Part shown: in pieces, positions 1 through 64,000 of the stretch | Layout: every line of letters begins with the position of its first letter | How positions within the stretch are numbered: the stretch's first letter is position 1 | DNA from: Omnitrophica bacterium RIFCSPHIGHO2_02_FULL_51_18 | GTDB lineage: Bacteria > Omnitrophota > Gorgyraeia > 2-02-FULL-51-18 | NCBI GenBank assembly: GCA_001804125.1 | Contig: MHFI01000036.1 | Coordinates: 23,123-87,122 of the forward strand | Reading direction: 5' to 3' | DNA: 64,000 bases | Made by a program: the position numbers and the translations under genes | Notes under the pieces: generated by a model | Seen by the model: the letters and a program-made list of their open reading frames with translations, nothing else | Databases searched by the model: none | Told to the model about the DNA's origin: nothing

Positions 1-994
1 TCACCAAGAGCAGAATGACAAGCACGAGGTACCTGGTTGGCTCCAGTTTTTTATAAACGTCTTTCAAGGCTGTTCTGGCCAACACCGCCGGCGGAATCGC
101 AAAATACAGAAAAAGAACCGCAAAACCAGGCCATTCGCGGATAAACCATTGTTTTGGCAGGCCGACCCCCAGCCATTTGATGAATACGATTTCGGAAAGG
201 TTGACGTTTACGAGCGGCACGACTTTGTGAACATTCCAGACCTCGAAGGGTCCGAAGAAATTCCAGTTCGGGCCCCGTAAAAAAGTCCCCATGATGATGA
301 GCAGGATCCAAAGAATCCAGAAACCGAAAAGATAGGCGATGATCACGGCCCGGCGCGCCTTGTAACAGTAAAAGCCCGAATTAGCCGGGTCGCGGTCTAT
401 ATAGGGAATGGCGCACAGCCCGATAATGATAAAGGTGGGCAGAAGTACGCCTGCGATCCACGGGTCAAAGTAAACAAGCATCTCCTGCAGGCCCAAAAAG
501 TACCAGGGCGCTTTGCTGGGATTCGGCGAGACGGTCGGGTTGGCCGGTTCTTCCAGCGGCGCTTTGAGCCACAAGGACCAGATCACGAGCATGGCGCCAT
601 AGGCCAGCGCAATCACGAATTCGATGAATATGAGGTAAGGAAACACGAGCACCTTGTCGTTGGTTTCGAGCTGTTCAACGGTGGGCTCCCCTTTTTCAAT
701 GCGGCGGTCATTCTCCACCGCTTTTTTCATCGCGAACCAGGTGAAATATCCGAAGATAAACATGAGGCCGACGATCGGAACGTTGTCGGGGGTGCTTACG
801 ATCTTTCGGAAATGCTCATCCGTGAGGCCGATTCCGAAAAAGGCAAGAACCAAAAAAAGAGTCCCCAGACTCACCCATTTACTGGTGAGTTGCCGCGGAA
901 ATGTGACAAATAAAATAAACACAGCCGTCGCAAACGTAAAAATGGTAACGGGAGATGAGACAGCGTCGATGAGGTGCTCGAAGGAATCAAACAT
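1..994 (-). CDS. Cytochrome b C-terminal subunit (subunit IV-like) of a bc/b6f-type complex. The 3' end runs off the window start, so it is absent from the ORF track.
   Basis: My own translation of the minus strand from the ATG at 992-994 gives a polytopic membrane protein with a KAPWYFLGLQE (PEWY-like) motif typical of the cytochrome b C-terminal domain. It lies directly downstream of cytochrome b. Confidence 0.7.
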   Translation of the reverse strand, partial: MFDSFEHLIDAVSSPVTIFTFATAVFILFVTFPRQLTSKWVSLGTLFLVLAFFGIGLTDEHFRKIVSTPDNVPIVGLMFIFGYFTWFAMKKAVENDRRIEKGEPTVEQLETNDKVLVFPYLIFIEFVIALAYGAMLVIWSLWLKAPLEEPANPTVSPNPSKAPWYFLGLQEMLVYFDPWIAGVLLPTFIIIGLCAIPYIDRDPANSGFYCYKARRAVIIAYLFGFWILWILLIIMGTFLRGPNWNFFGPFEVWNVHKVVPLVNVNLSEIVFIKWLGVGLPKQWFIREWPGFAVLFLYFAIPPAVLARTALKDVYKKLEPTRYLVLVILLLV

Positions 995-1003
995 ACTTAG
1001 AAT

Positions 1004-1074
1004 GTCATCTCGAGGCCCGAAGGGCCGAGAGATCTCCTACGCGAAGGAGATTTCTCGCTTCGCTCGAAATGACA
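1004..1074. repeat. Copy A of the GTCATYTCGAG...CTCGAAATGAC double-hairpin intergenic repeat family (divergent copy).
   Basis: Sits between cyt b and the C-terminal subunit gene. It is an inverted repeat whose arms each contain a GC-rich hairpin (gcccgaagggc, cgaagcg). Confidence 0.55.
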
Positions 1075-1105
1075 AATAAGAAGGCATAAGCACAACTTTT
1101 TTATA

Positions 1106-1885
1106 TTACAACGGTCCACTAATACCTCCGTCCTTGCGAATTCTCCAGAAGTGCACGGACATCAGCACCACGACTACTGTTGGAATCGCCACGCAATGCA
1201 GGATATAAAACCGTAAAAGCGCGCCCGCTCCCACGAAGCGCCCGCCTAAAAGCGCGAAGCGTACATCGCTTCCGGAATGGATGAGTTGGATATCCCCGAT
1301 GGACAAAAGCGCCGCCCCCGGCCCCTCATGTCCCAGAAACGGAGTTGCACGCGCCATGTTGCTGCCCACCGTGATGGCCCACATAGCCAGCTGATCCCAG
1401 GGAAGCAGGTAGCCGGTGAAACTTAGGAGCATGGTTAATACCAGCAGAATGACGCCGATAACCCAGTTGAATTCACGCGGCGGTTTGTAGGAGCCGGTCA
1501 TGAACACGCGGAACATGTGAAGCCAGACGGTGATGATCATCGCGTGGGCCCCCCAGCGGTGGAGTTCCCGCATGATGCCGAACGGCACGTGCTCGCGAAG
1601 CGCCAGGATGTCGTTGTAAGCATATTCCACGGTTGGGCGGTAATAAAACATGAGAAGTATGCCGCTGACGACGAGCGTGAGAAACACGAAAAACGAAAGC
1701 CCGCCCGCGCACCAGGTGAAACCGAAGCGCGCGCCGGACTTTCTCACCTTGACCGGATGAAGGTGGAAGAAAACGTTGGTCATGACCGAGAGCGCACGGT
1801 CACGGTCCGAGGTCGAGTAACCGTGCCGGAACATGGACTTGTAGATCTGCGAGTCGGTGATGAATTTACTTAGGTTGAATTTCAT
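1106..1885 (-). CDS. Cytochrome b (b6-like N-terminal haem-binding subunit) of the bc/b6f complex.
   Basis: 259 aa, multiple transmembrane helices with conserved His pairs. Sits between the Rieske gene and the subunit IV gene. Confidence 0.85.
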
Positions 1886-1899
1886 TCAGCTCCTTCCTT

Positions 1900-2436
1900 T
1901 CAACATACCAAAAACGACTCGGGGTTATTCCACTCGCCTTTTTCTTGTTGGAACTTTTTACTTTTATCGATCAAGATTTGCCCGTCCTCGGTCAGCCCGA
2001 TGCGGTAGCGTTCCAGCGGCCGGGGGGCTGGGCCCTCAAAATTTATCCCGGTTTTGTAAAAACCGCTGCCGTGGCATGGACATTTAAATTTATTTTCATT
2101 CGTAAGCCAGTTGGGAGTGCAGCCTAAGTGAGTGCAGATCGTCGAAAGCGCATAAATCCCCTCCGCGGTCCGGACCATCCACACGCCGAATTTCTCTTTC
2201 CAACGTTCATCCACCCCTCCGACCTCATAATCATCCGGAAGGCCTGCCTTAAAGGAGGTGGGAGGTTCAAACACGACATTAGGAAAAAGGAAACGTAAGA
2301 CGATGGAAAGCGCGCCGCCGGTGGCCGCTCCGAAACTGACCCAGGCGAGACCAAACCATGAAAGGAATTTCCGGCGGTTCATCGTGGGCCCGCCTGCCGA
2401 CGCCGGTGTTGCGGGTATTTGTGGAATATCAGACAA
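1900..2436 (-). CDS. Rieske 2Fe-2S subunit with a Tat signal peptide.
   Basis: Twin-arginine RRKFL signal and the two Rieske boxes CTHLGC and CPCHGS. Confidence 0.85.
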   Translation of the reverse strand: MSDIPQIPATPASAGGPTMNRRKFLSWFGLAWVSFGAATGGALSIVLRFLFPNVVFEPPTSFKAGLPDDYEVGGVDERWKEKFGVWMVRTAEGIYALSTICTHLGCTPNWLTNENKFKCPCHGSGFYKTGINFEGPAPRPLERYRIGLTEDGQILIDKSKKFQQEKGEWNNPESFLVC

Positions 2437-2503
2437 TTAAGAATCCTTGTTTATGACGTACGAACATTGGAGCATTACATTTTAATGATGTTGTTTCAGA
2501 ATA

Positions 2504-3361
2504 TCAAGCTTGTCGTGCGCTCAAAACATCCAAGGCCGCCTGCCGAACCTTAAGGCTCTTGTCGGTCCTGGAAATTTTTCTCAAAGACTCGAAAGATTGC
2601 GTGTCGCCCACCAGCGCTATTCCTTTAATGGCGTTTATCATGATGTTTTCAACCTCTTCTTCACTCATCGCATGAGCGCTTAAGAGGCTTTGCCGCTCCA
2701 GCATCTGGAGAAGAAGCGGAAGCCCTGAAGGATCTCCCAGCCTTGCGAGTGCCAGCGCCGCGTTCCACCGGACATCGGTGACTTTGTCGTTAAGGAGAGG
2801 TCTTAAATGAGGGAGCGCTTCCCTGCTCCCGATGGCCCCGAGCACGTACGCCGCCGTTTTTTTTAAGCTTTCCTTTTCGTTTTTCAGAAAAGGCATGATG
2901 GCAGGCGCTGAAGAACCGGCTTTCACAGCGCCCAGCGCCCATAACGCATAAAGTTGGACGTCTTCGGAAGGGTCCCCGAGCGCTCGTGTCAGCGCCGCTT
3001 GAGAGACAGCGCTTCCAAAATGACTTAACGCGAGCGCCATGTAACTTCTTGTTTTAGGGTCATAACGGGAGACGTCTTCGAGGATGTGGATCATTTCCTG
3101 GACGAGCCCTTCCGATCGGATATTTTCCTTCCGGTGGTTTAGTTCGTTCGAAAGCTCATAGGCTTTCTGCCAGCGCCTTGAGGGCGAGCCGGTCTTGATG
3201 GCGGTAATCAGTGATTCCGGTGATTCCTGCTCATGCGTGAGAAACACCACCCCGCACAAAAGCACAGCCATGCCGACCGCGATGAGGAGCGGAAATACGA
3301 ACAAACCGAAAAATAGCTTTCTTTGGGTGTTTGGTTTGGAGGCTGTGTCAGAGGCGTTCAT
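2504..3361 (-). CDS. HEAT-repeat (PBS lyase-like) protein with an N-terminal membrane anchor.
   Basis: Repeated ...ALGxIGxxxALPxLxxLLxDxxxxVRxxAAxAL... units. Confidence 0.6.
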   Translation of the reverse strand: MNASDTASKPNTQRKLFFGLFVFPLLIAVGMAVLLCGVVFLTHEQESPESLITAIKTGSPSRRWQKAYELSNELNHRKENIRSEGLVQEMIHILEDVSRYDPKTRSYMALALSHFGSAVSQAALTRALGDPSEDVQLYALWALGAVKAGSSAPAIMPFLKNEKESLKKTAAYVLGAIGSREALPHLRPLLNDKVTDVRWNAALALARLGDPSGLPLLLQMLERQSLLSAHAMSEEEVENIMINAIKGIALVGDTQSFESLRKISRTDKSLKVRQAALDVLSARQA

Positions 3362-3364
3362 TCG

Positions 3365-4573
3365 TCAATCCCTAAGACTTAGACCCACCCAGACCGTGGT
3401 GAAAACCACCAGTGCCGTGATCATAAACGGCAGGCGAAAGCCGATCCCGAATAAAATCCCCCCCCACGTCGGGCCAATCACGCGTCCCAGCGCTGACAGG
3501 CCTTGCGCGGTACCCATCAAGGCGCCTATCCCCGAAGGCTGCGAATGTTTTGAGATCAGGCTGTTCAGCGTGGGTCCGTTCAAGCTTCCGCCGACGGCTA
3601 AGACGGCAAGATATAAAGAAAGTGTTTGAATGTTGCGAGCCAACGGGATGAGGGCCAGGCCTAGGGCCATCAAGAGACTGCCGGCGACGAACAGTTTTCT
3701 TTCCCCGAACGTTTTTTCAAGCATGCGGATAAGTCCGCCCTGTATGAATACCGCGATAAGCCCCATGATCGCAAATAGAATGCCGACATTTTCGGTGGTC
3801 AGCCCAAGTTGTCGGCTGCAGAAAAGCGGGAATGCGCTGTAGAGCGCGGAGTGCCCGACCGATATGAGAAGAAGGCTTATAAGGAGAGCTGTCAAGACGG
3901 AGTCTTTATTTTTTTTCGATAATGAACGCCAGAATTTTCTCGTAAAGATGCCTGCCCGGACAATTCTTTCGGCGTCACTGCTTTGGGAAAGCTTCACGGT
4001 TTCGGGGAGCCTGGTGAGTACAAGAAAGAAGCTTACGGTTGATAAAAATGCCGCAAAAAATCCGGGGACCGCGTACTTATTTTGGCCCATGTGAAAAAAA
4101 TCGGCCACACTTGAATGGATTAAAACCGCGGAGATCGCCGGGCCTATCACAAAACCGATGCCGAAAGCGGCGCCGATAAGCCCCATGCCTTTGGTTCTCT
4201 CCTCATGCGTTGTCACGTCGGCCACATAAGCCTGCGCGGTTGAAATATTGCCGCCCATGATGCCCGCAAGCACCCGGGAGACCAGAAGAAGCGCCAGTGA
4301 ATGCGACAGCGCAAAAAGGACGTAAGAGAGCGCCGAGCCGAGCGTGCTTAAAAGCATGATCGGCCGCCGGCCGAACCGGTCGGAGAGACTGCCCCAGAAT
4401 GGCGAAAATACAAGCTGTGCCAGGGAATACACGCTGTAAAGGAGCCCTATGGTGACGGCCGATGCTTGAAACTCGGAGGCATAAAAAGGAAGAAGCGGCA
4501 GTACAATGCCGAAGCCCATCAGGTCGATCAACACCACTAAAAACACCGTGAAAAGCGCCGATTTTTTATTCAA
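3365..4573 (-). CDS. MFS transporter (drug/H+ antiporter-like).
   Basis: 402 aa, 12 predicted transmembrane segments, MFS motif GRRPxxLLS. TTG start with a GGAGGAG ribosome-binding site. Confidence 0.8.
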   Translation of the reverse strand: MNKKSALFTVFLVVLIDLMGFGIVLPLLPFYASEFQASAVTIGLLYSVYSLAQLVFSPFWGSLSDRFGRRPIMLLSTLGSALSYVLFALSHSLALLLVSRVLAGIMGGNISTAQAYVADVTTHEERTKGMGLIGAAFGIGFVIGPAISAVLIHSSVADFFHMGQNKYAVPGFFAAFLSTVSFFLVLTRLPETVKLSQSSDAERIVRAGIFTRKFWRSLSKKNKDSVLTALLISLLLISVGHSALYSAFPLFCSRQLGLTTENVGILFAIMGLIAVFIQGGLIRMLEKTFGERKLFVAGSLLMALGLALIPLARNIQTLSLYLAVLAVGGSLNGPTLNSLISKHSQPSGIGALMGTAQGLSALGRVIGPTWGGILFGIGFRLPFMITALVVFTTVWVGLSLRD

Positions 4574-4585
4574 AAACTCCTCCTA

Positions 4586-4715
4586 TGTCATTCCCGCGCA
4601 AGCGGGAATCAGCACGTCATCCTAAGCCGCATAACAAACGTCATTCTGAACGAGCGAAGCGAGTGAAGAATCCCGTTTTTAGATCCTTCGGCGACTGCGT
4701 CGCCTCAGGATGACA
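4586..4715. repeat. Copy B of the GTCATYCTGAG...CTCAGGATGAC double-hairpin repeat family, with an extra 5' hairpin (attcccgcgcaagcgggaat) and a half-copy.
   Basis: Termini gtcattctgaacgagcgaagcg...gaagaatc CCGTTTTTAGA gatccttcggcgactgcgtcgcctcaggatgac. Lies between the helicase 3' end and the MFS start. Confidence 0.6.
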
Positions 4716-4763
4716 TACAGAGGACGGACCCGCCTTTTGTGTGGCGGGCGCGGGGATGACAGT

Positions 4764-6791
4764 TTAACTCAAATAAATTGTCTTTTCATTTCCGGTTTCT
4801 TCCTCCACTTCCAAATCGTCAACGACGTGGGACGGAAGCTCCTCGATGAACAAAGAGGGATGGTTGATCACGGTGCCTTCATTATAATCATAACGCGTCA
4901 TCGGGTGAACCAAAATCAGCTCTTCTTTGGCGCGCGTGACGGCCACATAAAAAAGCCGCCGTTCCTCCTCTATTTCTTCTTCACTTTCCATGGATTTGGC
5001 ATGGGGAAACTGGCCCTCGGAGAGCCCGATCACAAATACGGCGCGCCATTCGAGGCCCTTGGCCTGGTGGATCGTCGACAGAATAAGCTCGTCTTCGGGC
5101 TCATCGGGAGCGCCGCTTTCAAGAATGCTCTCCCCCTTAAAACTTTCGCGAAGCGTCACGTCCGCGAGAAACTCTTTCAGGTGCTTGTAGGTGTGCGCAA
5201 AATTCACAAGCTCTTTCAGGTCTTCGAGGCGGTCCCGGGCGTTTTCAAAATTCATAAGCACGTACTGATTGTAACCTTTGTCCAGCACCCGTTCGATCAG
5301 GACATCGGGACTGTCTTTCAGATCTTCCTTGATGAGGCTTTTGAAGGTTTTTTTGAAGCCCGAAAGGCCTTCCCTCACCCGGGGAGGCAGATTTTCCCCG
5401 AAGGAAGGCAAAGCCACCGGGCGGGGGTCCCCTTTTTCTTTTTCAACCAGGTTAAAAATTTTCTCCGCGTAACCGGCGCCGATGCCCGGCTGGAGCGTGA
5501 GCGCGCGTATCCACGAAAGCTCGTCCATCGGATTTAAAACAATCTTAAGATAGGCCAGCACATCCTTGATGTGCGCCTGCTCGAAGAAACGCACGCCGCC
5601 CCGGATCACGTAGGAAAGCCCGCGCTTGGCAAGTTCCATTTCCAGGTCCGCCGCCTGGTAACGCGCCCGGAAAAGAACCGCGATTTGTGAAAATTCCGCG
5701 CCCTGTTCGTGAAGCTCGCAGATTCTTTGCGCGACAAACGCCGCTTCCTGGCGATTGTCGCGAACCTTCACAAACTGGGGTGTCGTGCCTTCGTTTTTAA
5801 TGCTTTTGAGGGTCTTCGGAAATTGATGGACGTTGTGCTTGATGCTTTGATTGGCAAGCTCAAGAATGGGCTTCGTCGAGCGATAGTTGGTTTCCAGCTT
5901 GAATATTTTCGTGTTTTCGTAGTGCCCGGGAAAATCAAGGATATTTTTTATGTCCGCGGCGCGGAAAGAATAAATCGACTGCGCGTCGTCCCCGACGACG
6001 AGGATTTGCTTATGATGGCTTGAAAGGCTATAGATAAGCTCCTGCTGCAGGCGGTTGGTGTCCTGGTATTCATCGACGAGAATATGGCGGAACTGGCGCG
6101 TGAGGCGTTCGTGTATCTTCAAGGATTTCTGCAGGAGCTCCACCCACTTGACCAGCAGGTCATCATAGTCGAGGTTGTTTGTTTTTCTTTTCTTTTCGTT
6201 GTAGAGCGCCCTGATTTTTTCGAATTCCCGGATGAATGTCCCGAGATACGCGTAGCGGCCGGTGACAACTTCGGAGATTGATTTTTTTGCGTTCACGGAA
6301 AAACTTAAAATCGACTGGACGATGCCGGGCTTCGGAAAACGCGCTCCCACCGCCTGGATATTGAGTGATTTCACGCAAGCCTTTACCAGGTCGCGGCTGT
6401 CCTCCTCGTCGAGGATGCCAAAATCCTCTGAAAGCCCGATGGAGCGTCCGTACATCCTTAAGAGCCGGTTCCCGATATGGTGAAACGTGCCGCACCAGAG
6501 CCCTTTGGCTTTGGTTTTAAGCAGAAGCTCAACCCGGTTCCTCATTTCCTGCGCGGCTTTGTTCGTAAATGTGACGAGGAGTATCTCCTCGGGCCGGGCG
6601 CCTTTCTCCAAAAGATGGGAAACACGGTAGATCAGCGTCCGGGTTTTGCCGCTCCCCGCTCCGGCGAGCACGAGGCACGGCCCGTCGGCTTTCATCACGA
6701 CTTCAAGCTGCGACGGGTTCAGCTCCTTGGGGTAGTCAATCGTGAACTGCGCGGGAAACGCGGGAGTTTTTAAAACGTATTTTTTACTCAA
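4764..6791 (-). CDS. UvrD/Rep/PcrA family ATP-dependent DNA helicase.
   Basis: Walker A AGAGSGKTRTL, motifs VDEYQDTN, VGDDAQSIYSFRAA, LETNYRS and TIHQAKGLEW. 675 aa. Confidence 0.85.
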   Translation of the reverse strand: MSKKYVLKTPAFPAQFTIDYPKELNPSQLEVVMKADGPCLVLAGAGSGKTRTLIYRVSHLLEKGARPEEILLVTFTNKAAQEMRNRVELLLKTKAKGLWCGTFHHIGNRLLRMYGRSIGLSEDFGILDEEDSRDLVKACVKSLNIQAVGARFPKPGIVQSILSFSVNAKKSISEVVTGRYAYLGTFIREFEKIRALYNEKKRKTNNLDYDDLLVKWVELLQKSLKIHERLTRQFRHILVDEYQDTNRLQQELIYSLSSHHKQILVVGDDAQSIYSFRAADIKNILDFPGHYENTKIFKLETNYRSTKPILELANQSIKHNVHQFPKTLKSIKNEGTTPQFVKVRDNRQEAAFVAQRICELHEQGAEFSQIAVLFRARYQAADLEMELAKRGLSYVIRGGVRFFEQAHIKDVLAYLKIVLNPMDELSWIRALTLQPGIGAGYAEKIFNLVEKEKGDPRPVALPSFGENLPPRVREGLSGFKKTFKSLIKEDLKDSPDVLIERVLDKGYNQYVLMNFENARDRLEDLKELVNFAHTYKHLKEFLADVTLRESFKGESILESGAPDEPEDELILSTIHQAKGLEWRAVFVIGLSEGQFPHAKSMESEEEIEEERRLFYVAVTRAKEELILVHPMTRYDYNEGTVINHPSLFIEELPSHVVDDLEVEEETGNEKTIYLS

Positions 6792-6816
6792 GGGGGGAGC
6801 GCTGCTTATACGTAAC

Positions 6817-8457
6817 TCAGCAAGAGGACAGTTCCTTTACGAGCGCCGTCATGCTCCTTACGACGTGATTGGCCATTTCAATTTCGGAGGCATCAAAGTC
6901 CTTGTAAAAATTGATCGTGGAAATGTTCACGACTCCCAAAGGTTTTTCTTCCTCCAGAAGCGGGATGCAAAGAAGCGATTTAAGCCTGATCTCGGGCGCC
7001 TCCTCATGCCTCATGAACCGCGACAAGAGATTCATGCGGTTTGTCTCTTTTAGTTTTGTGATGGAGATGATCTTCGCCTCTTTTAACGCGAGGCCTGCGA
7101 TGCCTTCCCCCCATTTTACGGGGATCCCCGAAATCGGATAGACCTTGTAGCCTTTTGCGGCGCAGACTTTGAGCTCCCTGGCCGAGTCATCATACCTCAT
7201 GACCGAGGAACGCTCAGCCCCCAGAATGTTGATCAGAGACCCCAGACAAAAGTCGAGCACGGTGTTGAGGGGCTCGGCCGAGGCGCCTTTTTTCTTGAGC
7301 TCATCCAAGAGCAGTGTAAACTCGTCCTGTTTTTTTGTTTTCGTGAAAAGAATCGCGCTGACGAGCGCTTTGGAAATGGTTTGGCCCAGGCGTTGGTAAA
7401 ACTTGTAATTGGTTTTTCCGAAGAAATGCTCGAGGGGCGTTCCGATCAGCATAAAACCCGCCACTTCATGGAACTTTCGTATCGGCAAGACGAGGAATTC
7501 ACGCTGGATGTGCGGGCTTACCGCGTCGATAAGGCTCTTAGGGAGACTGCGGTAACCTTTAAAATGCTCAAATTTTTTGGATTCGTCGTAAAGCGCGTCC
7601 TGAAACTCCTTGGGCAGTTCCGAGGCGTAAAATGTCTCCAGGAAGCTGCACTCGGGCGAAGGCTGGGATTCCTGGTGATACACGGTCACCCGCTTCCTTT
7701 CTTCGTCAAACAATCCGAAGTAAACATTGGAGTAAGCCGGGCAGTTCAGCAACAGATGCTGGGTCACGATTTTTAGGAGCTTCGGCAGGTGCGGTTCGTT
7801 GTCAATGGCCTCGGCGAGTTTCTGGATGCGGGAAAGCTGATGCAGGCGGTTCTTAAGCTTGTGGTTGATGTTGTTGATCACCAACTGCATAGAACTCAGT
7901 TCTTTTGAGGTATGAAGGAACGCGAAATCCTTCGTTTTTGACAGCTCCTCGCGCAGGGACAGGTTTTCTTCCTGCAAGCCCCCGGTTATTTTCTGCATCT
8001 CTTTTTTGGCGGCTCGGAAGTAGCTGATCGCCAGCGCCGTCAGCCCTTCATTGTGAATTTCCTCGAGGTCTACGAGGATCTCGGGCAGTTTCGAGCGGTG
8101 GGGATAGGTTTCAAGAAACTCTGAGGCGCACACCTCCTCAAAAAGATGAAGCGAGATCATGACTTCTTCAAACGGGATACCGAGGCGGTAGAACGTCTCC
8201 CCTTTTTCGCTCAAAGTTTCCAGATATGCGTCGATCCGTCCTTCCTTGAGACAACCGATGAAATTCTCGACCAGTTCCCGGAAAGTTTTCCCGACTCTTT
8301 TTTCTGAGAAAAAAGCGCCACGGCCGAAATTGTCGAGGTAAAGCCTGGCCCAGCGCTCCGCGAGCGTCCCGGCCAACGGTGATAGAAAGCCGGCCTGTTC
8401 GATTAAAGCCGTTTCGAGGGTTTTGGATTCCGCGGTGGAAACTAAATTATCAGGCAT
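6817..8457 (-). CDS. GAF-domain sensor-like protein with no recognisable output domain.
   Basis: 546 aa. Two GAF-like regions plus an N-terminal helical domain. Assignment from composition and pattern only. Confidence 0.4.
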   Translation of the reverse strand: MPDNLVSTAESKTLETALIEQAGFLSPLAGTLAERWARLYLDNFGRGAFFSEKRVGKTFRELVENFIGCLKEGRIDAYLETLSEKGETFYRLGIPFEEVMISLHLFEEVCASEFLETYPHRSKLPEILVDLEEIHNEGLTALAISYFRAAKKEMQKITGGLQEENLSLREELSKTKDFAFLHTSKELSSMQLVINNINHKLKNRLHQLSRIQKLAEAIDNEPHLPKLLKIVTQHLLLNCPAYSNVYFGLFDEERKRVTVYHQESQPSPECSFLETFYASELPKEFQDALYDESKKFEHFKGYRSLPKSLIDAVSPHIQREFLVLPIRKFHEVAGFMLIGTPLEHFFGKTNYKFYQRLGQTISKALVSAILFTKTKKQDEFTLLLDELKKKGASAEPLNTVLDFCLGSLINILGAERSSVMRYDDSARELKVCAAKGYKVYPISGIPVKWGEGIAGLALKEAKIISITKLKETNRMNLLSRFMRHEEAPEIRLKSLLCIPLLEEEKPLGVVNISTINFYKDFDASEIEMANHVVRSMTALVKELSSC

Positions 8458-8461
8458 CGGT

Positions 8462-9241
8462 CTATGGCAGGCTTACAAGATCGCCGGGTTCTATTTCAGC
8501 GCGCGTGTATTCGGGAAGCACCAGCGCTGCCGAAAGGGTCGCTCGGAGTTTTTGGACCACGGCTTTGCCGACGAGGCGGCTGTCACGGACAACATTCAGG
8601 ACCGCCCCTTGCTTGATCCCGTCTTTCGATCCGGCATTGATAAGGATAAATCCGTAGTTTTTGTCCACGTGTTCGACTCGGGCCACATTGCCGGAAGATT
8701 TTTGGACCACAATCCGGCCCAGTTTCACGTCCGGGGCATCCGGGATACCTGTCCTGTCTTTCGCCTCCCCGCCCTCTTTGCGCTTGGCTCGGGGACCCGC
8801 ACCGGCTGCCTCGAGTTTTTTGAGGGTATCCACAAGGTCCTGCCTGTCCGCTTCCAGCCGGCTTATTTTTTTCGTCAGCTCGGAAATTTTATTTTCGTTC
8901 GCGAGGTTTTGCTGTTCCAGGCCGTCTTTTTCGCGCAGCGCTGAATCAAGCTTTAAAGCCAGCTCCCTCCCGCTTTCTTCGTAACCGGCCATTTCTTGTT
9001 CAAGCGAAGCGATTCGGGTGTTCAAATTTTTTTCGTTCTCCGCCTTGGCCCTGCCGAGGTCCTCCAGTTCCGCTTGGACTGCCGCAAGCTCGGCTATTTT
9101 TGTCCGGAGCTGGGTTTCTTTTTCAGCCCTTAATTTTATTTCATGTTGTTTTTGAGCGTGGGCGGAAAATAAGGCAAAACCAAGCAATGAAACGATGATA
9201 AAAAGCAGGATAAGAATGGGGTTTTGTTTATTCATGAGCAA
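8462..9241 (-). CDS. Secreted or membrane-anchored coiled-coil protein with a small C-terminal beta domain.
   Basis: N-terminal hydrophobic segment, then about 150 aa of heptad-rich sequence (KLRAEKETQLR...). Confidence 0.4.
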   Translation of the reverse strand: MLMNKQNPILILLFIIVSLLGFALFSAHAQKQHEIKLRAEKETQLRTKIAELAAVQAELEDLGRAKAENEKNLNTRIASLEQEMAGYEESGRELALKLDSALREKDGLEQQNLANENKISELTKKISRLEADRQDLVDTLKKLEAAGAGPRAKRKEGGEAKDRTGIPDAPDVKLGRIVVQKSSGNVARVEHVDKNYGFILINAGSKDGIKQGAVLNVVRDSRLVGKAVVQKLRATLSAALVLPEYTRAEIEPGDLVSLP

Positions 9242-9308
9242 TAGGATTTAAAATACATGAATTTACCGCAAAGCGCAACCTTAATATGGACTGACCCCGC
9301 CTCCTTTT

Positions 9309-9713
9309 TTAGAGGTGTTTCGCTTCATATTTCCAGAAATCGCTAGGGGAAATAATATCAATGTTTTGATAAGGGCTTATTTTTAATAAAGCTTTGTCTC
9401 CGGTGATGATGCATTGGCATTTACCGGAGACAGCAGAACCTAGAATGGGCGGATCTTCAGGATCTTCACAGGCGCTGTCGGGGACGTCCGCGGGGATGTA
9501 AATTGTGGACTTTATTTGTGTGATTTCTACGGCGCGTGCCGCCTCAAATGTAGAATAACGAAATTTTGTAATCAAAGTTTTTTGAAGCTCGTCAAGAATG
9601 TAGTCTGAAGTGACAAGTGTGTGATTGCGTCCGCAGTGTTCGAATAGCTCGGTGCAGGCGCCGTGCACAATGAAGCCGGCGATGAGCACGTTTGCGTCGA
9701 GTAAAATTCTCAC
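9309..9713 (-). CDS. PIN-domain toxin (TA system toxin component, PIN family).
   Basis: MRILLDANVLIAG... with acidic catalytic residues. Paired with the upstream RHH gene by a 4-bp overlap. Confidence 0.75.
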   Translation of the reverse strand: MRILLDANVLIAGFIVHGACTELFEHCGRNHTLVTSDYILDELQKTLITKFRYSTFEAARAVEITQIKSTIYIPADVPDSACEDPEDPPILGSAVSGKCQCIITGDKALLKISPYQNIDIISPSDFWKYEAKHL

Positions 9714-9928
9714 GAAACTCGATCAAAAACATCCTGATCTGTGTAAATGCCCTGCGCTTTGGCTTTTGGGACCATTTGGCTGCGAAGTGCGCGAAATTGA
9801 TGCACAAACAGATAGTCCTTAATGGATTGTCGAATCAGATCGCTGCGCGAAATCCCCTCTTCAGCTGAGAGAGCGTCTATTTCTTTTTTGACCTCTTTTG
9901 GAAGGCTAATGGTAATAATTTGTCTCAT
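9710..9928 (-). CDS. Ribbon-helix-helix (CopG-like) antitoxin.
   Basis: MRQIITISLPKEVKKEIDALSAEEGISRSDLIRQSI. The longer ORF-track start is an artefact of reading into the REP palindrome. Confidence 0.65.
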   Translation of the reverse strand: MRQIITISLPKEVKKEIDALSAEEGISRSDLIRQSIKDYLFVHQFRALRSQMVPKAKAQGIYTDQDVFDRVS

Positions 9929-9992
9929 GATTATCTCCTGTATTAAATAATAATACATAAAATGACTTATGTCAATAGATGATTTGATCACA

Positions 9993-10027
9993 GGGACACC
10001 CATTTTCCAATGGAAAATGGGTGTCCC
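9993..10027. repeat. REP-like perfect palindrome GGGACACCCATTTTCCAATGGAAAATGGGTGTCCC.
   Basis: 35-bp perfect hairpin with a plus-strand T-tract after it. One of three copies. Confidence 0.8.
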
Positions 10028-10049
10028 TTTTTGTGACTGTCACTCCCCT

Positions 10050-10088
10050 ATCTTGGCTGTCCTCGGCGGCTTCCTTGAGCATATCCCG
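10050..10088 (-). pseudogene. 39-bp remnant of an antitoxin gene (38/39 identity to 11353-11391 inside the relB-like antitoxin).
   Basis: Direct sequence identity: atcttggctgtcctcggcggcttcyttgagcatatcccg. Encodes ...IRDMLKEAAEDSQD on the minus strand. Confidence 0.55.
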
Positions 10089-10120
10089 TCGGATAATTTA
10101 TTTTTAAGGTCCACCTTGAG

Positions 10121-10525
10121 TCACTTTAAAATATTCAAAAATTCTGCCGGGGAGACGATCTTAAAATCTAGCCGCGGCGGAATTGTTTTTAAATCCAGAT
10201 CTCCTGTAACAATGTGACTTGCCTTTGCGCCCACAGCGCAGGCGATGAATTTGTCGTCACCGGGATCCCGCGAGATGGGTTGGGATAATCTTTGGTCGGA
10301 GATCATATAACAAATCTCCGGAAGAAGGGTTGGCCAGTCACGCTCAACAATGGGGCTCGTGCCTTTTTTACTGAATCTATCAATCACCTTAAGATACTCC
10401 TCATAAATGGACGGCGTTATGCACGCGGTAAACTTGACATCAAGCCAGGCATCAACAATACGGCCCGGGATTCCGCCAAAATAGATCCCTGAGATAAGGA
10501 CATTGGTGTCTAAAACGACTCTCAC
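10121..10525 (-). CDS. PIN-domain toxin (second copy, same family as 9309-9713).
   Basis: MRVVLDTNVLISGIYFGG... Overlaps the antitoxin by 4 bp. Confidence 0.75.
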   Translation of the reverse strand: MRVVLDTNVLISGIYFGGIPGRIVDAWLDVKFTACITPSIYEEYLKVIDRFSKKGTSPIVERDWPTLLPEICYMISDQRLSQPISRDPGDDKFIACAVGAKASHIVTGDLDLKTIPPRLDFKIVSPAEFLNILK

Positions 10526-10800
10526 TTTGATTCGGTTCTCACCTTACGAATGGCTTCTTTAACATCAGCCGGAGTGAGCCCTGCCTTCCTAGCCCAGGCT
10601 CTCGACTCTTTGACTAATTTTTTAGCTCTTTCAAGAGCGGGACGCTCGATCTTCTTTAGGATCACAGTGTCTTTCTCCCCCAGGACGATAAACTTCTCCC
10701 CTTGAGTGAGATGAAGCTTAAGCCGAATCGTCTGAGGTAACACTACCTGCCCTTTGGATGAAAGCATTGTAACTTCAAGGTGTTTCATGGATTCCTCCAT
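10522..10800 (-). CDS. AbrB/MazE-type (SpoVT-AbrB fold) antitoxin.
   Basis: SSKGQVVLPQTIRLKLHLTQGEKFIV swapped-hairpin motif. Confidence 0.65.
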   Translation of the reverse strand: MEESMKHLEVTMLSSKGQVVLPQTIRLKLHLTQGEKFIVLGEKDTVILKKIERPALERAKKLVKESRAWARKAGLTPADVKEAIRKVRTESK

Positions 10801-10864
10801 TTCTTACTGGTAAGAATACCATACCGGATGCTAAAATTCAAGTTTTTCTCTGGCTGGATTTGTG

Positions 10865-10911
10865 TAGAAAGTCAGTGGATTCGATGCGAGCGATGTCAAT
10901 ATTTAGGGACT
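10865..10911. repeat. Copy R1 of the 46-bp motif GGATTCGAKGYGAGCGATGTCAATATTYAGGGACTGRCCCCTAACC.
   Basis: 42/46 identical to 13668-13712. Contains TTGACA on the minus strand. Confidence 0.6.
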
Positions 10912-11002
10912 GGCCCCTAACCCACGTTTTTTAAGTTTTTGACAGAACGCCATTCCCCTCTTTCGTAGGAATCGAGCACCTTCGTTTTCTATACCTTCAT
11001 AC

Positions 11003-11263
11003 TTAGAGATTTTTGTAGGAGCCTTTTCTATTTTTTACCAAGAGGATATGAATTTGTTTTTCCTTTGTGTTTGGAGAATAGAGGATTCGGTAGTCCCCCT
11101 GCTGCACTCGGTATAGATTGTCTTTACCGGAGATTTTCTTGGTGCCGCTTGGAAATGGATTCTTAGAGAGGTCTTGGAAAACCTCTTTTATTTTTTTGAC
11201 ATCATAGGCTGGAATCTTATCGAGATCTTTGAAAATCTTTTTCTCATAAAAGATTTGGTACAT
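11003..11263 (-). CDS. RelE/ParE-family toxin.
   Basis: 86 aa ...LYRVQQGDYRILYSPNTKEKQIHILLVKNRK. Start overlaps the antitoxin stop. Confidence 0.7.
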   Translation of the reverse strand: MYQIFYEKKIFKDLDKIPAYDVKKIKEVFQDLSKNPFPSGTKKISGKDNLYRVQQGDYRILYSPNTKEKQIHILLVKNRKGSYKNL

Positions 11264-11514
11264 TACCGAATATTTCTCTTGGAGAGGTATTGATCAAACT
11301 CTTTTTGAGAGGCAAACTCGGCGGTTTTAAGCCTACCGCGGGCCATGGAAATATCTTGGCTGTCCTCGGCGGCTTCTTTGAGCATATCCCGGATGGCTTT
11401 GGCAATAAAGAAGTTCATTTTGATACCGTGATTTTCACAGTATACGGATAATTTATTTTTAAGATCCACTGGAATCCTGGCGGCCAAAAAAACTTGTTGG
11501 GCATGAACGGCCAT
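11263..11514 (-). CDS. Antitoxin partner of RelE (RelB/DinJ or RHH-like).
   Basis: 83 aa. Position and 1-bp overlap with the toxin. Confidence 0.55.
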   Translation of the reverse strand: MAVHAQQVFLAARIPVDLKNKLSVYCENHGIKMNFFIAKAIRDMLKEAAEDSQDISMARGRLKTAEFASQKEFDQYLSKRNIR

Positions 11515-11589
11515 TGCGTATCTCCTTTGTTATATTATGATATAAAGATATATCATATTATCGTTCGCTTGTCAATACATCCATGGTGT

Positions 11590-11771
11590 TTTTTAATTCA
11601 GGGGACACTATACATAATTCAGACTCGCACAACCCCCTGCCTTTTCTTCGGTCCCGGCTTTGCCTTCTTCAAAGGCCTCTTTTTTAATTCAGGGGACACT
11701 ATACATAATTCAGACTCGCACAACCCCCTGCCTTTTCTTCGGTCCCGGCTTTGCCTTCTTCAAAGGCCTCT
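11590..11771. repeat. Tandem 91-bp direct duplication (2 units) covering the last 20 codons of the RAYT gene, its stop and the REP-like terminal sequence.
   Basis: Units 11590-11680 and 11681-11771 are identical by eye. Confidence 0.85.
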
Positions 11772-12438
11772 TGATCAGCCTTTCCAGCTTTTCAACGAAG
11801 CTCCCGTCTCCGAGCGGCCTTCCCGTCTTTGCGTACTTGTCCAGCATATCAGATTCTTTATCTATGCCTGATCTTAGAAAATTGTTCCAATCACGAATTT
11901 CAAGATCCAAGAAACACCTCGAGAGTATGGGATCGGAGCTTCCTAAGACATGCGCCGCAGCACTCGACCATTTATAATCGTGTGCGTTTTTAGCTATTCC
12001 TGCCTTCACCGGATTATTCTCTACATAGCGTACGGCGGCATAAAGGTAATTTTCATCCATCGGAAAACTTGAAAATCGTCCTTGAAACAGATACCCTCTC
12101 CACCCTCCTCTAAAATTTATCATCCGCGAGTACAATCGGTGAGTTTCTGCAAAGGCTCTGCAAAAGGTCTCCTTATCCGATGGCACAGCCACAAAATGAA
12201 CATGGGTGTCCATTAGACACCAAGCCCAAATACTGACTTCGTTGATCTTAAGATGTTTTTGTAGGATATTCAGATAGGCAGATTTGTCCTCATCCGAAAA
12301 GAACACAGGCTGATTTCTGTTCCCTCGCTGAATGACATGATGGGGAATGTTTTCTGCGACGACACGCGCTATACGAGCCATACCTTGGGATATTACTCGC
12401 AGGAGGACGATTGGTCAATAATTAAGTATAGTGTCCCC
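11601..12438. mobile_element. RAYT/IS200-like element bounded by 13-bp perfect inverted repeats GGGGACACTATAC.
   Basis: IRs at 11601-11613 (and the duplicate 11692-11704) and at 12426-12438 (reverse complement). Encloses the Y1 transposase gene. Confidence 0.65.
11710..12381 (-). CDS. REP-associated tyrosine transposase / IS200-like Y1 (HuH) transposase.
   Basis: HuH motif HVHFVAV and a downstream catalytic Tyr region (YxxxY). 223 aa. Confidence 0.8.
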   Translation of the reverse strand: MARIARVVAENIPHHVIQRGNRNQPVFFSDEDKSAYLNILQKHLKINEVSIWAWCLMDTHVHFVAVPSDKETFCRAFAETHRLYSRMINFRGGWRGYLFQGRFSSFPMDENYLYAAVRYVENNPVKAGIAKNAHDYKWSSAAAHVLGSSDPILSRCFLDLEIRDWNNFLRSGIDKESDMLDKYAKTGRPLGDGSFVEKLERLIKRPLKKAKPGPKKRQGVVRV

Positions 12439-12448
12439 GAAATCGAAG

Positions 12449-12742
12449 TTAAGCTGCTCTTAGAGCTTCTAGGATCGCATCGGGACGCTTGGCGGCAATG
12501 GCTAAAAGTGCGCGCGCAGCTCCTTCGGGATAAGTTCGTCCCTGTTCCCAATTCCGCAAAGTTGCGGGGCTCACGCCGATAAAACGAGCAAATTCAGATT
12601 GGGATACATGGAGTTTTCTCCGTACCGCCTTCAGTCGGATGGGTTCAAACCGAATCACCCGCCCGGGTTTGTGTTTACCCGCACGAATAGCCCGCGCCTG
12701 GTTAATGCTCCTAAGCAGGTTTTTAAAACCTAGTTCTTTCAT
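12449..12742 (-). CDS. higA: HigA-like HTH (XRE family) antitoxin.
   Basis: HTH: LHVSQSEFARFIGVSPATLRNWEQGR. Lies downstream of the toxin, which is the HigBA gene order. Confidence 0.65.
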   Translation of the reverse strand: MKELGFKNLLRSINQARAIRAGKHKPGRVIRFEPIRLKAVRRKLHVSQSEFARFIGVSPATLRNWEQGRTYPEGAARALLAIAAKRPDAILEALRAA

Positions 12743-13059
12743 AATACCCCCTTTACCACGTAAGCGCTCAAAACTTTCAATTGGTGTTTGGTCAAATCCC
12801 CTTGTTTGCTCTTTTCATAGGCATAGATCATGTAAAGCCGCTCGGTTGAGAAACAATAGTAAATCACTCGGATGCCGCCGCTTTTGCCTTTTCCCTTTTT
12901 GCCCGAGCGCCACCGGATCTTACGCAAACCTCGCCCGCCGGGAATAAGATCGCCGGCCTTCGGATTTCCCGCCAACGCGGTTTGCAAACCCCAGTACTCT
13001 TTCTCACTCAATAATTCACAAATAAGCTTCGTGAATACCGTGGTTTCTATAAATTGCAT
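12739..13059 (-). CDS. higB: HigB/RelE-family toxin.
   Basis: 106 aa with GGIRVIYY..ERLYMIYAYEKSKQGDLT. The toxin-first gene order is typical of HigBA. Confidence 0.65.
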   Translation of the reverse strand: MQFIETTVFTKLICELLSEKEYWGLQTALAGNPKAGDLIPGGRGLRKIRWRSGKKGKGKSGGIRVIYYCFSTERLYMIYAYEKSKQGDLTKHQLKVLSAYVVKGVL

Positions 13060-13074
13060 CTTAGCCGTCTAAAG

Positions 13075-13101
13075 CAAGTATACGCTATCAGCGTATACTT
13101 G
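13075..13101. promoter_or_regulatory. Candidate HigBA operator: 12-bp perfect inverted repeat CAAGTATACGCT-atc-AGCGTATACTTG.
   Basis: Lies 16 bp upstream of the higB start. Confidence 0.5.
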
Positions 13102-13138
13102 TCAAGTGAGGTTGTAATTTCATATATAAACCATAATG

Positions 13139-13372
13139 CTAAGTCGTGTACTGCGCGGCGTAAGTATCAAGCAGTGTTCGAATGATTTTTTGATAGGGGG
13201 CGTGATATTTACGCGCCGTTTTCTTAAAGAACCGAACACTTGATTTGCTCAACACCATCGTAACTTTCACCGGCTCTTCCTTGAAGGCCAGCTTCTCAGG
13301 CGGAGGCAGAAAGTCCTTGATGATACGAAGCTTACCTATGGGTTCATTCGTGTATTTTATTTTGTGATTCAT
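13139..13372 (-). CDS. brnA: BrnA-type antitoxin.
   Basis: FLPPPEKL...VTMVLSKSSVRFFKKTARKYHAPYQKIIRTLLDTYA matches the BrnA family pattern. Confidence 0.6.
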   Translation of the reverse strand: MNHKIKYTNEPIGKLRIIKDFLPPPEKLAFKEEPVKVTMVLSKSSVRFFKKTARKYHAPYQKIIRTLLDTYAAQYTT

Positions 13373-13447
13373 AAATCCCCTTTCCTCTGCGCCAATAACC
13401 GGCTCCAAAGATACGGATTGCGTTCGCCCGATAAGTGAAACGTACTG

Positions 13448-13504
13448 TTAAAACACCCTCTCCGACCTGGCCGAAACATCAGGTTCCCACTCAAAATGCG
13501 TCAT
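13448..13504 (-). pseudogene. Truncated brnT toxin remnant (18 codons, MTHFEWEPDVSARSERVF-stop).
   Basis: My own translation. The MxFEWD..K start is characteristic of BrnT (DUF497). No ORF of 60 aa or more is present where brnT should lie. Confidence 0.4.
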
Positions 13505-13544
13505 AATCTCACAACTAATGAAGAGTATACATCATATATGGTAA

Positions 13545-13566
13545 TTTTACCATATAAATTTATGGA
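13545..13566. promoter_or_regulatory. Candidate BrnTA operator palindrome TATATGGTA-n4-TACCATATA, next to a TATACT -10-like box.
   Basis: 9-bp perfect inverted repeat directly upstream of the brnT remnant. Confidence 0.45.
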
Positions 13567-13667
13567 ACTTAATATGGACTGATCGGCTTGGGATGACCCT
13601 TAACTCTTTCCTTTGAAAGAAAACTCGAGATGACAGAGGAGGACCTGTGGCGACTAAACTATTGCGC

Positions 13668-13712
13668 GGATTCGAGGTGAGCGATGTCAATATTCAGGGA
13701 CTGACCCCTAAC
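13668..13712. repeat. Copy R2 of the 46-bp GGATTCGA...GGGACTGACCCCTAACC motif.
   Basis: See R1. Located at the island boundary, just downstream of the SBBP gene stop. Confidence 0.6.
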
Positions 13713-13720
13713 CGTTTTCT

Positions 13721-16030
13721 CTAATTCCCGGCGATATGGAGCGGGTCGGAAATGCTTGCGCCCTCCGATAATTCCACGACAAAGCCTTCGTCGCCGCCGC
13801 TGTAGGTACCTTGGAAGGCAGTGACGGGCGTCTCCCAATCGGTGGTATTCGGAGAATACCCGCCGGCGTATATTTCGCTGCCATCGACAGCCAGAGATCT
13901 GACATAGTCGTTACCCACACCGCCTAACCAGTGGCCCCCGTTAAGAGTAGGAGTAGTGCCGTCAGCGATTTTCACGACGAAGCCTTCAGCACCGCCGCTG
14001 TGGTTACTGCCCGACTGGAAAGGGACACTCTCCCAACTGGTGGTACTGCCAGAATACCCGCCAGCGTATATTTCATCGCCGTTGACAGCCAGATCGTAAA
14101 TTGCATCACCACCTGTGCCGCCCAACCACTGGCGCCAGTTAAGAATGGGGGCAGCGCCGTCAGCGATCTCCACAACAAACCCCTCCCAGCTGCCGCTGAA
14201 ATTACCCTGAGAGGGGTTAACAGGTGTCTCCCAACCAGCGGAATTGTCAGAATATCCGCCGGCGTATATTTCATCGCCGTTAACAGCCAGGGCTCGAACT
14301 GAATCACTGCCTGTGCCACCTAACCACTGGCGCCAGTTAAGAACGGGCCAGGGACTGCCCTCAACAATCTCCGCGACAAAACCTTCGCGGCCGCCGCTGT
14401 AGTCACCCCCGTAGCTTGTGAAATTATCCCAATTAGTGGATTGGGAAGAATACCCACCGGCGTATATTTCATCACCGTTAACAGCCAGTGCATCAATAGA
14501 ATCATCACCACCTGAGCCGCCCAACCATTGGGCCCATGCAATAGCGGGTGTAGCGCCGTCAGCGATTTCCACGACAAAGCCTTCCATTCCTCCGGAACCC
14601 CCGTAGTCGCCTCGGAAGTAGGTTTCACCCCCCCACGTGTCGCTACCTTCAGAATCCCCGCCGGCGTATATTTCATCGCCGTTAACAGCCAGGGCTTGAA
14701 CTGAATCTTGACCTGCGCCGCCTAACCACAGGCCCCAGCCAATGGTGGGGACAGCGCCGTCAGCGATTTCCACGACAAAGCCTTCGTTGATACCGTTGAA
14801 TGGCTCTTGGAAGGCGGGACCATCCCAACTGTTGTCACTGGTCGAAGACCCGCCGGCATAAATTTCATCGCCGTTGACGGCCAGGGCGTAAACTCCATCA
14901 TTACCCGATCCACCCAACCACTGACCCCAGTTAATTGTGGGGGTAGCGCCGTCTGCGATCTCCACGACAAAGCCTTCGGTGCCGCTGCTGTGGGTGCCCT
15001 TAAAGGAGGCGAGACTATCCCAATTGGAAGCGTTACCGGACCACCCGCCGGCATAAATTTCATCGCCGTTGACGGCCAGGGCGTAAACTCCATCATTACC
15101 CGATCCACCCAACCACTGACCCCACTGCAAGGTCGGGTCAATGAGGAGTGGGTAGGCGGACAAAGGCTCGTGGATGGAAAGAAGGAGTGTTCGTTCATCC
15201 AGAAGGACGGGGTCTACTTTTTTCTGCGCGCCGTCCGCCGTCCAGTAGAGAAAGGGTTTGATGCGGGCCACAAGCTCATCTTTTTCAATAGCGACCCCTT
15301 TGGGGAGCGCTTTCCGCACTGTGTCGATGAGTTCCCGCCTTTTTTTGGTGTCTCTCGGGTCAATGCCCTGGATATTGACGATCGCCTTTTGGTAGATGCC
15401 CACAGAGCCGTCTTCGTCTTTTTTGAATTTGAATATCTTGGGATAAGAAGCTCTCCCGGCCGAAAGAGACCAGACATACTGAGTCACGTCATTGTGGTTC
15501 GGCCTTTTGGCGTAGAGCCATTCATTAAGAACTACTTCCCCTTCCCCTGTCCTGCCCTGGGCGTAGGCAATGGCGTCCGTGGGGCGCTCGTAAACCAGCC
15601 AGTCGCGGTTAGGGGCGCTAAAAACTCTTTGAGTGAATGGCTGGCCGGTATTCTTGAGGGTAAGGTCAAAAGAGACTGTTTCCATGCCAAGTTCAAGCAG
15701 GGTGCGTTGTTTCACGGTGGTGGAGAGAGTGTCGAATAAGGTGCGGATTTTAACGAAAACATTTTTTTGTCCGGGCGCTCTCCTAATGGCGAGCTCGCTC
15801 GTAAAGCCCGTGCCGCTGGGACCCTGCTCTATTCTTTCCGCGGAGACGATACGGCCATTCATTAGGCTTTGTTTTTCGTCCATGAGGCGTAGGGCGGATA
15901 CGAGTTCCTGTGAGAGCCCCGGCAGTGACAAAGGCAGGAGCGCCTCAGGCCCCGCCGCGACAAGATTTGCCTTGACGATGAGTAGCGAACCGAGCGCCAC
16001 TAGCCACAAGACAGCTTTTCTTTTATGCAT
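13721..16030 (-). CDS. Secreted SBBP beta-propeller repeat protein (8 repeats), a candidate pilus-associated adhesin.
   Basis: Signal peptide. Repeated WGQWLGGSGNDGVYALAVNGDEIYAGG units. Lies at the distal end of the T4P gene cluster. Confidence 0.7.
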   Translation of the reverse strand: MHKRKAVLWLVALGSLLIVKANLVAAGPEALLPLSLPGLSQELVSALRLMDEKQSLMNGRIVSAERIEQGPSGTGFTSELAIRRAPGQKNVFVKIRTLFDTLSTTVKQRTLLELGMETVSFDLTLKNTGQPFTQRVFSAPNRDWLVYERPTDAIAYAQGRTGEGEVVLNEWLYAKRPNHNDVTQYVWSLSAGRASYPKIFKFKKDEDGSVGIYQKAIVNIQGIDPRDTKKRRELIDTVRKALPKGVAIEKDELVARIKPFLYWTADGAQKKVDPVLLDERTLLLSIHEPLSAYPLLIDPTLQWGQWLGGSGNDGVYALAVNGDEIYAGGWSGNASNWDSLASFKGTHSSGTEGFVVEIADGATPTINWGQWLGGSGNDGVYALAVNGDEIYAGGSSTSDNSWDGPAFQEPFNGINEGFVVEIADGAVPTIGWGLWLGGAGQDSVQALAVNGDEIYAGGDSEGSDTWGGETYFRGDYGGSGGMEGFVVEIADGATPAIAWAQWLGGSGGDDSIDALAVNGDEIYAGGYSSQSTNWDNFTSYGGDYSGGREGFVAEIVEGSPWPVLNWRQWLGGTGSDSVRALAVNGDEIYAGGYSDNSAGWETPVNPSQGNFSGSWEGFVVEIADGAAPILNWRQWLGGTGGDAIYDLAVNGDEIYAGGYSGSTTSWESVPFQSGSNHSGGAEGFVVKIADGTTPTLNGGHWLGGVGNDYVRSLAVDGSEIYAGGYSPNTTDWETPVTAFQGTYSGGDEGFVVELSEGASISDPLHIAGN

Positions 16031-16043
16031 GGCTCCCCTTTCT

Positions 16044-16079
16044 TTCCCCTTAATAATAGATCACGGGGACACCCATTTT
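16044..16079. repeat. REP-like perfect palindrome GGGGACACCCATTTTCCATTGGAAAATGGGTGTCCC.
   Basis: 36-bp hairpin in the spacer between two co-directional genes. May act as a terminator. Confidence 0.8.
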
Positions 16080-16106
16080 CCATTGGAAAATGGGTGTCCC
16101 TTCTTG

Positions 16107-16871
16107 TTAAGAATAGTTCAGCAGGTACCCGCAGTAATATTTATCGGTCGTGCCATTATAGGTCAGCGTGATGATATCGACCTTGCCCGCGCCCGAGAGC
16201 GTGGGGGCCGCCGCGCCGCCGGGCCACGAGACATTGCCCGGCCAGGTGATGGTCCACGAACCCGCGCCGCCCTGCCGTATCGTGAGGAGGTACCGTCCGC
16301 CGTCGACCGGGTTCGAAAGCGTAACCGTGCGGTTACCCGGGATCGTGACGTACTGAACATTCCCGTTATTCCAATTCACCTCGACCGGCTCCGTATCGCC
16401 CAACGTGTGTTTAGTCGAGTTGTACTGCCCCTCGACCAGAATGTTGCCGCTAAATGAGCTGGCGGCGGATCTGACATTGAAGTTGTCCATGACCCAGCCG
16501 TTTGTGCCGTCTCCTCCCCAGAACCTCAAATTTTGTGTTGCCCCCGCGTCACCGTCGAACCCAACGTCAAACGCCCCCGCGCCGCCCCCGAATTCTCCCA
16601 TAAGAATTGTGTCGCCGTCGGAGGAGGCGATTCTCACATTTCCCGAGACATCGAGTTTGCTGGCCGGCGTCGTCGTCCCGATTCCGACGTTGCCGGTCGA
16701 GGTGGCGAGCACTGTCTTGTCGGTTGAGGAGAGTTCTTTATAATTTCCGTAGGGCGAGGGGTAATAGGCGGTGATTTCAACCTCTTCGGCGAGGGCGCCG
16801 GGCGCGATGAAAATGAAAGACAGTAAGAGCGCCGCCGGTGCGTTAAGAAAAAGACGGTTTATTTTTATCAT
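16107..16871 (-). CDS. Secreted Gly/Thr-rich protein with a tail-fibre-like NVGIGTTTPASKLDV motif.
   Basis: Signal peptide MIKINRLFLNAPAALLLSFIFIAPGALA. No enzymatic motifs. Confidence 0.45.
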   Translation of the reverse strand: MIKINRLFLNAPAALLLSFIFIAPGALAEEVEITAYYPSPYGNYKELSSTDKTVLATSTGNVGIGTTTPASKLDVSGNVRIASSDGDTILMGEFGGGAGAFDVGFDGDAGATQNLRFWGGDGTNGWVMDNFNVRSAASSFSGNILVEGQYNSTKHTLGDTEPVEVNWNNGNVQYVTIPGNRTVTLSNPVDGGRYLLTIRQGGAGSWTITWPGNVSWPGGAAAPTLSGAGKVDIITLTYNGTTDKYYCGYLLNYS

Positions 16872-16893
16872 TGGAAATACCTCCTTAATCTTT

Positions 16894-17316
16894 TTAAAGG
16901 CCGATAGACCGGCATACCACTGTTCTCAGGTCCGTTGTTGCGTCTACCTTGCTTATGGTGATAAAAACATCATCCGCCGCTGTTTGTGCCGCATCCGCCG
17001 TATCCGTGTCAAGATCGATGTAGTAAACCACCGGACTCGGCGGCCAATCCGGGTCCGTAAAATCCCCCCCTGATGACCCGGGGGGCACCTGGTTTCTCCT
17101 TATTCGCTCGAAGGCGTCCACCATCCCCGACTGCGCGCGGTAGTAATTCCTTACACGTGCTCCGACGACCGATTCGGTCACTTTTCTCTGCTGAAAACCG
17201 GTGTCGACGGCGAATAGGGCGCTGAGGGTGAAGAGAAACAGCATCATTATCGCGAAGATCATCGCGACGCCTCGTTGGCTGCGTATCTTAGCTTGCTGAC
17301 GCATGTGCGGTGACAT
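16894..17316 (-). CDS. PilX-like minor pilin / pilus assembly protein.
   Basis: N-terminal hydrophobic helix GVAMIFAIMMLFLFTLSALFAV. Position in the pilin gene string. Confidence 0.5.
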   Translation of the reverse strand: MSPHMRQQAKIRSQRGVAMIFAIMMLFLFTLSALFAVDTGFQQRKVTESVVGARVRNYYRAQSGMVDAFERIRRNQVPPGSSGGDFTDPDWPPSPVVYYIDLDTDTADAAQTAADDVFITISKVDATTDLRTVVCRSIGL

Positions 17317-17902
17317 TCCTTTTAAGGATAACGGTCCTGGTCGGGGACCCTGCCTTTGCGGCCAATTGTATCCTGATCGTGTTACTGTTCACCTGAGTGA
17401 AAGAAGTCTGCGCGGGGTCAAGCCTTAGAGTGGGTCCGACCTCATCATCCGCCGCGCCCGCTGAATTACCACTCTCTCCACCGGGCCCGGCGGCGCCTTT
17501 AGTCCAATAAAGCCTGCGTTCACCGCTGCCGTCAATGAATATGTATTTCACCCAAGTATCGTCCCCGGTATCCATAGTTCCGATAGGCTGTCCACCTGCT
17601 GTCGTATTGGGGGTCCCGTCTAATTTATAATCCCAGCGAAGCTTAAGCTGGGCGCTCACGGTGTCGTTTGCCTGGGGGCCCCCATCCCCCACCTCCACCA
17701 AGTTGGCGTTAGCCACCTTCCTTGCGATATGGTCCAGCGCGGTATAAGATTCGACAAGCCCTATGTTGGCTTGACCGCTGACTAGATTGCGCGCGCCCGA
17801 AATATAAACGGTGCTGGCCCCCAAAGCGACTACGGACAAGAGCCCAATCGAAATCAGGAGCTCCGCCAAAGTCAATCCCGCTTCACTTGTCGATCTTACC
17901 AC
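17288..17902 (-). CDS. Minor (pseudo)pilin with a prepilin N-terminal methylation motif.
   Basis: GLTLAELLISIGLL (G/xTLxE). Confidence 0.6.
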   Translation of the reverse strand: MVRSTSEAGLTLAELLISIGLLSVVALGASTVYISGARNLVSGQANIGLVESYTALDHIARKVANANLVEVGDGGPQANDTVSAQLKLRWDYKLDGTPNTTAGGQPIGTMDTGDDTWVKYIFIDGSGERRLYWTKGAAGPGGESGNSAGAADDEVGPTLRLDPAQTSFTQVNSNTIRIQLAAKAGSPTRTVILKRNVTAHASAS

Positions 17903-18240
17903 GAGGTGGTTGCCTCCACCTTCTTATAATCCTTCCCGCCCACCGGAAATGTTTGGAAGCGGTTGGTATAAGTCGTCAGGCCAATGGTCGAGTCGTTGTC
18001 CGCCACAGTATCGTTCCAGGTGTCTTCCCCCCAGGTTTGATAGACCGTGTCTAGTTTTGTTTGGGCGCTTTGGTAGGAGACCGCGCTTTCAGGCTTTGTA
18101 TAGCGGCCGGCGTTAACAAATGCCGCGTAAAGACCCGCGCCCGCAATAGACAGGATAGTCCCGGCGACGAGGATCTCGAGCAGAGAGAAGCCCTTTTGAT
18201 GACGGCGGCGGTTGAAGATTTTTTTGGCGTTCTTTGTCAT
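17896..18240 (-). CDS. Minor pilin (PilV-like).
   Basis: KGFSLLEILVAGTIL prepilin motif. Confidence 0.65.
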   Translation of the reverse strand: MTKNAKKIFNRRRHQKGFSLLEILVAGTILSIAGAGLYAAFVNAGRYTKPESAVSYQSAQTKLDTVYQTWGEDTWNDTVADNDSTIGLTTYTNRFQTFPVGGKDYKKVEATTSW

Positions 18241-18608
18241 GTTTGCGTTATCTGTCCGGTTGCGTAGGTCATGGTAAACGTTGTGGTTGTGCTTCCTACC
18301 GTGCGCGACATCTCGGAGATGGCCGTACCGACGGATGTGATCGTGTAATAAACGGGACTTGCCAAGTCCGTGTTGAGATTAGTGTTTATGGTAGCTACGG
18401 GAGGATTTGAACCGCCGTCCCAGAAAGCGCCTCCGTTGTTGAGGGCATAGATCTTTTGGGCCGTGTATAGGATGTTGAGGTAGGTGTACGGCTCATTTTG
18501 GTAGGAGCGCTCGATCTGCCCGGTGTAAATCGGCACCGCAGCCCCAGCCATGACCGCCAAAATAGCCAGAACGACCAACACCTCAACAAGCGTAAATCCT
18601 TTTAGTTT
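18237..18608 (-). CDS. Type IV pilin (second pilin; start taken at MKLKGFTLVEV).
   Basis: GFTLVEVLVVLAILAV class III signal. Confidence 0.7.
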   Translation of the reverse strand, partial: KLKGFTLVEVLVVLAILAVMAGAAVPIYTGQIERSYQNEPYTYLNILYTAQKIYALNNGGAFWDGGSNPPVATINTNLNTDLASPVYYTITSVGTAISEMSRTVGSTTTTFTMTYATGQITQT

Positions 18609-18722
18609 CATCGGATACATCCACCTAATCAAGAGTATACAGCGAGAAAATGTATAATTCAACGAGCAACACTAATAAATATTATGTGAAAATTATCAAC
18701 GGCACACACAACGCCAGTCAAA

Positions 18723-18764
18723 CAAACAGGACGTAACACCTCAAAAGGTATCACGTCCTGTTTG
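18723..18764 (-). terminator. Rho-independent terminator downstream of pilA.
   Basis: Minus strand: CAAACAGGACGT-loop-ACGTCCTGTTTG followed by TTTGACTGG. Confidence 0.55.
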
Positions 18765-18790
18765 TGGCAAAAAACTCGGTAATGAATTCT

Positions 18791-19237
18791 CTATACCAAC
18801 TTGCCTGCCCCTACCAATGTGTATCCTGTGGCCGTACAGCTGAGAGTCACCGTGTCACCCGCCACTAGCGGTGCAACTGCGCCAGCGGCTACGCAATTCC
18901 AAGTAGTTGCGGAGGTAGCGTCTAGTGTGTAGGTGAAGTTAGGTACTTGACCCGCCGCCGCGGTATTGGGATTATAATCTATTAAAGTAAACGTCGCGCC
19001 CGTATAAGAGTTAGGGTTTGTCGTATTTGTTTGATAGTAAACCCCCATAGCGGCCTTAACCACGTCCAGGTGATCGATAGCTTCCTTTTTGTAACCTTTC
19101 ATTTTTTGATTGGCTAGAATAGGAACAACCGCCGCGGCGATTACACCCAGCACCACTAACACTATTAAGATTTCGACGATGGTGAAGCCTTTTATCCCCA
19201 GTTTCCTTTTTTTACCAAGGATTTTTGATATTGACAT
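18791..19237 (-). CDS. pilA: Major type IV pilin PilA.
   Basis: Leader MSISKILGKKRKLGIKG then FTIVEILIVLVVLGVIAA. Has its own promoter and terminator. Confidence 0.8.
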   Translation of the reverse strand: MSISKILGKKRKLGIKGFTIVEILIVLVVLGVIAAAVVPILANQKMKGYKKEAIDHLDVVKAAMGVYYQTNTTNPNSYTGATFTLIDYNPNTAAAGQVPNFTYTLDATSATTWNCVAAGAVAPLVAGDTVTLSCTATGYTLVGAGKLV

Positions 19238-19280
19238 ACACCCCCCTTTTTAAGAGTAAAACATGCTTATTTCTACTTAG

Positions 19281-19309
19281 AATATATCATTAAAGATAAT
19301 TAAAGTCAA
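19281..19309 (-). promoter_or_regulatory. Sigma70-like promoter for pilA (TTGACT-17-TATATT).
   Basis: Read on the minus strand. Strong GGGGGG ribosome-binding site 7 nt before the ATG. Confidence 0.45.
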
Positions 19310-19317
19310 GAAATACT

Positions 19318-20532
19318 TTAATGAATCGCCTCACTTAGAGAAAACATGGGGACAAAAAGAGCATAGGCAATGATACCTACAAAAGCGCCAACAATGATCA
19401 GGACCAACGGCTCGACTAAAATGCCGATGCGCGTGCTTAACGTGTCGACTCTTTCTGCATAAAATTCAGAGGCCTTGGAGATCATAGCGGGCAGACTGCC
19501 GCTCTCTTCCCCTATCGTGACAAGCTGGATAAACATGGGTGAGAAGATGGGATCCGTTTGAAGACTGGCCGAAAGCGTCTGCCCCCGCTGGATCCCTTTT
19601 GTTGCGGCAAGGAACGCGTTCTCAAAAACAGAATTGCCGGCGGCGCGTGATGCGATCTCAAGGCTTTGAATCAAATTCACGCCGCTTTTTATCAAGGTCG
19701 ACAAGATGATGCAGATCCTTGCGTGAATAAAATCATTCAGGCCTTCTCCCAGCACCGGGACGAGCAATAGAAGCCGATCCAACTGCCGGCGGCCCACGGA
19801 AGTCGAAATGTATTTCTTCGATAAGAAAAAAAGGCCGATGGCCATAAACGCGATGAAAAAAATATAATGCTGGATTACGGTGCTAATGTTGATGATCGCC
19901 ATCGTAAGCGGCGGAAGCTTAGCGTTAAATTGTGAGAATATTTTCTGGAATATCGGTATGATCCGTAACATGAAAAGGAGCAAAACACCCACAGAGCAAA
20001 TCACGAGAATGCAGGGGTAAATCAACGCCGATATTATCTTTTTCATCAGAAGATGATTGGACTTGACATTCTTGGCCAGCTCTTTTAAGACCATGGGCAC
20101 GGAACCGCTCGTCTCCCCCGCCTCTACAAGGAATAACCAAAGTTTCGGAAAATGTTTTGGATGCCTGGCCATGCTGTCCTTAAGGGTCGAGCCCGCCCTT
20201 ATGTTCGAGATGATCGCGCCGATCACTTCGTTCATCCTTTGACTTTCCGTTAAAAGAGCGATAATTTCGAGTGACCTTACGAGCGGAATCCCCGCTTCTA
20301 GAAGCATGGCAAGCTGGTCCAAAAAGAACAAAGTATCCTCGGACCTTATCCTGCGACGGCGCAGTTTCCGCCGGCGGGAAGGGTCCGAAGCGCTCCCCAG
20401 CGAAGCCAGCTTTATGACAAGAAGTCCGCGGTTTTGAAGAGCTGTTACGGCTAGACGTTCACTCTCTGCCTCTTGGATCCCTTGAACCATTTCGCCCGAT
20501 GAGGCGCGGGCGTTGTAATTATAGACGGGCAT
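19318..20532 (-). CDS. pilC: Type IV pilus platform protein PilC (GspF family).
   Basis: 404 aa, two T2SSF domains, three transmembrane helices. Confidence 0.85.
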   Translation of the reverse strand: MPVYNYNARASSGEMVQGIQEAESERLAVTALQNRGLLVIKLASLGSASDPSRRRKLRRRRIRSEDTLFFLDQLAMLLEAGIPLVRSLEIIALLTESQRMNEVIGAIISNIRAGSTLKDSMARHPKHFPKLWLFLVEAGETSGSVPMVLKELAKNVKSNHLLMKKIISALIYPCILVICSVGVLLLFMLRIIPIFQKIFSQFNAKLPPLTMAIINISTVIQHYIFFIAFMAIGLFFLSKKYISTSVGRRQLDRLLLLVPVLGEGLNDFIHARICIILSTLIKSGVNLIQSLEIASRAAGNSVFENAFLAATKGIQRGQTLSASLQTDPIFSPMFIQLVTIGEESGSLPAMISKASEFYAERVDTLSTRIGILVEPLVLIIVGAFVGIIAYALFVPMFSLSEAIH

Positions 20533-20552
20533 GGGGCAGCCTTTTTGATTGC

Positions 20553-22277
20553 TTAAGCGGTTTCATAGCCGCCTGAAAGCGTGACACGGAATATCTCTTC
20601 CAAAGATGTCTCACCCTCGATAACTTTTTGATAGCCGCTCTCTTCGAGTGTCTTCATGCCCGCCTTACGCGCCTCGGCCCGGATGTGGACCAAAGAGGCC
20701 CTCTGTGTAACGAGTTCCTGAATGCGCTCGTTGATGACCATGATCTCATAGATCGCGGTCCGTCCGCGGTACCCTGTGTGGGAGCAGTGATCGCAACCCT
20801 TCGTTTTATAAAGCGTCTTTTTTTCGACTTGCAGTAATTTTGGCAATTGCGATGCGGAAGGCTCATAAGACTGTTTGCATTTTTGACAGAGACGGCGTAC
20901 AAGCCTTTGTGCCACTATCATGAGAAGTGAGTTCGAGACAAAAAAGGGCTCAATGCCGATATCGATCAGGCGGTTCAGCGTGGAGCAGGCATCATTGGTG
21001 TGCAGTGTGCTGAACACGAGATGCCCCGTCATCGCCGCGCGGATGCAGACTTGCGCTGTTTCGGCGTCCCGGATTTCGCCCACTAAAATTATGTCGGGGT
21101 CCTGCCGCAGGAACGCCCGAAGGCCTGAGGCGAATGTGAGACCGATCTGGGGTTTTACCTGAACCTGATTCACGCCTTCCAATTGGTATTCGACGGGGTC
21201 TTCAACGGTCAGGATATTTTGGCCGGAAGATTTGATGTCGTTTAATGCCGCGTAAAGCGTGGTGGTCTTACCGCTTCCGGTGGGTCCGGTGATGAGGATG
21301 AGGCCGTAGGGTTTTCGAATAACGCCGCGAAACTGTTTCAACTCGTGAGCCTCGAAACCCAGCGTGCCCAGGTTAAGCGAGACAGCCTCGCGGTCTAGGA
21401 TGCGCAGAACCATTTTTTCTCCGTGCACCGTCGGGATGGTCGATACGCGGAAATCCACAGTCCGGTTCTCGATCGTGGCCCGGAAGCTGGCATCCTGAGG
21501 GAGCCTTTTCTCGGCGATGTCCATGCGGGACAGGATCTTAAGGCGTGAAATCAAGGGCAATTGCATGGATTTGTCGGGCGCGGGCACTTCATGCAATACC
21601 CCGTCAATGCGGAAACGCAGGTTCAATCGGCCCGGAAAAGGCTCGATGTGGATATCGCTTGCGCGTTCCTTGATGGCCTGGCGTATCAGAAGGTCTGTCA
21701 GTTTGATCACCGGCGTCTTGCCGGCGCTGGCCACCAGGCTGTCCAGCGAAAGCGGCTCATCGGCGCCTTCTTCCACAACTGCGACCGGAGCGTCATAAGA
21801 GGCTTCGACGGCTGATTGCAGCATCCCCCCTTCCCCGTAAAATCCGTCGATTCCCGTTTGTATGTCGGAAGGAGTGGCAATGATGCGAGTGATATGACAG
21901 CCCGTGATTTTTCTTAAATTATCCAAAACCACGATGTCCGTGGGGTCCGCGATCGCGACCGTGAGAGAATTTTCGTGGCGGTATAAGGGCAGTACCCTGT
22001 GTTTTCGGGCGGTTTCCTCCGGAAGCAATTTATTTAAGTTTTGCTCGGCCGCGGGTTTTAAAAGCCCGCTTTCAAGAGACGCGTAAGGGATGTTCATTTG
22101 CTGGCCGAGCGTGGCGGCCACGTCTTTTTCCGTGATGGCGCCAAGCTCCATCAGGATTTGTCCGATCAGCTGGCCGGGGCTTTCTTTTTGAGCTTCCAGC
22201 GCTTTTTCTATTTGTGACGGCGTGACAACCCCGTTTTTTAATAAGATCTCGCCGAACCTAAGGTACTCTCTGCGCAT
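20553..22277 (-). CDS. pilB: Type IV pilus assembly ATPase PilB (GspE family).
   Basis: N-terminal T2SE_N domain, Walker A GPTGSGKTTT, tetra-Cys zinc motif CQKC...CDHC. Confidence 0.9.
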   Translation of the reverse strand: MRREYLRFGEILLKNGVVTPSQIEKALEAQKESPGQLIGQILMELGAITEKDVAATLGQQMNIPYASLESGLLKPAAEQNLNKLLPEETARKHRVLPLYRHENSLTVAIADPTDIVVLDNLRKITGCHITRIIATPSDIQTGIDGFYGEGGMLQSAVEASYDAPVAVVEEGADEPLSLDSLVASAGKTPVIKLTDLLIRQAIKERASDIHIEPFPGRLNLRFRIDGVLHEVPAPDKSMQLPLISRLKILSRMDIAEKRLPQDASFRATIENRTVDFRVSTIPTVHGEKMVLRILDREAVSLNLGTLGFEAHELKQFRGVIRKPYGLILITGPTGSGKTTTLYAALNDIKSSGQNILTVEDPVEYQLEGVNQVQVKPQIGLTFASGLRAFLRQDPDIILVGEIRDAETAQVCIRAAMTGHLVFSTLHTNDACSTLNRLIDIGIEPFFVSNSLLMIVAQRLVRRLCQKCKQSYEPSASQLPKLLQVEKKTLYKTKGCDHCSHTGYRGRTAIYEIMVINERIQELVTQRASLVHIRAEARKAGMKTLEESGYQKVIEGETSLEEIFRVTLSGGYETA

Positions 22278-22286
22278 CGGGCCCTT

Positions 22287-23954
22287 TTAGCGGTTCCATT
22301 TCACAGTCTTCGGGTCCATTTCATTGAGCGCTTGAGCGATGCGCTTGTTACGCTCGGCCGGCAGGGAAAGTTTCGTGACAGGTTCTTTGGGTCCGGCCAA
22401 AACAGCTTCCAGGCTCCTGTCCATTTCCTCCCCTATAAACTGATCGAGCATGCGCTTGACCGCAAGGTCTTTTGCGTAAACGGTCTGTTTCCGGGACTCA
22501 CCCGGGCGGACGATGTGGGGCGTGATAAATATAAGAAGCTCCCGATCGACGCCGTCACTTTCGTCGTAGCGGAACGCATAGCCCAGGATCGGGATCTTTC
22601 CCAAAAACGGAATCCTTTTCTTGAGCGAAATTTCACTCGTGTCAAGCAGGCCCCCGATCACAAGCGTCTCATGGTTGTTGACCCTGACCAGCGTGCGTAT
22701 GGAGCGGCGTGTGGGGTCCAGAAAAATACTGGAAAAAAACGAGGAAGGCGCCACCGTGGTAACGGTCGGCTCCAAAAATAAGGCGACCGAATCGTCTTCA
22801 TTGATTTGAGGCGTCATTTTGAGGTCGATTCCCACCTGCGTCCTTTCCGCCTGATTGGCACTTGTGACCGCAGTGCCTTCCGCGGTCGTGGTGGTGGCGG
22901 TGTTCGCGATCGCGGCGTCCGTGATGAGTTTAATTGTGGCCGCTTCGTTGTTGAGTGTCAGAACCCGAGGCCTGGAAAGGATCTTCGTGTCATTGTCGGA
23001 GATAATCATATGCAGGGTAGCCGTGAAATTCGCGGCGCTAAATGTGCCGAGCGTCAAGGATTCCTGCGTGGGATCCGGCGCGTCCTCGTCCCCTATGCGG
23101 TTTCGGGTCTGAAACCGTTTGCTCAAAAAATTTTCAGTGAACGGAAAACCGGTGGTCCTCGATCCGGCCGTAAAAGTGGCCAGCGCCCCGTCCGTCCCTC
23201 CCCACTCGACCCCCAGATCGCTGATCAAGTCCTTTTTGACTTCCATCAAGTAAACCTCCAACAACACTTGAGGGGTCGGCACGTCTATTTTTTCAATCAC
23301 TTGCGCGATCTGTCTCAGTTTCTCGGGCGTGTCCGTAACAATGAGGCTATTGGTGTTTAAATCGAGCGTCACTTTTCCGCTTTCCGATAAAAGGCTTGCG
23401 ACGAGCTGGTCCACGCCGCGTTGCGTGCTTGATTTGGAAGAAGGAAACTGCTGAGAACTCGTGCCGGATCCGGTACTGCCTTGTGAGCCGGATGCCAGCT
23501 CAGCCGCCCGTGTCAGGTCGAAGACGGTTTTTTGGCCGCCGATGTCCAGGGGCGAGGTGGAGAGCCGCATGTATTTCAAGAAAAAAACCCGGGTCTGGAG
23601 CTTCTTGGAGGTGGAATTGGCCGGGTACACCACAAAAATATTGCTCCCCTCGGCCTGGTAGTACTCCAGATTGTTCGCCGTCATCAGACTCTCCAACGCG
23701 TCTTTCACGGTCACGTTTTCGAAGTAAACCGTCACGGTTTTCAGTTCCACTTCGCTTGAGGCTACGAAATTGAGACCGGATTGCTGTGAGAATATCTTGA
23801 GCAGCTGCTTCAAGGTGACGTTTTCGAAATCAAGCGAAACAAGCTGTTGGGCGGCTTTTTCCGGCGCTTCTTGCGCGATTGCCGAAAACCCGGCTGAAGC
23901 ATGGAGGGAAAAACACAAAAGCGTCAAAGCCTGAGCAAACCGGCGGCGTCTCAT
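22287..23954 (-). CDS. pilQ: Secretin PilQ.
   Basis: Signal peptide, N domains, C-terminal secretin motif VIGGLLDTSEISLKKRIPFLGKIPILGYAFR. Confidence 0.85.
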   Translation of the reverse strand: MRRRRFAQALTLLCFSLHASAGFSAIAQEAPEKAAQQLVSLDFENVTLKQLLKIFSQQSGLNFVASSEVELKTVTVYFENVTVKDALESLMTANNLEYYQAEGSNIFVVYPANSTSKKLQTRVFFLKYMRLSTSPLDIGGQKTVFDLTRAAELASGSQGSTGSGTSSQQFPSSKSSTQRGVDQLVASLLSESGKVTLDLNTNSLIVTDTPEKLRQIAQVIEKIDVPTPQVLLEVYLMEVKKDLISDLGVEWGGTDGALATFTAGSRTTGFPFTENFLSKRFQTRNRIGDEDAPDPTQESLTLGTFSAANFTATLHMIISDNDTKILSRPRVLTLNNEAATIKLITDAAIANTATTTTAEGTAVTSANQAERTQVGIDLKMTPQINEDDSVALFLEPTVTTVAPSSFFSSIFLDPTRRSIRTLVRVNNHETLVIGGLLDTSEISLKKRIPFLGKIPILGYAFRYDESDGVDRELLIFITPHIVRPGESRKQTVYAKDLAVKRMLDQFIGEEMDRSLEAVLAGPKEPVTKLSLPAERNKRIAQALNEMDPKTVKWNR

Positions 23955-24295
23955 AGGTCCTCCTCTTTTTTCATACGAAGTAAAATAATTTTACCATTTT
24001 CCGTGAGCGTGACGGCATTCTTTTCGATGGCCGTTACTTGGGCGTTTCCCACCCGGCCGCCCACCCCTACCACCGCTTCGCCGATGACTGCCTGCGGTTT
24101 TTCGCTGTTCCAGACAATGCCTTTTAAAAGCGGCTGTTCCATTTGGATGGGCGCTGTTTGCCGGTTTTCTGCGTCGGACGGCGCGGCCGACGCGGGTTTT
24201 TGAAAAGGGTCCCTGAATTGCCGGCCTGTGTATTCCAGAGCGTCGCAGGGAGCCGCAAAAAACAAGCAGATGAGAGAAATAATCAAGCGGCTCAT
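23951..24295 (-). CDS. pilP: PilP-like pilot/alignment lipoprotein.
   Basis: 114 aa, signal peptide, position between pilO and pilQ, 4-bp overlaps. Confidence 0.55.
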   Translation of the reverse strand: MSRLIISLICLFFAAPCDALEYTGRQFRDPFQKPASAAPSDAENRQTAPIQMEQPLLKGIVWNSEKPQAVIGEAVVGVGGRVGNAQVTAIEKNAVTLTENGKIILLRMKKEEDL

Positions 24296-24858
24296 GAAAA
24301 GATTTTCCTAAGCGGCTCCGAAGGGTAATAAACGCTGACCGAAAGCGACGCGTTCAACGCAGGCTGTTCACCGGCGCTTTCGGCAAACCGCAAACTCAGG
24401 CCGGAGAGCCTTATCTGAGGCACGGCCTGCTCCACGCGGCTCATAAAATCCCCCAGCGCATGGTATTGGCCCCTGGCGGTGACGCTCAAGGACACTTTGT
24501 CATAGTCGGGGAAACGGCTCTCCCCCCGCGGCGCGAACGAAGTGATTTCCACTCCTGTCTCTTTGGCGACGCCGTTTAGGGTGTCCACCACCCATGACAC
24601 GTCCCGGGTGTTTGCAAAAAAAGAGCTGTATTTTTTTAGCCCGTTTTCAAGCCTGATGAGCCCTGCCAGTGAGTCCCGCTTCAACTCGATGTTTTGCGAC
24701 TCTTTCTTCAGCGCTTTTATTTTTTGAAGATCGGGCGTTACGACAAAGTGTCCCCCGGCCCACAGGCCTATGGCGCCGAATAAGACGGCGGCCAGGGCCA
24801 GGCGGTGATGCCCGGCCATCTTCAACGCTTGTTTAAGCAGTGCGTCAGCATCAAGCAT
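24292..24858 (-). CDS. pilO: PilO-like inner-membrane alignment protein.
   Basis: Single N-terminal transmembrane helix, coiled coil, position. Confidence 0.6.
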   Translation of the reverse strand: MLDADALLKQALKMAGHHRLALAAVLFGAIGLWAGGHFVVTPDLQKIKALKKESQNIELKRDSLAGLIRLENGLKKYSSFFANTRDVSWVVDTLNGVAKETGVEITSFAPRGESRFPDYDKVSLSVTARGQYHALGDFMSRVEQAVPQIRLSGLSLRFAESAGEQPALNASLSVSVYYPSEPLRKIFS

Positions 24859-26398
24859 GGCGGTTCGTTCCTTCCAGCGAAAATGTCATCGTCGCTTCCG
24901 TTTTTACCCGGGTCTTTTGGGCGGATGAAATTTTGATGTCGTCGAGTCCGTTCATGAGACCGGGGCTTTTCCTGAGTTCCGCAACCCATCGATTCAGATT
25001 TTGAAGGCCATCCTCGGATTCCGCCGCAAACATTTGGCCTTCGAGCATAAGAGAAAAGACGCGCTGATCGTTCGGGGCCTCCGCATCGGAATAGGCCAGC
25101 GCAGTCAGGTAAATATTGTCATGGATCATTCGGGCCACCTCACCCATTTTTTGCGTAACATACACCTTTTGGCCGAAAAGAACAGCCAGTGTTTTTTGCT
25201 TTTGCAGGAGCTCCGTTTGCGCGGTTTGGATGCTCTCGTCGGAAAGCTCCAAGCCGGCTAAAATCGCGGGCTTCGGGAGCGCCGCCGTCTGAGCCTGCAG
25301 TTCTTTTTTTTGCGTGCCGAGGCTGGAAAACAACAGCCCATGAATCACGAGGAACACCGCACCCAACCCCAAGGCTTCGTAGGATAAACAACGTTTAAAC
25401 GCGGCGGTCGAAGCCGGCGTCTGCTCGTTTTTCAGCGCCTCCCCTGCCGCCAAATTGGCTGTTTTGGCCGTGCGCTTCAAGCGGGTTTTGCGCAGTGCCA
25501 GGCCGAGCAAAACGGCCAGCGCCGGACCCAGGTTCGGAAAACCTTTAAGCCGCGTGCCGGGAACCGGGGTTTCGATCGGCAGATCAAAGTCCGCTTTTAT
25601 GTTTTTCAAGAGTTCCGGAAATTCGACTTTAGGGGAGATAAAAAAAACAAATTTTTCGACGGTTTCATTTTTGTAATTTTTAGCAAAATAATCGAGCGAT
25701 AACTGGATCTCCGTGCGCAAAGACGGATAATCCGGTTGTCCCTCGTTGGCCACGGGCAGCACGAAGTCCCTTTGCAACAGAATCATGCCCTCTCTGGCCA
25801 GCAGAATGTCGGCCGCGCCGTCTTCCTGCAGGTCGACGAGCGCCAGCGTGTCGGAGAGCTTGGCGCCGCCGCCCGAAAAACGGTAAGTCCGGATGAGCGG
25901 AAACGCCGCCGGCTCCACGGAAACCGAGAGCGCTCCTTCCCTGTAAAGAAAGCTCAATAAGTGATCGACAATGGCTTTTCTGGCCGCATAAAATACGACA
26001 CTCATTTGTTTTTCTTTTCTGACGGCAGAAATTTCCGCGTTGTGGTAGAGGTCCCGGATATCCGACGGCAGATATTTCTGCGCTTCAAAGTACGCGGATT
26101 GCCGCCGCTCGCTTTTGGGCAGTACCGGCATCTGAAAAAAACGTATCAGCGTATCGGCGCCGGAGAGCGCCACAAAAACTTTTTTGCCCTTGACCGGGAT
26201 TTTTTGGACGGCGGCTTTCAACGCTTCGCCCAGATTCAGCGCGTCGAACTGAGCAAAGCTGTCGGTATTTTCTATTTTTTTTATGCTCACTTCCGCAAAA
26301 TCCGCCAATTGATGACTTCCGCCGATGTTTTGCGTTATCTTCGCAACGCTGATACGGTTGGTCCCCACATAGATGTTGACCGACGGCGTGAATATCAT
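24851..26398 (-). CDS. pilM: Fused PilM (actin-like ATPase fold) and PilN protein.
   Basis: 515 aa. N-terminal 330 aa are PilM-like. An internal transmembrane helix ALGLGAVFLVIHGLLF is followed by a PilN-like coiled coil. Confidence 0.7.
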   Translation of the reverse strand: MIFTPSVNIYVGTNRISVAKITQNIGGSHQLADFAEVSIKKIENTDSFAQFDALNLGEALKAAVQKIPVKGKKVFVALSGADTLIRFFQMPVLPKSERRQSAYFEAQKYLPSDIRDLYHNAEISAVRKEKQMSVVFYAARKAIVDHLLSFLYREGALSVSVEPAAFPLIRTYRFSGGGAKLSDTLALVDLQEDGAADILLAREGMILLQRDFVLPVANEGQPDYPSLRTEIQLSLDYFAKNYKNETVEKFVFFISPKVEFPELLKNIKADFDLPIETPVPGTRLKGFPNLGPALAVLLGLALRKTRLKRTAKTANLAAGEALKNEQTPASTAAFKRCLSYEALGLGAVFLVIHGLLFSSLGTQKKELQAQTAALPKPAILAGLELSDESIQTAQTELLQKQKTLAVLFGQKVYVTQKMGEVARMIHDNIYLTALAYSDAEAPNDQRVFSLMLEGQMFAAESEDGLQNLNRWVAELRKSPGLMNGLDDIKISSAQKTRVKTEATMTFSLEGTNRHA

Positions 26399-26440
26399 GT
26401 TACTGAGGTTTCATTAAATAGTTGCTCCTCAGTAAGTGGA

Positions 26441-26809
26441 TCAACGGTCGCTCTCCAGCACAAATTCAGGTTTGACGATGGGCTCTGAAGGAAACGGAAA
26501 CGTGGCTACTTCGTAAACTCCGGCCAGGGTCCTTTTGACAGCCTGGCCGGCGCCGTGAATAGGTCCCCAGGTGATGGCGGCAAGAAAGTTCTGTTCGCTC
26601 GCCACCGATTCCACTCCTTTCGGCAGATCCAACCAGCCGAACGCAACGTTGGACAACCCGCGGCCAAGTTTTTTGCCCGCACCGCTTCCGTAGTCCTCCC
26701 TGGCGATGTCACTCGGGGAGTTTTCAGTCATCGCGCACACGGAACCCGCCGCGACCGTAAAAACGACCAGCGCCGCAAAAAAGCTTTTATGAATAAGATG
26801 CCGGCTCAT
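26441..26809 (-). CDS. Small secreted protein resembling the exosortase-associated TIGR04073 family.
   Basis: Signal peptide. GRGLSNVAFGWLDLPKG motif. Confidence 0.4.
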   Translation of the reverse strand: MSRHLIHKSFFAALVVFTVAAGSVCAMTENSPSDIAREDYGSGAGKKLGRGLSNVAFGWLDLPKGVESVASEQNFLAAITWGPIHGAGQAVKRTLAGVYEVATFPFPSEPIVKPEFVLESDR

Positions 26810-26831
26810 GATTTCCTCCTATGTTTTAAGT

Positions 26832-27428
26832 TTACTTATCCTGTTCATCTTCCTCGTCATCCCCCTCTTCCTCACCCTCTTCGGTGCCGGGGGGCTCAAG
26901 ACCGGGTTCCGGGCCGGATTCGGGCCCTGCGGCGGCAGGCGCCTGCTCCAGACTTTTAAAAAATTCGTTGGGTGACATCGTTTTCAAGGCGTCTTTGAAT
27001 TTATCGATTTCCTCCTGCGTGATCGCGCTTTCTATCTCTGGGCATTTATTCAGGACTTTTTCGTCGATATAAATCGGACAGCGCGCTCTGACGGCCAGTG
27101 CCAGCGAATCCGAAGGCCTGGCATCCAGCGAAAGGGTCTTGCCCCCGCACTCGATGTAGATGAGCGCATAGTAACTGCTGTCGTGCAGGTCGCTGATGAC
27201 AACCTTGTTTATTTTTGCGCCGAGCGCTTCCAGAACGTTGATCACAAGATCATGCGTCAGGGGCCTGGGAAATTTTTCCCCCTGCATCTCAAGCGCAATC
27301 GCGTTTCCCTCGTTGACGCCGATCCAAATGGGAACCAGACGCGTCTTTTCCAAATCCTCCAGCACCACTACATATTGTGGAAGCGGGAAGAGCGGCGTAA
27401 TAGAAGATATCTTAGCTTCTTTAATCAT
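26832..27428 (-). CDS. Bifunctional nuclease family (BFN/DUF151) protein with an acidic C-terminal tail.
   Basis: PIWIGVNEGNAIALE...RPLTHDL...YYALIYIE...DARPSDSLALAVRARCPIYI. Confidence 0.7.
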   Translation of the reverse strand: MIKEAKISSITPLFPLPQYVVVLEDLEKTRLVPIWIGVNEGNAIALEMQGEKFPRPLTHDLVINVLEALGAKINKVVISDLHDSSYYALIYIECGGKTLSLDARPSDSLALAVRARCPIYIDEKVLNKCPEIESAITQEEIDKFKDALKTMSPNEFFKSLEQAPAAAGPESGPEPGLEPPGTEEGEEEGDDEEDEQDK

Positions 27429-27453
27429 AAATCTCTTTTTTCAATAACCTATT

Positions 27454-28104
27454 CTAACGTTTAAGCGCTAAATTATCAAGGCCGTTTCGTCTAGAAATCC
27501 GTTTGACCCACACGCCTCTTTTTTCGCTCTGAGCTTTTTTTTGAGCGTTTTTTAGCAGCGCATAGTAACGCATGTTGGGAGGATAAGGTTTTACGCGCGC
27601 CAGCCCTTCCCGAACCAAACGCAAATTTACAAATTCTCCGCTTGGCAAATAAACATAAGCCAGCGTGCGGCCGTATTTATCTTTTATTTCTGCGTCCAAT
27701 TCGAGAAACACCGGTTGTCTATCTAAAAGCTGTTTCAAAAAATGGGCAGCCTCCTTTCCGAAGGCGTCAACAGGCCCTTTCCAGGGCTGGTATTCGGGCG
27801 CATCGATCCCGATGAGCCGGATCCTTTCCCCCGTCTCAAGCTCGAAGGTGTCTCCGTCGATGACCCAATGAACGATGCCTGAACGCCTCTGCGTGTTTTC
27901 GGGCGCGGCCTGCGAGTGGACATCCCCAAAAGAAAAACCAAGAATAGAGACAACGAAAAGACAGGAGACGAGCCGGGATGGGGCAGTCCGATCAAAAAGC
28001 CTCAGACTGCTATTCGATTTCGATGACGGAATCAAGACCGCCGTACGGATTGGGTTCCAGGTGGTCGTTGAACGGGTCCGTCGTCCATAGTCCGTCAACG
28101 ACAA
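27454..28104 (-). CDS. Secreted thermonuclease (SNase / micrococcal nuclease family).
   Basis: DGDTFEL..GERIRLIGIDAPE...GRTLAYVYL..GEFVNLRLVREGLA. Confidence 0.75.
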   Translation of the reverse strand: MSLTDYGRRTRSTTTWNPIRTAVLIPSSKSNSSLRLFDRTAPSRLVSCLFVVSILGFSFGDVHSQAAPENTQRRSGIVHWVIDGDTFELETGERIRLIGIDAPEYQPWKGPVDAFGKEAAHFLKQLLDRQPVFLELDAEIKDKYGRTLAYVYLPSGEFVNLRLVREGLARVKPYPPNMRYYALLKNAQKKAQSEKRGVWVKRISRRNGLDNLALKR

Positions 28105-29092
28105 ATTTATACCGGTATTTGCCGGGATCCAGGAACACTCTTTTTTGCCAAACCCCTTCTTCCGTCCTCCACAGAAGCGATTCCTGGGATAGGCTCCAGC
28201 GGTTGAAGTCGCCCACCAGATGCACTTCCCTGGCCTCGTGCGCTTTTAACACAAAATCCCGGATGCGGTTCGACGGAAGCTCGAAGCGGGCACCGTTTGC
28301 ATTTAAGTCGGCGGGAGTGTCGGCCGTGATGCGCTCAAGGAGCTCCCGGACGGCCGCCCGATAGTCCTCGGCGCCTTTGGAAAGGCGATCGTAATGCAAA
28401 ACCGACCGACCCTTGGCCTGGGATTCGCGAATCGCGACGGTTTGACGGATCCCGTTTTTCAAAATGTGCTCTCCAAACGCGTTTGCGATTTCTCCCAGCA
28501 TGTGTTTGGCAAATCTCGTGCGCAAATCGACAAGCGTCGGCAAGGCATATACGTGCGGCGTGTGCTGGAGCTTTACTCGAATCAGCTCAATCATGCTGAG
28601 GAGTTTGCTCACTCCCAGGAGCGAAAACGAACCCAGTTCAATGGGCACAACAACGGTTTGCGAGGCCCTCAGCGCATTGAAGGTCAGAAAACCCAGGCTG
28701 GGCGGGCAGTCAATCACGGCGAATTCATAAGGAAATGAAAGCGTCTGAAGCGCCCGGTAAAGTTTTGAAACGGATTCATCCTTGTGGGTCAGCTCCTGTT
28801 CAATCGTGCTTAACAGAAGATGTGAAGGGGCCAAATCAAGCATCTCCTCTACCGGCAAGATCACGTCCTCCAGAAAATGTTTTCTTTTTTCGTTCTGCTC
28901 AGTCAGCACATTGTAGATGGAGTTCTCGACTTTGTCGCTGCGAATACCCAAACCCGACGTCGCATGGGCCTGAGGATCGAGGTCAATCAGGAGGGTTTTT
29001 TTGCCCAGGTGGGCGAGGCTTGCCGCGATATTGATCGCGGAAGTAGTCTTACCGCACCCTCCCTTTTGATTGGACAACGCAATCACATGCAT
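28010..29092 (-). CDS. ParA/MinD-family ATPase with a C-terminal CBM48 (AMPK-beta-like glycogen-binding) domain.
   Basis: Deviant Walker A NQKGGCGKTT. C-terminus VHLVGDFNRW...GKYRYKFVVDGLWTTDPFN...GGLDSVI matches CBM48. Confidence 0.7.
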   Translation of the reverse strand: MHVIALSNQKGGCGKTTSAINIAASLAHLGKKTLLIDLDPQAHATSGLGIRSDKVENSIYNVLTEQNEKRKHFLEDVILPVEEMLDLAPSHLLLSTIEQELTHKDESVSKLYRALQTLSFPYEFAVIDCPPSLGFLTFNALRASQTVVVPIELGSFSLLGVSKLLSMIELIRVKLQHTPHVYALPTLVDLRTRFAKHMLGEIANAFGEHILKNGIRQTVAIRESQAKGRSVLHYDRLSKGAEDYRAAVRELLERITADTPADLNANGARFELPSNRIRDFVLKAHEAREVHLVGDFNRWSLSQESLLWRTEEGVWQKRVFLDPGKYRYKFVVDGLWTTDPFNDHLEPNPYGGLDSVIEIE

Positions 29093-29093
29093 T

Positions 29094-29942
29094 TTAGATA
29101 GGGACGACCTGCAAGTCTCGGATAAAAACGGTGTCTCCGGGCTTGTTTTCAGTGTCTTTGGAGCCGACGTCAAAACGCAGGCTCGCCACATTTTCCTCGT
29201 CAAACTTACCTTCGGTGTGGTAGATCGGAATTTCCGCCCGTTGCCAGTCGGTCGTCAAAGAGGCCGGAAAAGGATACGTGCGGCCCTTCGGAAAAGCGGA
29301 GAGATTGCCGCTGTCCTTTATGGAAAAGGCGATGTTTTCTCCGCCTCGGCCGCCCTTGGCGTAAAACACGATTTTGGCCCCCTTGAGGTTTAGCGCCGAA
29401 CGGAAGAAAAGATTGGCCCTTGCAAAAGGGGCCACGGAGCTGTTCACCAGCGTGAGGCTCGACTTGTCCTTGGAGCTCTGAAGCTTGGCCGCGCCCTCGA
29501 ATATAAAATCCTGCATGGAGAACGTATCACCGTATTTAATCTGCCACGCACTTTCTGACGACGCGTCCGTGGAAACCGGGTTCTCGTCCTCCGCCGGCGC
29601 GCGCGAAGCGGAATAAAGGCGGGCGTGTTTCTCGTCAATCACTTTAACGTCAACAAAAACACGCTTCGCGGAAAACAAGCTGAAGGCCGCCAAAAGCATC
29701 GCGACTGAACTGATGACCCAGGGCAGGGTCGAAGAGAGCCTGGGTTTTTCAATGACTTTGATGACAAGCGGCTCGTCGTATCTTTTGAGTTTCTCGGGGC
29801 CTGAGAAATAGATGTCGGCCAGTTGCTGCTGCGTCATCTCATAGGGACTTTTCTTGGCGGGAGCCCCCGGATCCCCGGATCCTTCCTTCTTCGAGAATTC
29901 CTTGGCGCTGGCTTTGAGCGACTCGATCAATTTACTCATCAA
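29094..29942 (-). CDS. Membrane-anchored protein with a C-terminal beta-rich (possible carbohydrate-binding) domain. Candidate ParA partner.
   Basis: Single transmembrane helix LPWVISSVAMLLAAFSLF. Directly abuts the ParA-like gene. Confidence 0.35.
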   Translation of the reverse strand: MMSKLIESLKASAKEFSKKEGSGDPGAPAKKSPYEMTQQQLADIYFSGPEKLKRYDEPLVIKVIEKPRLSSTLPWVISSVAMLLAAFSLFSAKRVFVDVKVIDEKHARLYSASRAPAEDENPVSTDASSESAWQIKYGDTFSMQDFIFEGAAKLQSSKDKSSLTLVNSSVAPFARANLFFRSALNLKGAKIVFYAKGGRGGENIAFSIKDSGNLSAFPKGRTYPFPASLTTDWQRAEIPIYHTEGKFDEENVASLRFDVGSKDTENKPGDTVFIRDLQVVPI

Positions 29943-30171
29943 TCAGATGGTTCTCCCTTAAAACGGTCTCTGTTTTCAAGATGGCTTTTTTTAATTCCAA
30001 AAAATGGGACACGTTGATCGCCAGGCCTTTGCCGGTGGGAATTTTCTCCTCCCCTTCCTTGAGGGTCGTGTACACACGTAAGTCCACGAGGTCATAGCCT
30101 TTGAATTCGTTGATTTGGACACGCACTTCTTCAAACTTATTTTTGGGAAAGCTGGCGACCAACTGGTTCAT
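29932..30171 (-). CDS. PC4-like (YdbC-type) single-stranded DNA-binding small protein.
   Basis: EVRVQINEFKGYDLVDLRVY...PTGKGLAINVSHFLELKKAI pattern. Confidence 0.45.
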   Translation of the reverse strand: MNQLVASFPKNKFEEVRVQINEFKGYDLVDLRVYTTLKEGEEKIPTGKGLAINVSHFLELKKAILKTETVLRENHLIDE

Positions 30172-31304
30172 GATGGAACCCTCTCCTCGTTTAGAATTTC
30201 AACAGCTTCTTTAAACTCCGGGGTTTGTGGCTCCTGGCCTTTCCGGAATTCTTCCAGTTTTTTGATCCTCTGGTCCAGTTTTTTAAAGCTCTTGTCGCTC
30301 ACATCGTCGTATTTTTCCTGGGTCTTGCCCAGCAATTCGCCCACGTCTACGAAGCGTTTCTTGAAATTTTCATAGTCATCCAAAAATTGTGTGATGAGCT
30401 TGAGAATTTCATAGGTCGATTTCTTAAAGAAAAAATTATCATAAGCCTGGCGGATGATGGACAGTATTCCGTACAGCGAGTAGGGTGAAGCCAAAAGTAC
30501 TTTTTGGGACAGCGCTTCATCCATAAGCTCGGGCGCCGTCCGGTGAATAAAACCGAAGATCTGCTCGTTCGGGATAAAGAGGATCACGTAGTCCAGTGTT
30601 TGTTCTTCCGGGTTGATGTAGTCTCTTTTTTTTAGTTCCCGGATCCTGTTTTTTACGTCTTTTATAAAATCGCCGAGAGTGCGCTCTTTTTCATTTTTGT
30701 CTTCGGTGTCCATAAACGCCTGGTAGTTGTTCAGAGGGAATTTGACGTCCATATAAACTTTGTGCTGGTCCGGCAGCGGAAAAACAAAATCCGGGCGTGT
30801 GGAAACAGTCTCCTGCGTTTTTTCTTTGAAATAATGAAAGCCTTCGCTGAAGCCCGCGGCGCGTAAAATATCTTCGGCCATCTTTTGGCCCCACTGCCCT
30901 CTGAGCTGGTTGTTGCCGATGACAGCGCCTAGTTTCTGGGTGGTTTCGGAAAGGCTGCGGGTCGCAACCGCGGTTTGCGCAAGCTTTTCGTCGAGACTTG
31001 CAAATTTATAAATCCTGTCCGCTTCAAATTCGCGGATCAGCTTTGTGATGCGCTCGAGCTCTCTTGTCAGATGGTCCACATGATGCTCAACCGCCTGTTT
31101 ATTCTGCTCGAGGAGCGCCTTCGACTTAAACTGCTCATCGATGAAGCGCTCATTGGCAGTCTGCACGAATTTTTCAGACTCTTGCTTCAAACGGGATTCA
31201 ATTTCGAGGAAGTGTTTTTGGATTCGCGATTGAATACAAAGAAGAAAAAAAACAATGACGGCGCCGATCACCACACAGGTCAGCGCGACCAGGATCGGAT
31301 TCAT
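30168..31304 (-). CDS. rmuC: DNA recombination protein RmuC.
   Basis: N-terminal transmembrane helix, long coiled coil, RmuC C-terminal domain. Confidence 0.75.
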   Translation of the reverse strand: MNPILVALTCVVIGAVIVFFLLCIQSRIQKHFLEIESRLKQESEKFVQTANERFIDEQFKSKALLEQNKQAVEHHVDHLTRELERITKLIREFEADRIYKFASLDEKLAQTAVATRSLSETTQKLGAVIGNNQLRGQWGQKMAEDILRAAGFSEGFHYFKEKTQETVSTRPDFVFPLPDQHKVYMDVKFPLNNYQAFMDTEDKNEKERTLGDFIKDVKNRIRELKKRDYINPEEQTLDYVILFIPNEQIFGFIHRTAPELMDEALSQKVLLASPYSLYGILSIIRQAYDNFFFKKSTYEILKLITQFLDDYENFKKRFVDVGELLGKTQEKYDDVSDKSFKKLDQRIKKLEEFRKGQEPQTPEFKEAVEILNEERVPS

Positions 31305-31493
31305 TTAGAACTTTTTATTACGGCTGCGGCTGCTTCTGGCTTTGCGGCGCTTGATTTCGCTGGGTTTCTCGTAATGCTTGCGGGCCTTCAGCATTTTTAA
31401 AATGCCTTCGCGCTCTATTTTTTTCTTGAAACGCCTGAGCGCCTTTTCAAGCGGCTCGTTGGGCCCCACTTCGACTTTTGACATGAAACTCAA
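31305..31493 (-). CDS. rpsU: 30S ribosomal protein S21.
   Basis: 62 aa, basic: KALRRFKKKIEREGIL...KRRKARSS. Confidence 0.85.
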   Translation of the reverse strand: MSFMSKVEVGPNEPLEKALRRFKKKIEREGILKMLKARKHYEKPSEIKRRKARSSRSRNKKF

Positions 31494-31531
31494 TTACTCC
31501 TTTCTACAACACCCTCAAGGACTTAGGTAAA

Positions 31532-32569
31532 TTACGCCTGGATTATAGTCTTATTCGAATTCAGTGTCAACAGATTCAGCCTTCTGTGGGCGACAAGGGA
31601 GTTTGGGAGGTGAATTTGAAGCGTTTTTTTGGTTTCAGAATGAAGGATATCGAGAATCGCTGAAATATGAGAAAGCTCGATGCGTTTTAGATGGCCTTGG
31701 ATTTTTTGAATCGCCTGCACAATCACTTCACGCTGAAGGGCCAAGGGATATTTTTTAAGCTTTTCCACGCGAAGCGTGACACCCCCCTGTTTTTTGACTC
31801 CGCGGCACCGCTTAAAAACCTTAAGCGCTGTTTTTTCCAAAAATTCTTGAATGTCGCGGCTGATGATCTGCAGATTCGCCAGGGACTTTTTGATGCCGGG
31901 GTTGTAGTCGCGCGCGAGGATTTTTAATAAATCGTGCCTTACCCGGTTTCTGGCAAACATTCGATCCGTATTGGTCTTGTCCGTACAGAAATAAACCCCG
32001 TTCCTTTTTAAAAATAATTTTAAATCCCGCTTTTCCACATCCAGTAATGGCCGGATGAGCTTAAACCGGCCTTGATTTCTCTTGGCGGGAATGCCGCACA
32101 AACCCTTGACCCCCGATCCGCGCAGGATACGAAGCAGCACGGTCTCGGCCTGGTCATCCAGCGTGTGAGCGGTGACGATGCAACGGCTTTTGGTTTTGAA
32201 GGCCACTTTTTCTAAAAATTCATAGCGCTTGATGCGGCCTGTTTCCTCAAGGGATCGTTTCAGGCGCTTGGCTTCTCTTTTTAGATTGATTTTTACGGAA
32301 TAAAAAGGAAGCGAAAGTTCCCGGCAGAGCTGCTTGACCCTGGTCTCGTGTTCCCCGGATGCTTTTGGGACAAAGCCGTGATTCACGTGCGCCACCGTGA
32401 GCTTAAGAGAATATTTTCGTCTCAACAGAACGAAAAGTTCCATGAGGGCGACGGAGTCCGGGCCGCCTGAGACGGCCAGGACCAGGGAATCATTTTTCTT
32501 GAATAAACCATGCCGCTGGTTGCAGATCTCGAGGGATTGGATCAGATTCTTGGCGGATTTCATGTTCAC
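31532..32569 (-). CDS. tilS: tRNA(Ile)-lysidine synthetase TilS.
   Basis: PP-loop SGGPDS. 345 aa. Confidence 0.85.
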   Translation of the reverse strand: MNMKSAKNLIQSLEICNQRHGLFKKNDSLVLAVSGGPDSVALMELFVLLRRKYSLKLTVAHVNHGFVPKASGEHETRVKQLCRELSLPFYSVKINLKREAKRLKRSLEETGRIKRYEFLEKVAFKTKSRCIVTAHTLDDQAETVLLRILRGSGVKGLCGIPAKRNQGRFKLIRPLLDVEKRDLKLFLKRNGVYFCTDKTNTDRMFARNRVRHDLLKILARDYNPGIKKSLANLQIISRDIQEFLEKTALKVFKRCRGVKKQGGVTLRVEKLKKYPLALQREVIVQAIQKIQGHLKRIELSHISAILDILHSETKKTLQIHLPNSLVAHRRLNLLTLNSNKTIIQA

Positions 32570-32652
32570 GTCATCCTGAGCGCCGGAGGCGCGAAGGATC
32601 CCGTTTTTGAGATTCTTCGTCCGCCAAAGAACATGGCGGACTCAGAATGACA
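32570..32652. repeat. Copy C of the GTCATCCTGAG...CTCAGAATGAC double-hairpin repeat.
   Basis: gtcatcctgag[cgccggaggcg]cgaaggatc CCGTTTTTGA gattcttcg[tccgcc...ggcgga]ctcagaatgac. Abuts the tilS start. Confidence 0.7.
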
Positions 32653-32669
32653 GTAATGGGGTGGGATAA

Positions 32670-33197
32670 CTAATAGACAAAAATATAAGTCGCTTTGCTT
32701 GAGGCCGGATCATATTCCACATCCACTTCCGTGCCGGCGGCCAGCGACTTCATGTCCCGGTCTTTTTCACCGTCCGTGATGTCGGTGGTTTCATCCACCT
32801 TCACAGTGAGAATCTTTTGGTTTGTGTCGTTTTCGGTCTCACCGTAAAGCTTGACGGTGATCGTTTTAGCGGTTTCGTCCATCGTCGTGACTTCGCCCGA
32901 AATAAACTCAAGGTTTTCCGTATTGACGATTTCCTCGGAGGGCGCCGCACTTTCAGCGGGGGCGGGCGTCTCCGCCGCGGATTGCGCCGGCGCTTCGGCC
33001 GGGACTGCGGGCGGAGTTGCGGCTTCCGGTTGGGAAGCGGCAGGTTCTTGAGGCGCCGCCGGTTCCGGAGACGGGACGGCCGTCTCCTCCGAAACCACGG
33101 GTTCCGACGCGGCCGGCGTCTGGGCCTCTTCGGCATAAAGGTTATAAGCCGTTAAATAAAAAGAAGATAGGAAAGCAACAAGCAACCATTTTTTCAT
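32670..33197 (-). CDS. Secreted protein with a Pro/Ala/Glu-rich linker and a small C-terminal beta domain.
   Basis: Signal peptide. Low-complexity PEPAAPQEPAAS region. Confidence 0.45.
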   Translation of the reverse strand: MKKWLLVAFLSSFYLTAYNLYAEEAQTPAASEPVVSEETAVPSPEPAAPQEPAASQPEAATPPAVPAEAPAQSAAETPAPAESAAPSEEIVNTENLEFISGEVTTMDETAKTITVKLYGETENDTNQKILTVKVDETTDITDGEKDRDMKSLAAGTEVDVEYDPASSKATYIFVY

Positions 33198-33292
33198 ATT
33201 GTGCGGCTCCAGTAAATTTTAATTTGAAAGGGCATTATACCAAGTTTCCGCCAAATGTCAAAGATGCATGATTATGACTGGAATAAGTAAAA

Positions 33293-33344
33293 GGGGACAC
33301 CCATTTATTAATAAGTTACGATTCATAAATAAATGGGTGTCCCC
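33293..33344. repeat. REP-like palindrome GGGGACACCCATTTATT-loop-AATAAATGGGTGTCCCC with A/T tracts on both sides (bidirectional terminator-like).
   Basis: 17-bp perfect arms. Located just downstream of the stop of the 33383-35740 gene. Confidence 0.75.
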
Positions 33345-33382
33345 TTTTGTGCTAAGGGCATAATCATGTGACAGGGGTGAGT

Positions 33383-35740
33383 TTATGAGCGGCCCAGTTT
33401 GGCCAAAACAAGATCTAAATTCTTCTGAGCGGTTTTGTTATCAGGATTGAGTCTTAAAGCTTCGGAAAAATGGGCCGCAGCTTCCTCCAGTTTACCCAGC
33501 CGAAATAAAATAACGCCTAAGTGGGTATGGATTTCCGGTAAATTGGGATCGAGCCGCAGTGCTTCCGTATAGAAAGCGATCGCTTCCGATACCTTGCCCC
33601 TCTGAAAGGCTTCACTGCCCAGGGAACCGTATGCTTGTGCAAGACCGGACCCGGGTGTGGATGCTTTGTTCTCGGGGCTGCTCAATACCTCCCCCCTGTG
33701 GGATTGAGACGAATCCGATTCGCCCGAATAAAGCACAGGCTGTGTTTGAGCGCTATCTGATTCAGCTGTGTTGTTTTGGCTGACAGTGGGCGCTGGTTCA
33801 GCAACAAGAACAAATCGGGACGCGGCTGTTGTCTGCGTCGATAGAGAAATAAATCCCGTTGGAGCCGTATTGGAAACAGGAGCTTCTGTGACAGGTGTTA
33901 CTGGAGCAGAAGGAGCCGGTTCAGGTGCCGGGGGTTGAGGAGGTGGAGCAAGCGAAGCTTCAGGAAACACGGGAAGCGGTTCCGGTGTTGACAATGGGGG
34001 CGCTAAAGGCTGCGAAACTGCCGGTGGGGGCGCATCCGCATTGGACAGCGCAATTTTAACCGCGTCTTTTCCTATTAGACGCTGGCCGGAAAGGGTCTGG
34101 CCTTTCAATATTCCTTCCGTATCCCCCGCTTGAAAGATAGATTTTGATTCCTTCCAAGGAGTCCAAGATTCTTTGAAATAACACAAAAGATCATTAGACC
34201 CGTTTTTATCCACATCCTTGACCGTGCACCCGGTCCAGCTTGCCTCATTGCCTGTTCGCCCGAAAGTAAGTGAATCCATGTTGATTTGGGTTGCCGCGTT
34301 AAACTTTTCGGTCGAAAGAATGGCTACGGCGACTTCTTTTTCATTCGGCCGAATGAGGTTTTGCGAAGAGCCTGGATCAATATCCATCGTAATCGTTGTC
34401 ACGGGAAGAATCGAATACCTTAACAGCATTAAATCAGCGCCCCTTGAAGCGCTTTTCTTATCCTGACCGCCCGCCGGTTTTCTCACGCCCGTCACATAAA
34501 CATCTGTCCCAACCGCCTCCACCGCCAAAGCATTTTCCAGTTGGTTAGTTTCACCCTCGACGTGCGCGGCAAGAATGGACCCATAATCCTTATCTACTTC
34601 CAGAAGAAAAGCATCTTCATTATGCCTGGGGGTTTCCCCCTTCTTGTACTCTGCAATGCCGGCGACATAGAGCCTGTCTTTCCCGGCGGCGATTCCCAAT
34701 GCCCATCCATTGTCTGCCGGGCCGTCCGCAGCAGGCGATTGAGCGAGCCATTCGGTTTCCCAGACCCGATCGCCATTTTGGTCATATTTCAACAGTAAAA
34801 TGTTTCCCTCGCTGCTTTTTGTGCTTTTTTTGCCCGAGGTAAGATAAAGACAGCCATCGTCGGAAGCGGCCACATCCACCTTAATGCCATGCGTGATGCC
34901 GCTCACAGCCTCTAAAGGCTGAAGCTGGGTGGAAACACTCCCCCTCCATACTTGGTTTCCCGAGGAATCATATTTCCAGAGCGTGGGACTCAGGGGCAGT
35001 GCGTTGAATTCGACGTTCTTTTCAATGGCGCTTGTAAAGCCAACTACGTAAACGCAGCCGTTCAGCATAGCAAGCTCCGTTCCCGCACTTTTATTCATTT
35101 CACCCGGATCGCCCAATATCCTGGACCATAAAAGACCGCCGTTTGAATCATACTTTGCGAGAACAGCCGTAACATTATGGGCGCCGCTTGATGCGTGGCC
35201 CGCAGCGTAAATGACTGTTGAGTTTTTTTCTTCAGCGGCAATAACCGCTCGAAATACCTCTTCCTTTTGTGCAGGGTAAAATTCGCTGTGCACGACCCAA
35301 AGAGGTTTGACAGCCGCGGCCGCGTTTAGAGGAAATTTCGCCAAGACACCTGAGAGTTGTTCTTTATTTTTCTTCCCGCTTGTGCGTACGAGGCTGGAAC
35401 CAACAACGTACAACCCTTCATTGGCGGCAGCCATATCGGTAAATGCGGAAGAAACCTCAATAGAGGCCTTTTGATCGTCGGACCAGACAAAGTTTGATAC
35501 GGGTTGTTCAGCGGGCGGCATGGCGTAAGACACCACAAGCAGCTTCGAATCCGCAGCTGTGCCCGCTATATGCAGGCGGCCGCCGCCGAATTTAACCGCA
35601 TGGCCCGACTGGTTGCCGGAACCGCCGTAAAACAACGCTTTCTCGTACTCAAGCTCCGTATCCGCCTGTGCGTGCCTGCCAAAAATCAGGCCTAGGGCCC
35701 CCACCAAACCTATCATAAGAAGTATCTGCTTTTTCATCAT
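33383..35740 (-). CDS. Large secreted beta-propeller protein with C-terminal TPR repeats.
   Basis: Signal peptide. TPR AIAFYTEALRLDPN...AAAHFSEALRLNPDN. Pro-rich linker. Confidence 0.55.
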   Translation of the reverse strand: MMKKQILLMIGLVGALGLIFGRHAQADTELEYEKALFYGGSGNQSGHAVKFGGGRLHIAGTAADSKLLVVSYAMPPAEQPVSNFVWSDDQKASIEVSSAFTDMAAANEGLYVVGSSLVRTSGKKNKEQLSGVLAKFPLNAAAAVKPLWVVHSEFYPAQKEEVFRAVIAAEEKNSTVIYAAGHASSGAHNVTAVLAKYDSNGGLLWSRILGDPGEMNKSAGTELAMLNGCVYVVGFTSAIEKNVEFNALPLSPTLWKYDSSGNQVWRGSVSTQLQPLEAVSGITHGIKVDVAASDDGCLYLTSGKKSTKSSEGNILLLKYDQNGDRVWETEWLAQSPAADGPADNGWALGIAAGKDRLYVAGIAEYKKGETPRHNEDAFLLEVDKDYGSILAAHVEGETNQLENALAVEAVGTDVYVTGVRKPAGGQDKKSASRGADLMLLRYSILPVTTITMDIDPGSSQNLIRPNEKEVAVAILSTEKFNAATQINMDSLTFGRTGNEASWTGCTVKDVDKNGSNDLLCYFKESWTPWKESKSIFQAGDTEGILKGQTLSGQRLIGKDAVKIALSNADAPPPAVSQPLAPPLSTPEPLPVFPEASLAPPPQPPAPEPAPSAPVTPVTEAPVSNTAPTGFISLSTQTTAASRFVLVAEPAPTVSQNNTAESDSAQTQPVLYSGESDSSQSHRGEVLSSPENKASTPGSGLAQAYGSLGSEAFQRGKVSEAIAFYTEALRLDPNLPEIHTHLGVILFRLGKLEEAAAHFSEALRLNPDNKTAQKNLDLVLAKLGRS

Positions 35741-35756
35741 GAGTCAGGGCGGCGGC

Positions 35757-37475
35757 TTATGGAAGCGCCGATTTTTTAAGCAATTTCATGAATTCATCGG
35801 CCGGCACGGGCCTGCTGATGAAGTAACCTTGGATTTTGTCGCATTGGTAATTTCTTAAAATTTCGAGCTGTTCATAGGTTTCAACGCCTTCGGCGATCAC
35901 CTCCAGGTTCAAGCTATGGGCCATCGCGATGATCGCGGTCACAATCGCGGCATCGTCGGCGTTTCTTGTCAGCTGGCGGACAAATAAACGGTCAATCTTG
36001 ATGATATCCAGCGGGAACCGTTTCAAATGGCTTAAGGAAGAATAGCCGGTCCCAAAGTCGTCAATGGCGATTTTGGCGCCCATGGCTTTAAATTCGCGGA
36101 GTGTCTTGGAAATCATGTTAGGCCGTTTCATCAGCACATGTTCGCTGAGCTCCAATTGGATTTTTTTTACGTCTTCCCGTGTTTTTGCCAGTAAACTTTT
36201 CAATTGTTTGATCAAAAGCTCCTCTTCGAGCTGAGGGCCCGAGATGTTCAGTGAAAGGCATAGGTGGCCAAACCCCTCTTGTGTCCAGGTTTTCATCTGC
36301 CCGACCGCCGTTTCAAACACCCACTCGTTGATCGGGACCACGAGCCCTATTTCTTCGGCAAGCGGAATGAATTCCATCGGGGCAATGAGTCCCAGCTCCG
36401 GATGGTTCCAACGCACGAGCGCTTCCGCTCCCGTGATGCGGCCCGTTTTAAGGTCCGTTTGCGGCTGGTAATGGACGACCAGCCGTCCCTCCTGCAGAGC
36501 ATGGCGCAGGCTGTTCTCAAGCCCCAAGCGTTCCAACGCCTTGGAATTCATCGAAGAAGAGTAGAGCTGGCAGCTGTTGTGCGAAGCTTGTTTGGCCCGG
36601 TGCATCGCGGTGTCGGCGTTTTTCATGAGGCTTTCCGCGTCCTCCCCATCGTCCGGATAAATGCTGATTCCCATGCTGACGCCCATCACGATTTCGCGGT
36701 CATTGACGTAAAATGGGTCCTTGAACGAAGAGAATATTTTATCGGCCGTTTCTACCGCTTCGTGCGTATGCTGGACCACACTGAGAAGGATGATGAATCC
36801 ATCGCCGCTGATGCGCGTGATCGTGCAGGTCTCCGGGAGACTTTTGGCGATCCGGCGCGCCGTTATTTTCAATAAGTCGTCCCCTGCGCCGTGCCCCAGC
36901 GTGTCGTTGATCCGCTTGAAATTGTCCAGGTCGATGGAAATGACCGAAACCAGGTGATTGCTGCCGCGCGCTTGCGTGACGGCCTGGTTCAACCGGTCCA
37001 CGAAAAGAACACGGTTGGGCAGTCCGGTCAGCGAGTCATAATATTCCAGATAATTGATGTGCTGCCGGAGGTTTTCCTGGTATTTTTTTCTTCCGATGGC
37101 ATACCGTAAAACGCGCGGAAGAATTTCAAGACCCCTCAAGTCTTTTAGAAGATAATCCTGCGCCCCTTTGCGCACGGCTTCGAGCGCCATTTCTTCGTCG
37201 ACTAAATGGGAGACAATCACGATGGGGGTCTTGGGAAACAGCGATTGCAGTTCGCAAAACGTGTTTAAGCCCTTGCTGTCGGGCAGGTTCAAATCCGTGA
37301 TGATTACATCCACGTCCTTCGTTTTCAAGAGCTCCTGCGCCGCTTTCAAGCTGTGAACGGTCTGGATGTCATAGGAGGCGTTTTTTTCCGCTTTTAAAAT
37401 TCGTTGGATGATATGAGCGTCTTCGGGGTCGTCTTCAATTAAAAGAATTAGCAAAGAGAGATTCATGCCTGGCAC
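35757..37475 (-). CDS. Response regulator with REC-GGDEF-EAL architecture (degenerate GGDEF, EAL intact).
   Basis: REC DxxD...D. GGDEF site reads SGDGF. EAL motif EALVRW present. Confidence 0.75.
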   Translation of the reverse strand: MPGMNLSLLILLIEDDPEDAHIIQRILKAEKNASYDIQTVHSLKAAQELLKTKDVDVIITDLNLPDSKGLNTFCELQSLFPKTPIVIVSHLVDEEMALEAVRKGAQDYLLKDLRGLEILPRVLRYAIGRKKYQENLRQHINYLEYYDSLTGLPNRVLFVDRLNQAVTQARGSNHLVSVISIDLDNFKRINDTLGHGAGDDLLKITARRIAKSLPETCTITRISGDGFIILLSVVQHTHEAVETADKIFSSFKDPFYVNDREIVMGVSMGISIYPDDGEDAESLMKNADTAMHRAKQASHNSCQLYSSSMNSKALERLGLENSLRHALQEGRLVVHYQPQTDLKTGRITGAEALVRWNHPELGLIAPMEFIPLAEEIGLVVPINEWVFETAVGQMKTWTQEGFGHLCLSLNISGPQLEEELLIKQLKSLLAKTREDVKKIQLELSEHVLMKRPNMISKTLREFKAMGAKIAIDDFGTGYSSLSHLKRFPLDIIKIDRLFVRQLTRNADDAAIVTAIIAMAHSLNLEVIAEGVETYEQLEILRNYQCDKIQGYFISRPVPADEFMKLLKKSALP

Positions 37476-37598
37476 GCCCTTTTCCTAAAGTGAGATTTAA
37501 CTCAATCCTACACAGGGAGTCTACATTACTAAGTAATAATAATCAAGTTTAAGTTATTTTAAGTGATTATCACGCCTCTCTGAGAAGCGCACCACACT

Positions 37599-37690
37599 GT
37601 CATTCTGAGGTCGCCGCAGCGACCGAAGAATCTCGTTTTTAAGATTGAGATCCTTCGTCGGTCGCCTGCGGCGACCTCCTCAGGATGACA
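37599..37690. repeat. Copy D of the GTCATTCTGAG...CCTCAGGATGAC double-hairpin repeat.
   Basis: gtcattctgag[gtcgccgcagcgac]cgaagaatc TCGTTTTTAAGATTGA gatccttcg[tcggtcgcctgcggcgacc]tcctcaggatgac. Lies between the tRNA and the regulator gene. Confidence 0.7.
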
Positions 37691-37752
37691 CAGGGTGTGT
37701 TTTTCGGATAAGCGTGGGTCAAAGAAGCGAATGGAAGAACCCGAAGAAGTTA

Positions 37753-37827
37753 TGGCGGTGAGTGGATTTGAACCACTGACATGCGATTTATGATACCGCT
37801 GCTCTAACCAGGCTGAGCTACACCGCC
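37753..37827 (-). tRNA. tRNA with a CAT anticodon (Met, or possibly lysidine-modified Ile2).
   Basis: Manual cloverleaf: 7-bp acceptor stem fully paired, U33, anticodon CAT, A37, T-loop TTCAAAT, discriminator A. No encoded CCA. Confidence 0.75.
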
Positions 37828-37833
37828 GAAAAA

Positions 37834-38931
37834 TCAATTTTTCATTGTCTTATCGATCCAGCCTCCCCCCAAAATACGGGGGCCGTCATAGATCACGGCG
37901 GCTTGACCGGGCGTCACCGCTTTTTGCGGAACCTCGAATGTGACTTCCGCTTCGTAATCAGAAATCAGTTTCGAAATAAACCCGGCTGTTTTGTCGTGGC
38001 GGGACCTTATTTTAATTAAGACTTTTCCCTTTTTGGGCCCCAACTGCCAGTTAAGGCGATTGACGATCATTCGATCGGAATAGAGGTCTGTTTCGCGCCC
38101 GATCACTACCGTGTTTTGTTTGGGATCCACAGAGGTCACAAAATACGGGTCCGTGCCGGTGACGCGTATTCGTTTTCGCTGACCAATCGTAAATTCATGG
38201 CTCCCCTCATGAAGCCCAACTTCGCGCCCGTCTTTATTTTTAATGGGGCCCTTGCCCGGAAGTCTGTCCGGAGCGGCTTGCCGGACAAAATCAGTGTAGC
38301 TTGTCTTCACAAAACAGATTTCCTGGCTGTCGGGCTTGTCGAACACTCTTAGTCCCAGTTTTTCGGCGAGGGCGCGGACTTCTTTCTTTTGGAGTTCTCC
38401 GATGGGAAGCAGTGTTTTGGAAAGCTGATCCTGGTCAAGCCCAAAAAGCACATAGGACTGGTCTTTGGAAAGGTCCAGGCCTTCGAAGATAAAATACCGC
38501 TTGAGGCCCTCGTCATATCCGATCCGGGCATAATGGCCCGTCGCGACGGCGCTGGCGCCAAGCTCGCGGGCTTTGTCGAGCAGAATCCCGAATTTGATCG
38601 TGCGGTTGCATTCAATGCAGGGGTTGGGAGTGCGGCCGGCGAAGTATTCGTCCACAAAATAATCGATCACTTTTTCTTTAAAATCCGATGACAGGTCCAT
38701 CACGTAGTAAGGAATGCCTATTTTTCGGGCCACGGCGCGCGCGTCGTCGATATCACGCAAGGAACAGCAACCCTTGGATTTTTCATCGCGGCATTCGCCG
38801 CTCGTCCAGGTTTTGATCGTGACGCCTATCGGCTCAAAACCCTTTTGTTTTAAGAGGGCGGCGGAGACAGAGCTGTCGACGCCTCCGGACATGGCGACAA
38901 TGACGCGTTTATTTTCCGCGCGGGAAATCAT
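37834..38931 (-). CDS. mnmA: tRNA-specific 2-thiouridylase MnmA.
   Basis: PP-loop SGGVDSS. 365 aa. Confidence 0.85.
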   Translation of the reverse strand: MISRAENKRVIVAMSGGVDSSVSAALLKQKGFEPIGVTIKTWTSGECRDEKSKGCCSLRDIDDARAVARKIGIPYYVMDLSSDFKEKVIDYFVDEYFAGRTPNPCIECNRTIKFGILLDKARELGASAVATGHYARIGYDEGLKRYFIFEGLDLSKDQSYVLFGLDQDQLSKTLLPIGELQKKEVRALAEKLGLRVFDKPDSQEICFVKTSYTDFVRQAAPDRLPGKGPIKNKDGREVGLHEGSHEFTIGQRKRIRVTGTDPYFVTSVDPKQNTVVIGRETDLYSDRMIVNRLNWQLGPKKGKVLIKIRSRHDKTAGFISKLISDYEAEVTFEVPQKAVTPGQAAVIYDGPRILGGGWIDKTMKN

Positions 38932-38953
38932 AAGAGGAGGTTTGAAAAGTTAC

Positions 38954-39136
38954 TCAGTTACTCTTTTTGTCTTCTTTGGGGCTTTGGGAATCGCCGGAGG
39001 ATTCCTTGATGGATTTCTTGAATTCCCGAATGCCTTCCCCAAGGCTTTTGCCGATCTCGGGCAGGCGGCTGGCCCCGAAAAGAAGCAAACAGACAAGCAA
39101 AATAACCAGAAGTTCCGAAAAACCGATTCCAAACAT
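38954..39136 (-). CDS. tatA: Twin-arginine translocase TatA/E.
   Basis: [33 protein letters not shown]. Confidence 0.85.
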
Positions 39137-39169
39137 AGGAATATAGCGTACTCCCTTTTCAGAAGACTG

Positions 39170-40156
39170 TCAACGCACGCGGTCGAGACAGTGGTAAGCG
39201 AGGTTCTGAAGGCTTTCTTTGCAGCGGGACTCTCCGATCACGCTTAATTCAATCAGCGCCTCCTCGAGGTAGCCCCTGGCTTTTGCCATGGCCCGGTCCA
39301 CGGATTTTGTCTCCAGCGCCAGATTTTTTATTTCTTCGAAAAGAACCGGCGCCGCCTCTTCCATCCGCTTAAAAAGAGACCGGCGTTCGGTCTCTTTCAG
39401 TGTTTGAAAAAGATACAGCGCCGGCAGTGTGACGTCGTTTTTTAAGATGTCCAAACCGGTGGTCTTGCCCAGCGCTTCGGTGGTGCCGACGATATCGAGG
39501 CAGTCGTCCACGATCTGGAACGCCATTCCGAGGTTATACCCGACCCGGCCCATTTTTTCTACGCGCGGCATCGCCATGCCGGAAAAGTAAGCGCCCCCCA
39601 TGCACGCGGCCTGGAAGAGTGCGGCGGTTTTCTGGCGGATGATTCTCAGGTAGGTGTCTTCGCTCATCAGGAAATCATTCCGTTTTTCAATCTGTTTCAT
39701 TTCGCCTTCACACATGGTGCGGGCGCACTCAGCCAGCGCTTCGTAGAGCCGCACATTTTTGAAGCCGGCGAGAATCACGAACGCCTTCGCATACAGATAG
39801 TCCCCGGACACGATGGAGATTTCTCTCCCCCATTTTGAAAACACGGACGGCTGGTTCCGGCGAAGCTCGGAATTATCGATGACGTCATCGTGAATCAACG
39901 TCGCGGTGTGCAAAAGCTCGATCAAGACCGCGAGCTTGATCACCTCAGGGTTGGCGGTTCCCTCAAGCTTGGAGGAAAGAATCGTGAGCGCGGGCCTCAA
40001 AAACTTTCCCGTCATCTTTAAAAGGTGCTCGTGTATTTCCTGAATCAGCGGGTCGTGGGAAGCAAGCTCCTTTTTTAAAGCGCTTGCAAACACCGATAGA
40101 TCCGCTTCGATCGGCGCGTAGATTTCCTTGAGCGTGGGTTTTTTAAGAAGCGTCAC
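39170..40156 (-). CDS. Polyprenyl diphosphate synthase (IspB-like).
   Basis: Asp-rich motifs LIHDDVID and IVDDCLD. Confidence 0.8.
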   Translation of the reverse strand: MTLLKKPTLKEIYAPIEADLSVFASALKKELASHDPLIQEIHEHLLKMTGKFLRPALTILSSKLEGTANPEVIKLAVLIELLHTATLIHDDVIDNSELRRNQPSVFSKWGREISIVSGDYLYAKAFVILAGFKNVRLYEALAECARTMCEGEMKQIEKRNDFLMSEDTYLRIIRQKTAALFQAACMGGAYFSGMAMPRVEKMGRVGYNLGMAFQIVDDCLDIVGTTEALGKTTGLDILKNDVTLPALYLFQTLKETERRSLFKRMEEAAPVLFEEIKNLALETKSVDRAMAKARGYLEEALIELSVIGESRCKESLQNLAYHCLDRVR

Positions 40157-41217
40157 AGGTTAATGTCCGTGAGACCGTTATGAAGCCCTTCGGAGCTCGA
40201 GAGTAAGAACTGCCCGGTTTTATTTTCTTCGATGAACACCGCATCAATCCCTTCTTCTTTGTGACGCTCGATAAATTCGTAGCCTTTTTCGGGCCCCAGA
40301 ATAAAAAAAAGGTGACTCAAAAGATTGGCAAACGCAATATTTTCCGCGATGACGGTCACACCGGCGACAGGGTTCACCCCGGAAATCGGCGGCCACCCTG
40401 TCTTTGGGTTTATGACTAGCGGGTAGCGGTTGTTTTTATAAATAAAAAACTCTTCATAATCTCCTGCGCTGGAGGCAGCCCTCTCCGCGTCGAGTTGGAG
40501 CACGGCCGCGTATTCATCGATTTTGCGCGGATGATCAATGCCGAATCTCCAATAACGGCCTTCCTGCGCAAGACCTACCCAGCGGGTGCTTTCTCCCACC
40601 TTGATCATCGCGGAAGTGACGCCCTGGCTTTTGAGCTGTAACAGCGCCTTGTCAGCCGCGTACCCCCGTGCGGGGTCGTCCACGTTGATCCGGATGCCTT
40701 CTTTTTGCAATGCCAGTGTTTTGGCTTCCGGATCCAGAAGCACTTGGATATAACCCATCTTCGACAGTGCCATTTGAACGGCTTCCTGGGAAGGCGGCTC
40801 GCTTTTTTCTTTGGCCGTCCTCCAAAGCTCCCTTAAGGGAACGTCCGTAATGTCAAAAGCGCCGTCGGATATTTTGGAAAGCCTTAAAGATTCCCGGATC
40901 ACAAAAAAAGTGTCCTCATCCAGCACGACCGTTTCACCGGGGGCGGCATGATTGATCTTCCAGATGACGCTCGTTTCATTTTCGCCGTACATTTTATTCG
41001 CGATACTTTCGAGGGTCTCAAAGGCCTTGTCGACCAGATACGAGTTTCTTTCCAGAGACAGGCCGCCGCTGTAAAAAATCGTGATTGTAAACGCGGTGCC
41101 CATGATATTCCGAGAGCGCTCAATTTGCTTCTGGCCCAGATAGTCGGCGCCGGTCAATGCCACGCAAAGACCGAGCGACAAGAAAGCCCGGAATGCGGCC
41201 TTAAAAATTTTTACCAT
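40153..41217 (-). CDS. apbE: FAD:protein FMN transferase ApbE.
   Basis: Signal peptide, ApbE family pattern. 354 aa. Confidence 0.7.
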   Translation of the reverse strand: MVKIFKAAFRAFLSLGLCVALTGADYLGQKQIERSRNIMGTAFTITIFYSGGLSLERNSYLVDKAFETLESIANKMYGENETSVIWKINHAAPGETVVLDEDTFFVIRESLRLSKISDGAFDITDVPLRELWRTAKEKSEPPSQEAVQMALSKMGYIQVLLDPEAKTLALQKEGIRINVDDPARGYAADKALLQLKSQGVTSAMIKVGESTRWVGLAQEGRYWRFGIDHPRKIDEYAAVLQLDAERAASSAGDYEEFFIYKNNRYPLVINPKTGWPPISGVNPVAGVTVIAENIAFANLLSHLFFILGPEKGYEFIERHKEEGIDAVFIEENKTGQFLLSSSEGLHNGLTDINL

Positions 41218-42476
41218 TTTTCAAAAGCCTTCAGTGTTTTTTCAAATTCATGCTCCGTGTGGGCGCCGGAAACAAAGCTTGTCTCATAGGCCGACGGCGG
41301 AGTGTAAATCCCGTATTTTAGCATTTTATGGAAAAATTTCTTGAATTCTTTTGTGTCGGATTTCAAAACCGTGCTGAAATTGACGGGTTTTTGACCGCAG
41401 AAAAAGAGGCTAAACATGGACCCGGCGCTTTGGATCACGGCGCTCTTTTTTTTCATCCGGAGTATTTCTTGCGCCTGTCTCAGGAAAGCGCCGGTTTTTT
41501 GATTGAGCGTGCGGTAAAACTCCCTGGACAATCTTGAAAGCACCGCGCGGCCGGCGACCATCGAGATCGGGTTGCCCGAAAGTGTGCCTGCCTGATAGAC
41601 CTTGCCCGTGGGTGAAAGGGCGCTCATAATTTCCTTCTTGCCTCCAAACGCGCCCACGGGGAGGCCCCCGCCGATGACTTTTCCGAGGAGGGTAAGGTCG
41701 GGGGTGATTCCATAAAGTTCTTGTGCGCCGCCGTAGCCTACGCGGAATCCCGAAATCACCTCGTCAAAGATGAGGAGCGCTCCCGCTTGTTTCGTTTTTT
41801 TCCTTAAGCTTTTCAGGAATTCCTCTCGGGCGGGCACCACGCCCATATTCCCCGCGATCGGCTCTACAATCACACACGCGGTGTCTTTTGCATTTTTAAA
41901 AAATGACTCCAACTGCTCAAGGTTGTTGTATTCCAGCACCGTCGTAAGCGCTGCCAGCTCTTCCGGAATCCCCGCCGAATCGGGCGATCCGAAAGTGGCA
42001 AGACCGCTCCCCGCTTTGACAAGCAAACTGTCCGTGTGGCCGTGGTAGCATCCTTCGAATTTCACGACTCTTTTCCGCCTGGTCACGCCGCGTGCCAAAC
42101 GCAGGGCACTCATGACGGCTTCGGTCCCGGAGCTTGTGAATCTTAACTGTTCGATGGACGGGAATGCTTTTTTAATCTCCCGGGCCAACGCCGTCTCATA
42201 TTCAGTGACGGTGCCGAAACCCGTGCCTTTTCGCGCCTGCTCTCTGATGGCCCGGGTCGTTGCCTCCTCGGCGTGTCCCAAAAGAATCGCGCCCCAGGAG
42301 AGGCAGTAGTCGACGTAACGCTTCTTGTGGTGGTCGAAAAGATAAGGCCCTCTTCCCCGCTCCATGAAGACAGGTTCTCCGCCCACCGCTTTAAACGCCC
42401 GGACAGGGCTGTTCACACCGCCGGCAATGTGTTTTTGGGCTTCTTTCCAAGCACGACTCATTTGGCGATTTTCCAT
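41211..42476 (-). CDS. hemL: Glutamate-1-semialdehyde 2,1-aminomutase.
   Basis: Class III aminotransferase. 421 aa. Sits in the hem cluster. Confidence 0.85.
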   Translation of the reverse strand: MENRQMSRAWKEAQKHIAGGVNSPVRAFKAVGGEPVFMERGRGPYLFDHHKKRYVDYCLSWGAILLGHAEEATTRAIREQARKGTGFGTVTEYETALAREIKKAFPSIEQLRFTSSGTEAVMSALRLARGVTRRKRVVKFEGCYHGHTDSLLVKAGSGLATFGSPDSAGIPEELAALTTVLEYNNLEQLESFFKNAKDTACVIVEPIAGNMGVVPAREEFLKSLRKKTKQAGALLIFDEVISGFRVGYGGAQELYGITPDLTLLGKVIGGGLPVGAFGGKKEIMSALSPTGKVYQAGTLSGNPISMVAGRAVLSRLSREFYRTLNQKTGAFLRQAQEILRMKKKSAVIQSAGSMFSLFFCGQKPVNFSTVLKSDTKEFKKFFHKMLKYGIYTPPSAYETSFVSGAHTEHEFEKTLKAFEKW

Positions 42477-43435
42477 TTTAGGATATCTTTCGCCCAGTAA
42501 CTGATGATAAAGCTCGCACCCGCCCTTTTCATCGAAAGATGCGTTTCATAAACCAACTTCTTTTCATCGATCCACTTCTGCCGCGCGGCCGCTTTAATCA
42601 TCGAATACTCGCCGCTGACGCTGTAGCAGCCGACGGGGCACGAAAATTTTTCCTTGATCTGATAAATAATATCTCCGTAGGCCAGCGCGGGCTTTACAAG
42701 AATCATGTCAGCGCCTTCCTCAAGGTCTGTTTGCACTTCCCGCAGTGCCTCGCGGCTCTGTGAAAAGTTCATCTGGTAGCTTGAGCGGTCGCCGAAGCTC
42801 GGGACGCTTCCGGCGGCCTCCCTGAAAGGCGCATAGAATGAAGAGGCATATTTGACGGCGTGGGACAAAATCGGCGTGTGCTCAAAACCGTTGGCTTGAA
42901 GCGCCCGGCGGATGACAAGGATTCGTCCGTCCATCATGTCGGAAGGTGCCAAGACGTCGGCCCCGGCGCCGGCGTAAGACACCGCTATTTTGGCGAGTGT
43001 TTTCAGCGTCGCATCATTTTGAATTCGTCCGTCCCGAACGTGTCCACAGTGGCCGTGCTCCAAGTATTCACAGAGGCACACATCGGCGATCACGAGAATC
43101 TTGGGGCATTTTTTCTTAATGGCGGCGACGGCGCGTTGAACAATCCCCTTTTTGGCAAACGCCTGCCGCCCGCGTGTGTCCTTTTTGGCTGGGATTCCGA
43201 AAAGAATCACGGAAGAGACTCCGAGCGATTCCAGCGCCTTGGCTTCTTCCAGCAGTGTGTTGAAAGACCACTGGAATTGGCCCGGCATGGATGCAATGGC
43301 CGCGGGACTTGATAAATTTTCCCCGATAAAAAGAGGCTGGATCAAATCCTTGGATAAAAGCGCATGTTCTTCTATCAAACTGCGTAGTTTCGGATTTTCC
43401 CTAAGCCTTCGCAAGCGAACGAGCGGGTATTTCAC
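42458..43435 (-). CDS. hemB: Porphobilinogen synthase.
   Basis: ALAD family. 325 aa. Confidence 0.85.
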   Translation of the reverse strand: MKYPLVRLRRLRENPKLRSLIEEHALLSKDLIQPLFIGENLSSPAAIASMPGQFQWSFNTLLEEAKALESLGVSSVILFGIPAKKDTRGRQAFAKKGIVQRAVAAIKKKCPKILVIADVCLCEYLEHGHCGHVRDGRIQNDATLKTLAKIAVSYAGAGADVLAPSDMMDGRILVIRRALQANGFEHTPILSHAVKYASSFYAPFREAAGSVPSFGDRSSYQMNFSQSREALREVQTDLEEGADMILVKPALAYGDIIYQIKEKFSCPVGCYSVSGEYSMIKAAARQKWIDEKKLVYETHLSMKRAGASFIISYWAKDILKWKIAK

Positions 43436-44968
43436 CTAGTGACCTTTCTTCACGGAATGCCGGATGGCGTCCACAAGCCCGTCGATCGTAAATATTTTGG
43501 CCTGGCAACGGGGGTTTAACCCGTAGCTTCTCAAAGCCTTCGACGTGACTGGGCCAATACTGGCAAACCGCGTGTTTTTTGCAATCCTTTTGACATTCTT
43601 AAGCCGAAGTATTCTAACAAAATGGTCTACGGTTGACGAGCTTGTGAATGTCACAAAATCCACGGAACCCCGGAGCAAAACCTCTTGGATCGTCTTCGGG
43701 CGGGTTTTGGAAATTTTTGTCCGATAACCCGTGATCCGTGTGACATTCGCGCCTAATTTTTTAAGCCCCTGCTCGAGTTCAGGCGGTGCTGCGGAAGCGC
43801 GCACGAGGAGAAAATTTTTTCCGTAAACCGGGATCCTTTGTTTCCTGAACTCGTCAACAATCGCCGAAGTTTCGAACCGCTCAGGCATGAGATCGCTCCG
43901 AAGCCCGTACCGTTCCAGCCACTTCCCGGTTTCGGGGCCCACGCAGGCAATGCGGATCCCCTTCAAGGAGCGCGCATCTTTTTTATGGCTGCCATGGAGG
44001 CGGTTAAAGAACGCTTCGACGCCGTAAGTGCTCGTGAACACCATCCACTCATAACGGGAGATGGAGCGTATGGATTCATCCATTTCCCTGAAGTTCCGCA
44101 AGGGCGCTATTTCAATCGTCGGAAATTCCAAGACCTCCGCACCCAGCTCTGTCAACTTGTCGGTGAGCGCGCCTATTTTGTCTCGCGTGCGTGTCACAAC
44201 GATCTTTTTTCCGAAAAGAGGCAATTTTTCGTACCAAGAAAGCTGGTTTTTAAGCGAAACCACCTCTCCGACAATGATGATTGCCGGCGCTTTTAATTTT
44301 TTCTTTTTGACTTTGCCCGCGATATCGGAAAGCGTGCCGTCGCAAGAGCGCTGTTTCGGGAGCGTGCCCCATTCAATCACGCAAGCTTTCGTCGCGGCGG
44401 ACATGCCGGCCCGGACAAGCTGCCGCGCAATCTTTGCCAGATTGTAAAAACCCATGTAGATCACGAGCGTCCCTTTTGAGGCGGCTATTTTATCCCATGG
44501 GACGGAATCGAGATTTTCGTCATGGGCCCTGTGGCCGGTCAGGAATGTGACAGACGCGCTGTGTTTCCGGTGCGTCAGCGGAATACCCGCGTAGGCGGCA
44601 CAGGCCGTGGCGCTGGTGACGCCGGGGATGACTTCAAAAGGGACTTTGTGATGGTGAAGATAAAGCGCCTCTTCCCCCCCTCTCCCGAAAAGATAAGGGT
44701 CCCCGCCCTTTAACCGCACGACCTTTTGGCCTTTCCGGGCAGCCTGAATAATCATCCGGTTGATTCTTCTTTGTGAATAGGGGTGATAACGAAATCGTTT
44801 GCCGACACAAATGGTTTTTGCCGAAGCCTTGACGTGCTTCAGATGTTCGGGATTTGCCAGCGTATCGTAAACAACGAGGTCCGCCTCTTTTAAGCGGTGA
44901 TGGGCTTTCAGCGTCAAAAGCTCCGGGTCACCCGGCCCGGCGCCGACCAGCGAGACTTTCCCGGTCAT
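43436..44968 (-). CDS. Bifunctional uroporphyrinogen-III C-methyltransferase / uroporphyrinogen-III synthase (CobA-HemD fusion).
   Basis: N-terminal VSLVGAGPGDPELLT (SUMT). C-terminal 250 aa are HemD-like. Confidence 0.8.
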   Translation of the reverse strand: MTGKVSLVGAGPGDPELLTLKAHHRLKEADLVVYDTLANPEHLKHVKASAKTICVGKRFRYHPYSQRRINRMIIQAARKGQKVVRLKGGDPYLFGRGGEEALYLHHHKVPFEVIPGVTSATACAAYAGIPLTHRKHSASVTFLTGHRAHDENLDSVPWDKIAASKGTLVIYMGFYNLAKIARQLVRAGMSAATKACVIEWGTLPKQRSCDGTLSDIAGKVKKKKLKAPAIIIVGEVVSLKNQLSWYEKLPLFGKKIVVTRTRDKIGALTDKLTELGAEVLEFPTIEIAPLRNFREMDESIRSISRYEWMVFTSTYGVEAFFNRLHGSHKKDARSLKGIRIACVGPETGKWLERYGLRSDLMPERFETSAIVDEFRKQRIPVYGKNFLLVRASAAPPELEQGLKKLGANVTRITGYRTKISKTRPKTIQEVLLRGSVDFVTFTSSSTVDHFVRILRLKNVKRIAKNTRFASIGPVTSKALRSYGLNPRCQAKIFTIDGLVDAIRHSVKKGH

Positions 44969-45945
44969 GAGCGCGCCTCCCTCAAAAGCCTGCCCGCGCC
45001 TTTTTTTAAAAGTTTTTTCGCAAGGATTGCCGCTAATTTCTCGGATTGGGAAGCCGGTCCTCGGATCTCTCCGGTTACGGCCGCTTCGGAGCGCGTGGAA
45101 AAAACGGCCGCTCTGATGCGGATTTTATTTTGCCGAATCTCTGACAATATCCCGACCGGCACCCGGCAGCCGCCCCTTAATTCTTTGAGAAACCTTCTTT
45201 CGGCGCAAACCTGCATTTTTGTCCGCGGGTCGTTGAGGGGTTTGAGAAGCCGGATGAGCGTGCGGTCGCTTTTTCGCGTTTCAATCCCAAGTGCGGCTTG
45301 CCCGACAGCCGGCATTACCTCTTTCAAAGGAATAGGCACGGCGAAGTTCAGGTACTTTTTAAGGCGTTTAAGCCCTGCCTTTGCGACGACCGCCGCCGCG
45401 TATTTTTTTCCATGAATCACTTTTCTAACGCGCGTGTCCAGATTGCCCCGGATATCCGCGAGACACAGGTCAGGCCTTATGAGCTGGATCTGTCGTTTTC
45501 TTCTGGGGCTTCCGGTGCCGACGACCGCATTTTTTGGAAGCGTCTGGAGCGTGTAGCGGCGCTTGGAAATCAAAACATCGCCGGGGTCCAGGCGCTTCGG
45601 AAACGCGGCCAGGCAAAGGCCCTTGGGAAGCTCTGTCGGCAGGTCCTTCAGACTGTGCACGGCGATATCCACCCTATTTTTTAAAAGCGCTTCCTCAATT
45701 GCTTTCGTGAAGACGCCCACTTGGAATTCATCCCCCCGGGTCTGAATGACTACCAGCCGGAATGAAAGCTTGGGGTATTTTTTTTCAAGCTTCCTTTTAA
45801 TCTCACCGGCCTGCGCCATCGCAAGCAGGCTCCCGCGCGTTCCCACTCTCACGACTTTCTTCGCGGCCGGTTTTCTCAAACGAAGCGCTCCTTTGACAGC
45901 CACCCCATGAAATGCTGGGTCTGAGCGTGGATCAGGCGAAAGCAT
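44965..45945 (-). CDS. hemC: Hydroxymethylbilane synthase. True start is probably downstream of the ORF-track start.
   Basis: VRVGTRGSLLAMAQA. Confidence 0.85.
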   Translation of the reverse strand: MLSPDPRSDPAFHGVAVKGALRLRKPAAKKVVRVGTRGSLLAMAQAGEIKRKLEKKYPKLSFRLVVIQTRGDEFQVGVFTKAIEEALLKNRVDIAVHSLKDLPTELPKGLCLAAFPKRLDPGDVLISKRRYTLQTLPKNAVVGTGSPRRKRQIQLIRPDLCLADIRGNLDTRVRKVIHGKKYAAAVVAKAGLKRLKKYLNFAVPIPLKEVMPAVGQAALGIETRKSDRTLIRLLKPLNDPRTKMQVCAERRFLKELRGGCRVPVGILSEIRQNKIRIRAAVFSTRSEAAVTGEIRGPASQSEKLAAILAKKLLKKGAGRLLREARS

Positions 45946-46904
45946 TCTTCCAGCTGGCTCTTCCGGAGGGCCAGGTTCTGGTCAGCGATATTTTTCAAGT
46001 CGTCCACATTGTACAGGTAGACGTTGTCCAGCTTCTCGATGGCCGCATCCACGTTTCTGGGAACGGCGATGTCAATGATGAAAAGCGGTTTTTCATGCCG
46101 GGCGCGCATCCAGGCGCGCGCCTGTCTTTCCTGAATGAGCACGAACGGAGCCAGCGTGGATGTAATCAAAATGTCGGTCTCCTTGATCCGGCCCTCATAG
46201 GCTTCATAGGAAAGCGCTTCGCCGCCAAGCGCCTGGGCCAGGCCTTCGGCCCTGTCGAGATGACGGTGCGAAACAATCATGGATTTTGCGCCTTTAGAAA
46301 CCATGGCCTTCCCGACTTGGCCGGCCATCTCGCCGGTTCCGATGATCATCACGCGCGCGTTCCGGAGATTTTCGAATATTTTTTCGGCCAGCTCCACCGC
46401 CACGGACGCCACGCTGACTTTTCCGGCTCCGATGTCCGTGTGAGTCCTTAAATTTTTCGCGACTTTAAGCGAGCGCTGGAAGAGGGTGTTCAGCACCTTG
46501 CCGGTCTGGCGGATCTTATGGGCTTCCAGGTAAGCATCCTTCACCTGGCCTAGTATCTCCGTTTCTCCCAGCACCATCGAATCAAGGCCCGAGGCCACGG
46601 AAAAAAGATGCTCCACGGAGTCCGGCTGTTTAAACACATAAAGATTGTTCTCGAAGTCAGCCAGGTCGATGTTCGAATAGTCGCTCAAAAACTTTTTGGC
46701 GCGAACCACGGATTCCTGGTTGTTTCGGCCGACCCCATAGAGTTCCGTGCGGTTGCAGGTGGAAAGGAGCACTCTTTCGTCAAAGATGCGCTCTGCTTCG
46801 AGACGCTTCAAGATATCCGCGGCCTTGTGTTTCGGAATGCTCAAACGCTCGCGGATTTCCAGAGGGGCGGTTTTGTGGTTTAGGCCGAGGACCGTGATCT
46901 CCAT
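45876..46904 (-). CDS. hemA: Glutamyl-tRNA reductase (start taken at MEITVLGL).
   Basis: ITVLGLNHKTAPLEIRERLS. Confidence 0.85.
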   Translation of the reverse strand: MEITVLGLNHKTAPLEIRERLSIPKHKAADILKRLEAERIFDERVLLSTCNRTELYGVGRNNQESVVRAKKFLSDYSNIDLADFENNLYVFKQPDSVEHLFSVASGLDSMVLGETEILGQVKDAYLEAHKIRQTGKVLNTLFQRSLKVAKNLRTHTDIGAGKVSVASVAVELAEKIFENLRNARVMIIGTGEMAGQVGKAMVSKGAKSMIVSHRHLDRAEGLAQALGGEALSYEAYEGRIKETDILITSTLAPFVLIQERQARAWMRARHEKPLFIIDIAVPRNVDAAIEKLDNVYLYNVDDLKNIADQNLALRKSQLEECFRLIHAQTQHFMGWLSKERFV

Positions 46905-46906
46905 GC

Positions 46907-47743
46907 CTAAAATCCCCTGTGAAAACCCGAAGGCGCGTAAATCGAGCTTAGGAGCGTGATGAAGAGGAAAATAAAAATGAACACGGTGCCCATCGCGATT
47001 TTTTGGCCGCGCCGCAAAGCGCTCAAGCGAAACGAAAGAATCGTCCAGTACATGAGGCAGGTCAAAAATGAGAGAGACACTTTTGGGTCTTTCAGGATTT
47101 CCAGAAACTCTTTCATCTGGCGGGCCCATATAAAACCGCTGGCGATGCCGAGCGAAAAAAGAACCACGCCCGCCGATAAAGACACGAAATGCAGACGGTC
47201 CAGCGTGTCAAGCGAAGGAAGCTTTAAAAACGCCGGCCCCGGGTGCTTGGATTTAAGCTGCGCGGACTGCAAGAGATACATCAGCGCTGAGGACACCGAC
47301 ACAATCAAACTCGTGAAACCGCTTAAGATGAGCCCGGTGTGGATCCAGAGCCAGCCCGGCAGGTGCGTCATCAATGCCGCCGGTTGTTTTTGATGGGCCA
47401 GCAGGACCGCTAAAAAGCAAAAAACAAGCACAATAGGCAATGAGAAAAGGAGCAAGAACCGCGTTTTCGCGCGCCATTCGACCGCGAACGAAATGGCGAT
47501 CATCAAAAACGAAACAACCTCGAGGTATTCGGCAAGCGTCGTGATTGAAAAATGGGGATTTTGTATGAAAGAGGATGGCAAGAGCGCCCCGTGGAACAAA
47601 ATGCTTCCGAACACGACAAGCTTTGCGGGCCTGTAAAGCGCCTCGCTTTGGAGCTCAAAGCTTAAAAAATAAAGCACGGCGCCTGCCAAGTACCCGAAAA
47701 AAACCGTTAAGAGAAGATAGGTCGTCATAACAGCCGCTCCCAT
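46907..47743 (-). CDS. Cytochrome c assembly family (CcsA/HemX-like) membrane protein.
   Basis: 8 transmembrane helices, W-rich. Sits upstream of hemA, as hemX does in Firmicutes. Confidence 0.6.
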   Translation of the reverse strand: MGAAVMTTYLLLTVFFGYLAGAVLYFLSFELQSEALYRPAKLVVFGSILFHGALLPSSFIQNPHFSITTLAEYLEVVSFLMIAISFAVEWRAKTRFLLLFSLPIVLVFCFLAVLLAHQKQPAALMTHLPGWLWIHTGLILSGFTSLIVSVSSALMYLLQSAQLKSKHPGPAFLKLPSLDTLDRLHFVSLSAGVVLFSLGIASGFIWARQMKEFLEILKDPKVSLSFLTCLMYWTILSFRLSALRRGQKIAMGTVFIFIFLFITLLSSIYAPSGFHRGF

Positions 47744-48555
47744 CGGCTGAATTCTTTCGGATCCATTTGAAAGCTGTGACGTTTATCGGGGAATTTTCCG
47801 TTTTTGACCTCTTTTGAAAAACGGCTGACGGCTTTTTCAAAAATCAACCGGCCCTCCGCGTATCGTTTTACGTGCAGCGGCTTGAATCGGGTGAAGAGGC
47901 CCACGAGGTCATGAAACACGAGCACCTGCCCGTCGCAAAAACGCCCGGCGCCGATGCCGATGGTCGGAACTTTAAGTGTTTTTGTGATGACCCTGGACAG
48001 AGGGCCGGGGATGCATTCCAATAGAACCGCAAACGCGCCGTGTTTTTCAAAAAAATGCGCTTGCTTGAAAATAGTGAGGGCGCTTTCCGCGCTTTTACCG
48101 CGAACCTTAAAACCTGATTTTGGATCCACGGTCTGCGGGGTCAAGCCCACATGCCCCATGACCGGAATTTTATAACGGACGAGCTTCCTTAAAATTTCGG
48201 GGGTTTTTCTTCCCCATTCGAGCTTCACCGCGTCGCAGCGGGCTTCCTCGATGAACCGCTGGGCCGACTCGAGCGCATGCGCGGCGCCTTTGGTAATTCC
48301 GCTTAAAGGCAGGTCCCCGATAAGTTTTGCGCGCCGGGTGCCGCGCCTTACGGCTTTGGCATGGTGAATCATCTCATCCATCGTGACGCCGGTCGTCGTG
48401 GGGTAGCCCAGCACCACCATTCCCACGGAATCGCCCACCAGCACGAAATCCACTCCCGCCGCATCTAAAATTTCGGCGGTCGGCGTGTCGTAGGCGGTGA
48501 CCATCACCCATTTTTTGTGCCGCTTCTTTTGGCGGATAAACTCTTGGGTATTCAT
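47725..48555 (-). CDS. panB: 3-methyl-2-oxobutanoate hydroxymethyltransferase.
   Basis: WVMVTAYDTPTAEILDAAGVDFVLVGDS. Confidence 0.85.
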   Translation of the reverse strand: MNTQEFIRQKKRHKKWVMVTAYDTPTAEILDAAGVDFVLVGDSVGMVVLGYPTTTGVTMDEMIHHAKAVRRGTRRAKLIGDLPLSGITKGAAHALESAQRFIEEARCDAVKLEWGRKTPEILRKLVRYKIPVMGHVGLTPQTVDPKSGFKVRGKSAESALTIFKQAHFFEKHGAFAVLLECIPGPLSRVITKTLKVPTIGIGAGRFCDGQVLVFHDLVGLFTRFKPLHVKRYAEGRLIFEKAVSRFSKEVKNGKFPDKRHSFQMDPKEFSRWERLL

Positions 48556-48564
48556 CTGGTGGGG

Positions 48565-49443
48565 TTAAGGCTTTATGTTTGAATGACTTACAATATCAGG
48601 AATCAACTCTTCCCAGCCGATGGCCATCAGATGCACTCCCTGGACCTGGGATTTGACGGCTTCAATGATTTCACAGGCGATCCGAACGCACTCTTTTTTG
48701 GGGTCTTGCGTTCCCTCAAGCCTTCTAATCATTTGAGTCGGAATAAAAATACCCGGAATCTTTTCGTTCATAAAGTTGGCCATTTTGGCGGACTTAAGCA
48801 GGAGGGTGCCGGCCAGCACCGGCACTTTAAACCCTTCGGTGTGGTAGCGGTCCATGAACTTTTTAAACCGGCCCAGATCAAAAACACCCTGGGTCTGGAA
48901 AAAATCGGCGCCCCTTTCGATTTTCTTCCGGGTTTTGGCGATTTCAACATCCAGATTATCCACGCAAGGATTCATCGCGGCACCCACCCAAAATTGGGGA
49001 GCGCCGTCCAACCGATGACCCGTCATGTCAAACCCTTCGCCCAGTTTCTTGATGACTGAAATAAAATCGGCGGAGTCCACGTCGAATACAGGTTTTGCTT
49101 CCGGGTGATCGCCGATCGTGATCGGGTCACCGCTCAAAACCAGCACATTGGATATTCCCAACACCGACGCCGACAAAAGGTCGGACTGAAGCGCAATGCG
49201 GTTTTTATCGCGGCAGGTCATTTGCATGATCGGCTCGATGCCAAAATCCTTTAAGAGGTGACAGGCGGCGATCGAGCCCAGTTTCATCAAGGCGCTTTGC
49301 TGGTCCGTAACATTGGCCGCATGCACGTTATTTTTCAGGTAAGCCGCTTGCTTGAAGAACGATTCAAGGCGAGTGCCTTTTGGCGGACCGAGCTCCGCGG
49401 TCACGACAAAACGCGGCCGTTTAAGGGTTTCAGCAAATTCCAT
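48565..49443 (-). CDS. metF: Methylenetetrahydrofolate reductase.
   Basis: MTHFR family pattern. 292 aa. Confidence 0.75.
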   Translation of the reverse strand: MEFAETLKRPRFVVTAELGPPKGTRLESFFKQAAYLKNNVHAANVTDQQSALMKLGSIAACHLLKDFGIEPIMQMTCRDKNRIALQSDLLSASVLGISNVLVLSGDPITIGDHPEAKPVFDVDSADFISVIKKLGEGFDMTGHRLDGAPQFWVGAAMNPCVDNLDVEIAKTRKKIERGADFFQTQGVFDLGRFKKFMDRYHTEGFKVPVLAGTLLLKSAKMANFMNEKIPGIFIPTQMIRRLEGTQDPKKECVRIACEIIEAVKSQVQGVHLMAIGWEELIPDIVSHSNIKP

Positions 49444-50278
49444 TCATGGACTCTCTGATTTTCTGGAGCGTTATCAGGTTTTTAATCAGCATCACGTTGG
49501 TAACGGGTCCGACGCCGCCGGGAACCGGGCTTAAGTACGAGGCCCGCGCCCTGGCCGGCTCAAATTCAATATCGCCGACGAGCTTTCCGGCCACCCTATT
49601 TTCCCCGACATCAATGACCATCGCGCCTTTTTTGATCCATTTCCCCTTGATGATATTGGGTTTGCCGACGACGGCCACGACAATATCCGCCTGGGAGATA
49701 TGGGATTCTATATTTTTTGTCCGGGCATGGCAAACCGTTACGGTGGCCAATCGATCCATGAGCAAAATGGCGGTTGGTTTTCCCACCAGGTCACCGTGGC
49801 CGACGACGACGGCCTTTTTGCCTGCGAGGTTCGGCATTTTGGACTCAATCAGCGCGAGCACCGCATTGGCCGTAGGAGAAAAAACCCCAAAGTGACTTTT
49901 TAAAAACGTGCGCCCTTCCACGTCTTTTAAGATATGAATGTTGCTCAGAACGTTGGTCGGACTGAGGCGCCCGGGCAAGGGGGAAAACACCAGGATGCCG
50001 GTGATCCGGGGACTATCGTTGAGCTTCCTGATTTTTTCGATCACCGCGCTTTCGGACTCATTTTCCGGAAATAGATTGGGCGCCCATCGGATACCCATTT
50101 TTTTCAAGGTCCGGCCCAGATAACTGGAATACAAAACGGTGTCTTTAGCCCGTCCCACCTGAATCGTTGCCAGCGCAAGCTCCCCATGTTCGGCTTTTAT
50201 CTGCCTGATTTGACGTGCCGCCGAGTCTAGGTAGTTTTCGGCGATCGCCTGTCCCTTAAGAAGCTGCGCGCCTGCCAT
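49430..50278 (-). CDS. folD: Bifunctional methylene-THF dehydrogenase/cyclohydrolase.
   Basis: 282 aa FolD pattern. Confidence 0.85.
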   Translation of the reverse strand: MAGAQLLKGQAIAENYLDSAARQIRQIKAEHGELALATIQVGRAKDTVLYSSYLGRTLKKMGIRWAPNLFPENESESAVIEKIRKLNDSPRITGILVFSPLPGRLSPTNVLSNIHILKDVEGRTFLKSHFGVFSPTANAVLALIESKMPNLAGKKAVVVGHGDLVGKPTAILLMDRLATVTVCHARTKNIESHISQADIVVAVVGKPNIIKGKWIKKGAMVIDVGENRVAGKLVGDIEFEPARARASYLSPVPGGVGPVTNVMLIKNLITLQKIRESMNGIC

Positions 50279-50861
50279 ATCCCAAGTCCTTTATAATTTT
50301 ATTTTTGGTGCGAGAACAATCCTTCTCAAGTTTGGCAAGGCAGGCCTCCCCTTTTTCGGCGCAGCGGCGGTCTTGAATGCTTTTCAAGTTTATTTCCGCA
50401 TTCCACCGGCCCGCTCGAAACGCGGCTTCCAGCAAGATGGCCGCTTCGGCCAAATCACTCGCAAGCCAGCGGCCCGTGCGGGGAATCTCACGTTGGGCGG
50501 CGCGAAGCGCTTCGCAGGAAAGCGCGCAGATTTTGAGCGGCACCCGCGCACTTTTTTTTAAAGCATTTTGATAGACCCGGCTCTTTTTGTCTTTTTTCCT
50601 GACTTTTAAAAAATTTAAAAACGCTTTGGCATCTTCGGCGGCAAGCGTTAACAACTCAAGTCGTATTTTTTTTATTTTTTTTAAATGACGCGCAAACTGC
50701 CTATTAAACGCCTTTTTCTGATTGATTCCGGCCGTCATCTCAAGAAGCGCCGTGCCTAGGGCGGCTGTGATTGCCGCCGCGCTCCCCCCTCCGGGAGTCA
50801 TTGAGGATGAGGCGAGGCGGTTTAGGAAACTTTCCAGCGTGTGCTTCGAAAAAGATCTCAA
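50256..50861 (-). CDS. Cyclodeaminase/cyclohydrolase (FTCD C-terminal domain, FchA-like).
   Basis: MTPGGGSAAAITAALGTALLEM. Confidence 0.65.
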   Translation of the reverse strand: MRSFSKHTLESFLNRLASSSMTPGGGSAAAITAALGTALLEMTAGINQKKAFNRQFARHLKKIKKIRLELLTLAAEDAKAFLNFLKVRKKDKKSRVYQNALKKSARVPLKICALSCEALRAAQREIPRTGRWLASDLAEAAILLEAAFRAGRWNAEINLKSIQDRRCAEKGEACLAKLEKDCSRTKNKIIKDLGYGRRAAS

Positions 50862-50863
50862 AC

Positions 50864-52024
50864 CTATTTACCCATTCCGACCCGTTGTGTCTGCTGGAAC
50901 ACTTTTCCTTCGGTACGGATGGAAGGCGCGATAATGAGCTCGGTGAGCTGTAATTCCCTGATACTTTGTGCGCCGACATTGCCCATGCAGGTTTGCAGCG
51001 CACCCATCAGGTTTTGAGTACCGTCGTCCAACCGGGCAGGCCCAAAAAGGATCTCTTCAAGCGTGCCCGTCGTTCCCACGTGGATGCGCGTTCCCCTTGG
51101 AAGATTGGCGTGGGGCGTGGCCATGCCCCAGTGAGTGCCGCCGCCCGGTGCCTCCTTGGCCCGGGCGAACGCCGAACCTACCATCACCGCATCGGAGCCG
51201 CAGGCGAACGCCTTGCAAATATCGCCGCCGGTGCTCATTCCGCCGTCCGCGATGATCGGCACGTATTTTCCGTTTTTTTTGTAGTAGAAATCACGCGCGG
51301 CGGCCGCATCGCAAATCGCGGTGACCTGAGGCACGCCCAACCCCAAAACGCCCCGTGTCGTGCAGGCGGCGCCGGGCCCGATACCGATGAGCAGAGCGGC
51401 CGCGCCGGTGTCCATGAGTTCAAGCGTCGTTTGGTAAGTCACGCAGTTTCCGATGATAACGGGAATTTTCACCCTTTTGCAGAATTTATAGAAATCCAGT
51501 GTCTTGTATTCCGTCGAGAGGTGGCGCACGGTGGTCACGGTGGACTGCACGATAAAAACGTCGCAACCGGCGTCCTGCGCGATTGTTCCGAAGATTTGAG
51601 CGCGCTGCGGGATGCTCGAAACACAGACCACGCCCCCTTTCTTTTTAATCTCCTTGATCCGTCTTGTGACCAGTTTTTCTTGAATGGGCTGCTTGTAAAG
51701 GGCCTGGAGCAGGCGCGTGGATTCCTCAAAGCTGGCGTTGGCTATTTTCTTGAGGACTTCGGAAGGATTTTCATAGCGTGTTTGCACGCCCTCGAGATTT
51801 AAACACGCGATGCCTCCCATTTTGGACATCCGGACGGCAAAATTTACATCGACGACCCCGTCCATCGCGGAGGCGATGATCGGCACGCGGAATTTTTTCT
51901 TCCCCACCTGCCAGGAGGTGTCCACTTCATTCGGGTTGATTGTCACCAAACCAGGCACCAGCGCTATTTCATCAAACCCGTAGCAACGCCGCGCTTTCCT
52001 TCCCCGCCCTAGCCACATTCCCAT
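50864..52024 (-). CDS. IMP dehydrogenase / GMP reductase family protein lacking the CBS pair.
   Basis: IMPDH TIM barrel, catalytic Cys loop, ADGGMSTGGDICKA. Confidence 0.7.
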   Translation of the reverse strand: MGMWLGRGRKARRCYGFDEIALVPGLVTINPNEVDTSWQVGKKKFRVPIIASAMDGVVDVNFAVRMSKMGGIACLNLEGVQTRYENPSEVLKKIANASFEESTRLLQALYKQPIQEKLVTRRIKEIKKKGGVVCVSSIPQRAQIFGTIAQDAGCDVFIVQSTVTTVRHLSTEYKTLDFYKFCKRVKIPVIIGNCVTYQTTLELMDTGAAALLIGIGPGAACTTRGVLGLGVPQVTAICDAAAARDFYYKKNGKYVPIIADGGMSTGGDICKAFACGSDAVMVGSAFARAKEAPGGGTHWGMATPHANLPRGTRIHVGTTGTLEEILFGPARLDDGTQNLMGALQTCMGNVGAQSIRELQLTELIIAPSIRTEGKVFQQTQRVGMGK

Positions 52025-52039
52025 AGATAATCTCTCTCT

Positions 52040-52126
52040 AATGAGATCCTTCGTCGACGCTTGGGCGTCTCCTCAGGATAAATTCGCGCGGGCGACTTGA
52101 CGTCGCTTCGCTCCGTAAGTCGCGCG
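52040..52126. repeat. Copy E: half-copy (GATCCTTCG...CCTCAGGAT) of the double-hairpin repeat plus an adjacent GC hairpin.
   Basis: gatccttcg[tcgacgcttgggcgtc]tcctcaggat, then gcgcgggcgactt...aagtcgcgcgc. Confidence 0.55.
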
Positions 52127-52131
52127 CTCAT

Positions 52132-52620
52132 TTAAAATGATTTTTTGATTTCAGGCCCTGCATCTTCCAGCACAGGCTCCGTGGTGTCCGTCGCGGCGCC
52201 CACAGCCCCGCTCACGACTTGATTCACGGCCGGAATGGGCGCCGTGACGGCCTTGGCAGCCTGTCCGGCGGTTACCAGCACGTCCTGGACCGCTTGTCCG
52301 ACCGCAAACGCCTCGTCTTTCGGCTGGGCGGCCCCGGTCTTCGTGATTTTTGTGATGCGCACATCGCCCTTGGGGTCCACCAACGTAAAATCAACCAGAT
52401 CGTGTCGGTTGATCCCCTTTAAAAGCCCGGGCGAGGTGACTAAAAATTCCGTTTCATTGCCCCCCACAAAACCCTGAATGGGCTTATGCTTGATCGTCAC
52501 GCGGGAATAAACCGGGTCGGAACTGATCACTTCGCCGTTTCCCTCCAGTGTTTCGGCAGAAAACACATAACCGCTTAAGAATAAAGTGGTAAGAGTAAGG
52601 AAAGAGACTGTTTTTTTCAT
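52132..52620 (-). CDS. Secreted small protein, possibly CusF-like (metal-binding OB fold).
   Basis: Signal peptide. VTIKHKPIQGF...TEFLV...GDVRITKI pattern. Confidence 0.35.
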   Translation of the reverse strand: MKKTVSFLTLTTLFLSGYVFSAETLEGNGEVISSDPVYSRVTIKHKPIQGFVGGNETEFLVTSPGLLKGINRHDLVDFTLVDPKGDVRITKITKTGAAQPKDEAFAVGQAVQDVLVTAGQAAKAVTAPIPAVNQVVSGAVGAATDTTEPVLEDAGPEIKKSF

Positions 52621-52674
52621 GAAAAACTCCGTGGTTGAAGCAAGTATTTTATCAGATTAGGTTAAAAAATGACA

Positions 52675-52712
52675 ACAAAAAACCCGGGCTCTCTCGTTGA
52701 AAACCCGGGTTT
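52675..52712 (-). terminator. Rho-independent terminator after groEL.
   Basis: Minus strand: AACCCGGGTT-loop-AGCCCGGGTT followed by TTTTTTG. Confidence 0.65.
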
Positions 52713-52731
52713 CTTTCGTATCTTTTATCTC

Positions 52732-54366
52732 TTAATACATTCCGCCGCCCATTCCGCCCCCCGGAGGCATCGCCGGCATGGCCGACTTATTCTCCTCGGG
52801 AAGATCGGTGATAAGCGACTCCGTCGTCAACAGAAGCGCCGCGATGGAAGCTGCGTTCTGCAAGGCGGTACGGGTCACCTTGGCGGGATCGATAATACCC
52901 GCATCAATCAGGTCTTCGTATTTGTCCTTATCGGCGTTGTAGCCGATATTGCCCGTTTCATTCTTCACTCTGTCCACGACAACGTCGCCGACTGCGCCCG
53001 CGTTGAACGCGATTTGGCGAAGGGGTTCATCAATAGCCCGCTTGACAATCTGGGCGCCGACGAGCTCATCGCCTCTAAGGTCCATCTTTTCGAGCCCCTT
53101 GCTTGAACGAATGAGCGCGACGCCGCCGCCGGCGACAATTCCCTCTTCCACGGCTGCGCGGGTCGCGTGGAGCGCATCTTCAACTCTCGCCTTCTTTTCC
53201 TTCATTTCAGTTTCGGTGGCCGCACCGACATTGATCACAGCTACGCCGCCGGCGAGTTTGGCCAAACGTTCCTGGAGCTTTTCCTTGTCATAATCCGAAT
53301 CGGAGTCTTCGATCTGCTTCTTGATCGTAGCAATGCGGCCGTTGATATCGGCCGTTTTGCCGCCCCCTTGGATGATCGTGGTGTTTTCCTTGTCGATCGT
53401 GACGCGCTTGGCGCGGCCGAGATCTTCGACACGGACGTTCTCAAGCTTGATTCCGAGATCTTCGGTGATCGCTTTGCCGCCCGTAAGCACCGCGATGTCC
53501 CCCAACATCTCTTTGCGGCGGTCCCCGTATCCGGGTGCCTTGACCGCGCAGACTTGGAGCGTGCCGCGTAATTTATTCACGACGAGCGTTGCCAGCGCCT
53601 CCCCTTCGGTGTCTTCGGAGATGATGAGAAGCGGTTTGCCGCCCTTAGCGACCTTTTCAAGGATCGGCAGGAGGTCCTTCATCGAGGAAACCTTCTTTTC
53701 CTGGATCAGGATATAGGCATCCTCAAGCGTTGCTTCCATGCGATCCGGATCCGTCACAAAATACGGTGAAAGATAACCCTGGTCAAACTGCATGCCCTCC
53801 ACGACATCGAGTGTCGTTGCGGTTGATTTGGCTTCTTCCACGGTGATGACGCCGTCTTTTCCGACTTTTTCCATTGCCTGGGCGATCAAATCGCCGATTT
53901 CGCCGTCATTGTTTGCCGCGATTGAGGCGACCTGCGCGATTTCCTTCTTGCCTTTGATGGGCTTGGATAGTTTCTTCAGATTTTCCACAACCTGTTCAAC
54001 CGCCCGCTCAATCCCGCGCTTTAAGGCCATGGGGTTGGCGCCGGCCGTGACGTTCTTCAGGCCCTCGCGGAAGATCGCTTCGGCCAGGACCGTCGCGGTG
54101 GTGGTTCCATCACCGGCATTGTCACTGGTCTTTGTGGCAACTTCTTTGACCATTTCGGCGCCCATATTTTCATAAGGGTCCTTGAGCTCAATTTCCTTGG
54201 CAACGGTCACGCCGTCCTTGGTGATCGTAGGTGAGCCAAATTTCTTATCGATGCAGACGTTGCGGCCCTTGGGCCCCAGCGTCACTTTGACTGCGCGAGT
54301 CAGCTGTTCGACGCCTCGGAGCACCGAGCGGCGTGCTTCATCGCTGTATAGTAGCTGCTTTGCCAT
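52732..54366 (-). CDS. groL: Chaperonin GroEL.
   Basis: 544 aa, C-terminal GGGMGGGMY. Confidence 0.95.
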
Positions 54367-54423
54367 TTTTAAACCTCCTCCTAATTAGAATTAGATGAAA
54401 TGTCTATCCGCTTTCCGTCGGGC

Positions 54424-54726
54424 TCATTTAAGAATTGCCAAAATGTCATCTTCTTTGATGATCAGGTAGTCGCCTGCGCCGATTTTGACTTCGGTGCCGG
54501 CATATCTTCCGAAAAGGACCTGGTCATTCACCTTCACTTCAAGCGGAGTCACTTTCCCATCTTCGGCCACACGGCCTTTGCCGATGGCGATCACTTTCCC
54601 GCGCTGTTGCTTCTCTTTGGCTGTGTCCGGAATCACAATGCCCCCGGTTGTTTTCTCTTCAGCTTCAAGCGGCTCCACCAAAACTCTATCGCCTAAAGGC
54701 TGGATCTTTGCGTTGCTCATTCTCAT
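54424..54726 (-). CDS. groS: Co-chaperonin GroES.
   Basis: 100 aa, [10 protein letters not shown]. Confidence 0.95.
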
Positions 54727-54749
54727 TCCTCCTGTTCAAAATTGCTTCA

Positions 54750-54776
54750 TTAGCACTCATCTGACTTGAGTGCCAG
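54750..54776. promoter_or_regulatory. CIRCE (HrcA operator) TTAGCACTC-N9-GAGTGCCAG upstream of groES.
   Basis: Matches the consensus TTAGCACTC-N9-GAGTGCTAA with 2 mismatches in one half. Confidence 0.7.
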
Positions 54777-54784
54777 CAGGCTAG

Positions 54785-54812
54785 ATTGTATAGATTACCG
54801 GGATTTTGTCAA
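54785..54812 (-). promoter_or_regulatory. Sigma70-type promoter (TTGACA-16-TACAAT) for groESL.
   Basis: Read on the minus strand, immediately 5' of CIRCE. Confidence 0.55.
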
Positions 54813-55580
54813 GAATTTTTTTGAATTTTTTTGATAGGTCTGATAGGTGAAAAGGATACCCTGAAGGGTCAACATCGGGTCGACTTTATGAATGGAACGG
54901 CAGTAATCAGACATAAACCTGGCGTAACCCCCGGTGGCGATGACCACCGGCTTAAACTGCTCATGTTTTTTGATCTCATCGACGACCCGGTCACAGAGTC
55001 CCCCTATTCCGAAGCTGCAACCGGCCCGGATGCTTTCAACCGTATCGGCGCCCAGGATGCTTTTGGGGTGTAAAAGCCGGGTCTTGGGGAGCAGTGCCGT
55101 CCGCTGGAATAACGCCTCGAGGCTTATTTCAATGCCCGGCGCAATCACACCTCCCAGGTACTCTCCTTTGCGGGAGACCACATCAAATGTGATCGCGGTG
55201 CCGAAATCAATCACAATGGCTTCTTTCTTATATTTTTGGAAGGCGGCCAACGCGTTCATCAGGCGGTCCATGCCGACTTGTTTCGGGTTTTTATATTTAT
55301 TAAGGATCGGCGCTTGAATATCCCTGCCGATTAGCAATGTCCGGAGGCCGAGTTTCTTGGGGATTTCTTTCTTTAAGAAGGAGCCGACCGGCGGCACGAC
55401 GCTGGCTATCACCACCGCGCTTATTTTCTTAAGCGGAAAATGGGCGCGAAGTACACTCAAGACCCGGGTTTTATAATGCCGGGCAGCGACGCGGCGGAAT
55501 TTTACGAGCTTCCTTCCGGAAAAAAAGGCGAATAATACGCTCGTGTTGCCGACGTCGACCGCGAGCAGGTTATTTTTCAT
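54795..55580 (-). CDS. coaX: Type III pantothenate kinase.
   Basis: Start taken at MKNNLLAVDVGNTSV. Confidence 0.8.
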   Translation of the reverse strand: MKNNLLAVDVGNTSVLFAFFSGRKLVKFRRVAARHYKTRVLSVLRAHFPLKKISAVVIASVVPPVGSFLKKEIPKKLGLRTLLIGRDIQAPILNKYKNPKQVGMDRLMNALAAFQKYKKEAIVIDFGTAITFDVVSRKGEYLGGVIAPGIEISLEALFQRTALLPKTRLLHPKSILGADTVESIRAGCSFGIGGLCDRVVDEIKKHEQFKPVVIATGGYARFMSDYCRSIHKVDPMLTLQGILFTYQTYQKNSKKFLTKSR

Positions 55581-56535
55581 GCTGAACGTCACCCGCGAGT
55601 ATTTTTTCCTGGAGCCCCGAATCTGTCCGGATCCACAACGCGCCTTCCTTGTCGATTCCGACCGCAGTCCCATGGATTTTCCGGCCCAGCACGGTCGCGG
55701 TCACCCGCTTCCCGGAAGTGGACGAGAACTCCTCCCATTTTTTAGCCAGCGCCTCAAACTCCCCTTTTTTTAACTGGAGGTAGTCCGATTCAAATGTCTC
55801 AAGAAGCGTTTGACTGATTTCGATGCGCGACTGCCAGGTCCCCGTGATTTCCTTGAGAGAGGTGGCACCTTTCACGAGTTCCCCGGGGTCCGCGTTGACA
55901 TTGATTCCGATGCCGACGACGATAAAATTGACCCTGTCCGGCTCAGAACTCATTTCTGTCAAAATACCACAAAGTTTTTTTTCATGGAACAAAACATCGT
56001 TCGGCCATTTGATATGAAAACGGCGTCCTGTCAATAACCGCAGCGTCTTTACCACCGACACCGCTGCCATCAATGTCACTTTGGACACTCCTGCGGGTGA
56101 CAAATCAGGTCTTAAGAGGACGGAGAACAGTATATTTTTGTACTTCGGAGAGACCCAGGCACGGCCGAGGCGTCCCCGCCCTTGGGTTTGATGCTCGGCA
56201 AATACGCACACGCCCTCTTTCAAGCCTTCTTCCCCGAGGTGAAAAACCGCATCATTGGTGGACCGGGTTTCTTCATAAGAAATAATCTGCCTTCCGATGA
56301 ATTTGGTTTTGATCCCTGCGGACAACTCGTCCGGAAGCATGCGGTCGGGAATGCCCAGAAGCCGGTACCCCAGATGCGGCCCGGCGCCGATTTCATAACC
56401 CAGGTTTTTCAAAACCTGGATTTCTTTCCAGACGGCGGAACGCGAGACTTTAAGTTTTTTTGAAATTTCCTCCCCCGAGACAAACTGGCCTTTTTGATCC
56501 CTCAAAGATTTCAAGACGGCGCTGTCTTTGGCCAT
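55570..56535 (-). CDS. birA: Biotin-protein ligase / repressor BirA.
   Basis: N-terminal HTH, GRGRLGRAW. Confidence 0.8.
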   Translation of the reverse strand: MAKDSAVLKSLRDQKGQFVSGEEISKKLKVSRSAVWKEIQVLKNLGYEIGAGPHLGYRLLGIPDRMLPDELSAGIKTKFIGRQIISYEETRSTNDAVFHLGEEGLKEGVCVFAEHQTQGRGRLGRAWVSPKYKNILFSVLLRPDLSPAGVSKVTLMAAVSVVKTLRLLTGRRFHIKWPNDVLFHEKKLCGILTEMSSEPDRVNFIVVGIGINVNADPGELVKGATSLKEITGTWQSRIEISQTLLETFESDYLQLKKGEFEALAKKWEEFSSTSGKRVTATVLGRKIHGTAVGIDKEGALWIRTDSGLQEKILAGDVQHEK

Positions 56536-56536
56536 T

Positions 56537-58543
56537 TTATGCCGCCTTTGCGTGTTTGGGGATTTTCACGCTTTTTTCTTTTTCCAGCTTCTTTTGCAGG
56601 GTCTTGATCTGGTCGCGTAAAAAGATCGCCCGTTCAAATTGGAGGCTCCGTGCGGCCTCTTCCATCTCGGCCTCGAGATCGCTTAAGACCTGCATCACGT
56701 CTTCTACCCCCTCCCGGAGGCCCGCCGTCTCCTTTACAATTTCTCTGGCTTTTTTAACGGCCTCGATCCCCTCCCTTACTTCTTTCTGGATGCTCGTGGG
56801 CGTGATATGATTTTTTTTGTTGTACTCAGTCTGGATCTTACGGCGCCGCTTGGTTTCCTGAAGGGTGTTTCTCATAGATTCCGTCACCGTGTCGGCGTAT
56901 AGGATGACCTGGCCGTTTACGTGTCTGGCGGCCCGGCCCGCAACTTGGATCAGGGAAGTCTGGCTTCTTAAAAAACCCTCCTTGTCAGCGTCAAGAACGA
57001 CCACCAAAGAAACCTCCGGCAGATCGATGCCTTCCCTGAGAAGGTTGATTCCCACCAGGCAGTCAAATTTTCGGAGCCGTAGGTCCCTCAAAATCTCCAC
57101 ACGTTGGATCGCGTCAATCTCCGAATGAAGGTATTGGACGCGGATGCCCGTTCTTTTCAGATAATCCGCGAGCTCTTCGGACATGCGCTTCGTGAGCGTG
57201 GTGACGATCACGCGTTCTTTGTCCTTCGCGCGTTTTTTCACTTCTTCCACGAGGTCATCGATTTGTCCCTTCGTCGGGCGGACCTCGATCGGCGGGTCTA
57301 AAAGACCCGTCGGGCGTATGATCTGTTCTACGACTTGGGACGATTTTTTGGCTTCGTACACGGCAGGCGTGGCCGACACGAAAACCACTTGTTTGGCAAA
57401 CGCCTCAAATTCTTCGAAACGCAGAGGCCGGTTATCCAGCGCCGACGGAAGCCTGAAGCCGTATTCGACGAGCGTCTCCTTGCGGGCGCGGTCGCCGAAA
57501 TACATGCCGCGGATCTGCGGGACCGTGATGTGCGATTCGTCGATCACGGTCAGGAAATCCTCCGGGAAATAATCCATGAGGCAGTAAGGGCGCGACCCAG
57601 GCTCGCGCCCCGTGAGGGTGCGGGAATAATTCTCAATGCCCGAACAAAATCCAAGCTCGCGCATCATTTCCATGTCATAGCGCGTTCTTTGCTCCAGACG
57701 CTGGGCCTCCAGAAGCTTATTTTGTGAGTGAAGCTCTTTTAAACGCTCCTCAAGCTCTTTTTCAATGCCAGGCAAAGCGCGCGTAAGCCTTGTTTCGGTG
57801 GTTACAAAGTGTTTGGCCGGATAAATGGCGCTGGATTCAAGCGTGTGAAGCGTTTTTCCGGTCAGTGGATCCATGCGCGAAAGCCTTTTGATTTCATCCC
57901 ACTCGTATTCAATGCGGATCGCGGTCTCTTCATAGGCCAGAAAGACCTCCACCACGTCTCCGCGGACCCTGAACGTGCCGCGCTTGAAATCAATGTCATT
58001 TCTCTGGTATTGGATATCCACAAGCTTTCTTAAGAGCTCCTCGCGCGGAAATGCCTGCCCGGACCTCACAAACACCAAAAACTCCGAATATTCGGCCGGC
58101 GAACCCAGGCCGTAAATAGCCGATACGGAGGCGACGACGAGGCAGTCCCGCCGTGAGAGAAGCGAGCTCGTCGCGCGAAGCCTCAGGCGGTCGATGTCCT
58201 CATTGATGGAGGAATCTTTTTCGATATAGGTGTCGGTGACCGGGAGGTAAGCCTCGGGCTGATAATAATCGTAGTAGCTCACGAAGTATTCCACCGCATT
58301 TTCCGGGAAGATGTCTTTGAATTCGCTGTACAGCTGAGCGGCAAGCGTCTTGTTGTGGGACATCACGAGTGTCGGACGGTTTAAGCGGGCAATCACGTGC
58401 GCCATTGTGAAAGTTTTTCCGCTGCCGGTGACGCCCAAAAGCGTCTGATAGCGCTCGCCGGCGGCGAGGGCTTTCGTGAGCTTTTCAATAGCCTGAGGCT
58501 GGTCCCCTTTTGGGGTCATTTTTGAGCGGATTTTAAAATTCAT
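56537..58543 (-). CDS. uvrB: Excinuclease ABC subunit B.
   Basis: [12 protein letters not shown], helicase motifs, C-terminal UVR domain. Confidence 0.9.
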
Positions 58544-58548
58544 AAGTT

Positions 58549-58632
58549 TTTCTAGCGTTTAGCGTAGAGCGTATAAGAAAATCAAAGTACTTCTTATCTC
58601 TGTCTCTACGCTCCACGCTAAACGCTCTACGC
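58549..58632. promoter_or_regulatory. Array of inverted heptad repeats (AGCGTnn x3 ... nnACGCT x4) around an AT-rich core, upstream of uvrB.
   Basis: tagcgtttagcgtagagcgta ... ctacgctccacgctaaacgctctacgct. Confidence 0.5.
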
Positions 58633-58637
58633 TATCT

Positions 58638-59489
58638 TTACCCTACGATATCCAGCGAAATGTCAATCGAAAGCGCGTGGTGCGTCAGCGCACCCACGGA
58701 GATTCTTTCAACGCCGGTCTCGGCGTAGTCGAGCACATTGTCAATCGTGATGCCGCCTGAGGCCTCGAAAAGAACCTTGCTTTGCGCTCTTTTTCTTAAA
58801 TTCACCGCTTCGCGCACCATTTCGACCTTCATATTGTCCAGCAGGATGTAATCAACGGGTGCTTTCAGGGCTCCTTTGAGTTCCATGAGGTTTTTTACTT
58901 CAACGCCGATGATTGTGCGCTTTAAAACAGAACTCTTAAGCCTCGAAACCGCCGAGGCGATCGGTTCCTTGCGAAGAATCCTTAAGTGATTGTCTTTGAT
59001 GAGCGCCTGGTCGTATAGTCCCATCCGGTGGTTCATGCCGCCGCCGGTGGCGACCGCATACTTTTCAAATAGTCTCAGGCCCGGCGTGGTTTTGCGCGTG
59101 TCGAGGATATTGGCTTGCGTATTTTTCACCTTTTCCACAAATTCACGCGTGCGTGTGGCGACTCCCGAAAGATGCGCCAGGAAATTGAGCGCCGTGCGCT
59201 CGGCAATGAGGAGCGCCGCGGCCGAGCCCTCGAGGTAGGCCACTTCCCGGTTTTTTTCGATTCTTTCCCCGTCCCTCGCCACCGGAAGGAAACGCAGGTT
59301 TTCATCGGTAAGACGGAACACGCGTTCGGCGATCTGAATGCCGCACAAAACGCCGGACTGTTTGAATTCGATATCGGCCTTGACCGAGAGGTTCTTCGGA
59401 ATGATCGAGGAGGTGGTGATGTCTCTCGATCCCACGTCCTCCTTCAACGCGAGTTTTACGAGTGGGTCAATCTGGCTTGTTTGAAGCAT
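58638..59489 (-). CDS. nadC: Nicotinate-nucleotide pyrophosphorylase.
   Basis: 283 aa QPRTase pattern. Confidence 0.85.
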   Translation of the reverse strand: MLQTSQIDPLVKLALKEDVGSRDITTSSIIPKNLSVKADIEFKQSGVLCGIQIAERVFRLTDENLRFLPVARDGERIEKNREVAYLEGSAAALLIAERTALNFLAHLSGVATRTREFVEKVKNTQANILDTRKTTPGLRLFEKYAVATGGGMNHRMGLYDQALIKDNHLRILRKEPIASAVSRLKSSVLKRTIIGVEVKNLMELKGALKAPVDYILLDNMKVEMVREAVNLRKRAQSKVLFEASGGITIDNVLDYAETGVERISVGALTHHALSIDISLDIVG

Positions 59490-59503
59490 TATTTAATGAA
59501 ACC

Positions 59504-62227
59504 TCAGTAGGTGAGAACTTTCAGGTTTTCCAAGAGGCGTTTCTTGCGGTTCTCGAGTTCTTCCGCTTTCCTCTGCTCCCGCTCCACGATTTCCTTCGGT
59601 GCCTTCTTCACGAAATCCTCGTTCCGGAGGCGCCCCTGAAGCCCGCGGATCATTTTCTCCACATCCAGAAGCGCGCACTCGATACGCTGGCGCTCCATTT
59701 GCGTGTCGATGAGGCCCGAAAGCACCACGTAGGTTTCCACGCGGCCGATATTCGCAACCGCCGATTCTTTCGGGCGCTTGACGTTTTTGCCGATCTGAAG
59801 TGAGGACACTTTGGCCATCTGCACGATGTAAGTGGAATAGTTTTTCAAAATTTTCATTTCACGGTCACGCGCAGTTTTGACGGCCACGGTCACCCGTTCC
59901 TTGGGATTGATCTGCCAGGCGGAGCGCACGTTCCGAATGGCTTGGATTTCACTGATGACGAGCTCCGCTTCGGCCTCGATTTTCGTGTCAATGCGTTTCT
60001 TGTCCAGCTTCGGCCACGCGCTTGTCATGATCGATTCGCCCCTATGGGGGATCTTCTGCCAGACTTCTTCGGTGATGAACGGCATGAAAGGATGCAGGAG
60101 CTTGAGCGTTTTATCGAGCACCTCGCAGAGCGTCCACTGCGTTCCCTCGGATCGGATGCCGGGCTTGGCCAGTTCCACGTACCAGTCGCAAAAATGGTGC
60201 CAGAAAAAATCGTACAGCGTGGAAATCGCTTCATTAAACCTCAGTTTTTCCAGGCTGTCGGTCACGTTGAAGATGGTTTGATTCAGGCGGCTTAAGATCC
60301 AGCGGTCAAATGGGCCGAGCAGCGTGATTTTTGGCGCTTGATTGCTTTTAAGGCAGGAGTGAATTATTTTTTTATCCAGGTTCATGATCACAAACCGCGA
60401 CGCGTTCCATACCTTGTTCGCAAAATTCCGGCCCACCTCAAATTTTTCCTTGGAGGCGTACACGTCCTGCCCCTCCGCCGTGATTGAAATGATTCCGTAG
60501 CGGAGCGCGTCGGCGCCGTATTCGTCGATGATGTGAATGGGGTCGACGGCGTTCCCGAGTGACTTTGACATCTTCGCACCCGTCTGGTCCCTCACGATGC
60601 CGTGGATGTAGACTTCCTTAAAAGGCTCTTTACCCATAAATTCGTGTCCGGCTATCATCATGCGGGCGACCCAAAAGAATATAATTTCATAACCGGTGAC
60701 AAGGCACGAGGTTGGGTAAAAAAACTTAAGCTCCTCACTTTTCTCGGGCCATCCCAGGGTCGAGAACGGCCAAAGCCAGGAAGAAAACCAGGTATCGAGC
60801 ACATCCGGGTCCTGCACAAGTTCCGCGTTGCCGCAAACAGGGCATTTTTTAGGCGTCTCGCGGGAGACAACCATGCCGGGTTCGGTATAAATTTTTGAAT
60901 CCTTGGGGGTCTTAGGCGGAGTCCCTTTTGAGCGGCAAGACTCACAGGTCCAGACCGGAATGCGGTGACCCCACCAGATTTGACGGGAAATGCACCAATC
61001 CTTGATATGGTTCATCCAGTCGAGATACACCTTGGTCCAGCGCTTCGGCGTAAACGTGGTTTTTCCTTCCTTGACAGCCGCAATCGCGGGCTTTGCCAAA
61101 GACTTCATACGCACAAACCACTGGGGCGACAAATAAGGTTCGATGACGGTCTGGCAGCGATAACAGTGTCCGACCGCATGCACGTGCTCCTTCATCTCAA
61201 GCAGAATCCGCCTGTCTTCAAGCTCCGAGACAATCTTCTTTCGCGCCTCAAAGCGGTCCAGCCCCTTATAGGGCCCGGCATTTTCATTCAACGTGCCGTC
61301 GGGATTCAGGATATTTACGTATTCAAGTCCGTGCTTCTCGGCGAGATTGAAATCCACGGGATCGTGCGCCGGGGTAATTTTAAGCGCGCCGGTGCCGAAT
61401 TTCGGGTCAATCAGGTCGTCTTGGATAATCGTCAGGCGGCGGTTCAATAAAGGCAGCAAGGCTGTTTTGCCTTCCAAATGCCTGTAACGCTCGTCCCCCG
61501 GATGATAGCCCACCGCCGTGTCGCCGAGCATTGTTTCGGGCCGCGTCGTGGCAATCGTGACATGCTGGTCTGTGCCCTCAATCGCGTACTTCAAATAATA
61601 AAGGTGGCCGGTGATTTCCTTATGCTGCACTTCTTCGTCAGAAAGCGCCGTCTGGCAGCGCGGGCACCAATTGATGATGTATTTACCGCGGTAGATGAGC
61701 CCCTTCTCATAAAGCCGGACAAAAACTTCGCGCACCGCCTTTGAGAGCCCTTCATCCATCGTGAATCTTGTGCGTTCCCAGTCGCAGGAACAGCCGATTC
61801 GGTGGAGCTGGCGGATGATCGTATGGCCGTACTTCTCGCGCCATTTCCAAACGCGCTTTAAAAATTCTTCCCGGCCCAGCGCCTGGCGCGACAATCCTTC
61901 TTCCTTCAAGGATTTCTCAACCACGTTTTGCGTGGCAATCCCGGCGTGGTCCGTGCCCGGGACCCACAGCGTTTCAAAACCCTGCATGCGCTTATGACGG
62001 ACCAGAATATCCTGAAGCGTGTTGTTGAGCGCATGGCCCATATGGAGTATTCCCGTGATATTCGGCGGCGGAATCACGACCGTATAAGGCTTCTTCTTTG
62101 ATTTGAAGGAGGCGGAAAAATAGCGCTTGGAAAGCCACTGCTGGTACCAAGCCTTTTCAACTTGTTTGGGACTGTAGACCTTTGAAAGCGCGTCGGGCGG
62201 GGGGTTCGTGCGGTTCTGGGTATTCAT
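59504..62227 (-). CDS. valS: Valyl-tRNA synthetase.
   Basis: HMGHALN (HIGH) and KMSKS motifs, C-terminal coiled coil. Confidence 0.95.
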   Translation of the reverse strand: MNTQNRTNPPPDALSKVYSPKQVEKAWYQQWLSKRYFSASFKSKKKPYTVVIPPPNITGILHMGHALNNTLQDILVRHKRMQGFETLWVPGTDHAGIATQNVVEKSLKEEGLSRQALGREEFLKRVWKWREKYGHTIIRQLHRIGCSCDWERTRFTMDEGLSKAVREVFVRLYEKGLIYRGKYIINWCPRCQTALSDEEVQHKEITGHLYYLKYAIEGTDQHVTIATTRPETMLGDTAVGYHPGDERYRHLEGKTALLPLLNRRLTIIQDDLIDPKFGTGALKITPAHDPVDFNLAEKHGLEYVNILNPDGTLNENAGPYKGLDRFEARKKIVSELEDRRILLEMKEHVHAVGHCYRCQTVIEPYLSPQWFVRMKSLAKPAIAAVKEGKTTFTPKRWTKVYLDWMNHIKDWCISRQIWWGHRIPVWTCESCRSKGTPPKTPKDSKIYTEPGMVVSRETPKKCPVCGNAELVQDPDVLDTWFSSWLWPFSTLGWPEKSEELKFFYPTSCLVTGYEIIFFWVARMMIAGHEFMGKEPFKEVYIHGIVRDQTGAKMSKSLGNAVDPIHIIDEYGADALRYGIISITAEGQDVYASKEKFEVGRNFANKVWNASRFVIMNLDKKIIHSCLKSNQAPKITLLGPFDRWILSRLNQTIFNVTDSLEKLRFNEAISTLYDFFWHHFCDWYVELAKPGIRSEGTQWTLCEVLDKTLKLLHPFMPFITEEVWQKIPHRGESIMTSAWPKLDKKRIDTKIEAEAELVISEIQAIRNVRSAWQINPKERVTVAVKTARDREMKILKNYSTYIVQMAKVSSLQIGKNVKRPKESAVANIGRVETYVVLSGLIDTQMERQRIECALLDVEKMIRGLQGRLRNEDFVKKAPKEIVEREQRKAEELENRKKRLLENLKVLTY

Positions 62228-62239
62228 GAGTTACTGAGC

Positions 62240-63808
62240 TCAGTAAGGTTTGATAAGTTTGTATTCGATCGCGTCCACAAGCGCTTCCCAGCTGGCGTCA
62301 ATGATGTTGCTGGAAACACCGACGGTGGTCCAGATTTTTTTATCATCCCTGGATTCGATGATCACGCGCACTTTGGCGGCCGTGCCGGCTTCGGAATTCA
62401 CGACACGCACCTTGTAGTCGTCCAGATGAATTTCCTGCACCTGCGGATAAAAAGGCAACAGCGCTTTTTTCAAAGCCGTATCGAGCGCGTTCACGGGGCC
62501 GTCACCCTCGGCTTGAGCATAATTCTCTTCTTTCCCCACGATGAGCCTGACTTTGGCGGTTGCATTTGGGTTTTTATCGGCAATATTTTCGGCAAGAACT
62601 TCAACTTTTTTGAACTCAAAAAATTTTTTTCTTTTTCCGGTCACTTCGCGAATCAAGAGCTCAAAACTGGCCTCGGCGGATTCATACTGGTAACCCTCGT
62701 TCTCTTTTTCCTGGACCCTTTGAAGGATTTTACGGGTTTCCGGGGATTCTTTTTTTAATTCAATGTCGAGTTCCTGCGCCCTCAGCATGATGTTGGTTTT
62801 CCCGCCAAGCTCCGACACGAGAAACCGGCGGCGGTTTCCCACCACCGAAGGCTCAATGTGTTCGTAGGTTTCCGGATTCTTCATCACCGCGTTGATATGC
62901 ACGCCCCCCTTGTGCGCAAAAGCGCTTTGGCCCACATAAGGCTGGTTTTTGGGCAGCAGCATGTTGCCGATTTCGCTCACGAACCTTGCAACTTCCGTAA
63001 ACTCTTTGAGTTTTTGCGGCGCGAGACAGGAAAACCCGAGTTTCAGCTGAAGATTGGCGACGATGGACAGTAAATCCGGATTTCCGCAGCGTTCCCCAAA
63101 ACCGTTGATCGTGCCCTGCACCTGCGTGACGCCGGCCTCCACGGCCGCGACCGCGTTCGCGATGCCAACCCCGCAGTCGTTGTGCGTGTGAATGCCGAGG
63201 GGATGCCCCCAATGCGCGTGCACGTCGGAAACAATCTTTCCGACCTTGGACGGCAGGCTGCCGCCGTTGGTATCACAAAGCACCAAAACCGAAGCGCCGG
63301 CTTCCATCGCGGCCTGAATCGTCTTGAGGGCATAAGACGGGTTATGTGTATAACCGTCAAAAAAGTGCTCGGCGTCATAGACCACTTCTTTGCCTTTGGA
63401 CTTGAGAAACTTAATGGAATCATGGATCATGCGGATATTTTCCTCCAAGTCCGTCTTAAACACTTCCTTCACGTGCATGTCCCAGCTTTTTCCGAAGATC
63501 GTGATGACTCTTGTTTCGGCGGCAATCAGTCCGCGCAGATTATCGTCTTCGGAGGCTTTCGTATGCGGCTTGCGCGTTGAACCAAACGCGACGATCTGGG
63601 AATTTTTTAATTTTATTTTTTTGACCCGGTTAAAAAATTCGATGTCCTTGGGATTGGCGCCCGGCCAGCCGCCTTCAATGAAATGAAAACCAAGCTCATC
63701 AATTCTCTGGGCGACGAGAAGCTTGTCCTGCACGGAAAAGGAGATCCCTTCGCTCTGTGAACCGTCCCGTAACGTCGTGTCATAAACCTGAATTTTTCGC
63801 TGAGTCAT
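62240..63808 (-). CDS. cimA: Citramalate synthase (LeuA-type II, CimA-like).
   Basis: VYDTTLRDGSQSEGISFSV..IEGGWPGANPKD. About 520 aa. Confidence 0.7.
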   Translation of the reverse strand: MTQRKIQVYDTTLRDGSQSEGISFSVQDKLLVAQRIDELGFHFIEGGWPGANPKDIEFFNRVKKIKLKNSQIVAFGSTRKPHTKASEDDNLRGLIAAETRVITIFGKSWDMHVKEVFKTDLEENIRMIHDSIKFLKSKGKEVVYDAEHFFDGYTHNPSYALKTIQAAMEAGASVLVLCDTNGGSLPSKVGKIVSDVHAHWGHPLGIHTHNDCGVGIANAVAAVEAGVTQVQGTINGFGERCGNPDLLSIVANLQLKLGFSCLAPQKLKEFTEVARFVSEIGNMLLPKNQPYVGQSAFAHKGGVHINAVMKNPETYEHIEPSVVGNRRRFLVSELGGKTNIMLRAQELDIELKKESPETRKILQRVQEKENEGYQYESAEASFELLIREVTGKRKKFFEFKKVEVLAENIADKNPNATAKVRLIVGKEENYAQAEGDGPVNALDTALKKALLPFYPQVQEIHLDDYKVRVVNSEAGTAAKVRVIIESRDDKKIWTTVGVSSNIIDASWEALVDAIEYKLIKPY

Positions 63809-63844
63809 TGTGTCACTTTCGCGCAAGCAAGAACCAAATGACAA

Positions 63845-64000
63845 TTATTTTCCAAGTTTAAACTTGTCGTGCAAGAGCCTGACGGCCTTCTCCGCATCGG
63901 CTTGCTTGACGACGCAGGAAATCTTGATTTCGCTCGTGGAGATCATCTCGATATTGACCTTGTTTTTACCGAGTGTTTCAAACATCGCCGCGGCCACGCC
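63845..64000 (-). CDS. lysC: Aspartokinase, C-terminal ACT region only (partial at window edge).
   Basis: Own translation ...[38 protein letters not shown]-stop. Confidence 0.55.

What the first reader, a model, noticed from the sequence alone, without database searches (positions are those of the whole stretch)
13721..26398. Complete T4P cluster with a fused PilM-PilN, five pilins, and two secreted candidate tip adhesins in place of PilY1
The gene order pilMN-pilO-pilP-pilQ-pilB-pilC-pilA, followed by four minor pilin genes, is compact, with translationally coupled overlaps. PilM and PilN are fused into one 515-aa protein. pilA has its own sigma70-like promoter and a downstream hairpin terminator, as expected for a highly expressed major pilin. 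Where PilY1-like adhesins usually sit, the cluster carries a Gly/Thr-rich secreted protein with a phage-tail-fibre-like motif and a 769-aa secreted SBBP beta-propeller protein. No pilT retraction ATPase is present in this window. The beta-propeller protein may serve the PilY1 role as tip or anchor adhesin in this lineage.
Basis: partly seen in the sequence, partly recalled or inferred. Interest (0 to 1): 0.5.

Follow-up and report, generated by a model that had tools for sequence, protein, structure and literature searches.

The report
Pilus gene cluster with tail-fibre-like adhesin
An uncultured Omnitrophota bacterium has a type IV pilus gene cluster in which a phage-tail-fibre-like secreted protein with a previously undescribed N-terminal tag sits where the usual tip adhesin PilY1 would be, an arrangement that recurs in many related genomes, while the neighbouring beta-propeller protein is not part of that conserved system.

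Summary
Thirteen minus-strand genes encode a fused PilM-PilN, PilO, a PilP-like protein, secretin, ATPase, platform, five pilins and two signal-peptide proteins. No PilT paralogue lies in the window.

The fusion is genuine: it matches PilM and PilN, not GspL, and it belongs to a large family of about 500-aa proteins.

The 254-aa protein (p254) is a chimeric tail-fibre-like protein. It resembles Bdellovibrio MAT fibres and phage fibres. Directly after its signal peptide it carries the module EE-x-I-T-x-YYPSPYGxYxEL.

That module defines a multi-copy family in Omnitrophota and Elusimicrobiota and is absent from 2.9 million viral contigs. One to four such genes sit directly after minor-pilin genes in at least 12 distinct related loci. 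Of 143 distinct loci, 13 are cluster-linked, against about 1% expected.

I therefore read p254 as a pilus-coupled modular adhesin or cargo, docked or exported through its N-terminal module.

The 769-aa protein (p769) is a CylK/SBBP-type seven-bladed propeller, not PilY1-like. A strong hairpin separates it from p254. It is absent from all 158 related fibre loci, and elsewhere it lies in toxin-antitoxin-rich islands. It is probably not a PilY1 substitute.

The parts
24851..26398 (-). Fused PilM-PilN (515 aa). It has an actin-like PilM domain at about residues 1-300, a degenerate INLLP-type linker motif (ANLAAGE), a TM helix at about 340-362, and a PilN-like periplasmic domain.
   Evidence: TIGR01175 pilM scores 55.7 bits, N-terminal only. 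A family profile hits PilM 3JC8_M at E 2.4e-41 and PilN 3JC8_N at E 1e-4, with no GspL hit. 1352 library hits, with nearly all of the top 150 being 480-560 aa and aligned end to end. NLxP column and hydrophobic peak.
24292..24858 (-). PilO/GspM-like protein (188 aa); overlaps pilMN by 8 nt.
   Evidence: PF04350 PilO at 6e-7 and PF10741 T2SSM_b at 1.9e-7. Conserved in L012, L013 and L014.
23951..24295 (-). PilP / GspC-HR-like small periplasmic protein (114 aa); assignment is mainly positional.
   Evidence: Only a weak T2SSC hit, E 0.005. A same-sized gene is conserved at this position in L013 and L014, with tblastn 35% identity and E 5e-9 for L013.
22287..23954 (-). Secretin (555 aa) with an N0 (STN) domain, one N domain and the secretin domain; no AMIN domains detected.
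   Evidence: Secretin 1.9e-40, Secretin_N 1.1e-11, STN 1.2e-6. GspD scores 229 bits against 221 for PilQ, both below cutoff.
20553..22277 (-). Extension ATPase (PilB/GspE type, 574 aa) with an N-terminal c-di-GMP-binding MshEN motif.
   Evidence: T2SSE 3e-145. PilB 628.8 bits against GspE 610.6. NF053729 c-di-GMP motif 56.8 bits, above its cutoff of 38.
19318..20532 (-). Platform protein PilC/GspF (404 aa).
   Evidence: T2SSF 3.1e-53, two repeats. GspF scores 306 bits and PilC 294 bits.
19281..19309 (-). Sigma-70-like promoter consensus upstream of pilA (TTGACT-17-TATATT with extended TG).
   Evidence: 10 of 12 matches. Sequence read. This is a consensus match only.
18791..19237 (-). Putative major pilin (148 aa) with leader ...GIKG|FTIVE.
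   Evidence: N_methyl 1.9e-4. Best NCBIfam hit is GspG at 44.6 bits, below cutoff. It has its own promoter-like site and a downstream hairpin.
18722..18765 (-). 20-bp-stem hairpin downstream of pilA, terminator- or attenuator-like, followed by UUUGUUUG.
   Evidence: RNA fold gives -42 kcal/mol for the 96-nt stretch, z -7.6, 0 of 200 shuffles as stable.
18237..18611 (-). Pilin 2 (124 aa from MKLKG|FTLVE), GspH/FimU-position pilin; its N-terminus is 40% identical to pilA.
   Evidence: N_methyl 6e-9. tblastn cross-hit to pilA. Called as 124 aa in L001.
17896..18240 (-). Minor pilin 3 (114 aa, GspI/PilV position).
   Evidence: N_methyl 9.7e-7. Homologues in L014 and L117.
17288..17902 (-). Minor pilin 4 (204 aa, GspJ/PilW position), leader EAG|LTLAE.
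   Evidence: N_methyl 4.6e-4. Homologues in L014 (37%, 6e-30) and L117.
16894..17316 (-). Minor pilin 5 (122-140 aa), PilX/GspK-like cap pilin lacking E5.
   Evidence: Weak PilX_N hit, 0.027. Homologues directly precede the fibre gene in L014, L027 and L117.
16107..16871 (-). p254, a Sec-exported tail-fibre-like protein. It has a signal peptide, the N-terminal module EEVEITAYYPSPYGNYKEL, the fibre motif GNVGIGTTTPASKLDV, and a phiTE_241_C-type tip domain.
   Evidence: PHROG tail-fibre hits. PDB hits to Bdellovibrio MAT fibres 8OL4 and 8OND. PF26209 in precomputed tables. The best C-terminal homologues are in phage contigs.
16065..16101 (-). Perfect 16-bp-stem palindromic hairpin in the 76-nt gap between p254 and p769.
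   Evidence: -29.8 kcal/mol, z -3.4. Listed as terminator-like on the plus strand. Sequence.
13721..16030 (-). p769, a secreted protein with an N-terminal beta-rich domain (about residues 60-300) and a seven-bladed SBBP/CylK-type beta-propeller (about 304-755). It is a neighbour, and probably not part of the conserved pilus module.

Best explanation
The locus encodes a type-IVa-like filament machine of an Omnitrophota-typical variant. PilM and PilN form one polypeptide, and the extension ATPase has a c-di-GMP-binding MshEN N-terminus.

Its set of four minor pilins (H/I/J/K-like) is genetically coupled to a Sec-exported, phage-tail-fibre-like protein, p254, instead of PilY1.

p254 belongs to a multi-copy family of mosaic fibre proteins. 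They share an invariant module at the very N-terminus of the mature protein, [ED][ED]-x-[ILV]-T-[ILV]-[ST]-T-Y-Y-P-S-P-[YR]-G-x-Y-x-[EN]-L. Their C-terminal tips vary: S74 chaperone type, phiTE_241_C type, glycine-rich and others.

Inferred mechanism. After signal-peptide cleavage the N-terminal module docks the (probably trimeric) fibre onto the minor-pilin priming complex in the periplasm. Filament extension then carries it through the secretin. There it acts as an exchangeable adhesive tip, or is handed to the cell surface, for attachment to host or prey cells.

What is shown: the gene content, the fusion, the homology of p254 to fibres, the family-wide N-terminal module, and its strong and repeated gene linkage to minor pilins.

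What is inferred: trimerisation, docking, tip location and the adhesive role.

p769 is a separately punctuated secreted propeller protein from a family that lives in variable, toxin-antitoxin-rich regions. It is not a conserved component. At most it is a partner of the phiTE_241_C tip domain.
For: Machine identity. The family profile hits PilM and PilN of T4aP systems and not GspL.

Fusion family. The fused family is large and matches the query end to end. It retains an NLxP motif like the N-terminus of PilN.

p254 identity. PHROG tail-fibre families match. MAT fibres 8OL4 and 8OND match through the GNVGIGT motif. The C-terminal domain is 52-55% identical to proteins in crAss-like and other phage-like contigs.

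N-terminal module.
- It is present in 22 of 114 homologues at residues 14-41, within about 10 residues of the predicted signal-peptide cleavage site.
- It has 161 confirmed sites in species genomes. Nearly all of the 80 best are from Omnitrophota, Elusimicrobiota or PVC-labelled MAGs, with up to 10 or more copies per genome.
- It has 271 confirmed sites in metagenomes.
- It has none in 2.9 million viral contigs.
- C-termini are mosaic: 18 of 71 have Peptidase_S74, 5 have Gly_rich_2 and 1 has Gp53-like_C.

Linkage.
- Fibre genes directly follow the PilX-like pilin in the window, L014, L027 and L117, with gaps of about 20-40 nt.
- They follow pilins in L013, L016 and L128.
- They lie between minor-pilin-like genes and pilMN in L168/172, L114/115, L150, L037 and L021. 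In L044 one lies directly upstream of pilMN.
- 13 of 143 distinct loci are cluster-linked, against about 1.3% expected (rough binomial P about 1e-8).

Precedent. The N-terminus of TcpF hooks onto trimeric minor pilin TcpB and acts as a T4bP secretion signal (PMC9565799). What anchors MAT fibres is unknown, and a link to type IV pili has been suggested (PMC10769870).
Against: - No experimental or structural test of docking was possible.
- About 90% of family members are encoded away from any pilus genes. The fibres may therefore be anchored elsewhere and merely co-regulated with the pilus.
- The module in p254 is followed by a very short stalk (254 aa in total), unlike the long MAT fibres.
- The machine cannot be cleanly separated from a T2SS-like exporter. 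GspD, GspF and GspG models score as well as or better than the pilus models, and no retraction ATPase is seen in the window.
- The linkage statistic uses a crude genome-size model, and the loci were selected by similarity to p254.
- The match to the MAT structures rests on a short repeat motif (E about 1e-3).
Confidence: 0.55

Rival explanations
1. One reading: the 769-aa beta-propeller protein, with p254, replaces PilY1 as the tip or anchor adhesin of the pilus.
For: It is secreted, lies two genes after the PilX-like pilin on the same strand, and contains a seven-bladed propeller, as the C-terminal domain of PilY1 does. A p769 homologue also directly follows a phiTE_241_C-tipped fibre protein in an Elusimicrobia genome. 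It might therefore act with p254.
Confidence: 0.1
2. The machine works as a type II secretion-like exporter with a short pseudopilus. The module-bearing fibres are its substrates. Their N-terminal module is the secretion signal, and they end up on the cell surface or released rather than on a pilus tip.
For: A single PilM-PilN polypeptide has the architecture of GspL. PilO hits GspM (T2SSM_b), the PilP-like protein hits GspC weakly, and the secretin, platform and major pilin score best or equal with the GspD, GspF and GspG models. No PilT lies in the window. The family is multi-copy, dispersed and shares one tag, as substrates of one sorting machine would. T4bP systems secrete TcpF through an N-terminal signal.
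Against: The family profile hits PilM and PilN and not GspL. The ATPase scores higher as PilB. The cap pilin is small and PilX-like, not GspK-like. The secretin has only one detected N domain after N0. pilA has a strong dedicated promoter-like site and hairpin, as an abundant fibre subunit would. T4aP are reported as expressed in a cultured Omnitrophota relative (PMC10066038).
Confidence: 0.25
3. The adjacency is not mechanistic. The fibres are independent surface adhesins exported by another route. They cluster with pilin genes only through co-regulation or because the locus is a hot spot for insertion of variable surface-protein genes. Prophage remnants are one such source.
For: About 90% of family members are elsewhere in the genome. 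The C-terminal domains are shared with phages. The flank of the window carries toxin-antitoxin modules and a Y1 transposase and varies between strains.
Against: The fibres sit directly after minor-pilin genes with gaps of about 20-40 nt. This holds in two different cluster architectures and in loci whose PilMN proteins are only about 25-32% identical, which is hard to explain by chance or recent insertion. The N-terminal module is absent from viral contigs, and the proteins carry Sec signal peptides that phage fibres lack.
Confidence: 0.12

Closest known systems
Type IVa pilus systems with PilY1 (Pseudomonas fimU-pilVWXY1E; Myxococcus minor-pilin/PilY1 clusters)
   Same: Both have PilM, N, O, P and Q, PilB, PilC, a major pilin and a set of four minor pilins that ends with a PilX-like cap. 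Both have a Sec-exported non-pilin protein encoded right after the minor pilins.
   Different: Here PilM and PilN are one polypeptide. The gene in the PilY1 position encodes a tail-fibre-like protein rather than a vWA plus PilY1-propeller protein. In relatives there are 1-4 tandem variable copies. PilT and PilD are not in the window.
Bdellovibrio bacteriovorus MAT (mosaic adhesive trimer) fibre superfamily (Caulton et al. 2024, PMC10769870)
   Same: Both are signal-peptide-bearing, phage-tail-fibre-like proteins with the GNVGIGTxxPxxKL fibre motif. Both have an invariant N-terminal part and swappable C-terminal tips, with or without an S74 chaperone. Both have many paralogues per genome and occur in lineages with a predatory or host-dependent lifestyle.
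   Different: The N-terminal YYPSPYGxY module was not among the 80 best genome matches, none of which is from Bdellovibrio. Homology of the two N-terminal domains was not tested. p254 is far shorter. The Omnitrophota fibres are gene-linked to minor pilins, a link not reported for MATs.
T4bP-dependent secreted proteins TcpF and CofJ, which bind the trimeric minor pilins TcpB and CofB (PMC9565799, PMC6048534)
   Same: These are operon-encoded, Sec-exported proteins whose extreme mature N-terminus is the signal that hooks onto the minor pilin at the filament tip. TcpF is a homotrimer when bound.
   Different: The pilus class differs (T4b against T4a-like). The sequences are unrelated. TcpF and CofJ are single-copy proteins, not a multi-copy mosaic fibre family. 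The interaction here is inferred only.
Type II secretion system (GspC-M)
   Same: One polypeptide combines the PilM-like and PilN-like parts, as GspL does. There is a GspM-like partner, a secretin without AMIN domains, five (pseudo)pilins, and no retraction ATPase nearby.
   Different: The fused protein is PilM and PilN by profile, not GspL. No GspC with a PDZ domain and no large GspK are present. The ATPase scores higher as PilB.
SBBP/CylK-type beta-propeller proteins (PF06739; CylK 7RON/7FH6)
   Different: There is no direct Pfam hit. The N-terminal beta-rich domain is different. There is no evidence of enzymatic function. The number of repeats varies widely across homologues (501-1259 aa).

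Membership tests
Type IVa pilus machinery | PilM (actin-like) and PilN alignment-subcomplex proteins | tested here: met
   The profile of the fused family hits PilM 3JC8_M (2.4e-41), 2YCH and 5EOU, and PilN 3JC8_N (1e-4). The two are fused into one 515-aa protein.
Type IVa pilus machinery | PilO, PilP and secretin PilQ | tested here: inconclusive
   PilO and the secretin are met. PilP rests on position, size and a weak GspC-HR hit at 0.005. The secretin scores equally as GspD and PilQ, both below the curated cutoffs.
Type IVa pilus machinery | Extension ATPase PilB and platform PilC | tested here: met
   T2SSE 3e-145 and T2SSF 3e-53. PilB scores 628.8 bits, just under the equivalog cutoff of 675.
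Type IVa pilus machinery | Major pilin and minor pilins with a class III signal peptide (G|FxxxE) | tested here: met
   N_methyl hits for four proteins. The leaders are visible in the sequence. The fifth is PilX/GspK-like without E5.
Type IVa pilus machinery | Retraction ATPase PilT and prepilin peptidase PilD | not testable with these tools
   Neither is in the 64-kb window. The rest of the genome could not be read.
Type II secretion system | GspL (T2SSL cytoplasmic domain plus GspL_C) and GspC with HR and PDZ domains | tested here: not met
   No GspL hit in Pfam, NCBIfam or the PDB profile search; PilM and PilN are hit instead. The 114-aa PilP-like protein has no PDZ domain.
Type II secretion system | Pseudopilins GspG-K, including a large GspK | tested here: inconclusive
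   The best NCBIfam hit of pilA is GspG at 44.6 bits, below the cutoff of 88.85. The cap pilin is only 122-140 aa with a weak PilX_N hit.
PilY1 / PilC tip adhesins (tested for p769 and p254) | PilY1-type beta-propeller domain (PF05567) | tested here: not met
PilY1 / PilC tip adhesins (tested for p769 and p254) | Conserved position directly after the minor-pilin genes across related genomes | tested here: met
   Met for the p254 family: at least 12 distinct loci. Not met for p769: 0 of 158 loci.
MAT / phage tail-fibre-like adhesins (p254) | Fibre repeat motif and homology to tail-fibre families | tested here: met
   PHROG tail-fibre families score 3e-7 to 1e-3. 8OL4 and 8OND match through GNVGIGTTTP..KL.V.
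MAT / phage tail-fibre-like adhesins (p254) | Invariant N-terminal part with swappable C-terminal tips; many paralogues per genome | tested here: met
   N-terminal module. Mosaic C-termini. At least 7-10 loci per genome in several MAGs and SAGs.
MAT / phage tail-fibre-like adhesins (p254) | Homotrimeric fibre, and homology of the N-terminal domain to that of Bdellovibrio MATs | not tested
   No multimer prediction was available.
SBBP beta-propeller (PF06739) (p769) | Match to the SBBP repeat model; propeller fold | tested here: inconclusive
   There is no direct Pfam hit. Remote homologues (E 3e-45 to 1e-4) carry PF06739. The model is a seven-bladed propeller with pLDDT 84.9, top match CylK.

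The most novel reading that the evidence does not exclude
The N-terminal TTYYPSP(Y/R)GxY module is a new sorting and docking tag. It loads interchangeable, phage-tail-fibre-derived trimeric adhesins onto the minor-pilin tip of a type-IVa-like filament, or exports them through it. This would give ultra-small, host-dependent Omnitrophota and Elusimicrobiota a pilus with swappable receptor-binding tips. It would also identify the long-sought kind of surface anchor for MAT-like fibres.
Probability: 0.35. Interest if true: 0.8.

Novelty: new variant of a known kind. Interest (0 to 1): 0.6.

Why it matters
Omnitrophota are abundant, uncultured, ultra-small bacteria thought to attach to or prey on other cells. 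Type IV pili are already proposed as their attachment device (PMC10066038), but what recognises the host is unknown.

This analysis finds a conserved gene linkage between minor pilins and a multi-copy family of tail-fibre-like proteins. The family has one invariant N-terminal tag and variable tips. That points to a concrete, testable recognition system.

It also bears on an open question from Bdellovibrio: what anchors MAT fibres on the predator surface. The authors of that work raised a possible link to type IV pili (PMC10769870).

If the tag is a pilus docking or secretion signal, it extends the TcpF/CofJ principle from T4b pili to T4a-like systems. It would also show phage receptor-binding modules being reused on a bacterial filament.

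I found no mention of tail fibres in the two Omnitrophota genome papers I searched, and no paper containing the motif in this sense.

Tried and rejected
- Single-sequence AlphaFold2 of PilMN gave a useless model (pLDDT 33). The fusion was settled by a profile search instead.
- The word-indexed homologue search for PilMN found only two distant PilM proteins. The exhaustive HMMER scan was needed.
- A genome scan with PilC as a single query found nothing. PilMN alignments A3 and A4 were too divergent to seed a locus search.
- The afdb50 fold library was not available.
- The local Pfam copy lacks PF26209 and PF26696, because the positive controls failed. Those two assignments rest on precomputed tables.
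- Rfam found only a tRNA-Met, so there is no c-di-GMP or other riboswitch near pilA.
- I considered that the fused PilM-PilN simply equals GspL and that the cluster is a T2SS. I rejected this as a membership claim but kept it as a functional rival.
- I considered a prophage remnant for p254. I rejected it because of the Sec signal peptide, the cell-specific N-terminal module and the conserved position.
- I considered p769 as a cassette partner of the phiTE_241_C tip. It is tightly adjacent to such a tip only in the window and in L003/L004, and it is not found next to the phage homologues of p254 (L009-L011) or in the one module-bearing fibre locus that has this tip and long flanks (L130). This remains a weak lead.

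Full report
SOURCE AND OBSERVATION

The 769-aa protein (p769) is 100% identical to a hypothetical protein of 'Omnitrophica bacterium RIFCSPHIGHO2_02_FULL_51_18'. The same locus occurs on two ENA metagenome contigs. The rest of the window carries housekeeping genes: ValRS, UvrB, GroEL, haem and folate genes.

Gaps are -8, -4, -4, 9, 20, 80, 128, -4, -7, -29, 22 and 76 nt. Domain searches confirm the assembly genes and four class III pilins, plus a fifth PilX/GspK-like pilin without E5.

pilA is preceded by TTGACT-17-TATATT with an extended TG. It is followed by a 20-bp-stem hairpin (z -7.6). tblastn with PilB finds no second ATPase of this family in the 64 kb, so there is no PilT here. The rest of the genome could not be checked.

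THE FUSION

Single-sequence models see only PilM at the N-terminus. An exhaustive HMMER scan of 1.84 billion cluster representatives found 1352 relatives, 447 of them at E<=1e-10. Nearly all of the best 150 are 480-560 aa long and match the query end to end.

A profile of 32 of them hits T4aP PilM from Myxococcus, Thermus and Pseudomonas (best E 2.4e-41). With positions 336-448 it hits Myxococcus PilN (E 1e-4). It does not hit GspL.

The family keeps an NLxP column between the PilM part and the TM helix. This resembles the N-terminal INLLP motif of PilN, which from my own knowledge is the peptide that binds PilM. In the window protein the motif is degenerate (ANLAAGE).

The fusion is therefore real, old and widespread in this lineage. 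It has the architecture of GspL but is not a GspL family member. The NCBIfam models do not cleanly separate T4aP from T2SS for the secretin, platform and major pilin. I file the machine as T4a-like and keep a T2SS-like mode of action as a rival.

The N-terminus of the ATPase passes the curated c-di-GMP-binding MshEN motif model (56.8 bits against a cutoff of 38).

THE 254-AA PROTEIN (p254)

It has a Sec signal peptide (…APGALA|EE). It hits PHROG tail-fibre families. Through GNVGIGTTTPASKLDV it also hits the crystal structures of the Bdellovibrio MAT fibres Bd2439 and Bd2133 (PMC10769870).

Its C-terminal 100 residues are 52-55% identical to proteins on a crAss-like phage contig and two other phage-like contigs. 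In precomputed tables this domain is PF26209, Phage_phiTE_241_C.

The part right after the signal peptide, EEVEITAYYPSPYGNYKEL, is not in those phage proteins. It is shared with cellular homologues.

THE N-TERMINAL MODULE DEFINES A FAMILY

The pattern YYPSP[YR]GxY[KQR] gave 161 confirmed sites in 185,579 species genomes. Nearly all of the 80 best are from Omnitrophota, Elusimicrobiota, 'Planctomycetia'-labelled MAGs and UBP3, and some genomes hold 7-10 or more loci. It gave 271 confirmed sites in metagenomes. It gave none in 2.9 million viral contigs.

The C-termini are mosaic. Of 71 members, 18 have the S74 tail-fibre chaperone domain, 5 have Gly_rich_2 and 1 has Gp53-like_C.

This is the design of phage fibres and of MAT proteins: a constant attachment end and a swappable binding end.

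LINKAGE TO MINOR PILINS

Two PilMN relatives on long contigs have the same pilMN-O-P-Q-B-C-pilins order, followed at once by two or three S74/PTL_trimer fibre genes carrying the module (L013, L014). L014 also shares the upstream synteny of the window.

Among the module loci, two arrangements recur.
- Arrangement A: pilins, then a PilX-like pilin, then 1-4 fibres. Seen in the window, L014, L027, L117 and L128. L016 is a pilin operon without the machinery.
- Arrangement B: minor-pilin-like genes, then 1-4 fibres, then pilMN-O-P-Q-B-C. Seen in L168/172, L114/115, L150, L037 and L021. In L044 a fibre gene lies directly upstream of pilMN.

After de-duplication, 13 of 143 loci (11 of 83 with at least 8 kb of sequence) carry homologues of this machinery. 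A crude 33 kb in 2.5 Mb model predicts about 1.3%, giving P about 1e-8.

Fibre genes follow the cap pilin by about 20-40 nt. The PilMN proteins of these loci are only about 25-32% identical to the query, so the linkage is old.

MECHANISM

Shown: the items above.

Inferred: the invariant module at the mature N-terminus docks the fibre to the minor-pilin priming complex, and filament growth carries it through the secretin.

The closest precedent is TcpF. Its flexible N-terminus hooks onto the trimeric minor pilin TcpB and serves as the T4bP secretion signal (PMC9565799). Exchangeable pilus tips in predation are known for Myxococcus Kil pili (PMC12075869).

The MAT paper states that the surface element bound by the invariant MAT N-terminal domain is unknown, and it mentions type IV pili as of interest. 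Omnitrophota T4aP are already proposed for host attachment, including in class 2-02-FULL-51-18 (PMC10066038). That paper and a 2026 genome survey do not mention tail fibres.

THE 769-AA PROTEIN (p769)

With a 23-sequence alignment AlphaFold2 gives pLDDT 84.9. The model has a signal helix, a beta-rich N-terminal domain (about residues 60-300) and a seven-bladed propeller (about 304-755).

Five homologues examined in other genomes lie among toxin-antitoxin, Fic or conjugation genes, not among pilus genes. No homologue occurs in any of the 158 fibre loci.

In the window a perfect 16-bp-stem hairpin, a promoter-like site and its own RBS lie in the 76-nt gap before it.

One lead remains. In an Elusimicrobia genome a p769 homologue directly follows a 1069-aa fibre with the same phiTE_241_C tip domain. 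p769 may therefore be a partner of that tip domain. This rests on two tight cases only.

VERDICT

It is not supported for the propeller protein.

The pilus cluster as such is a known kind in this phylum. The conserved coupling to tagged tail-fibre-like proteins appears to be undescribed, and it is testable.

Noticed in passing
window 20553-22277 (N-terminal 60 aa of the ATPase) and 35757-37475: The ATPase carries a tandem c-di-GMP-binding MshEN motif (NF053729, 56.8 bits against a cutoff of 38). A response-regulator-GGDEF-EAL gene lies 13 kb upstream and is syntenic in L014. The pilus may be under c-di-GMP control.
   Followed up: partly
window 26441-28104; L012 543-1513; L014 9038-9992: A TIGR04073 'exosortase-associated' small secreted protein and a BFN-domain bifunctional nuclease sit directly upstream of pilMN. 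The window also has a thermonuclease-like gene there. The BFN gene and a small-protein gene of similar size also sit directly upstream of pilMN in L012 and L014; the small protein there has no family hit and was not compared. This could hint at DNA uptake or nucleotide scavenging linked to the pilus.
   Followed up: partly
window 11003-13408; L001 and L002 downstream of the p769 gene: The flank beyond p769 holds RelE/HTH, ParE and MazE-type toxin-antitoxin genes and a REP-associated Y1 transposase. It differs between the two metagenome assemblies after the first toxin-antitoxin pair, so it is a strain-variable island.
   Followed up: partly
L002 3713-5478: In the second assembly of the same locus the pilB gene is called as two ORFs (382 and 206 aa). 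This is either a frameshift error or a pseudogenised ATPase in that strain.
   Followed up: no
L006 14519-15352; L007 18306-19202: The N-terminal beta-rich domain of p769 also exists as stand-alone proteins of about 280-300 aa near p769 homologues (29-38% identity). It behaves as an independent module of unknown function.
   Followed up: partly
L003 6767-13654 (Elusimicrobia GWA2_61_42): A 1069-aa fibre protein with a phiTE_241_C tip is followed 25 nt later by a 1217-aa p769 homologue. No pilus genes are nearby. The same pairing occurs in the window, so this may be a tip-plus-partner cassette.
   Followed up: partly
L027 7277-8116; L117 8317-9108: A 263-279-aa protein with an N-terminal TM segment, a long coiled coil and a conserved C-terminal domain follows the fibre array in two loci of arrangement A. 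It has no counterpart in the window.
   Followed up: no
L013 17288-18250; L027 2560-3401: The major pilin gene is duplicated in tandem, with near-identical copies, in some related clusters.
   Followed up: no
window 18692-18721: A second promoter-like site (TTGACT-18-GATAAT) lies just after the pilA hairpin and upstream of pilin 2. This suggests separate transcription of the minor-pilin and fibre genes.
   Followed up: no

What the first reader, a model, noticed from the sequence alone, without database searches (positions are those of the whole stretch)
28010..29942. ParA-type ATPase fused to a CBM48 glycogen-binding domain, with an adjacent membrane-anchored partner
The ORF has a deviant Walker A motif (KGGCGKTT) typical of ParA/MinD/McdA positioning ATPases. 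Its C-terminal 90 aa match the CBM48 / AMPK-beta glycogen-binding module (HLVGDFNRW...KYRYKFVVDGLWTTDPFN). ParA-like ATPases position plasmids, carboxysomes and other cargo via a partner protein. A carbohydrate-binding module fused directly to the ATPase suggests the cargo is a polysaccharide or glycogen granule (or a starch-like storage body), so the ATPase could bind its cargo without an adaptor. The next gene encodes a single-pass membrane protein with a beta-rich C-terminal domain and may be the partner or anchor. I am not aware of a described ParA-CBM48 system.
Basis: inference. Interest (0 to 1): 0.7.

Follow-up and report, generated by a model that had tools for sequence, protein, structure and literature searches.

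The report
ParA ATPase fused to glycogen-binding module
This Omnitrophota gene really does fuse a chromosome-partition-type ParA ATPase to an intact glycogen-binding module, the same fusion is found in many bacterial phyla and I found no paper on it, so it may be a dedicated system for placing glycogen stores inside cells.

Summary
Gene 28010..29092 (- strand, 360 aa; true start ATG 29092, not the TTG at 29203) encodes a Soj/ParA-type ATPase (AAA_31 E=1.9e-50). A disordered linker joins it to an AMPK-beta-type CBM48 (E=2.2e-10), whose sugar-contacting Trp/Lys/Trp residues are invariant.

It is not a frameshift artefact. About 133 of the 150 best 50%-identity clusters carry both domains. In one-genome-per-species contigs the fusion occurs in Omnitrophota, Planctomycetota, Myxococcota, Desulfobacterota, Nitrospirota, Gemmatimonadota and others. 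All are uncultured and generically named, and no paper was found.

The gene 1 nt upstream (29094..29939) encodes a bitopic membrane protein. It has a conserved N-terminal helix that resembles the ParA-activating peptide of ParB, and a confident periplasmic CBM-fold beta-sandwich. This partner is restricted to Omnitrophota. Elsewhere a Walker-A-less FleN/MinD-like protein follows the fusion. In a sister Omnitrophota clade a GH57 alpha-glucan enzyme sits two genes upstream.

Best reading (inferred, about 0.45): ATP-dimerised ParA presents two CBM48 modules that hold glycogen particles on the nucleoid or membrane, and the partner peptide triggers release. This would be a new variant of ParA/MinD positioning systems. 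Function is untested.

The parts
28010..29092 (-). ParA-CBM48 fusion gene (360 aa plus stop; start ATG 29092)
   Evidence: ORF. The start is fixed by the deposited 360-aa protein P0001 (100% identity) and by the sequence. Pfam AAA_31 plus AMPK1_CBM/CBM_48.
28328..29092 (-). Soj/ParA-type ATPase domain (residues 1-255)
   Evidence: AAA_31 E=1.9e-50. Best solved relatives are M. xanthus ParA 8RAY (E=4.2e-46), H. pylori Soj and T. thermophilus Soj. Foldseek gives 36-37% identity to Soj/ParA. K10, K15, D37, D39 and D128 are each present in 134/134 fusions.
29042..29065 (-). Deviant Walker A KGGCGKTT (residues 10-17) with signature lysine K10
   Evidence: Motif located at 29065. The Cys-containing form is present in 114/133 fusions.
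28265..28327 (-). Variable disordered linker (about residues 256-276)
   Evidence: Unconserved in alignment A1. Residues 259-274 have pLDDT below 50 and the 261-270 block averages 26. In other lineages the linker is 7-364 aa and acidic/Ala/Pro-rich.
28013..28264 (-). CBM48 / AMPK-beta-type glycogen-binding module (residues 277-360)
   Evidence: AMPK1_CBM E=2.2e-10 and CBM_48 E=3.3e-5. phmmer to AMPK beta1 CBM 4yef/1z0m/1z0n E=5e-7 to 1.5e-6, with aligned W/K/W. pLDDT about 90.
29094..29939 (-). Partner gene 'X' (281 aa): bitopic membrane protein
   Evidence: 166 homologues, all Omnitrophota-type and many on the same contigs as the fusion. Immediately upstream of the fusion in L001-L008, L010 and L013. 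Its stop lies 1 nt before the ParA ATG.
29910..29939 (-). Conserved N-terminal helix of X (MSKLIESLKA), candidate ParA-activating peptide
   Evidence: M1, S2 and E6 are nearly invariant and residues 4-13 are helical. The pattern fits the Leu-x-Arg/Lys-x-Leu-x-x-Leu-Ile ParA-binding motif of ParB described in PMC12462528. The fit is an inference, not tested.
29670..29726 (-). Transmembrane helix of X (residues 72-90)
   Evidence: AlphaFold2 helix 72-90, pLDDT 82-88. There is a conserved hydrophobic stretch in A2. The N-terminal flank is basic, most clearly in the c1 homologue, which suggests an N-in topology.
29097..29522 (-). Extracytoplasmic beta-sandwich of X with a carbohydrate-binding-module fold (residues 140-281)
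29932..30171 (-). PC4-like small gene (79 aa) overlapping the start of X; possible first gene of the operon
   Evidence: PF02229 E=3e-10. Same position in L001-L003. Whether it belongs to the system is not established.

Best explanation
Proposal: a two-gene module for spatial handling of cytoplasmic alpha-glucan (glycogen) by a ParA-type ATPase.

Shown:
- The 360-aa protein is a catalytically complete Soj/ParA-class P-loop ATPase.
- Its C-terminus, where MinD carries its membrane-targeting helix, is extended by a flexible linker and an AMPK-beta-type CBM48 with an intact sugar-binding site.
- The family is widespread.
- The family as a whole keeps the basic residues that canonical ParAs use for non-specific DNA binding.
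- It keeps the hydrophobic cleft that binds the activating peptide of a partner.
- In Omnitrophota the translationally coupled upstream gene encodes a membrane protein. It has a conserved N-terminal helix, one TM segment and a periplasmic CBM-fold domain.

Inferred mechanism:
1. ATP binding dimerises the ATPase.
2. The dimer sits on the nucleoid and now displays two CBM48 modules. It therefore binds branched glycogen particles with avidity and tethers or distributes them.
3. The N-terminal helix of the membrane partner docks in the dimer cleft and stimulates ATP hydrolysis, giving monomers and release.
4. Holding and release of granules are thereby patterned relative to the inner membrane.

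In other phyla a Walker-A-less FleN/MinD-like protein encoded directly downstream would take the partner role.
For: - Domains.
- Closest solved proteins are chromosomal ParA/Soj.
- Catalytic residues K10, K15, D37, D39 and D128 are each 134/134.
- Sugar-site residues align to AMPK beta1 W100/K126/W133/N150. They are invariant in 34 close homologues and near-invariant in 134 fusions from many phyla. This argues for selection on glycan binding.
- The linker is disordered and the two domains fold independently.
- The fusion is present in about 133 of the top 150 50%-identity clusters and in at least 10 phylum-level groups.
- DNA-binding positions family-wide: position 191 (equivalent to B. subtilis Soj R189) is Arg in 113/134. 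Position 196 (H. pylori Soj K199) is Arg/Lys in 106/134. Position 220 (M. xanthus ParA R238) is Arg/Lys in 102/134.
- The partner cleft stays hydrophobic (L133, F135, F138, L170, L175, mapped from PMC12462528 through).
- X is co-conserved with the fusion, sits immediately upstream and is coupled to it.
- X N-terminal motif and topology.
- A GH57 alpha-glucan enzyme lies two genes upstream in most of its 13 sister-clade loci.
- Most Ace Lake Omnitrophota MAGs are reported to encode glycogen synthesis: PMC8542988.
Against: - No biochemical or localisation data exist.
- No glycogen-metabolism gene is in this window or in clade-A loci. Crude motif scans for GlgA/GlgC/GlgP/GH13 found none near any of the 84 fusions.
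- In this protein's own clade two canonical DNA-binding positions are not basic (Q217 and A220, the equivalents of M. xanthus ParA R235 and R238). Nucleoid binding of this particular member is therefore uncertain.
- The CBM is on the ATPase, not on the activator. This does not match the canonical Brownian-ratchet layout, in which the cargo carries the activator.
- The X-ParA contact is inferred only from gene order and a motif resemblance. Position 3 of the X peptide is not strictly basic.
- The partner differs between phyla.
Confidence: 0.45

Rival explanations
1. Glycogen is an input, not the cargo. The CBM48 acts as in AMPK beta, reporting or sequestering the ATPase according to glycogen stores. 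The ParA-type switch then positions or regulates something else: the X-containing envelope complex in Omnitrophota, or a FleN-like partner's target elsewhere.
For: - The CBM is of the non-catalytic AMPK-beta type (AMPK1_CBM scores above CBM_48).
- The likely activator X is itself a membrane protein with a periplasmic glycan-binding-type fold. It therefore looks more like a cargo or sensor than an accessory.
- Partners vary by phylum while the ParA-CBM48 core is constant.
- There is no glg linkage in this clade.
Against: - No target process is identifiable from the neighbourhoods. The pilus-type cluster nearby is separated by several unrelated genes.
- The GH57 linkage in the sister clade points to alpha-glucan handling itself.
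Confidence: 0.25
2. It is simply the lineage's chromosome-segregation ParA (Soj) that has picked up an accessory C-terminal domain. The neighbouring membrane protein is unrelated.
For: - The ATPase domain is most similar to chromosomal ParA/Soj (E=4e-46 to M. xanthus ParA).
- JGI names the homologues 'chromosome partitioning protein'.
- Conservation is very high, 63-84% within the clade.
Against: - No ParB gene lies next to any of the 84 fusion loci, and none was found in this window.
- It scores below the curated cut-off of every NCBIfam ParA/RepA/SopA/MinD model (for example ParA_partition 109.6 bits against a cut-off of 180).
- It has family-specific motifs (KGGCGKTT; LSTIEQE in place of the LxGAExEL cleft wall).
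- M. xanthus ParA R235/R238 equivalents are lost in this clade.
- X or a FleN-like gene is always tightly coupled to it.
Confidence: 0.1
3. The C-terminal domain is only an Ig-like E-set fold used for protein-protein contact, with no carbohydrate ligand.
For: CBM48/E-set folds are reused in non-glycan contexts. Examples are a weak NCBIfam match to a T9SS plug protein (E=5.8e-5) and the kinase-domain contacts made by the AMPK beta CBM (established knowledge).
Against: The residues that stack on and hydrogen-bond the sugar in AMPK beta1 are the most conserved positions of the domain across phyla. That pattern is not expected for a purely structural or protein-binding reuse.
Confidence: 0.1
4. 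Assembly or frameshift artefact joining a ParA gene to the N-terminal fragment of an isoamylase or branching enzyme.
For: None found.
Against: The same continuous architecture is present in hundreds of independent assemblies from different phyla. Nothing resembling a GH13 catalytic domain follows the CBM.
Confidence: 0.01

Closest known systems
Chromosomal ParA/Soj of ParABS systems (M. xanthus ParA 8RAY, H. pylori Soj 6IUB, T. thermophilus Soj 1WCV)
   Same: - Same fold, 36-37% identity.
- Deviant Walker A with the signature lysine, a catalytic Asp and Walker B.
- Hydrophobic partner cleft.
- Family-wide conservation of several non-specific DNA-binding basic residues.
   Different: - No ParB or parS partner nearby.
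- A C-terminal linker plus CBM48 is added.
- Part of the cleft wall is changed (V116 becomes Q99).
- In this clade M. xanthus ParA R235/R238 equivalents are Q/A.
- It scores below all curated ParA family cut-offs.
McdA/McdB carboxysome positioning, and other orphan-ParA cargo systems (PpfA-TlpT, ParC-ParP, PomZ-PomXY)
   Same: An orphan ParA-type ATPase encoded next to a small, fast-evolving partner and dedicated to a non-DNA cytoplasmic cargo. The logic proposed here is the same (established knowledge of these systems). The McdA structures are distant structural matches.
   Different: In those systems the cargo is recognised by the partner, which also activates the ATPase. Here the cargo-binding module is fused to the ATPase itself, and the partner is membrane-anchored or a pseudo-ATPase. 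Classical McdA lacks the signature lysine (established knowledge), whereas this protein has it.
MinD (and FlhG/FleN)
   Same: The C-terminal appendage could confer surface binding only after ATP-driven dimerisation, through avidity of two weak binders. In other phyla the partner gene is FleN/MinD-like.
   Different: The appendage is a glycan-binding domain on a long linker, not an amphipathic membrane helix. The ATPase core is closer to Soj than to MinD.
AMPK beta-subunit CBM, and the plant CBM48 proteins PTST2 and LSF1 that target proteins to starch (PTST2 works with the thylakoid-anchored MFP1)
   Same: A non-catalytic CBM48 with the same Trp/Lys/Trp site (LSF1 8j5d is also hit). The plant case couples a CBM48 protein to a membrane-anchored factor that sets where granules form (established knowledge; the papers surfaced).
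   Different: There is no kinase, coiled-coil or phosphatase context. The CBM is fused to a P-loop switch ATPase, and no such fusion turned up in the literature searches run here.
BcsQ (ParA/MinD-type ATPase of cellulose secretion)
   Same: A ParA/MinD-family ATPase linked to polysaccharide biology and to envelope partners. The Pfam CBP_BcsQ match is weak (E=1.7e-7).
   Different: No bcs genes are nearby. The NCBIfam BcsQ score is 56.6 bits against a cut-off of 157.85. BcsQ has no CBM.

Membership tests
ParA/MinD (deviant Walker A, SIMIBI-class) ATPases | Deviant Walker A KGGxxGK[ST] with N-terminal signature lysine | tested here: met
   KGGCGKTT at residues 10-17. K10 and K15 are each 134/134 in the family.
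ParA/MinD (deviant Walker A, SIMIBI-class) ATPases | Walker A' / catalytic Asp and Walker B Asp | tested here: met
   D37, D39 (equivalent to M. xanthus ParA D60) and D128 are invariant.
ParA/MinD (deviant Walker A, SIMIBI-class) ATPases | Soj/MinD fold | tested here: met
   AAA_31 E=1.9e-50. phmmer to 8RAY E=4.2e-46. Foldseek probability 1.00 to Soj/ParA, TM-score normalised by target length 0.77-0.80.
ParA/MinD (deviant Walker A, SIMIBI-class) ATPases | ATP-dependent sandwich dimerisation and partner-stimulated hydrolysis | not testable with these tools
   Needs biochemistry or a multimer prediction. Only the required residues are present.
Chromosomal ParABS ParA (Soj) | Adjacent ParB (CTPase with GERRxRA box) and parS | tested here: not met
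   No ParB motif lies next to any of the 84 fusion loci, and none was found by the motif scan of this window. Neighbouring genes are X, a PC4-like gene, SNase and NUDIX.
Chromosomal ParABS ParA (Soj) | Basic residues for non-specific DNA binding (B. subtilis Soj R189; H. pylori Soj K199/K227/K230/K247; M. xanthus ParA R238) | tested here: inconclusive
   This protein has R191 and K196 but Q217 and A220 at the K227/K230 (R235/R238) positions. Family-wide, position 220 is Arg/Lys in 102/134.
Chromosomal ParABS ParA (Soj) | Meets a curated family model | tested here: not met
   NCBIfam ParA_partition scores 109.6 bits against a cut-off of 180. All other ParA/RepA/SopA/MinD models are also below cut-off.
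CBM48 / AMPK-beta glycogen-binding module | Sequence match above the curated threshold | tested here: met
   AMPK1_CBM 41.0 bits (cut-off 26.8) and CBM_48 24.5 bits (cut-off 22.4). AMPK beta1/beta2 CBM structures are hit at E=5e-7 to 1e-5.
CBM48 / AMPK-beta glycogen-binding module | Sugar-contacting residues (AMPK beta1 W100, K126, W133, L146, N150) | tested here: met
   W299, K329 and W336 are identical and invariant. Y350 stands for L146 and D354 for N150 (Asn in 91 and Asp in 30 of 134 family members).
CBM48 / AMPK-beta glycogen-binding module | Actual binding of glycogen or alpha-glucan | not testable with these tools
   Requires a pull-down or ITC with the purified domain.
MinD | C-terminal amphipathic membrane-targeting helix | tested here: not met
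   The C-terminus is the CBM48 beta-sandwich. minD_bact scores 37.8 bits against a cut-off of 212.9.
McdAB carboxysome system | McdB-type partner and carboxysome genes nearby; McdA lacks the signature lysine | tested here: not met
   The signature lysine is present. The neighbours are unrelated to McdB or carboxysomes. McdA is only a distant match (E=1e-7).
Beta-sandwich CBMs (CBM30/CBM4/CBM11-like, galactose-binding-domain-like fold), for partner X | Fold similarity to solved CBMs | tested here: met
Beta-sandwich CBMs (CBM30/CBM4/CBM11-like, galactose-binding-domain-like fold), for partner X | Sequence membership of a CBM family, and a known ligand | tested here: inconclusive
   Pfam CBM30 E=0.004, 17.5 bits, below the cut-off of 27. 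Some homologues carry a precomputed PF21582 hit. The ligand is unknown.

The most novel reading that the evidence does not exclude
ParA-CBM48 proteins define a widespread, so far undescribed class of ParA/MinD positioning systems whose cargo is a polysaccharide storage granule. The ATPase recognises glycogen directly through its own CBM48 and distributes or anchors granules using the nucleoid. In Omnitrophota a membrane partner with a periplasmic glycan-binding-type domain couples this cycle to the envelope. This would be the first dedicated partition or positioning machinery for glycogen in any organism.
Probability: 0.3. Interest if true: 0.85.

Novelty: new variant of a known kind. Interest (0 to 1): 0.7.

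Why it matters
ParA/MinD ATPases are the general bacterial solution for placing large objects: chromosomes, plasmids, carboxysomes, chemoreceptor arrays, flagella and the division site. No such system is known for glycogen, the most common bacterial carbon store, and how granules are spaced and inherited is essentially unstudied.

A conserved fusion of the motor to an intact glycogen-binding module is a direct, testable handle on that question. The same fusion in many phyla, with two alternative partner types, offers a natural comparison of how one ParA core is rewired.

It also marks a layout in which the ATPase rather than the activator recognises the cargo. That layout bears on models of the diffusion-ratchet mechanism.

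For Omnitrophota, the pairing with a membrane protein carrying a periplasmic CBM-fold domain hints at a link between envelope glycan sensing or uptake and internal storage. Members of this phylum are inferred from their genomes to live on imported sugars (PMC8542988).

Tried and rejected
- Frameshift / two-gene artefact: rejected, because the ORF is continuous in hundreds of assemblies.
- TTG-extended 397-aa ORF: rejected in favour of ATG 29092. The extension overlaps gene X, and the deposited protein and all homologues start at MH/MR-VIA.
- ParB partner: a GERRxRA scan of all ORFs in the 84 loci and of the window found only one 100-aa opposite-strand ORF 5.6 kb away in L059.
- glg genes near the fusion: regex scans for the GlgA KxGGL, GT35 PLP site, GlgC and GH13 motifs found none. 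The patterns are crude. My GH57 pattern missed known GH57 genes, so these absences are weak evidence.
- Partner X outside Omnitrophota: the X HMM detects nothing beyond L001-L008, L010 and L013. Only the C-terminal domain of the 190-aa c1 family is detectably homologous (hhalign E=2e-5).
- Promoter/terminator scan of 27300-31600: counts are at chance level and not informative.
- Literature: seven full-text searches combining ParA, MinD, CBM48, AMPK1_CBM, glycogen-binding, glycogen granules, cargo and carbohydrate-binding module returned nothing relevant. One malformed query failed.
- Cultured hosts: two cluster look-ups returned no named cultured isolate, only generic names such as 'AAA family ATPase' or 'chromosome partitioning protein'.
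Full report
**1. What is in the sequence**

On the minus strand, the ORF listing reports an ORF at 28010..29203 from a TTG. The first 37 codons overlap the end of the upstream gene. The deposited protein of this organism (Omnitrophica bacterium RIFCSPHIGHO2_02_FULL_51_18) is 360 aa and 100% identical over its full length (P0001). All homologues begin at the Met that precedes the first beta-strand. The DNA reads ...CCTATC TAA a ATG CAT GTG..., so the stop of the upstream gene is at 29096-29094, followed by one base and then the ATG at 29092. The gene is therefore 28010..29092.

Pfam gives:
- AAA_31, residues 1-176, E=1.9e-50.
- CbiA, E=1.3e-18.
- AMPK1_CBM, residues 285-359, E=2.2e-10 (41 bits, cut-off 26.8).
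- CBM_48, residues 284-338, E=3.3e-5 (24.5 bits, cut-off 22.4).

KGGCGKTT is the only deviant Walker A in the window. The only corrections are the start codon and the fact that the 'next gene' lies upstream.

**2. The ATPase**

The closest solved proteins are chromosomal ParA/Soj:
- M. xanthus ParA 8RAY, E=4.2e-46.
- H. pylori Soj, E=1.7e-38.
- T. thermophilus Soj, E=8.5e-38.

A Foldseek search with the AlphaFold2 model agrees, at 36-37% identity. K10, K15, D37, D39 and D128 are each present in 134/134 family members, so this is a competent switch ATPase. It nevertheless scores below the curated cut-off of every named NCBIfam ParA, RepA, SopA, MinD or BcsQ model.

I used the M. xanthus study (PMC12462528) and the residue-level alignment to map functional sites.
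- **ParB-peptide cleft.** V116/L150/L152/L155/L187/L192 in M. xanthus ParA correspond to Q99/L133/F135/F138/L170/L175 here. The cleft is still hydrophobic apart from Q99, which lies in a family-specific invariant LSTIEQE motif.
- **DNA-binding positions kept.** B. subtilis Soj R189 corresponds to R191, and H. pylori Soj K199 corresponds to K196.
- **DNA-binding positions changed in this clade.** M. xanthus ParA R235/R238 (H. pylori Soj K227/K230) correspond to Q217/A220 in this protein and its close relatives.
- **The wider family.** Across the fusion family, position 220 is Arg/Lys in 102/134 and position 222 in 110/134.

The family as a whole therefore looks like a nucleoid-binding ParA. For this particular clade that is uncertain.

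**3. The CBM48**

AlphaFold2 gives two independent domains. Residues 259-274 of the linker have pLDDT below 50 (the 261-270 block averages 26), and residues 277-360 form a beta-sandwich at pLDDT about 90.

phmmer aligns the domain to the AMPK beta1 and beta2 CBM structures (4yef, 1z0m, 1z0n) at E=5e-7 to 1e-5. The correspondence to the AMPK beta1 sugar site is:

| AMPK beta1 | This protein |
|---|---|
| W100 | W299 |
| K126 | K329 |
| W133 | W336 |
| L146 | Y350 |
| N150 | D354 |

All five positions are invariant or nearly invariant (Y350) in 34 homologues of 63-84% identity. Across 134 fusions from many phyla the counts are:
- first Trp, 134/134;
- Lys/Arg position, 131/134;
- second Trp, 130/134;
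- N150 position, Asn in 91 and Asp in 30.

The ligand-contacting residues are thus the best-conserved part of the domain. That argues for a real glycan, most plausibly alpha-glucan, as the ligand.

**4. Not an artefact, and not rare**

More than 120 full-length homologues at 63-84% identity all carry both domains. A profile search of 1.84 billion cluster representatives returned about 133 ParA+CBM48 fusions among the best 150 clusters, with linkers of 7-364 aa (median 52). The long linkers are acidic and Ala/Pro-rich.

A scan of one genome per GTDB species found at least 591 relatives. The best 80 all match over nearly the whole query, 78 of them to residue 351 or beyond. By record title they come from Omnitrophota, Planctomycetota (Phycisphaerae, Pirellulales, Tepidisphaerales, Sedimentisphaerales), Myxococcota, Desulfobacterota/'Deltaproteobacteria', Auribacterota, Rokubacteria, Eisenbacteria, Gemmatimonadales, Krumholzibacteriia, Margulisbacteria and Acidobacteriota. 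Cluster look-ups add Nitrospirota/Leptospirillia, Syntrophales and Glassbacteria.

Nearly all records are labelled MAGs, and MAG taxon labels can be wrong. For example, the 69%-identical 'Planctomycetia' records L005 and L013 are probably Omnitrophota. The names given are only 'AAA family ATPase' or 'chromosome partitioning protein'.

**5. The neighbour, X**

The gene at 29094..29939 encodes 281 aa. Its 166 detectable homologues are all of the Omnitrophota type, and many sit on the same contigs as the fusion. The alignment shows:
- a near-invariant N-terminus, MSKIIEALKA;
- a variable spacer;
- a second motif, ELTQEQLADIYFS;
- a hydrophobic segment;
- a variable spacer;
- a conserved C-terminal domain.

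The basic N-terminal flank, seen most clearly in the shorter c1 homologue, and the absence of a signal peptide favour an N-in/C-out topology. The CBM-fold domain would then be periplasmic.

[quoted passage not shown] This is a resemblance, not a test.

**6. Context across 84 loci (own ORF calling and clustering)**

Three arrangements recur.
- **Clade A (this window plus L001-L008, L013).** The order is RmuC, PC4-like, X, fusion, then NUDIX/M48/SNase/BFN. The whole region is syntenic, so synteny alone is weak evidence. However, X and the fusion are always separated by 1-30 nt (1-12 nt where the genes were called in the source records), and the PC4-like gene overlaps X in the window and L001.
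- **Clade B (21 other Omnitrophota loci, about 41-44% identity).** The order is an Alginate_exp-type porin, GH57 (E=8e-63), c1, the fusion, a 108-aa membrane protein, then a Lys-rich 140-aa protein. c1 is a 190-aa bitopic protein. Its N-terminal motif (IYEHLANIYLD) resembles the second motif of X, and its C-terminal domain is homologous to that of X (hhalign E=2e-5).
- **Other phyla.** 33 loci carry a FleN/MinD-like protein that lacks a Walker A. In nearly all of them it is the very next gene after the fusion, often overlapping it. It matches FleN 5j1j at E=1.4e-14 by phmmer and the ParA domain at E=5.5e-5 over 219 columns by hhalign. The Planctomycetes version is 97.7% probable to be homologous.

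No ParB lies next to any fusion. The constant element is therefore ParA-CBM48, and the partner is lineage-specific. The only neighbourhood link to alpha-glucan metabolism is GH57 in 13 clade-B loci, plus a GH57/stand-alone CBM48 pair in L017. The window itself has no glycogen genes. A published analysis reports that most Ace Lake Omnitrophota MAGs encode glycogen synthesis (PMC8542988).

**7. Mechanism**

Shown: there is an active-site-complete ParA, an intact CBM48 on a flexible tether, a conserved partner cleft, and a coupled membrane partner with a conserved N-terminal helix.

Inferred:
1. ATP-driven dimerisation doubles the CBM48 valency, so the dimer, but not the monomer, holds branched glycogen stably. 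This is the same avidity logic as the membrane helix of MinD.
2. The dimer sits on the nucleoid. This is likely for the family and uncertain for this clade.
3. The partner's N-terminal helix docks in the dimer cleft and triggers hydrolysis and release.
4. Because X is in the inner membrane, release would be patterned from the membrane inward. Alternatively, the complex would tether granules to the membrane.

I put about 0.45 on 'glycogen-binding ParA that tethers or positions glycogen'. The main rival (0.25) is that glycogen is a regulatory input and X, or some other structure, is what is positioned. Three smaller rivals remain: a plain chromosome ParA with an extra domain (0.1), a non-glycan role of the E-set domain (0.1), and an artefact (about 0.01).

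**8. Comparison and novelty**

In mechanism class this is a ParA/MinD positioning ATPase. It is not a member of the ParABS ParA family (no ParB, below the family cut-offs). It is not MinD (no membrane helix), not McdA (it has the signature lysine and no McdB), and not BcsQ.

The cargo-type module sits on the ATPase itself, and the inferred cargo is a polysaccharide. I found neither feature described in any paper in the held library. That library does not cover all journals.

I rate it a new variant of a known kind, with interest 0.7. A specialist in ParA systems would find a widespread ParA-CBM48 family surprising, and it makes the open question of how glycogen granules are organised directly testable.

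Noticed in passing
window 29932..30171 (-): A 79-aa PC4-like (PF02229, E=3e-10) gene overlaps the start of partner gene X by 11 nt. It occupies the same position in relatives L001-L003. It may be a DNA-binding member of the same operon.
   Followed up: partly
L009-L033 (for example L019:5818-7377 and L011:4268-5668): In a sister Omnitrophota clade the fusion sits in a block made of an Alginate_exp-type outer-membrane porin, a GH57 glycoside hydrolase, a 190-aa X-like bitopic protein, ParA-CBM48, a 108-aa membrane protein and a 140-aa protein with a Lys-rich histone-H1-like tail.
   Followed up: partly
L017, L039, L041-L049, L062, L071, L079 and others (33 loci): Outside Omnitrophota the gene just after the fusion encodes a FleN/MinD-like protein with no Walker A motif (a pseudo-ATPase). 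It matches no Pfam family and is below cut-off for every NCBIfam model, and it appears to be an uncharacterised partner family.
   Followed up: partly
proteins P0241 (1812 aa), P0305 (1409 aa), P0379 (1436 aa): Giant proteins made of 7-18 tandem CBM48-like repeats scored among the best hits of the profile search.
   Followed up: no
L017:6337-6642 (-) and L043:6264-6551 (+): Stand-alone CBM48 ORFs of about 100 aa. One lies next to a GH57 gene close to the fusion, and the other lies upstream of the fusion.
   Followed up: no
window 19318..26398 (-): A type IV pilus / T2SS-like cluster (T2SSF, T2SSE with an MshEN domain, secretin, PilO-like, PilM-like). It is syntenic with the ParA-CBM48 region in relatives but separated from it by nuclease and other genes.
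   Followed up: partly
window 26832..28104 (-): Two nuclease genes lie directly downstream of the fusion: a staphylococcal-nuclease homologue and a BFN_dom bifunctional nuclease. RmuC lies upstream (30168..31304). This gives a DNA-metabolism flavour to the surrounding block.
   Followed up: no
window 10001..12381: A low-GC stretch (0.44 against about 0.52-0.55 elsewhere) contains an IS200-like Y1 transposase at 11710..12381. The large ORFs nearby have no Pfam match (13721..16030, 16107..16871, 17288..17902). This may be an insertion.
   Followed up: no
window 26441..26809 (-): A small secreted protein of the TIGR04073 exosortase-system-associated family (E=3.7e-24).
   Followed up: no
window 33383..35740 (-) and 35757..37475 (-): A 785-aa secreted protein with a Pro-rich region and C-terminal TPR repeats lies next to a response-regulator GGDEF-EAL protein.
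   Followed up: no
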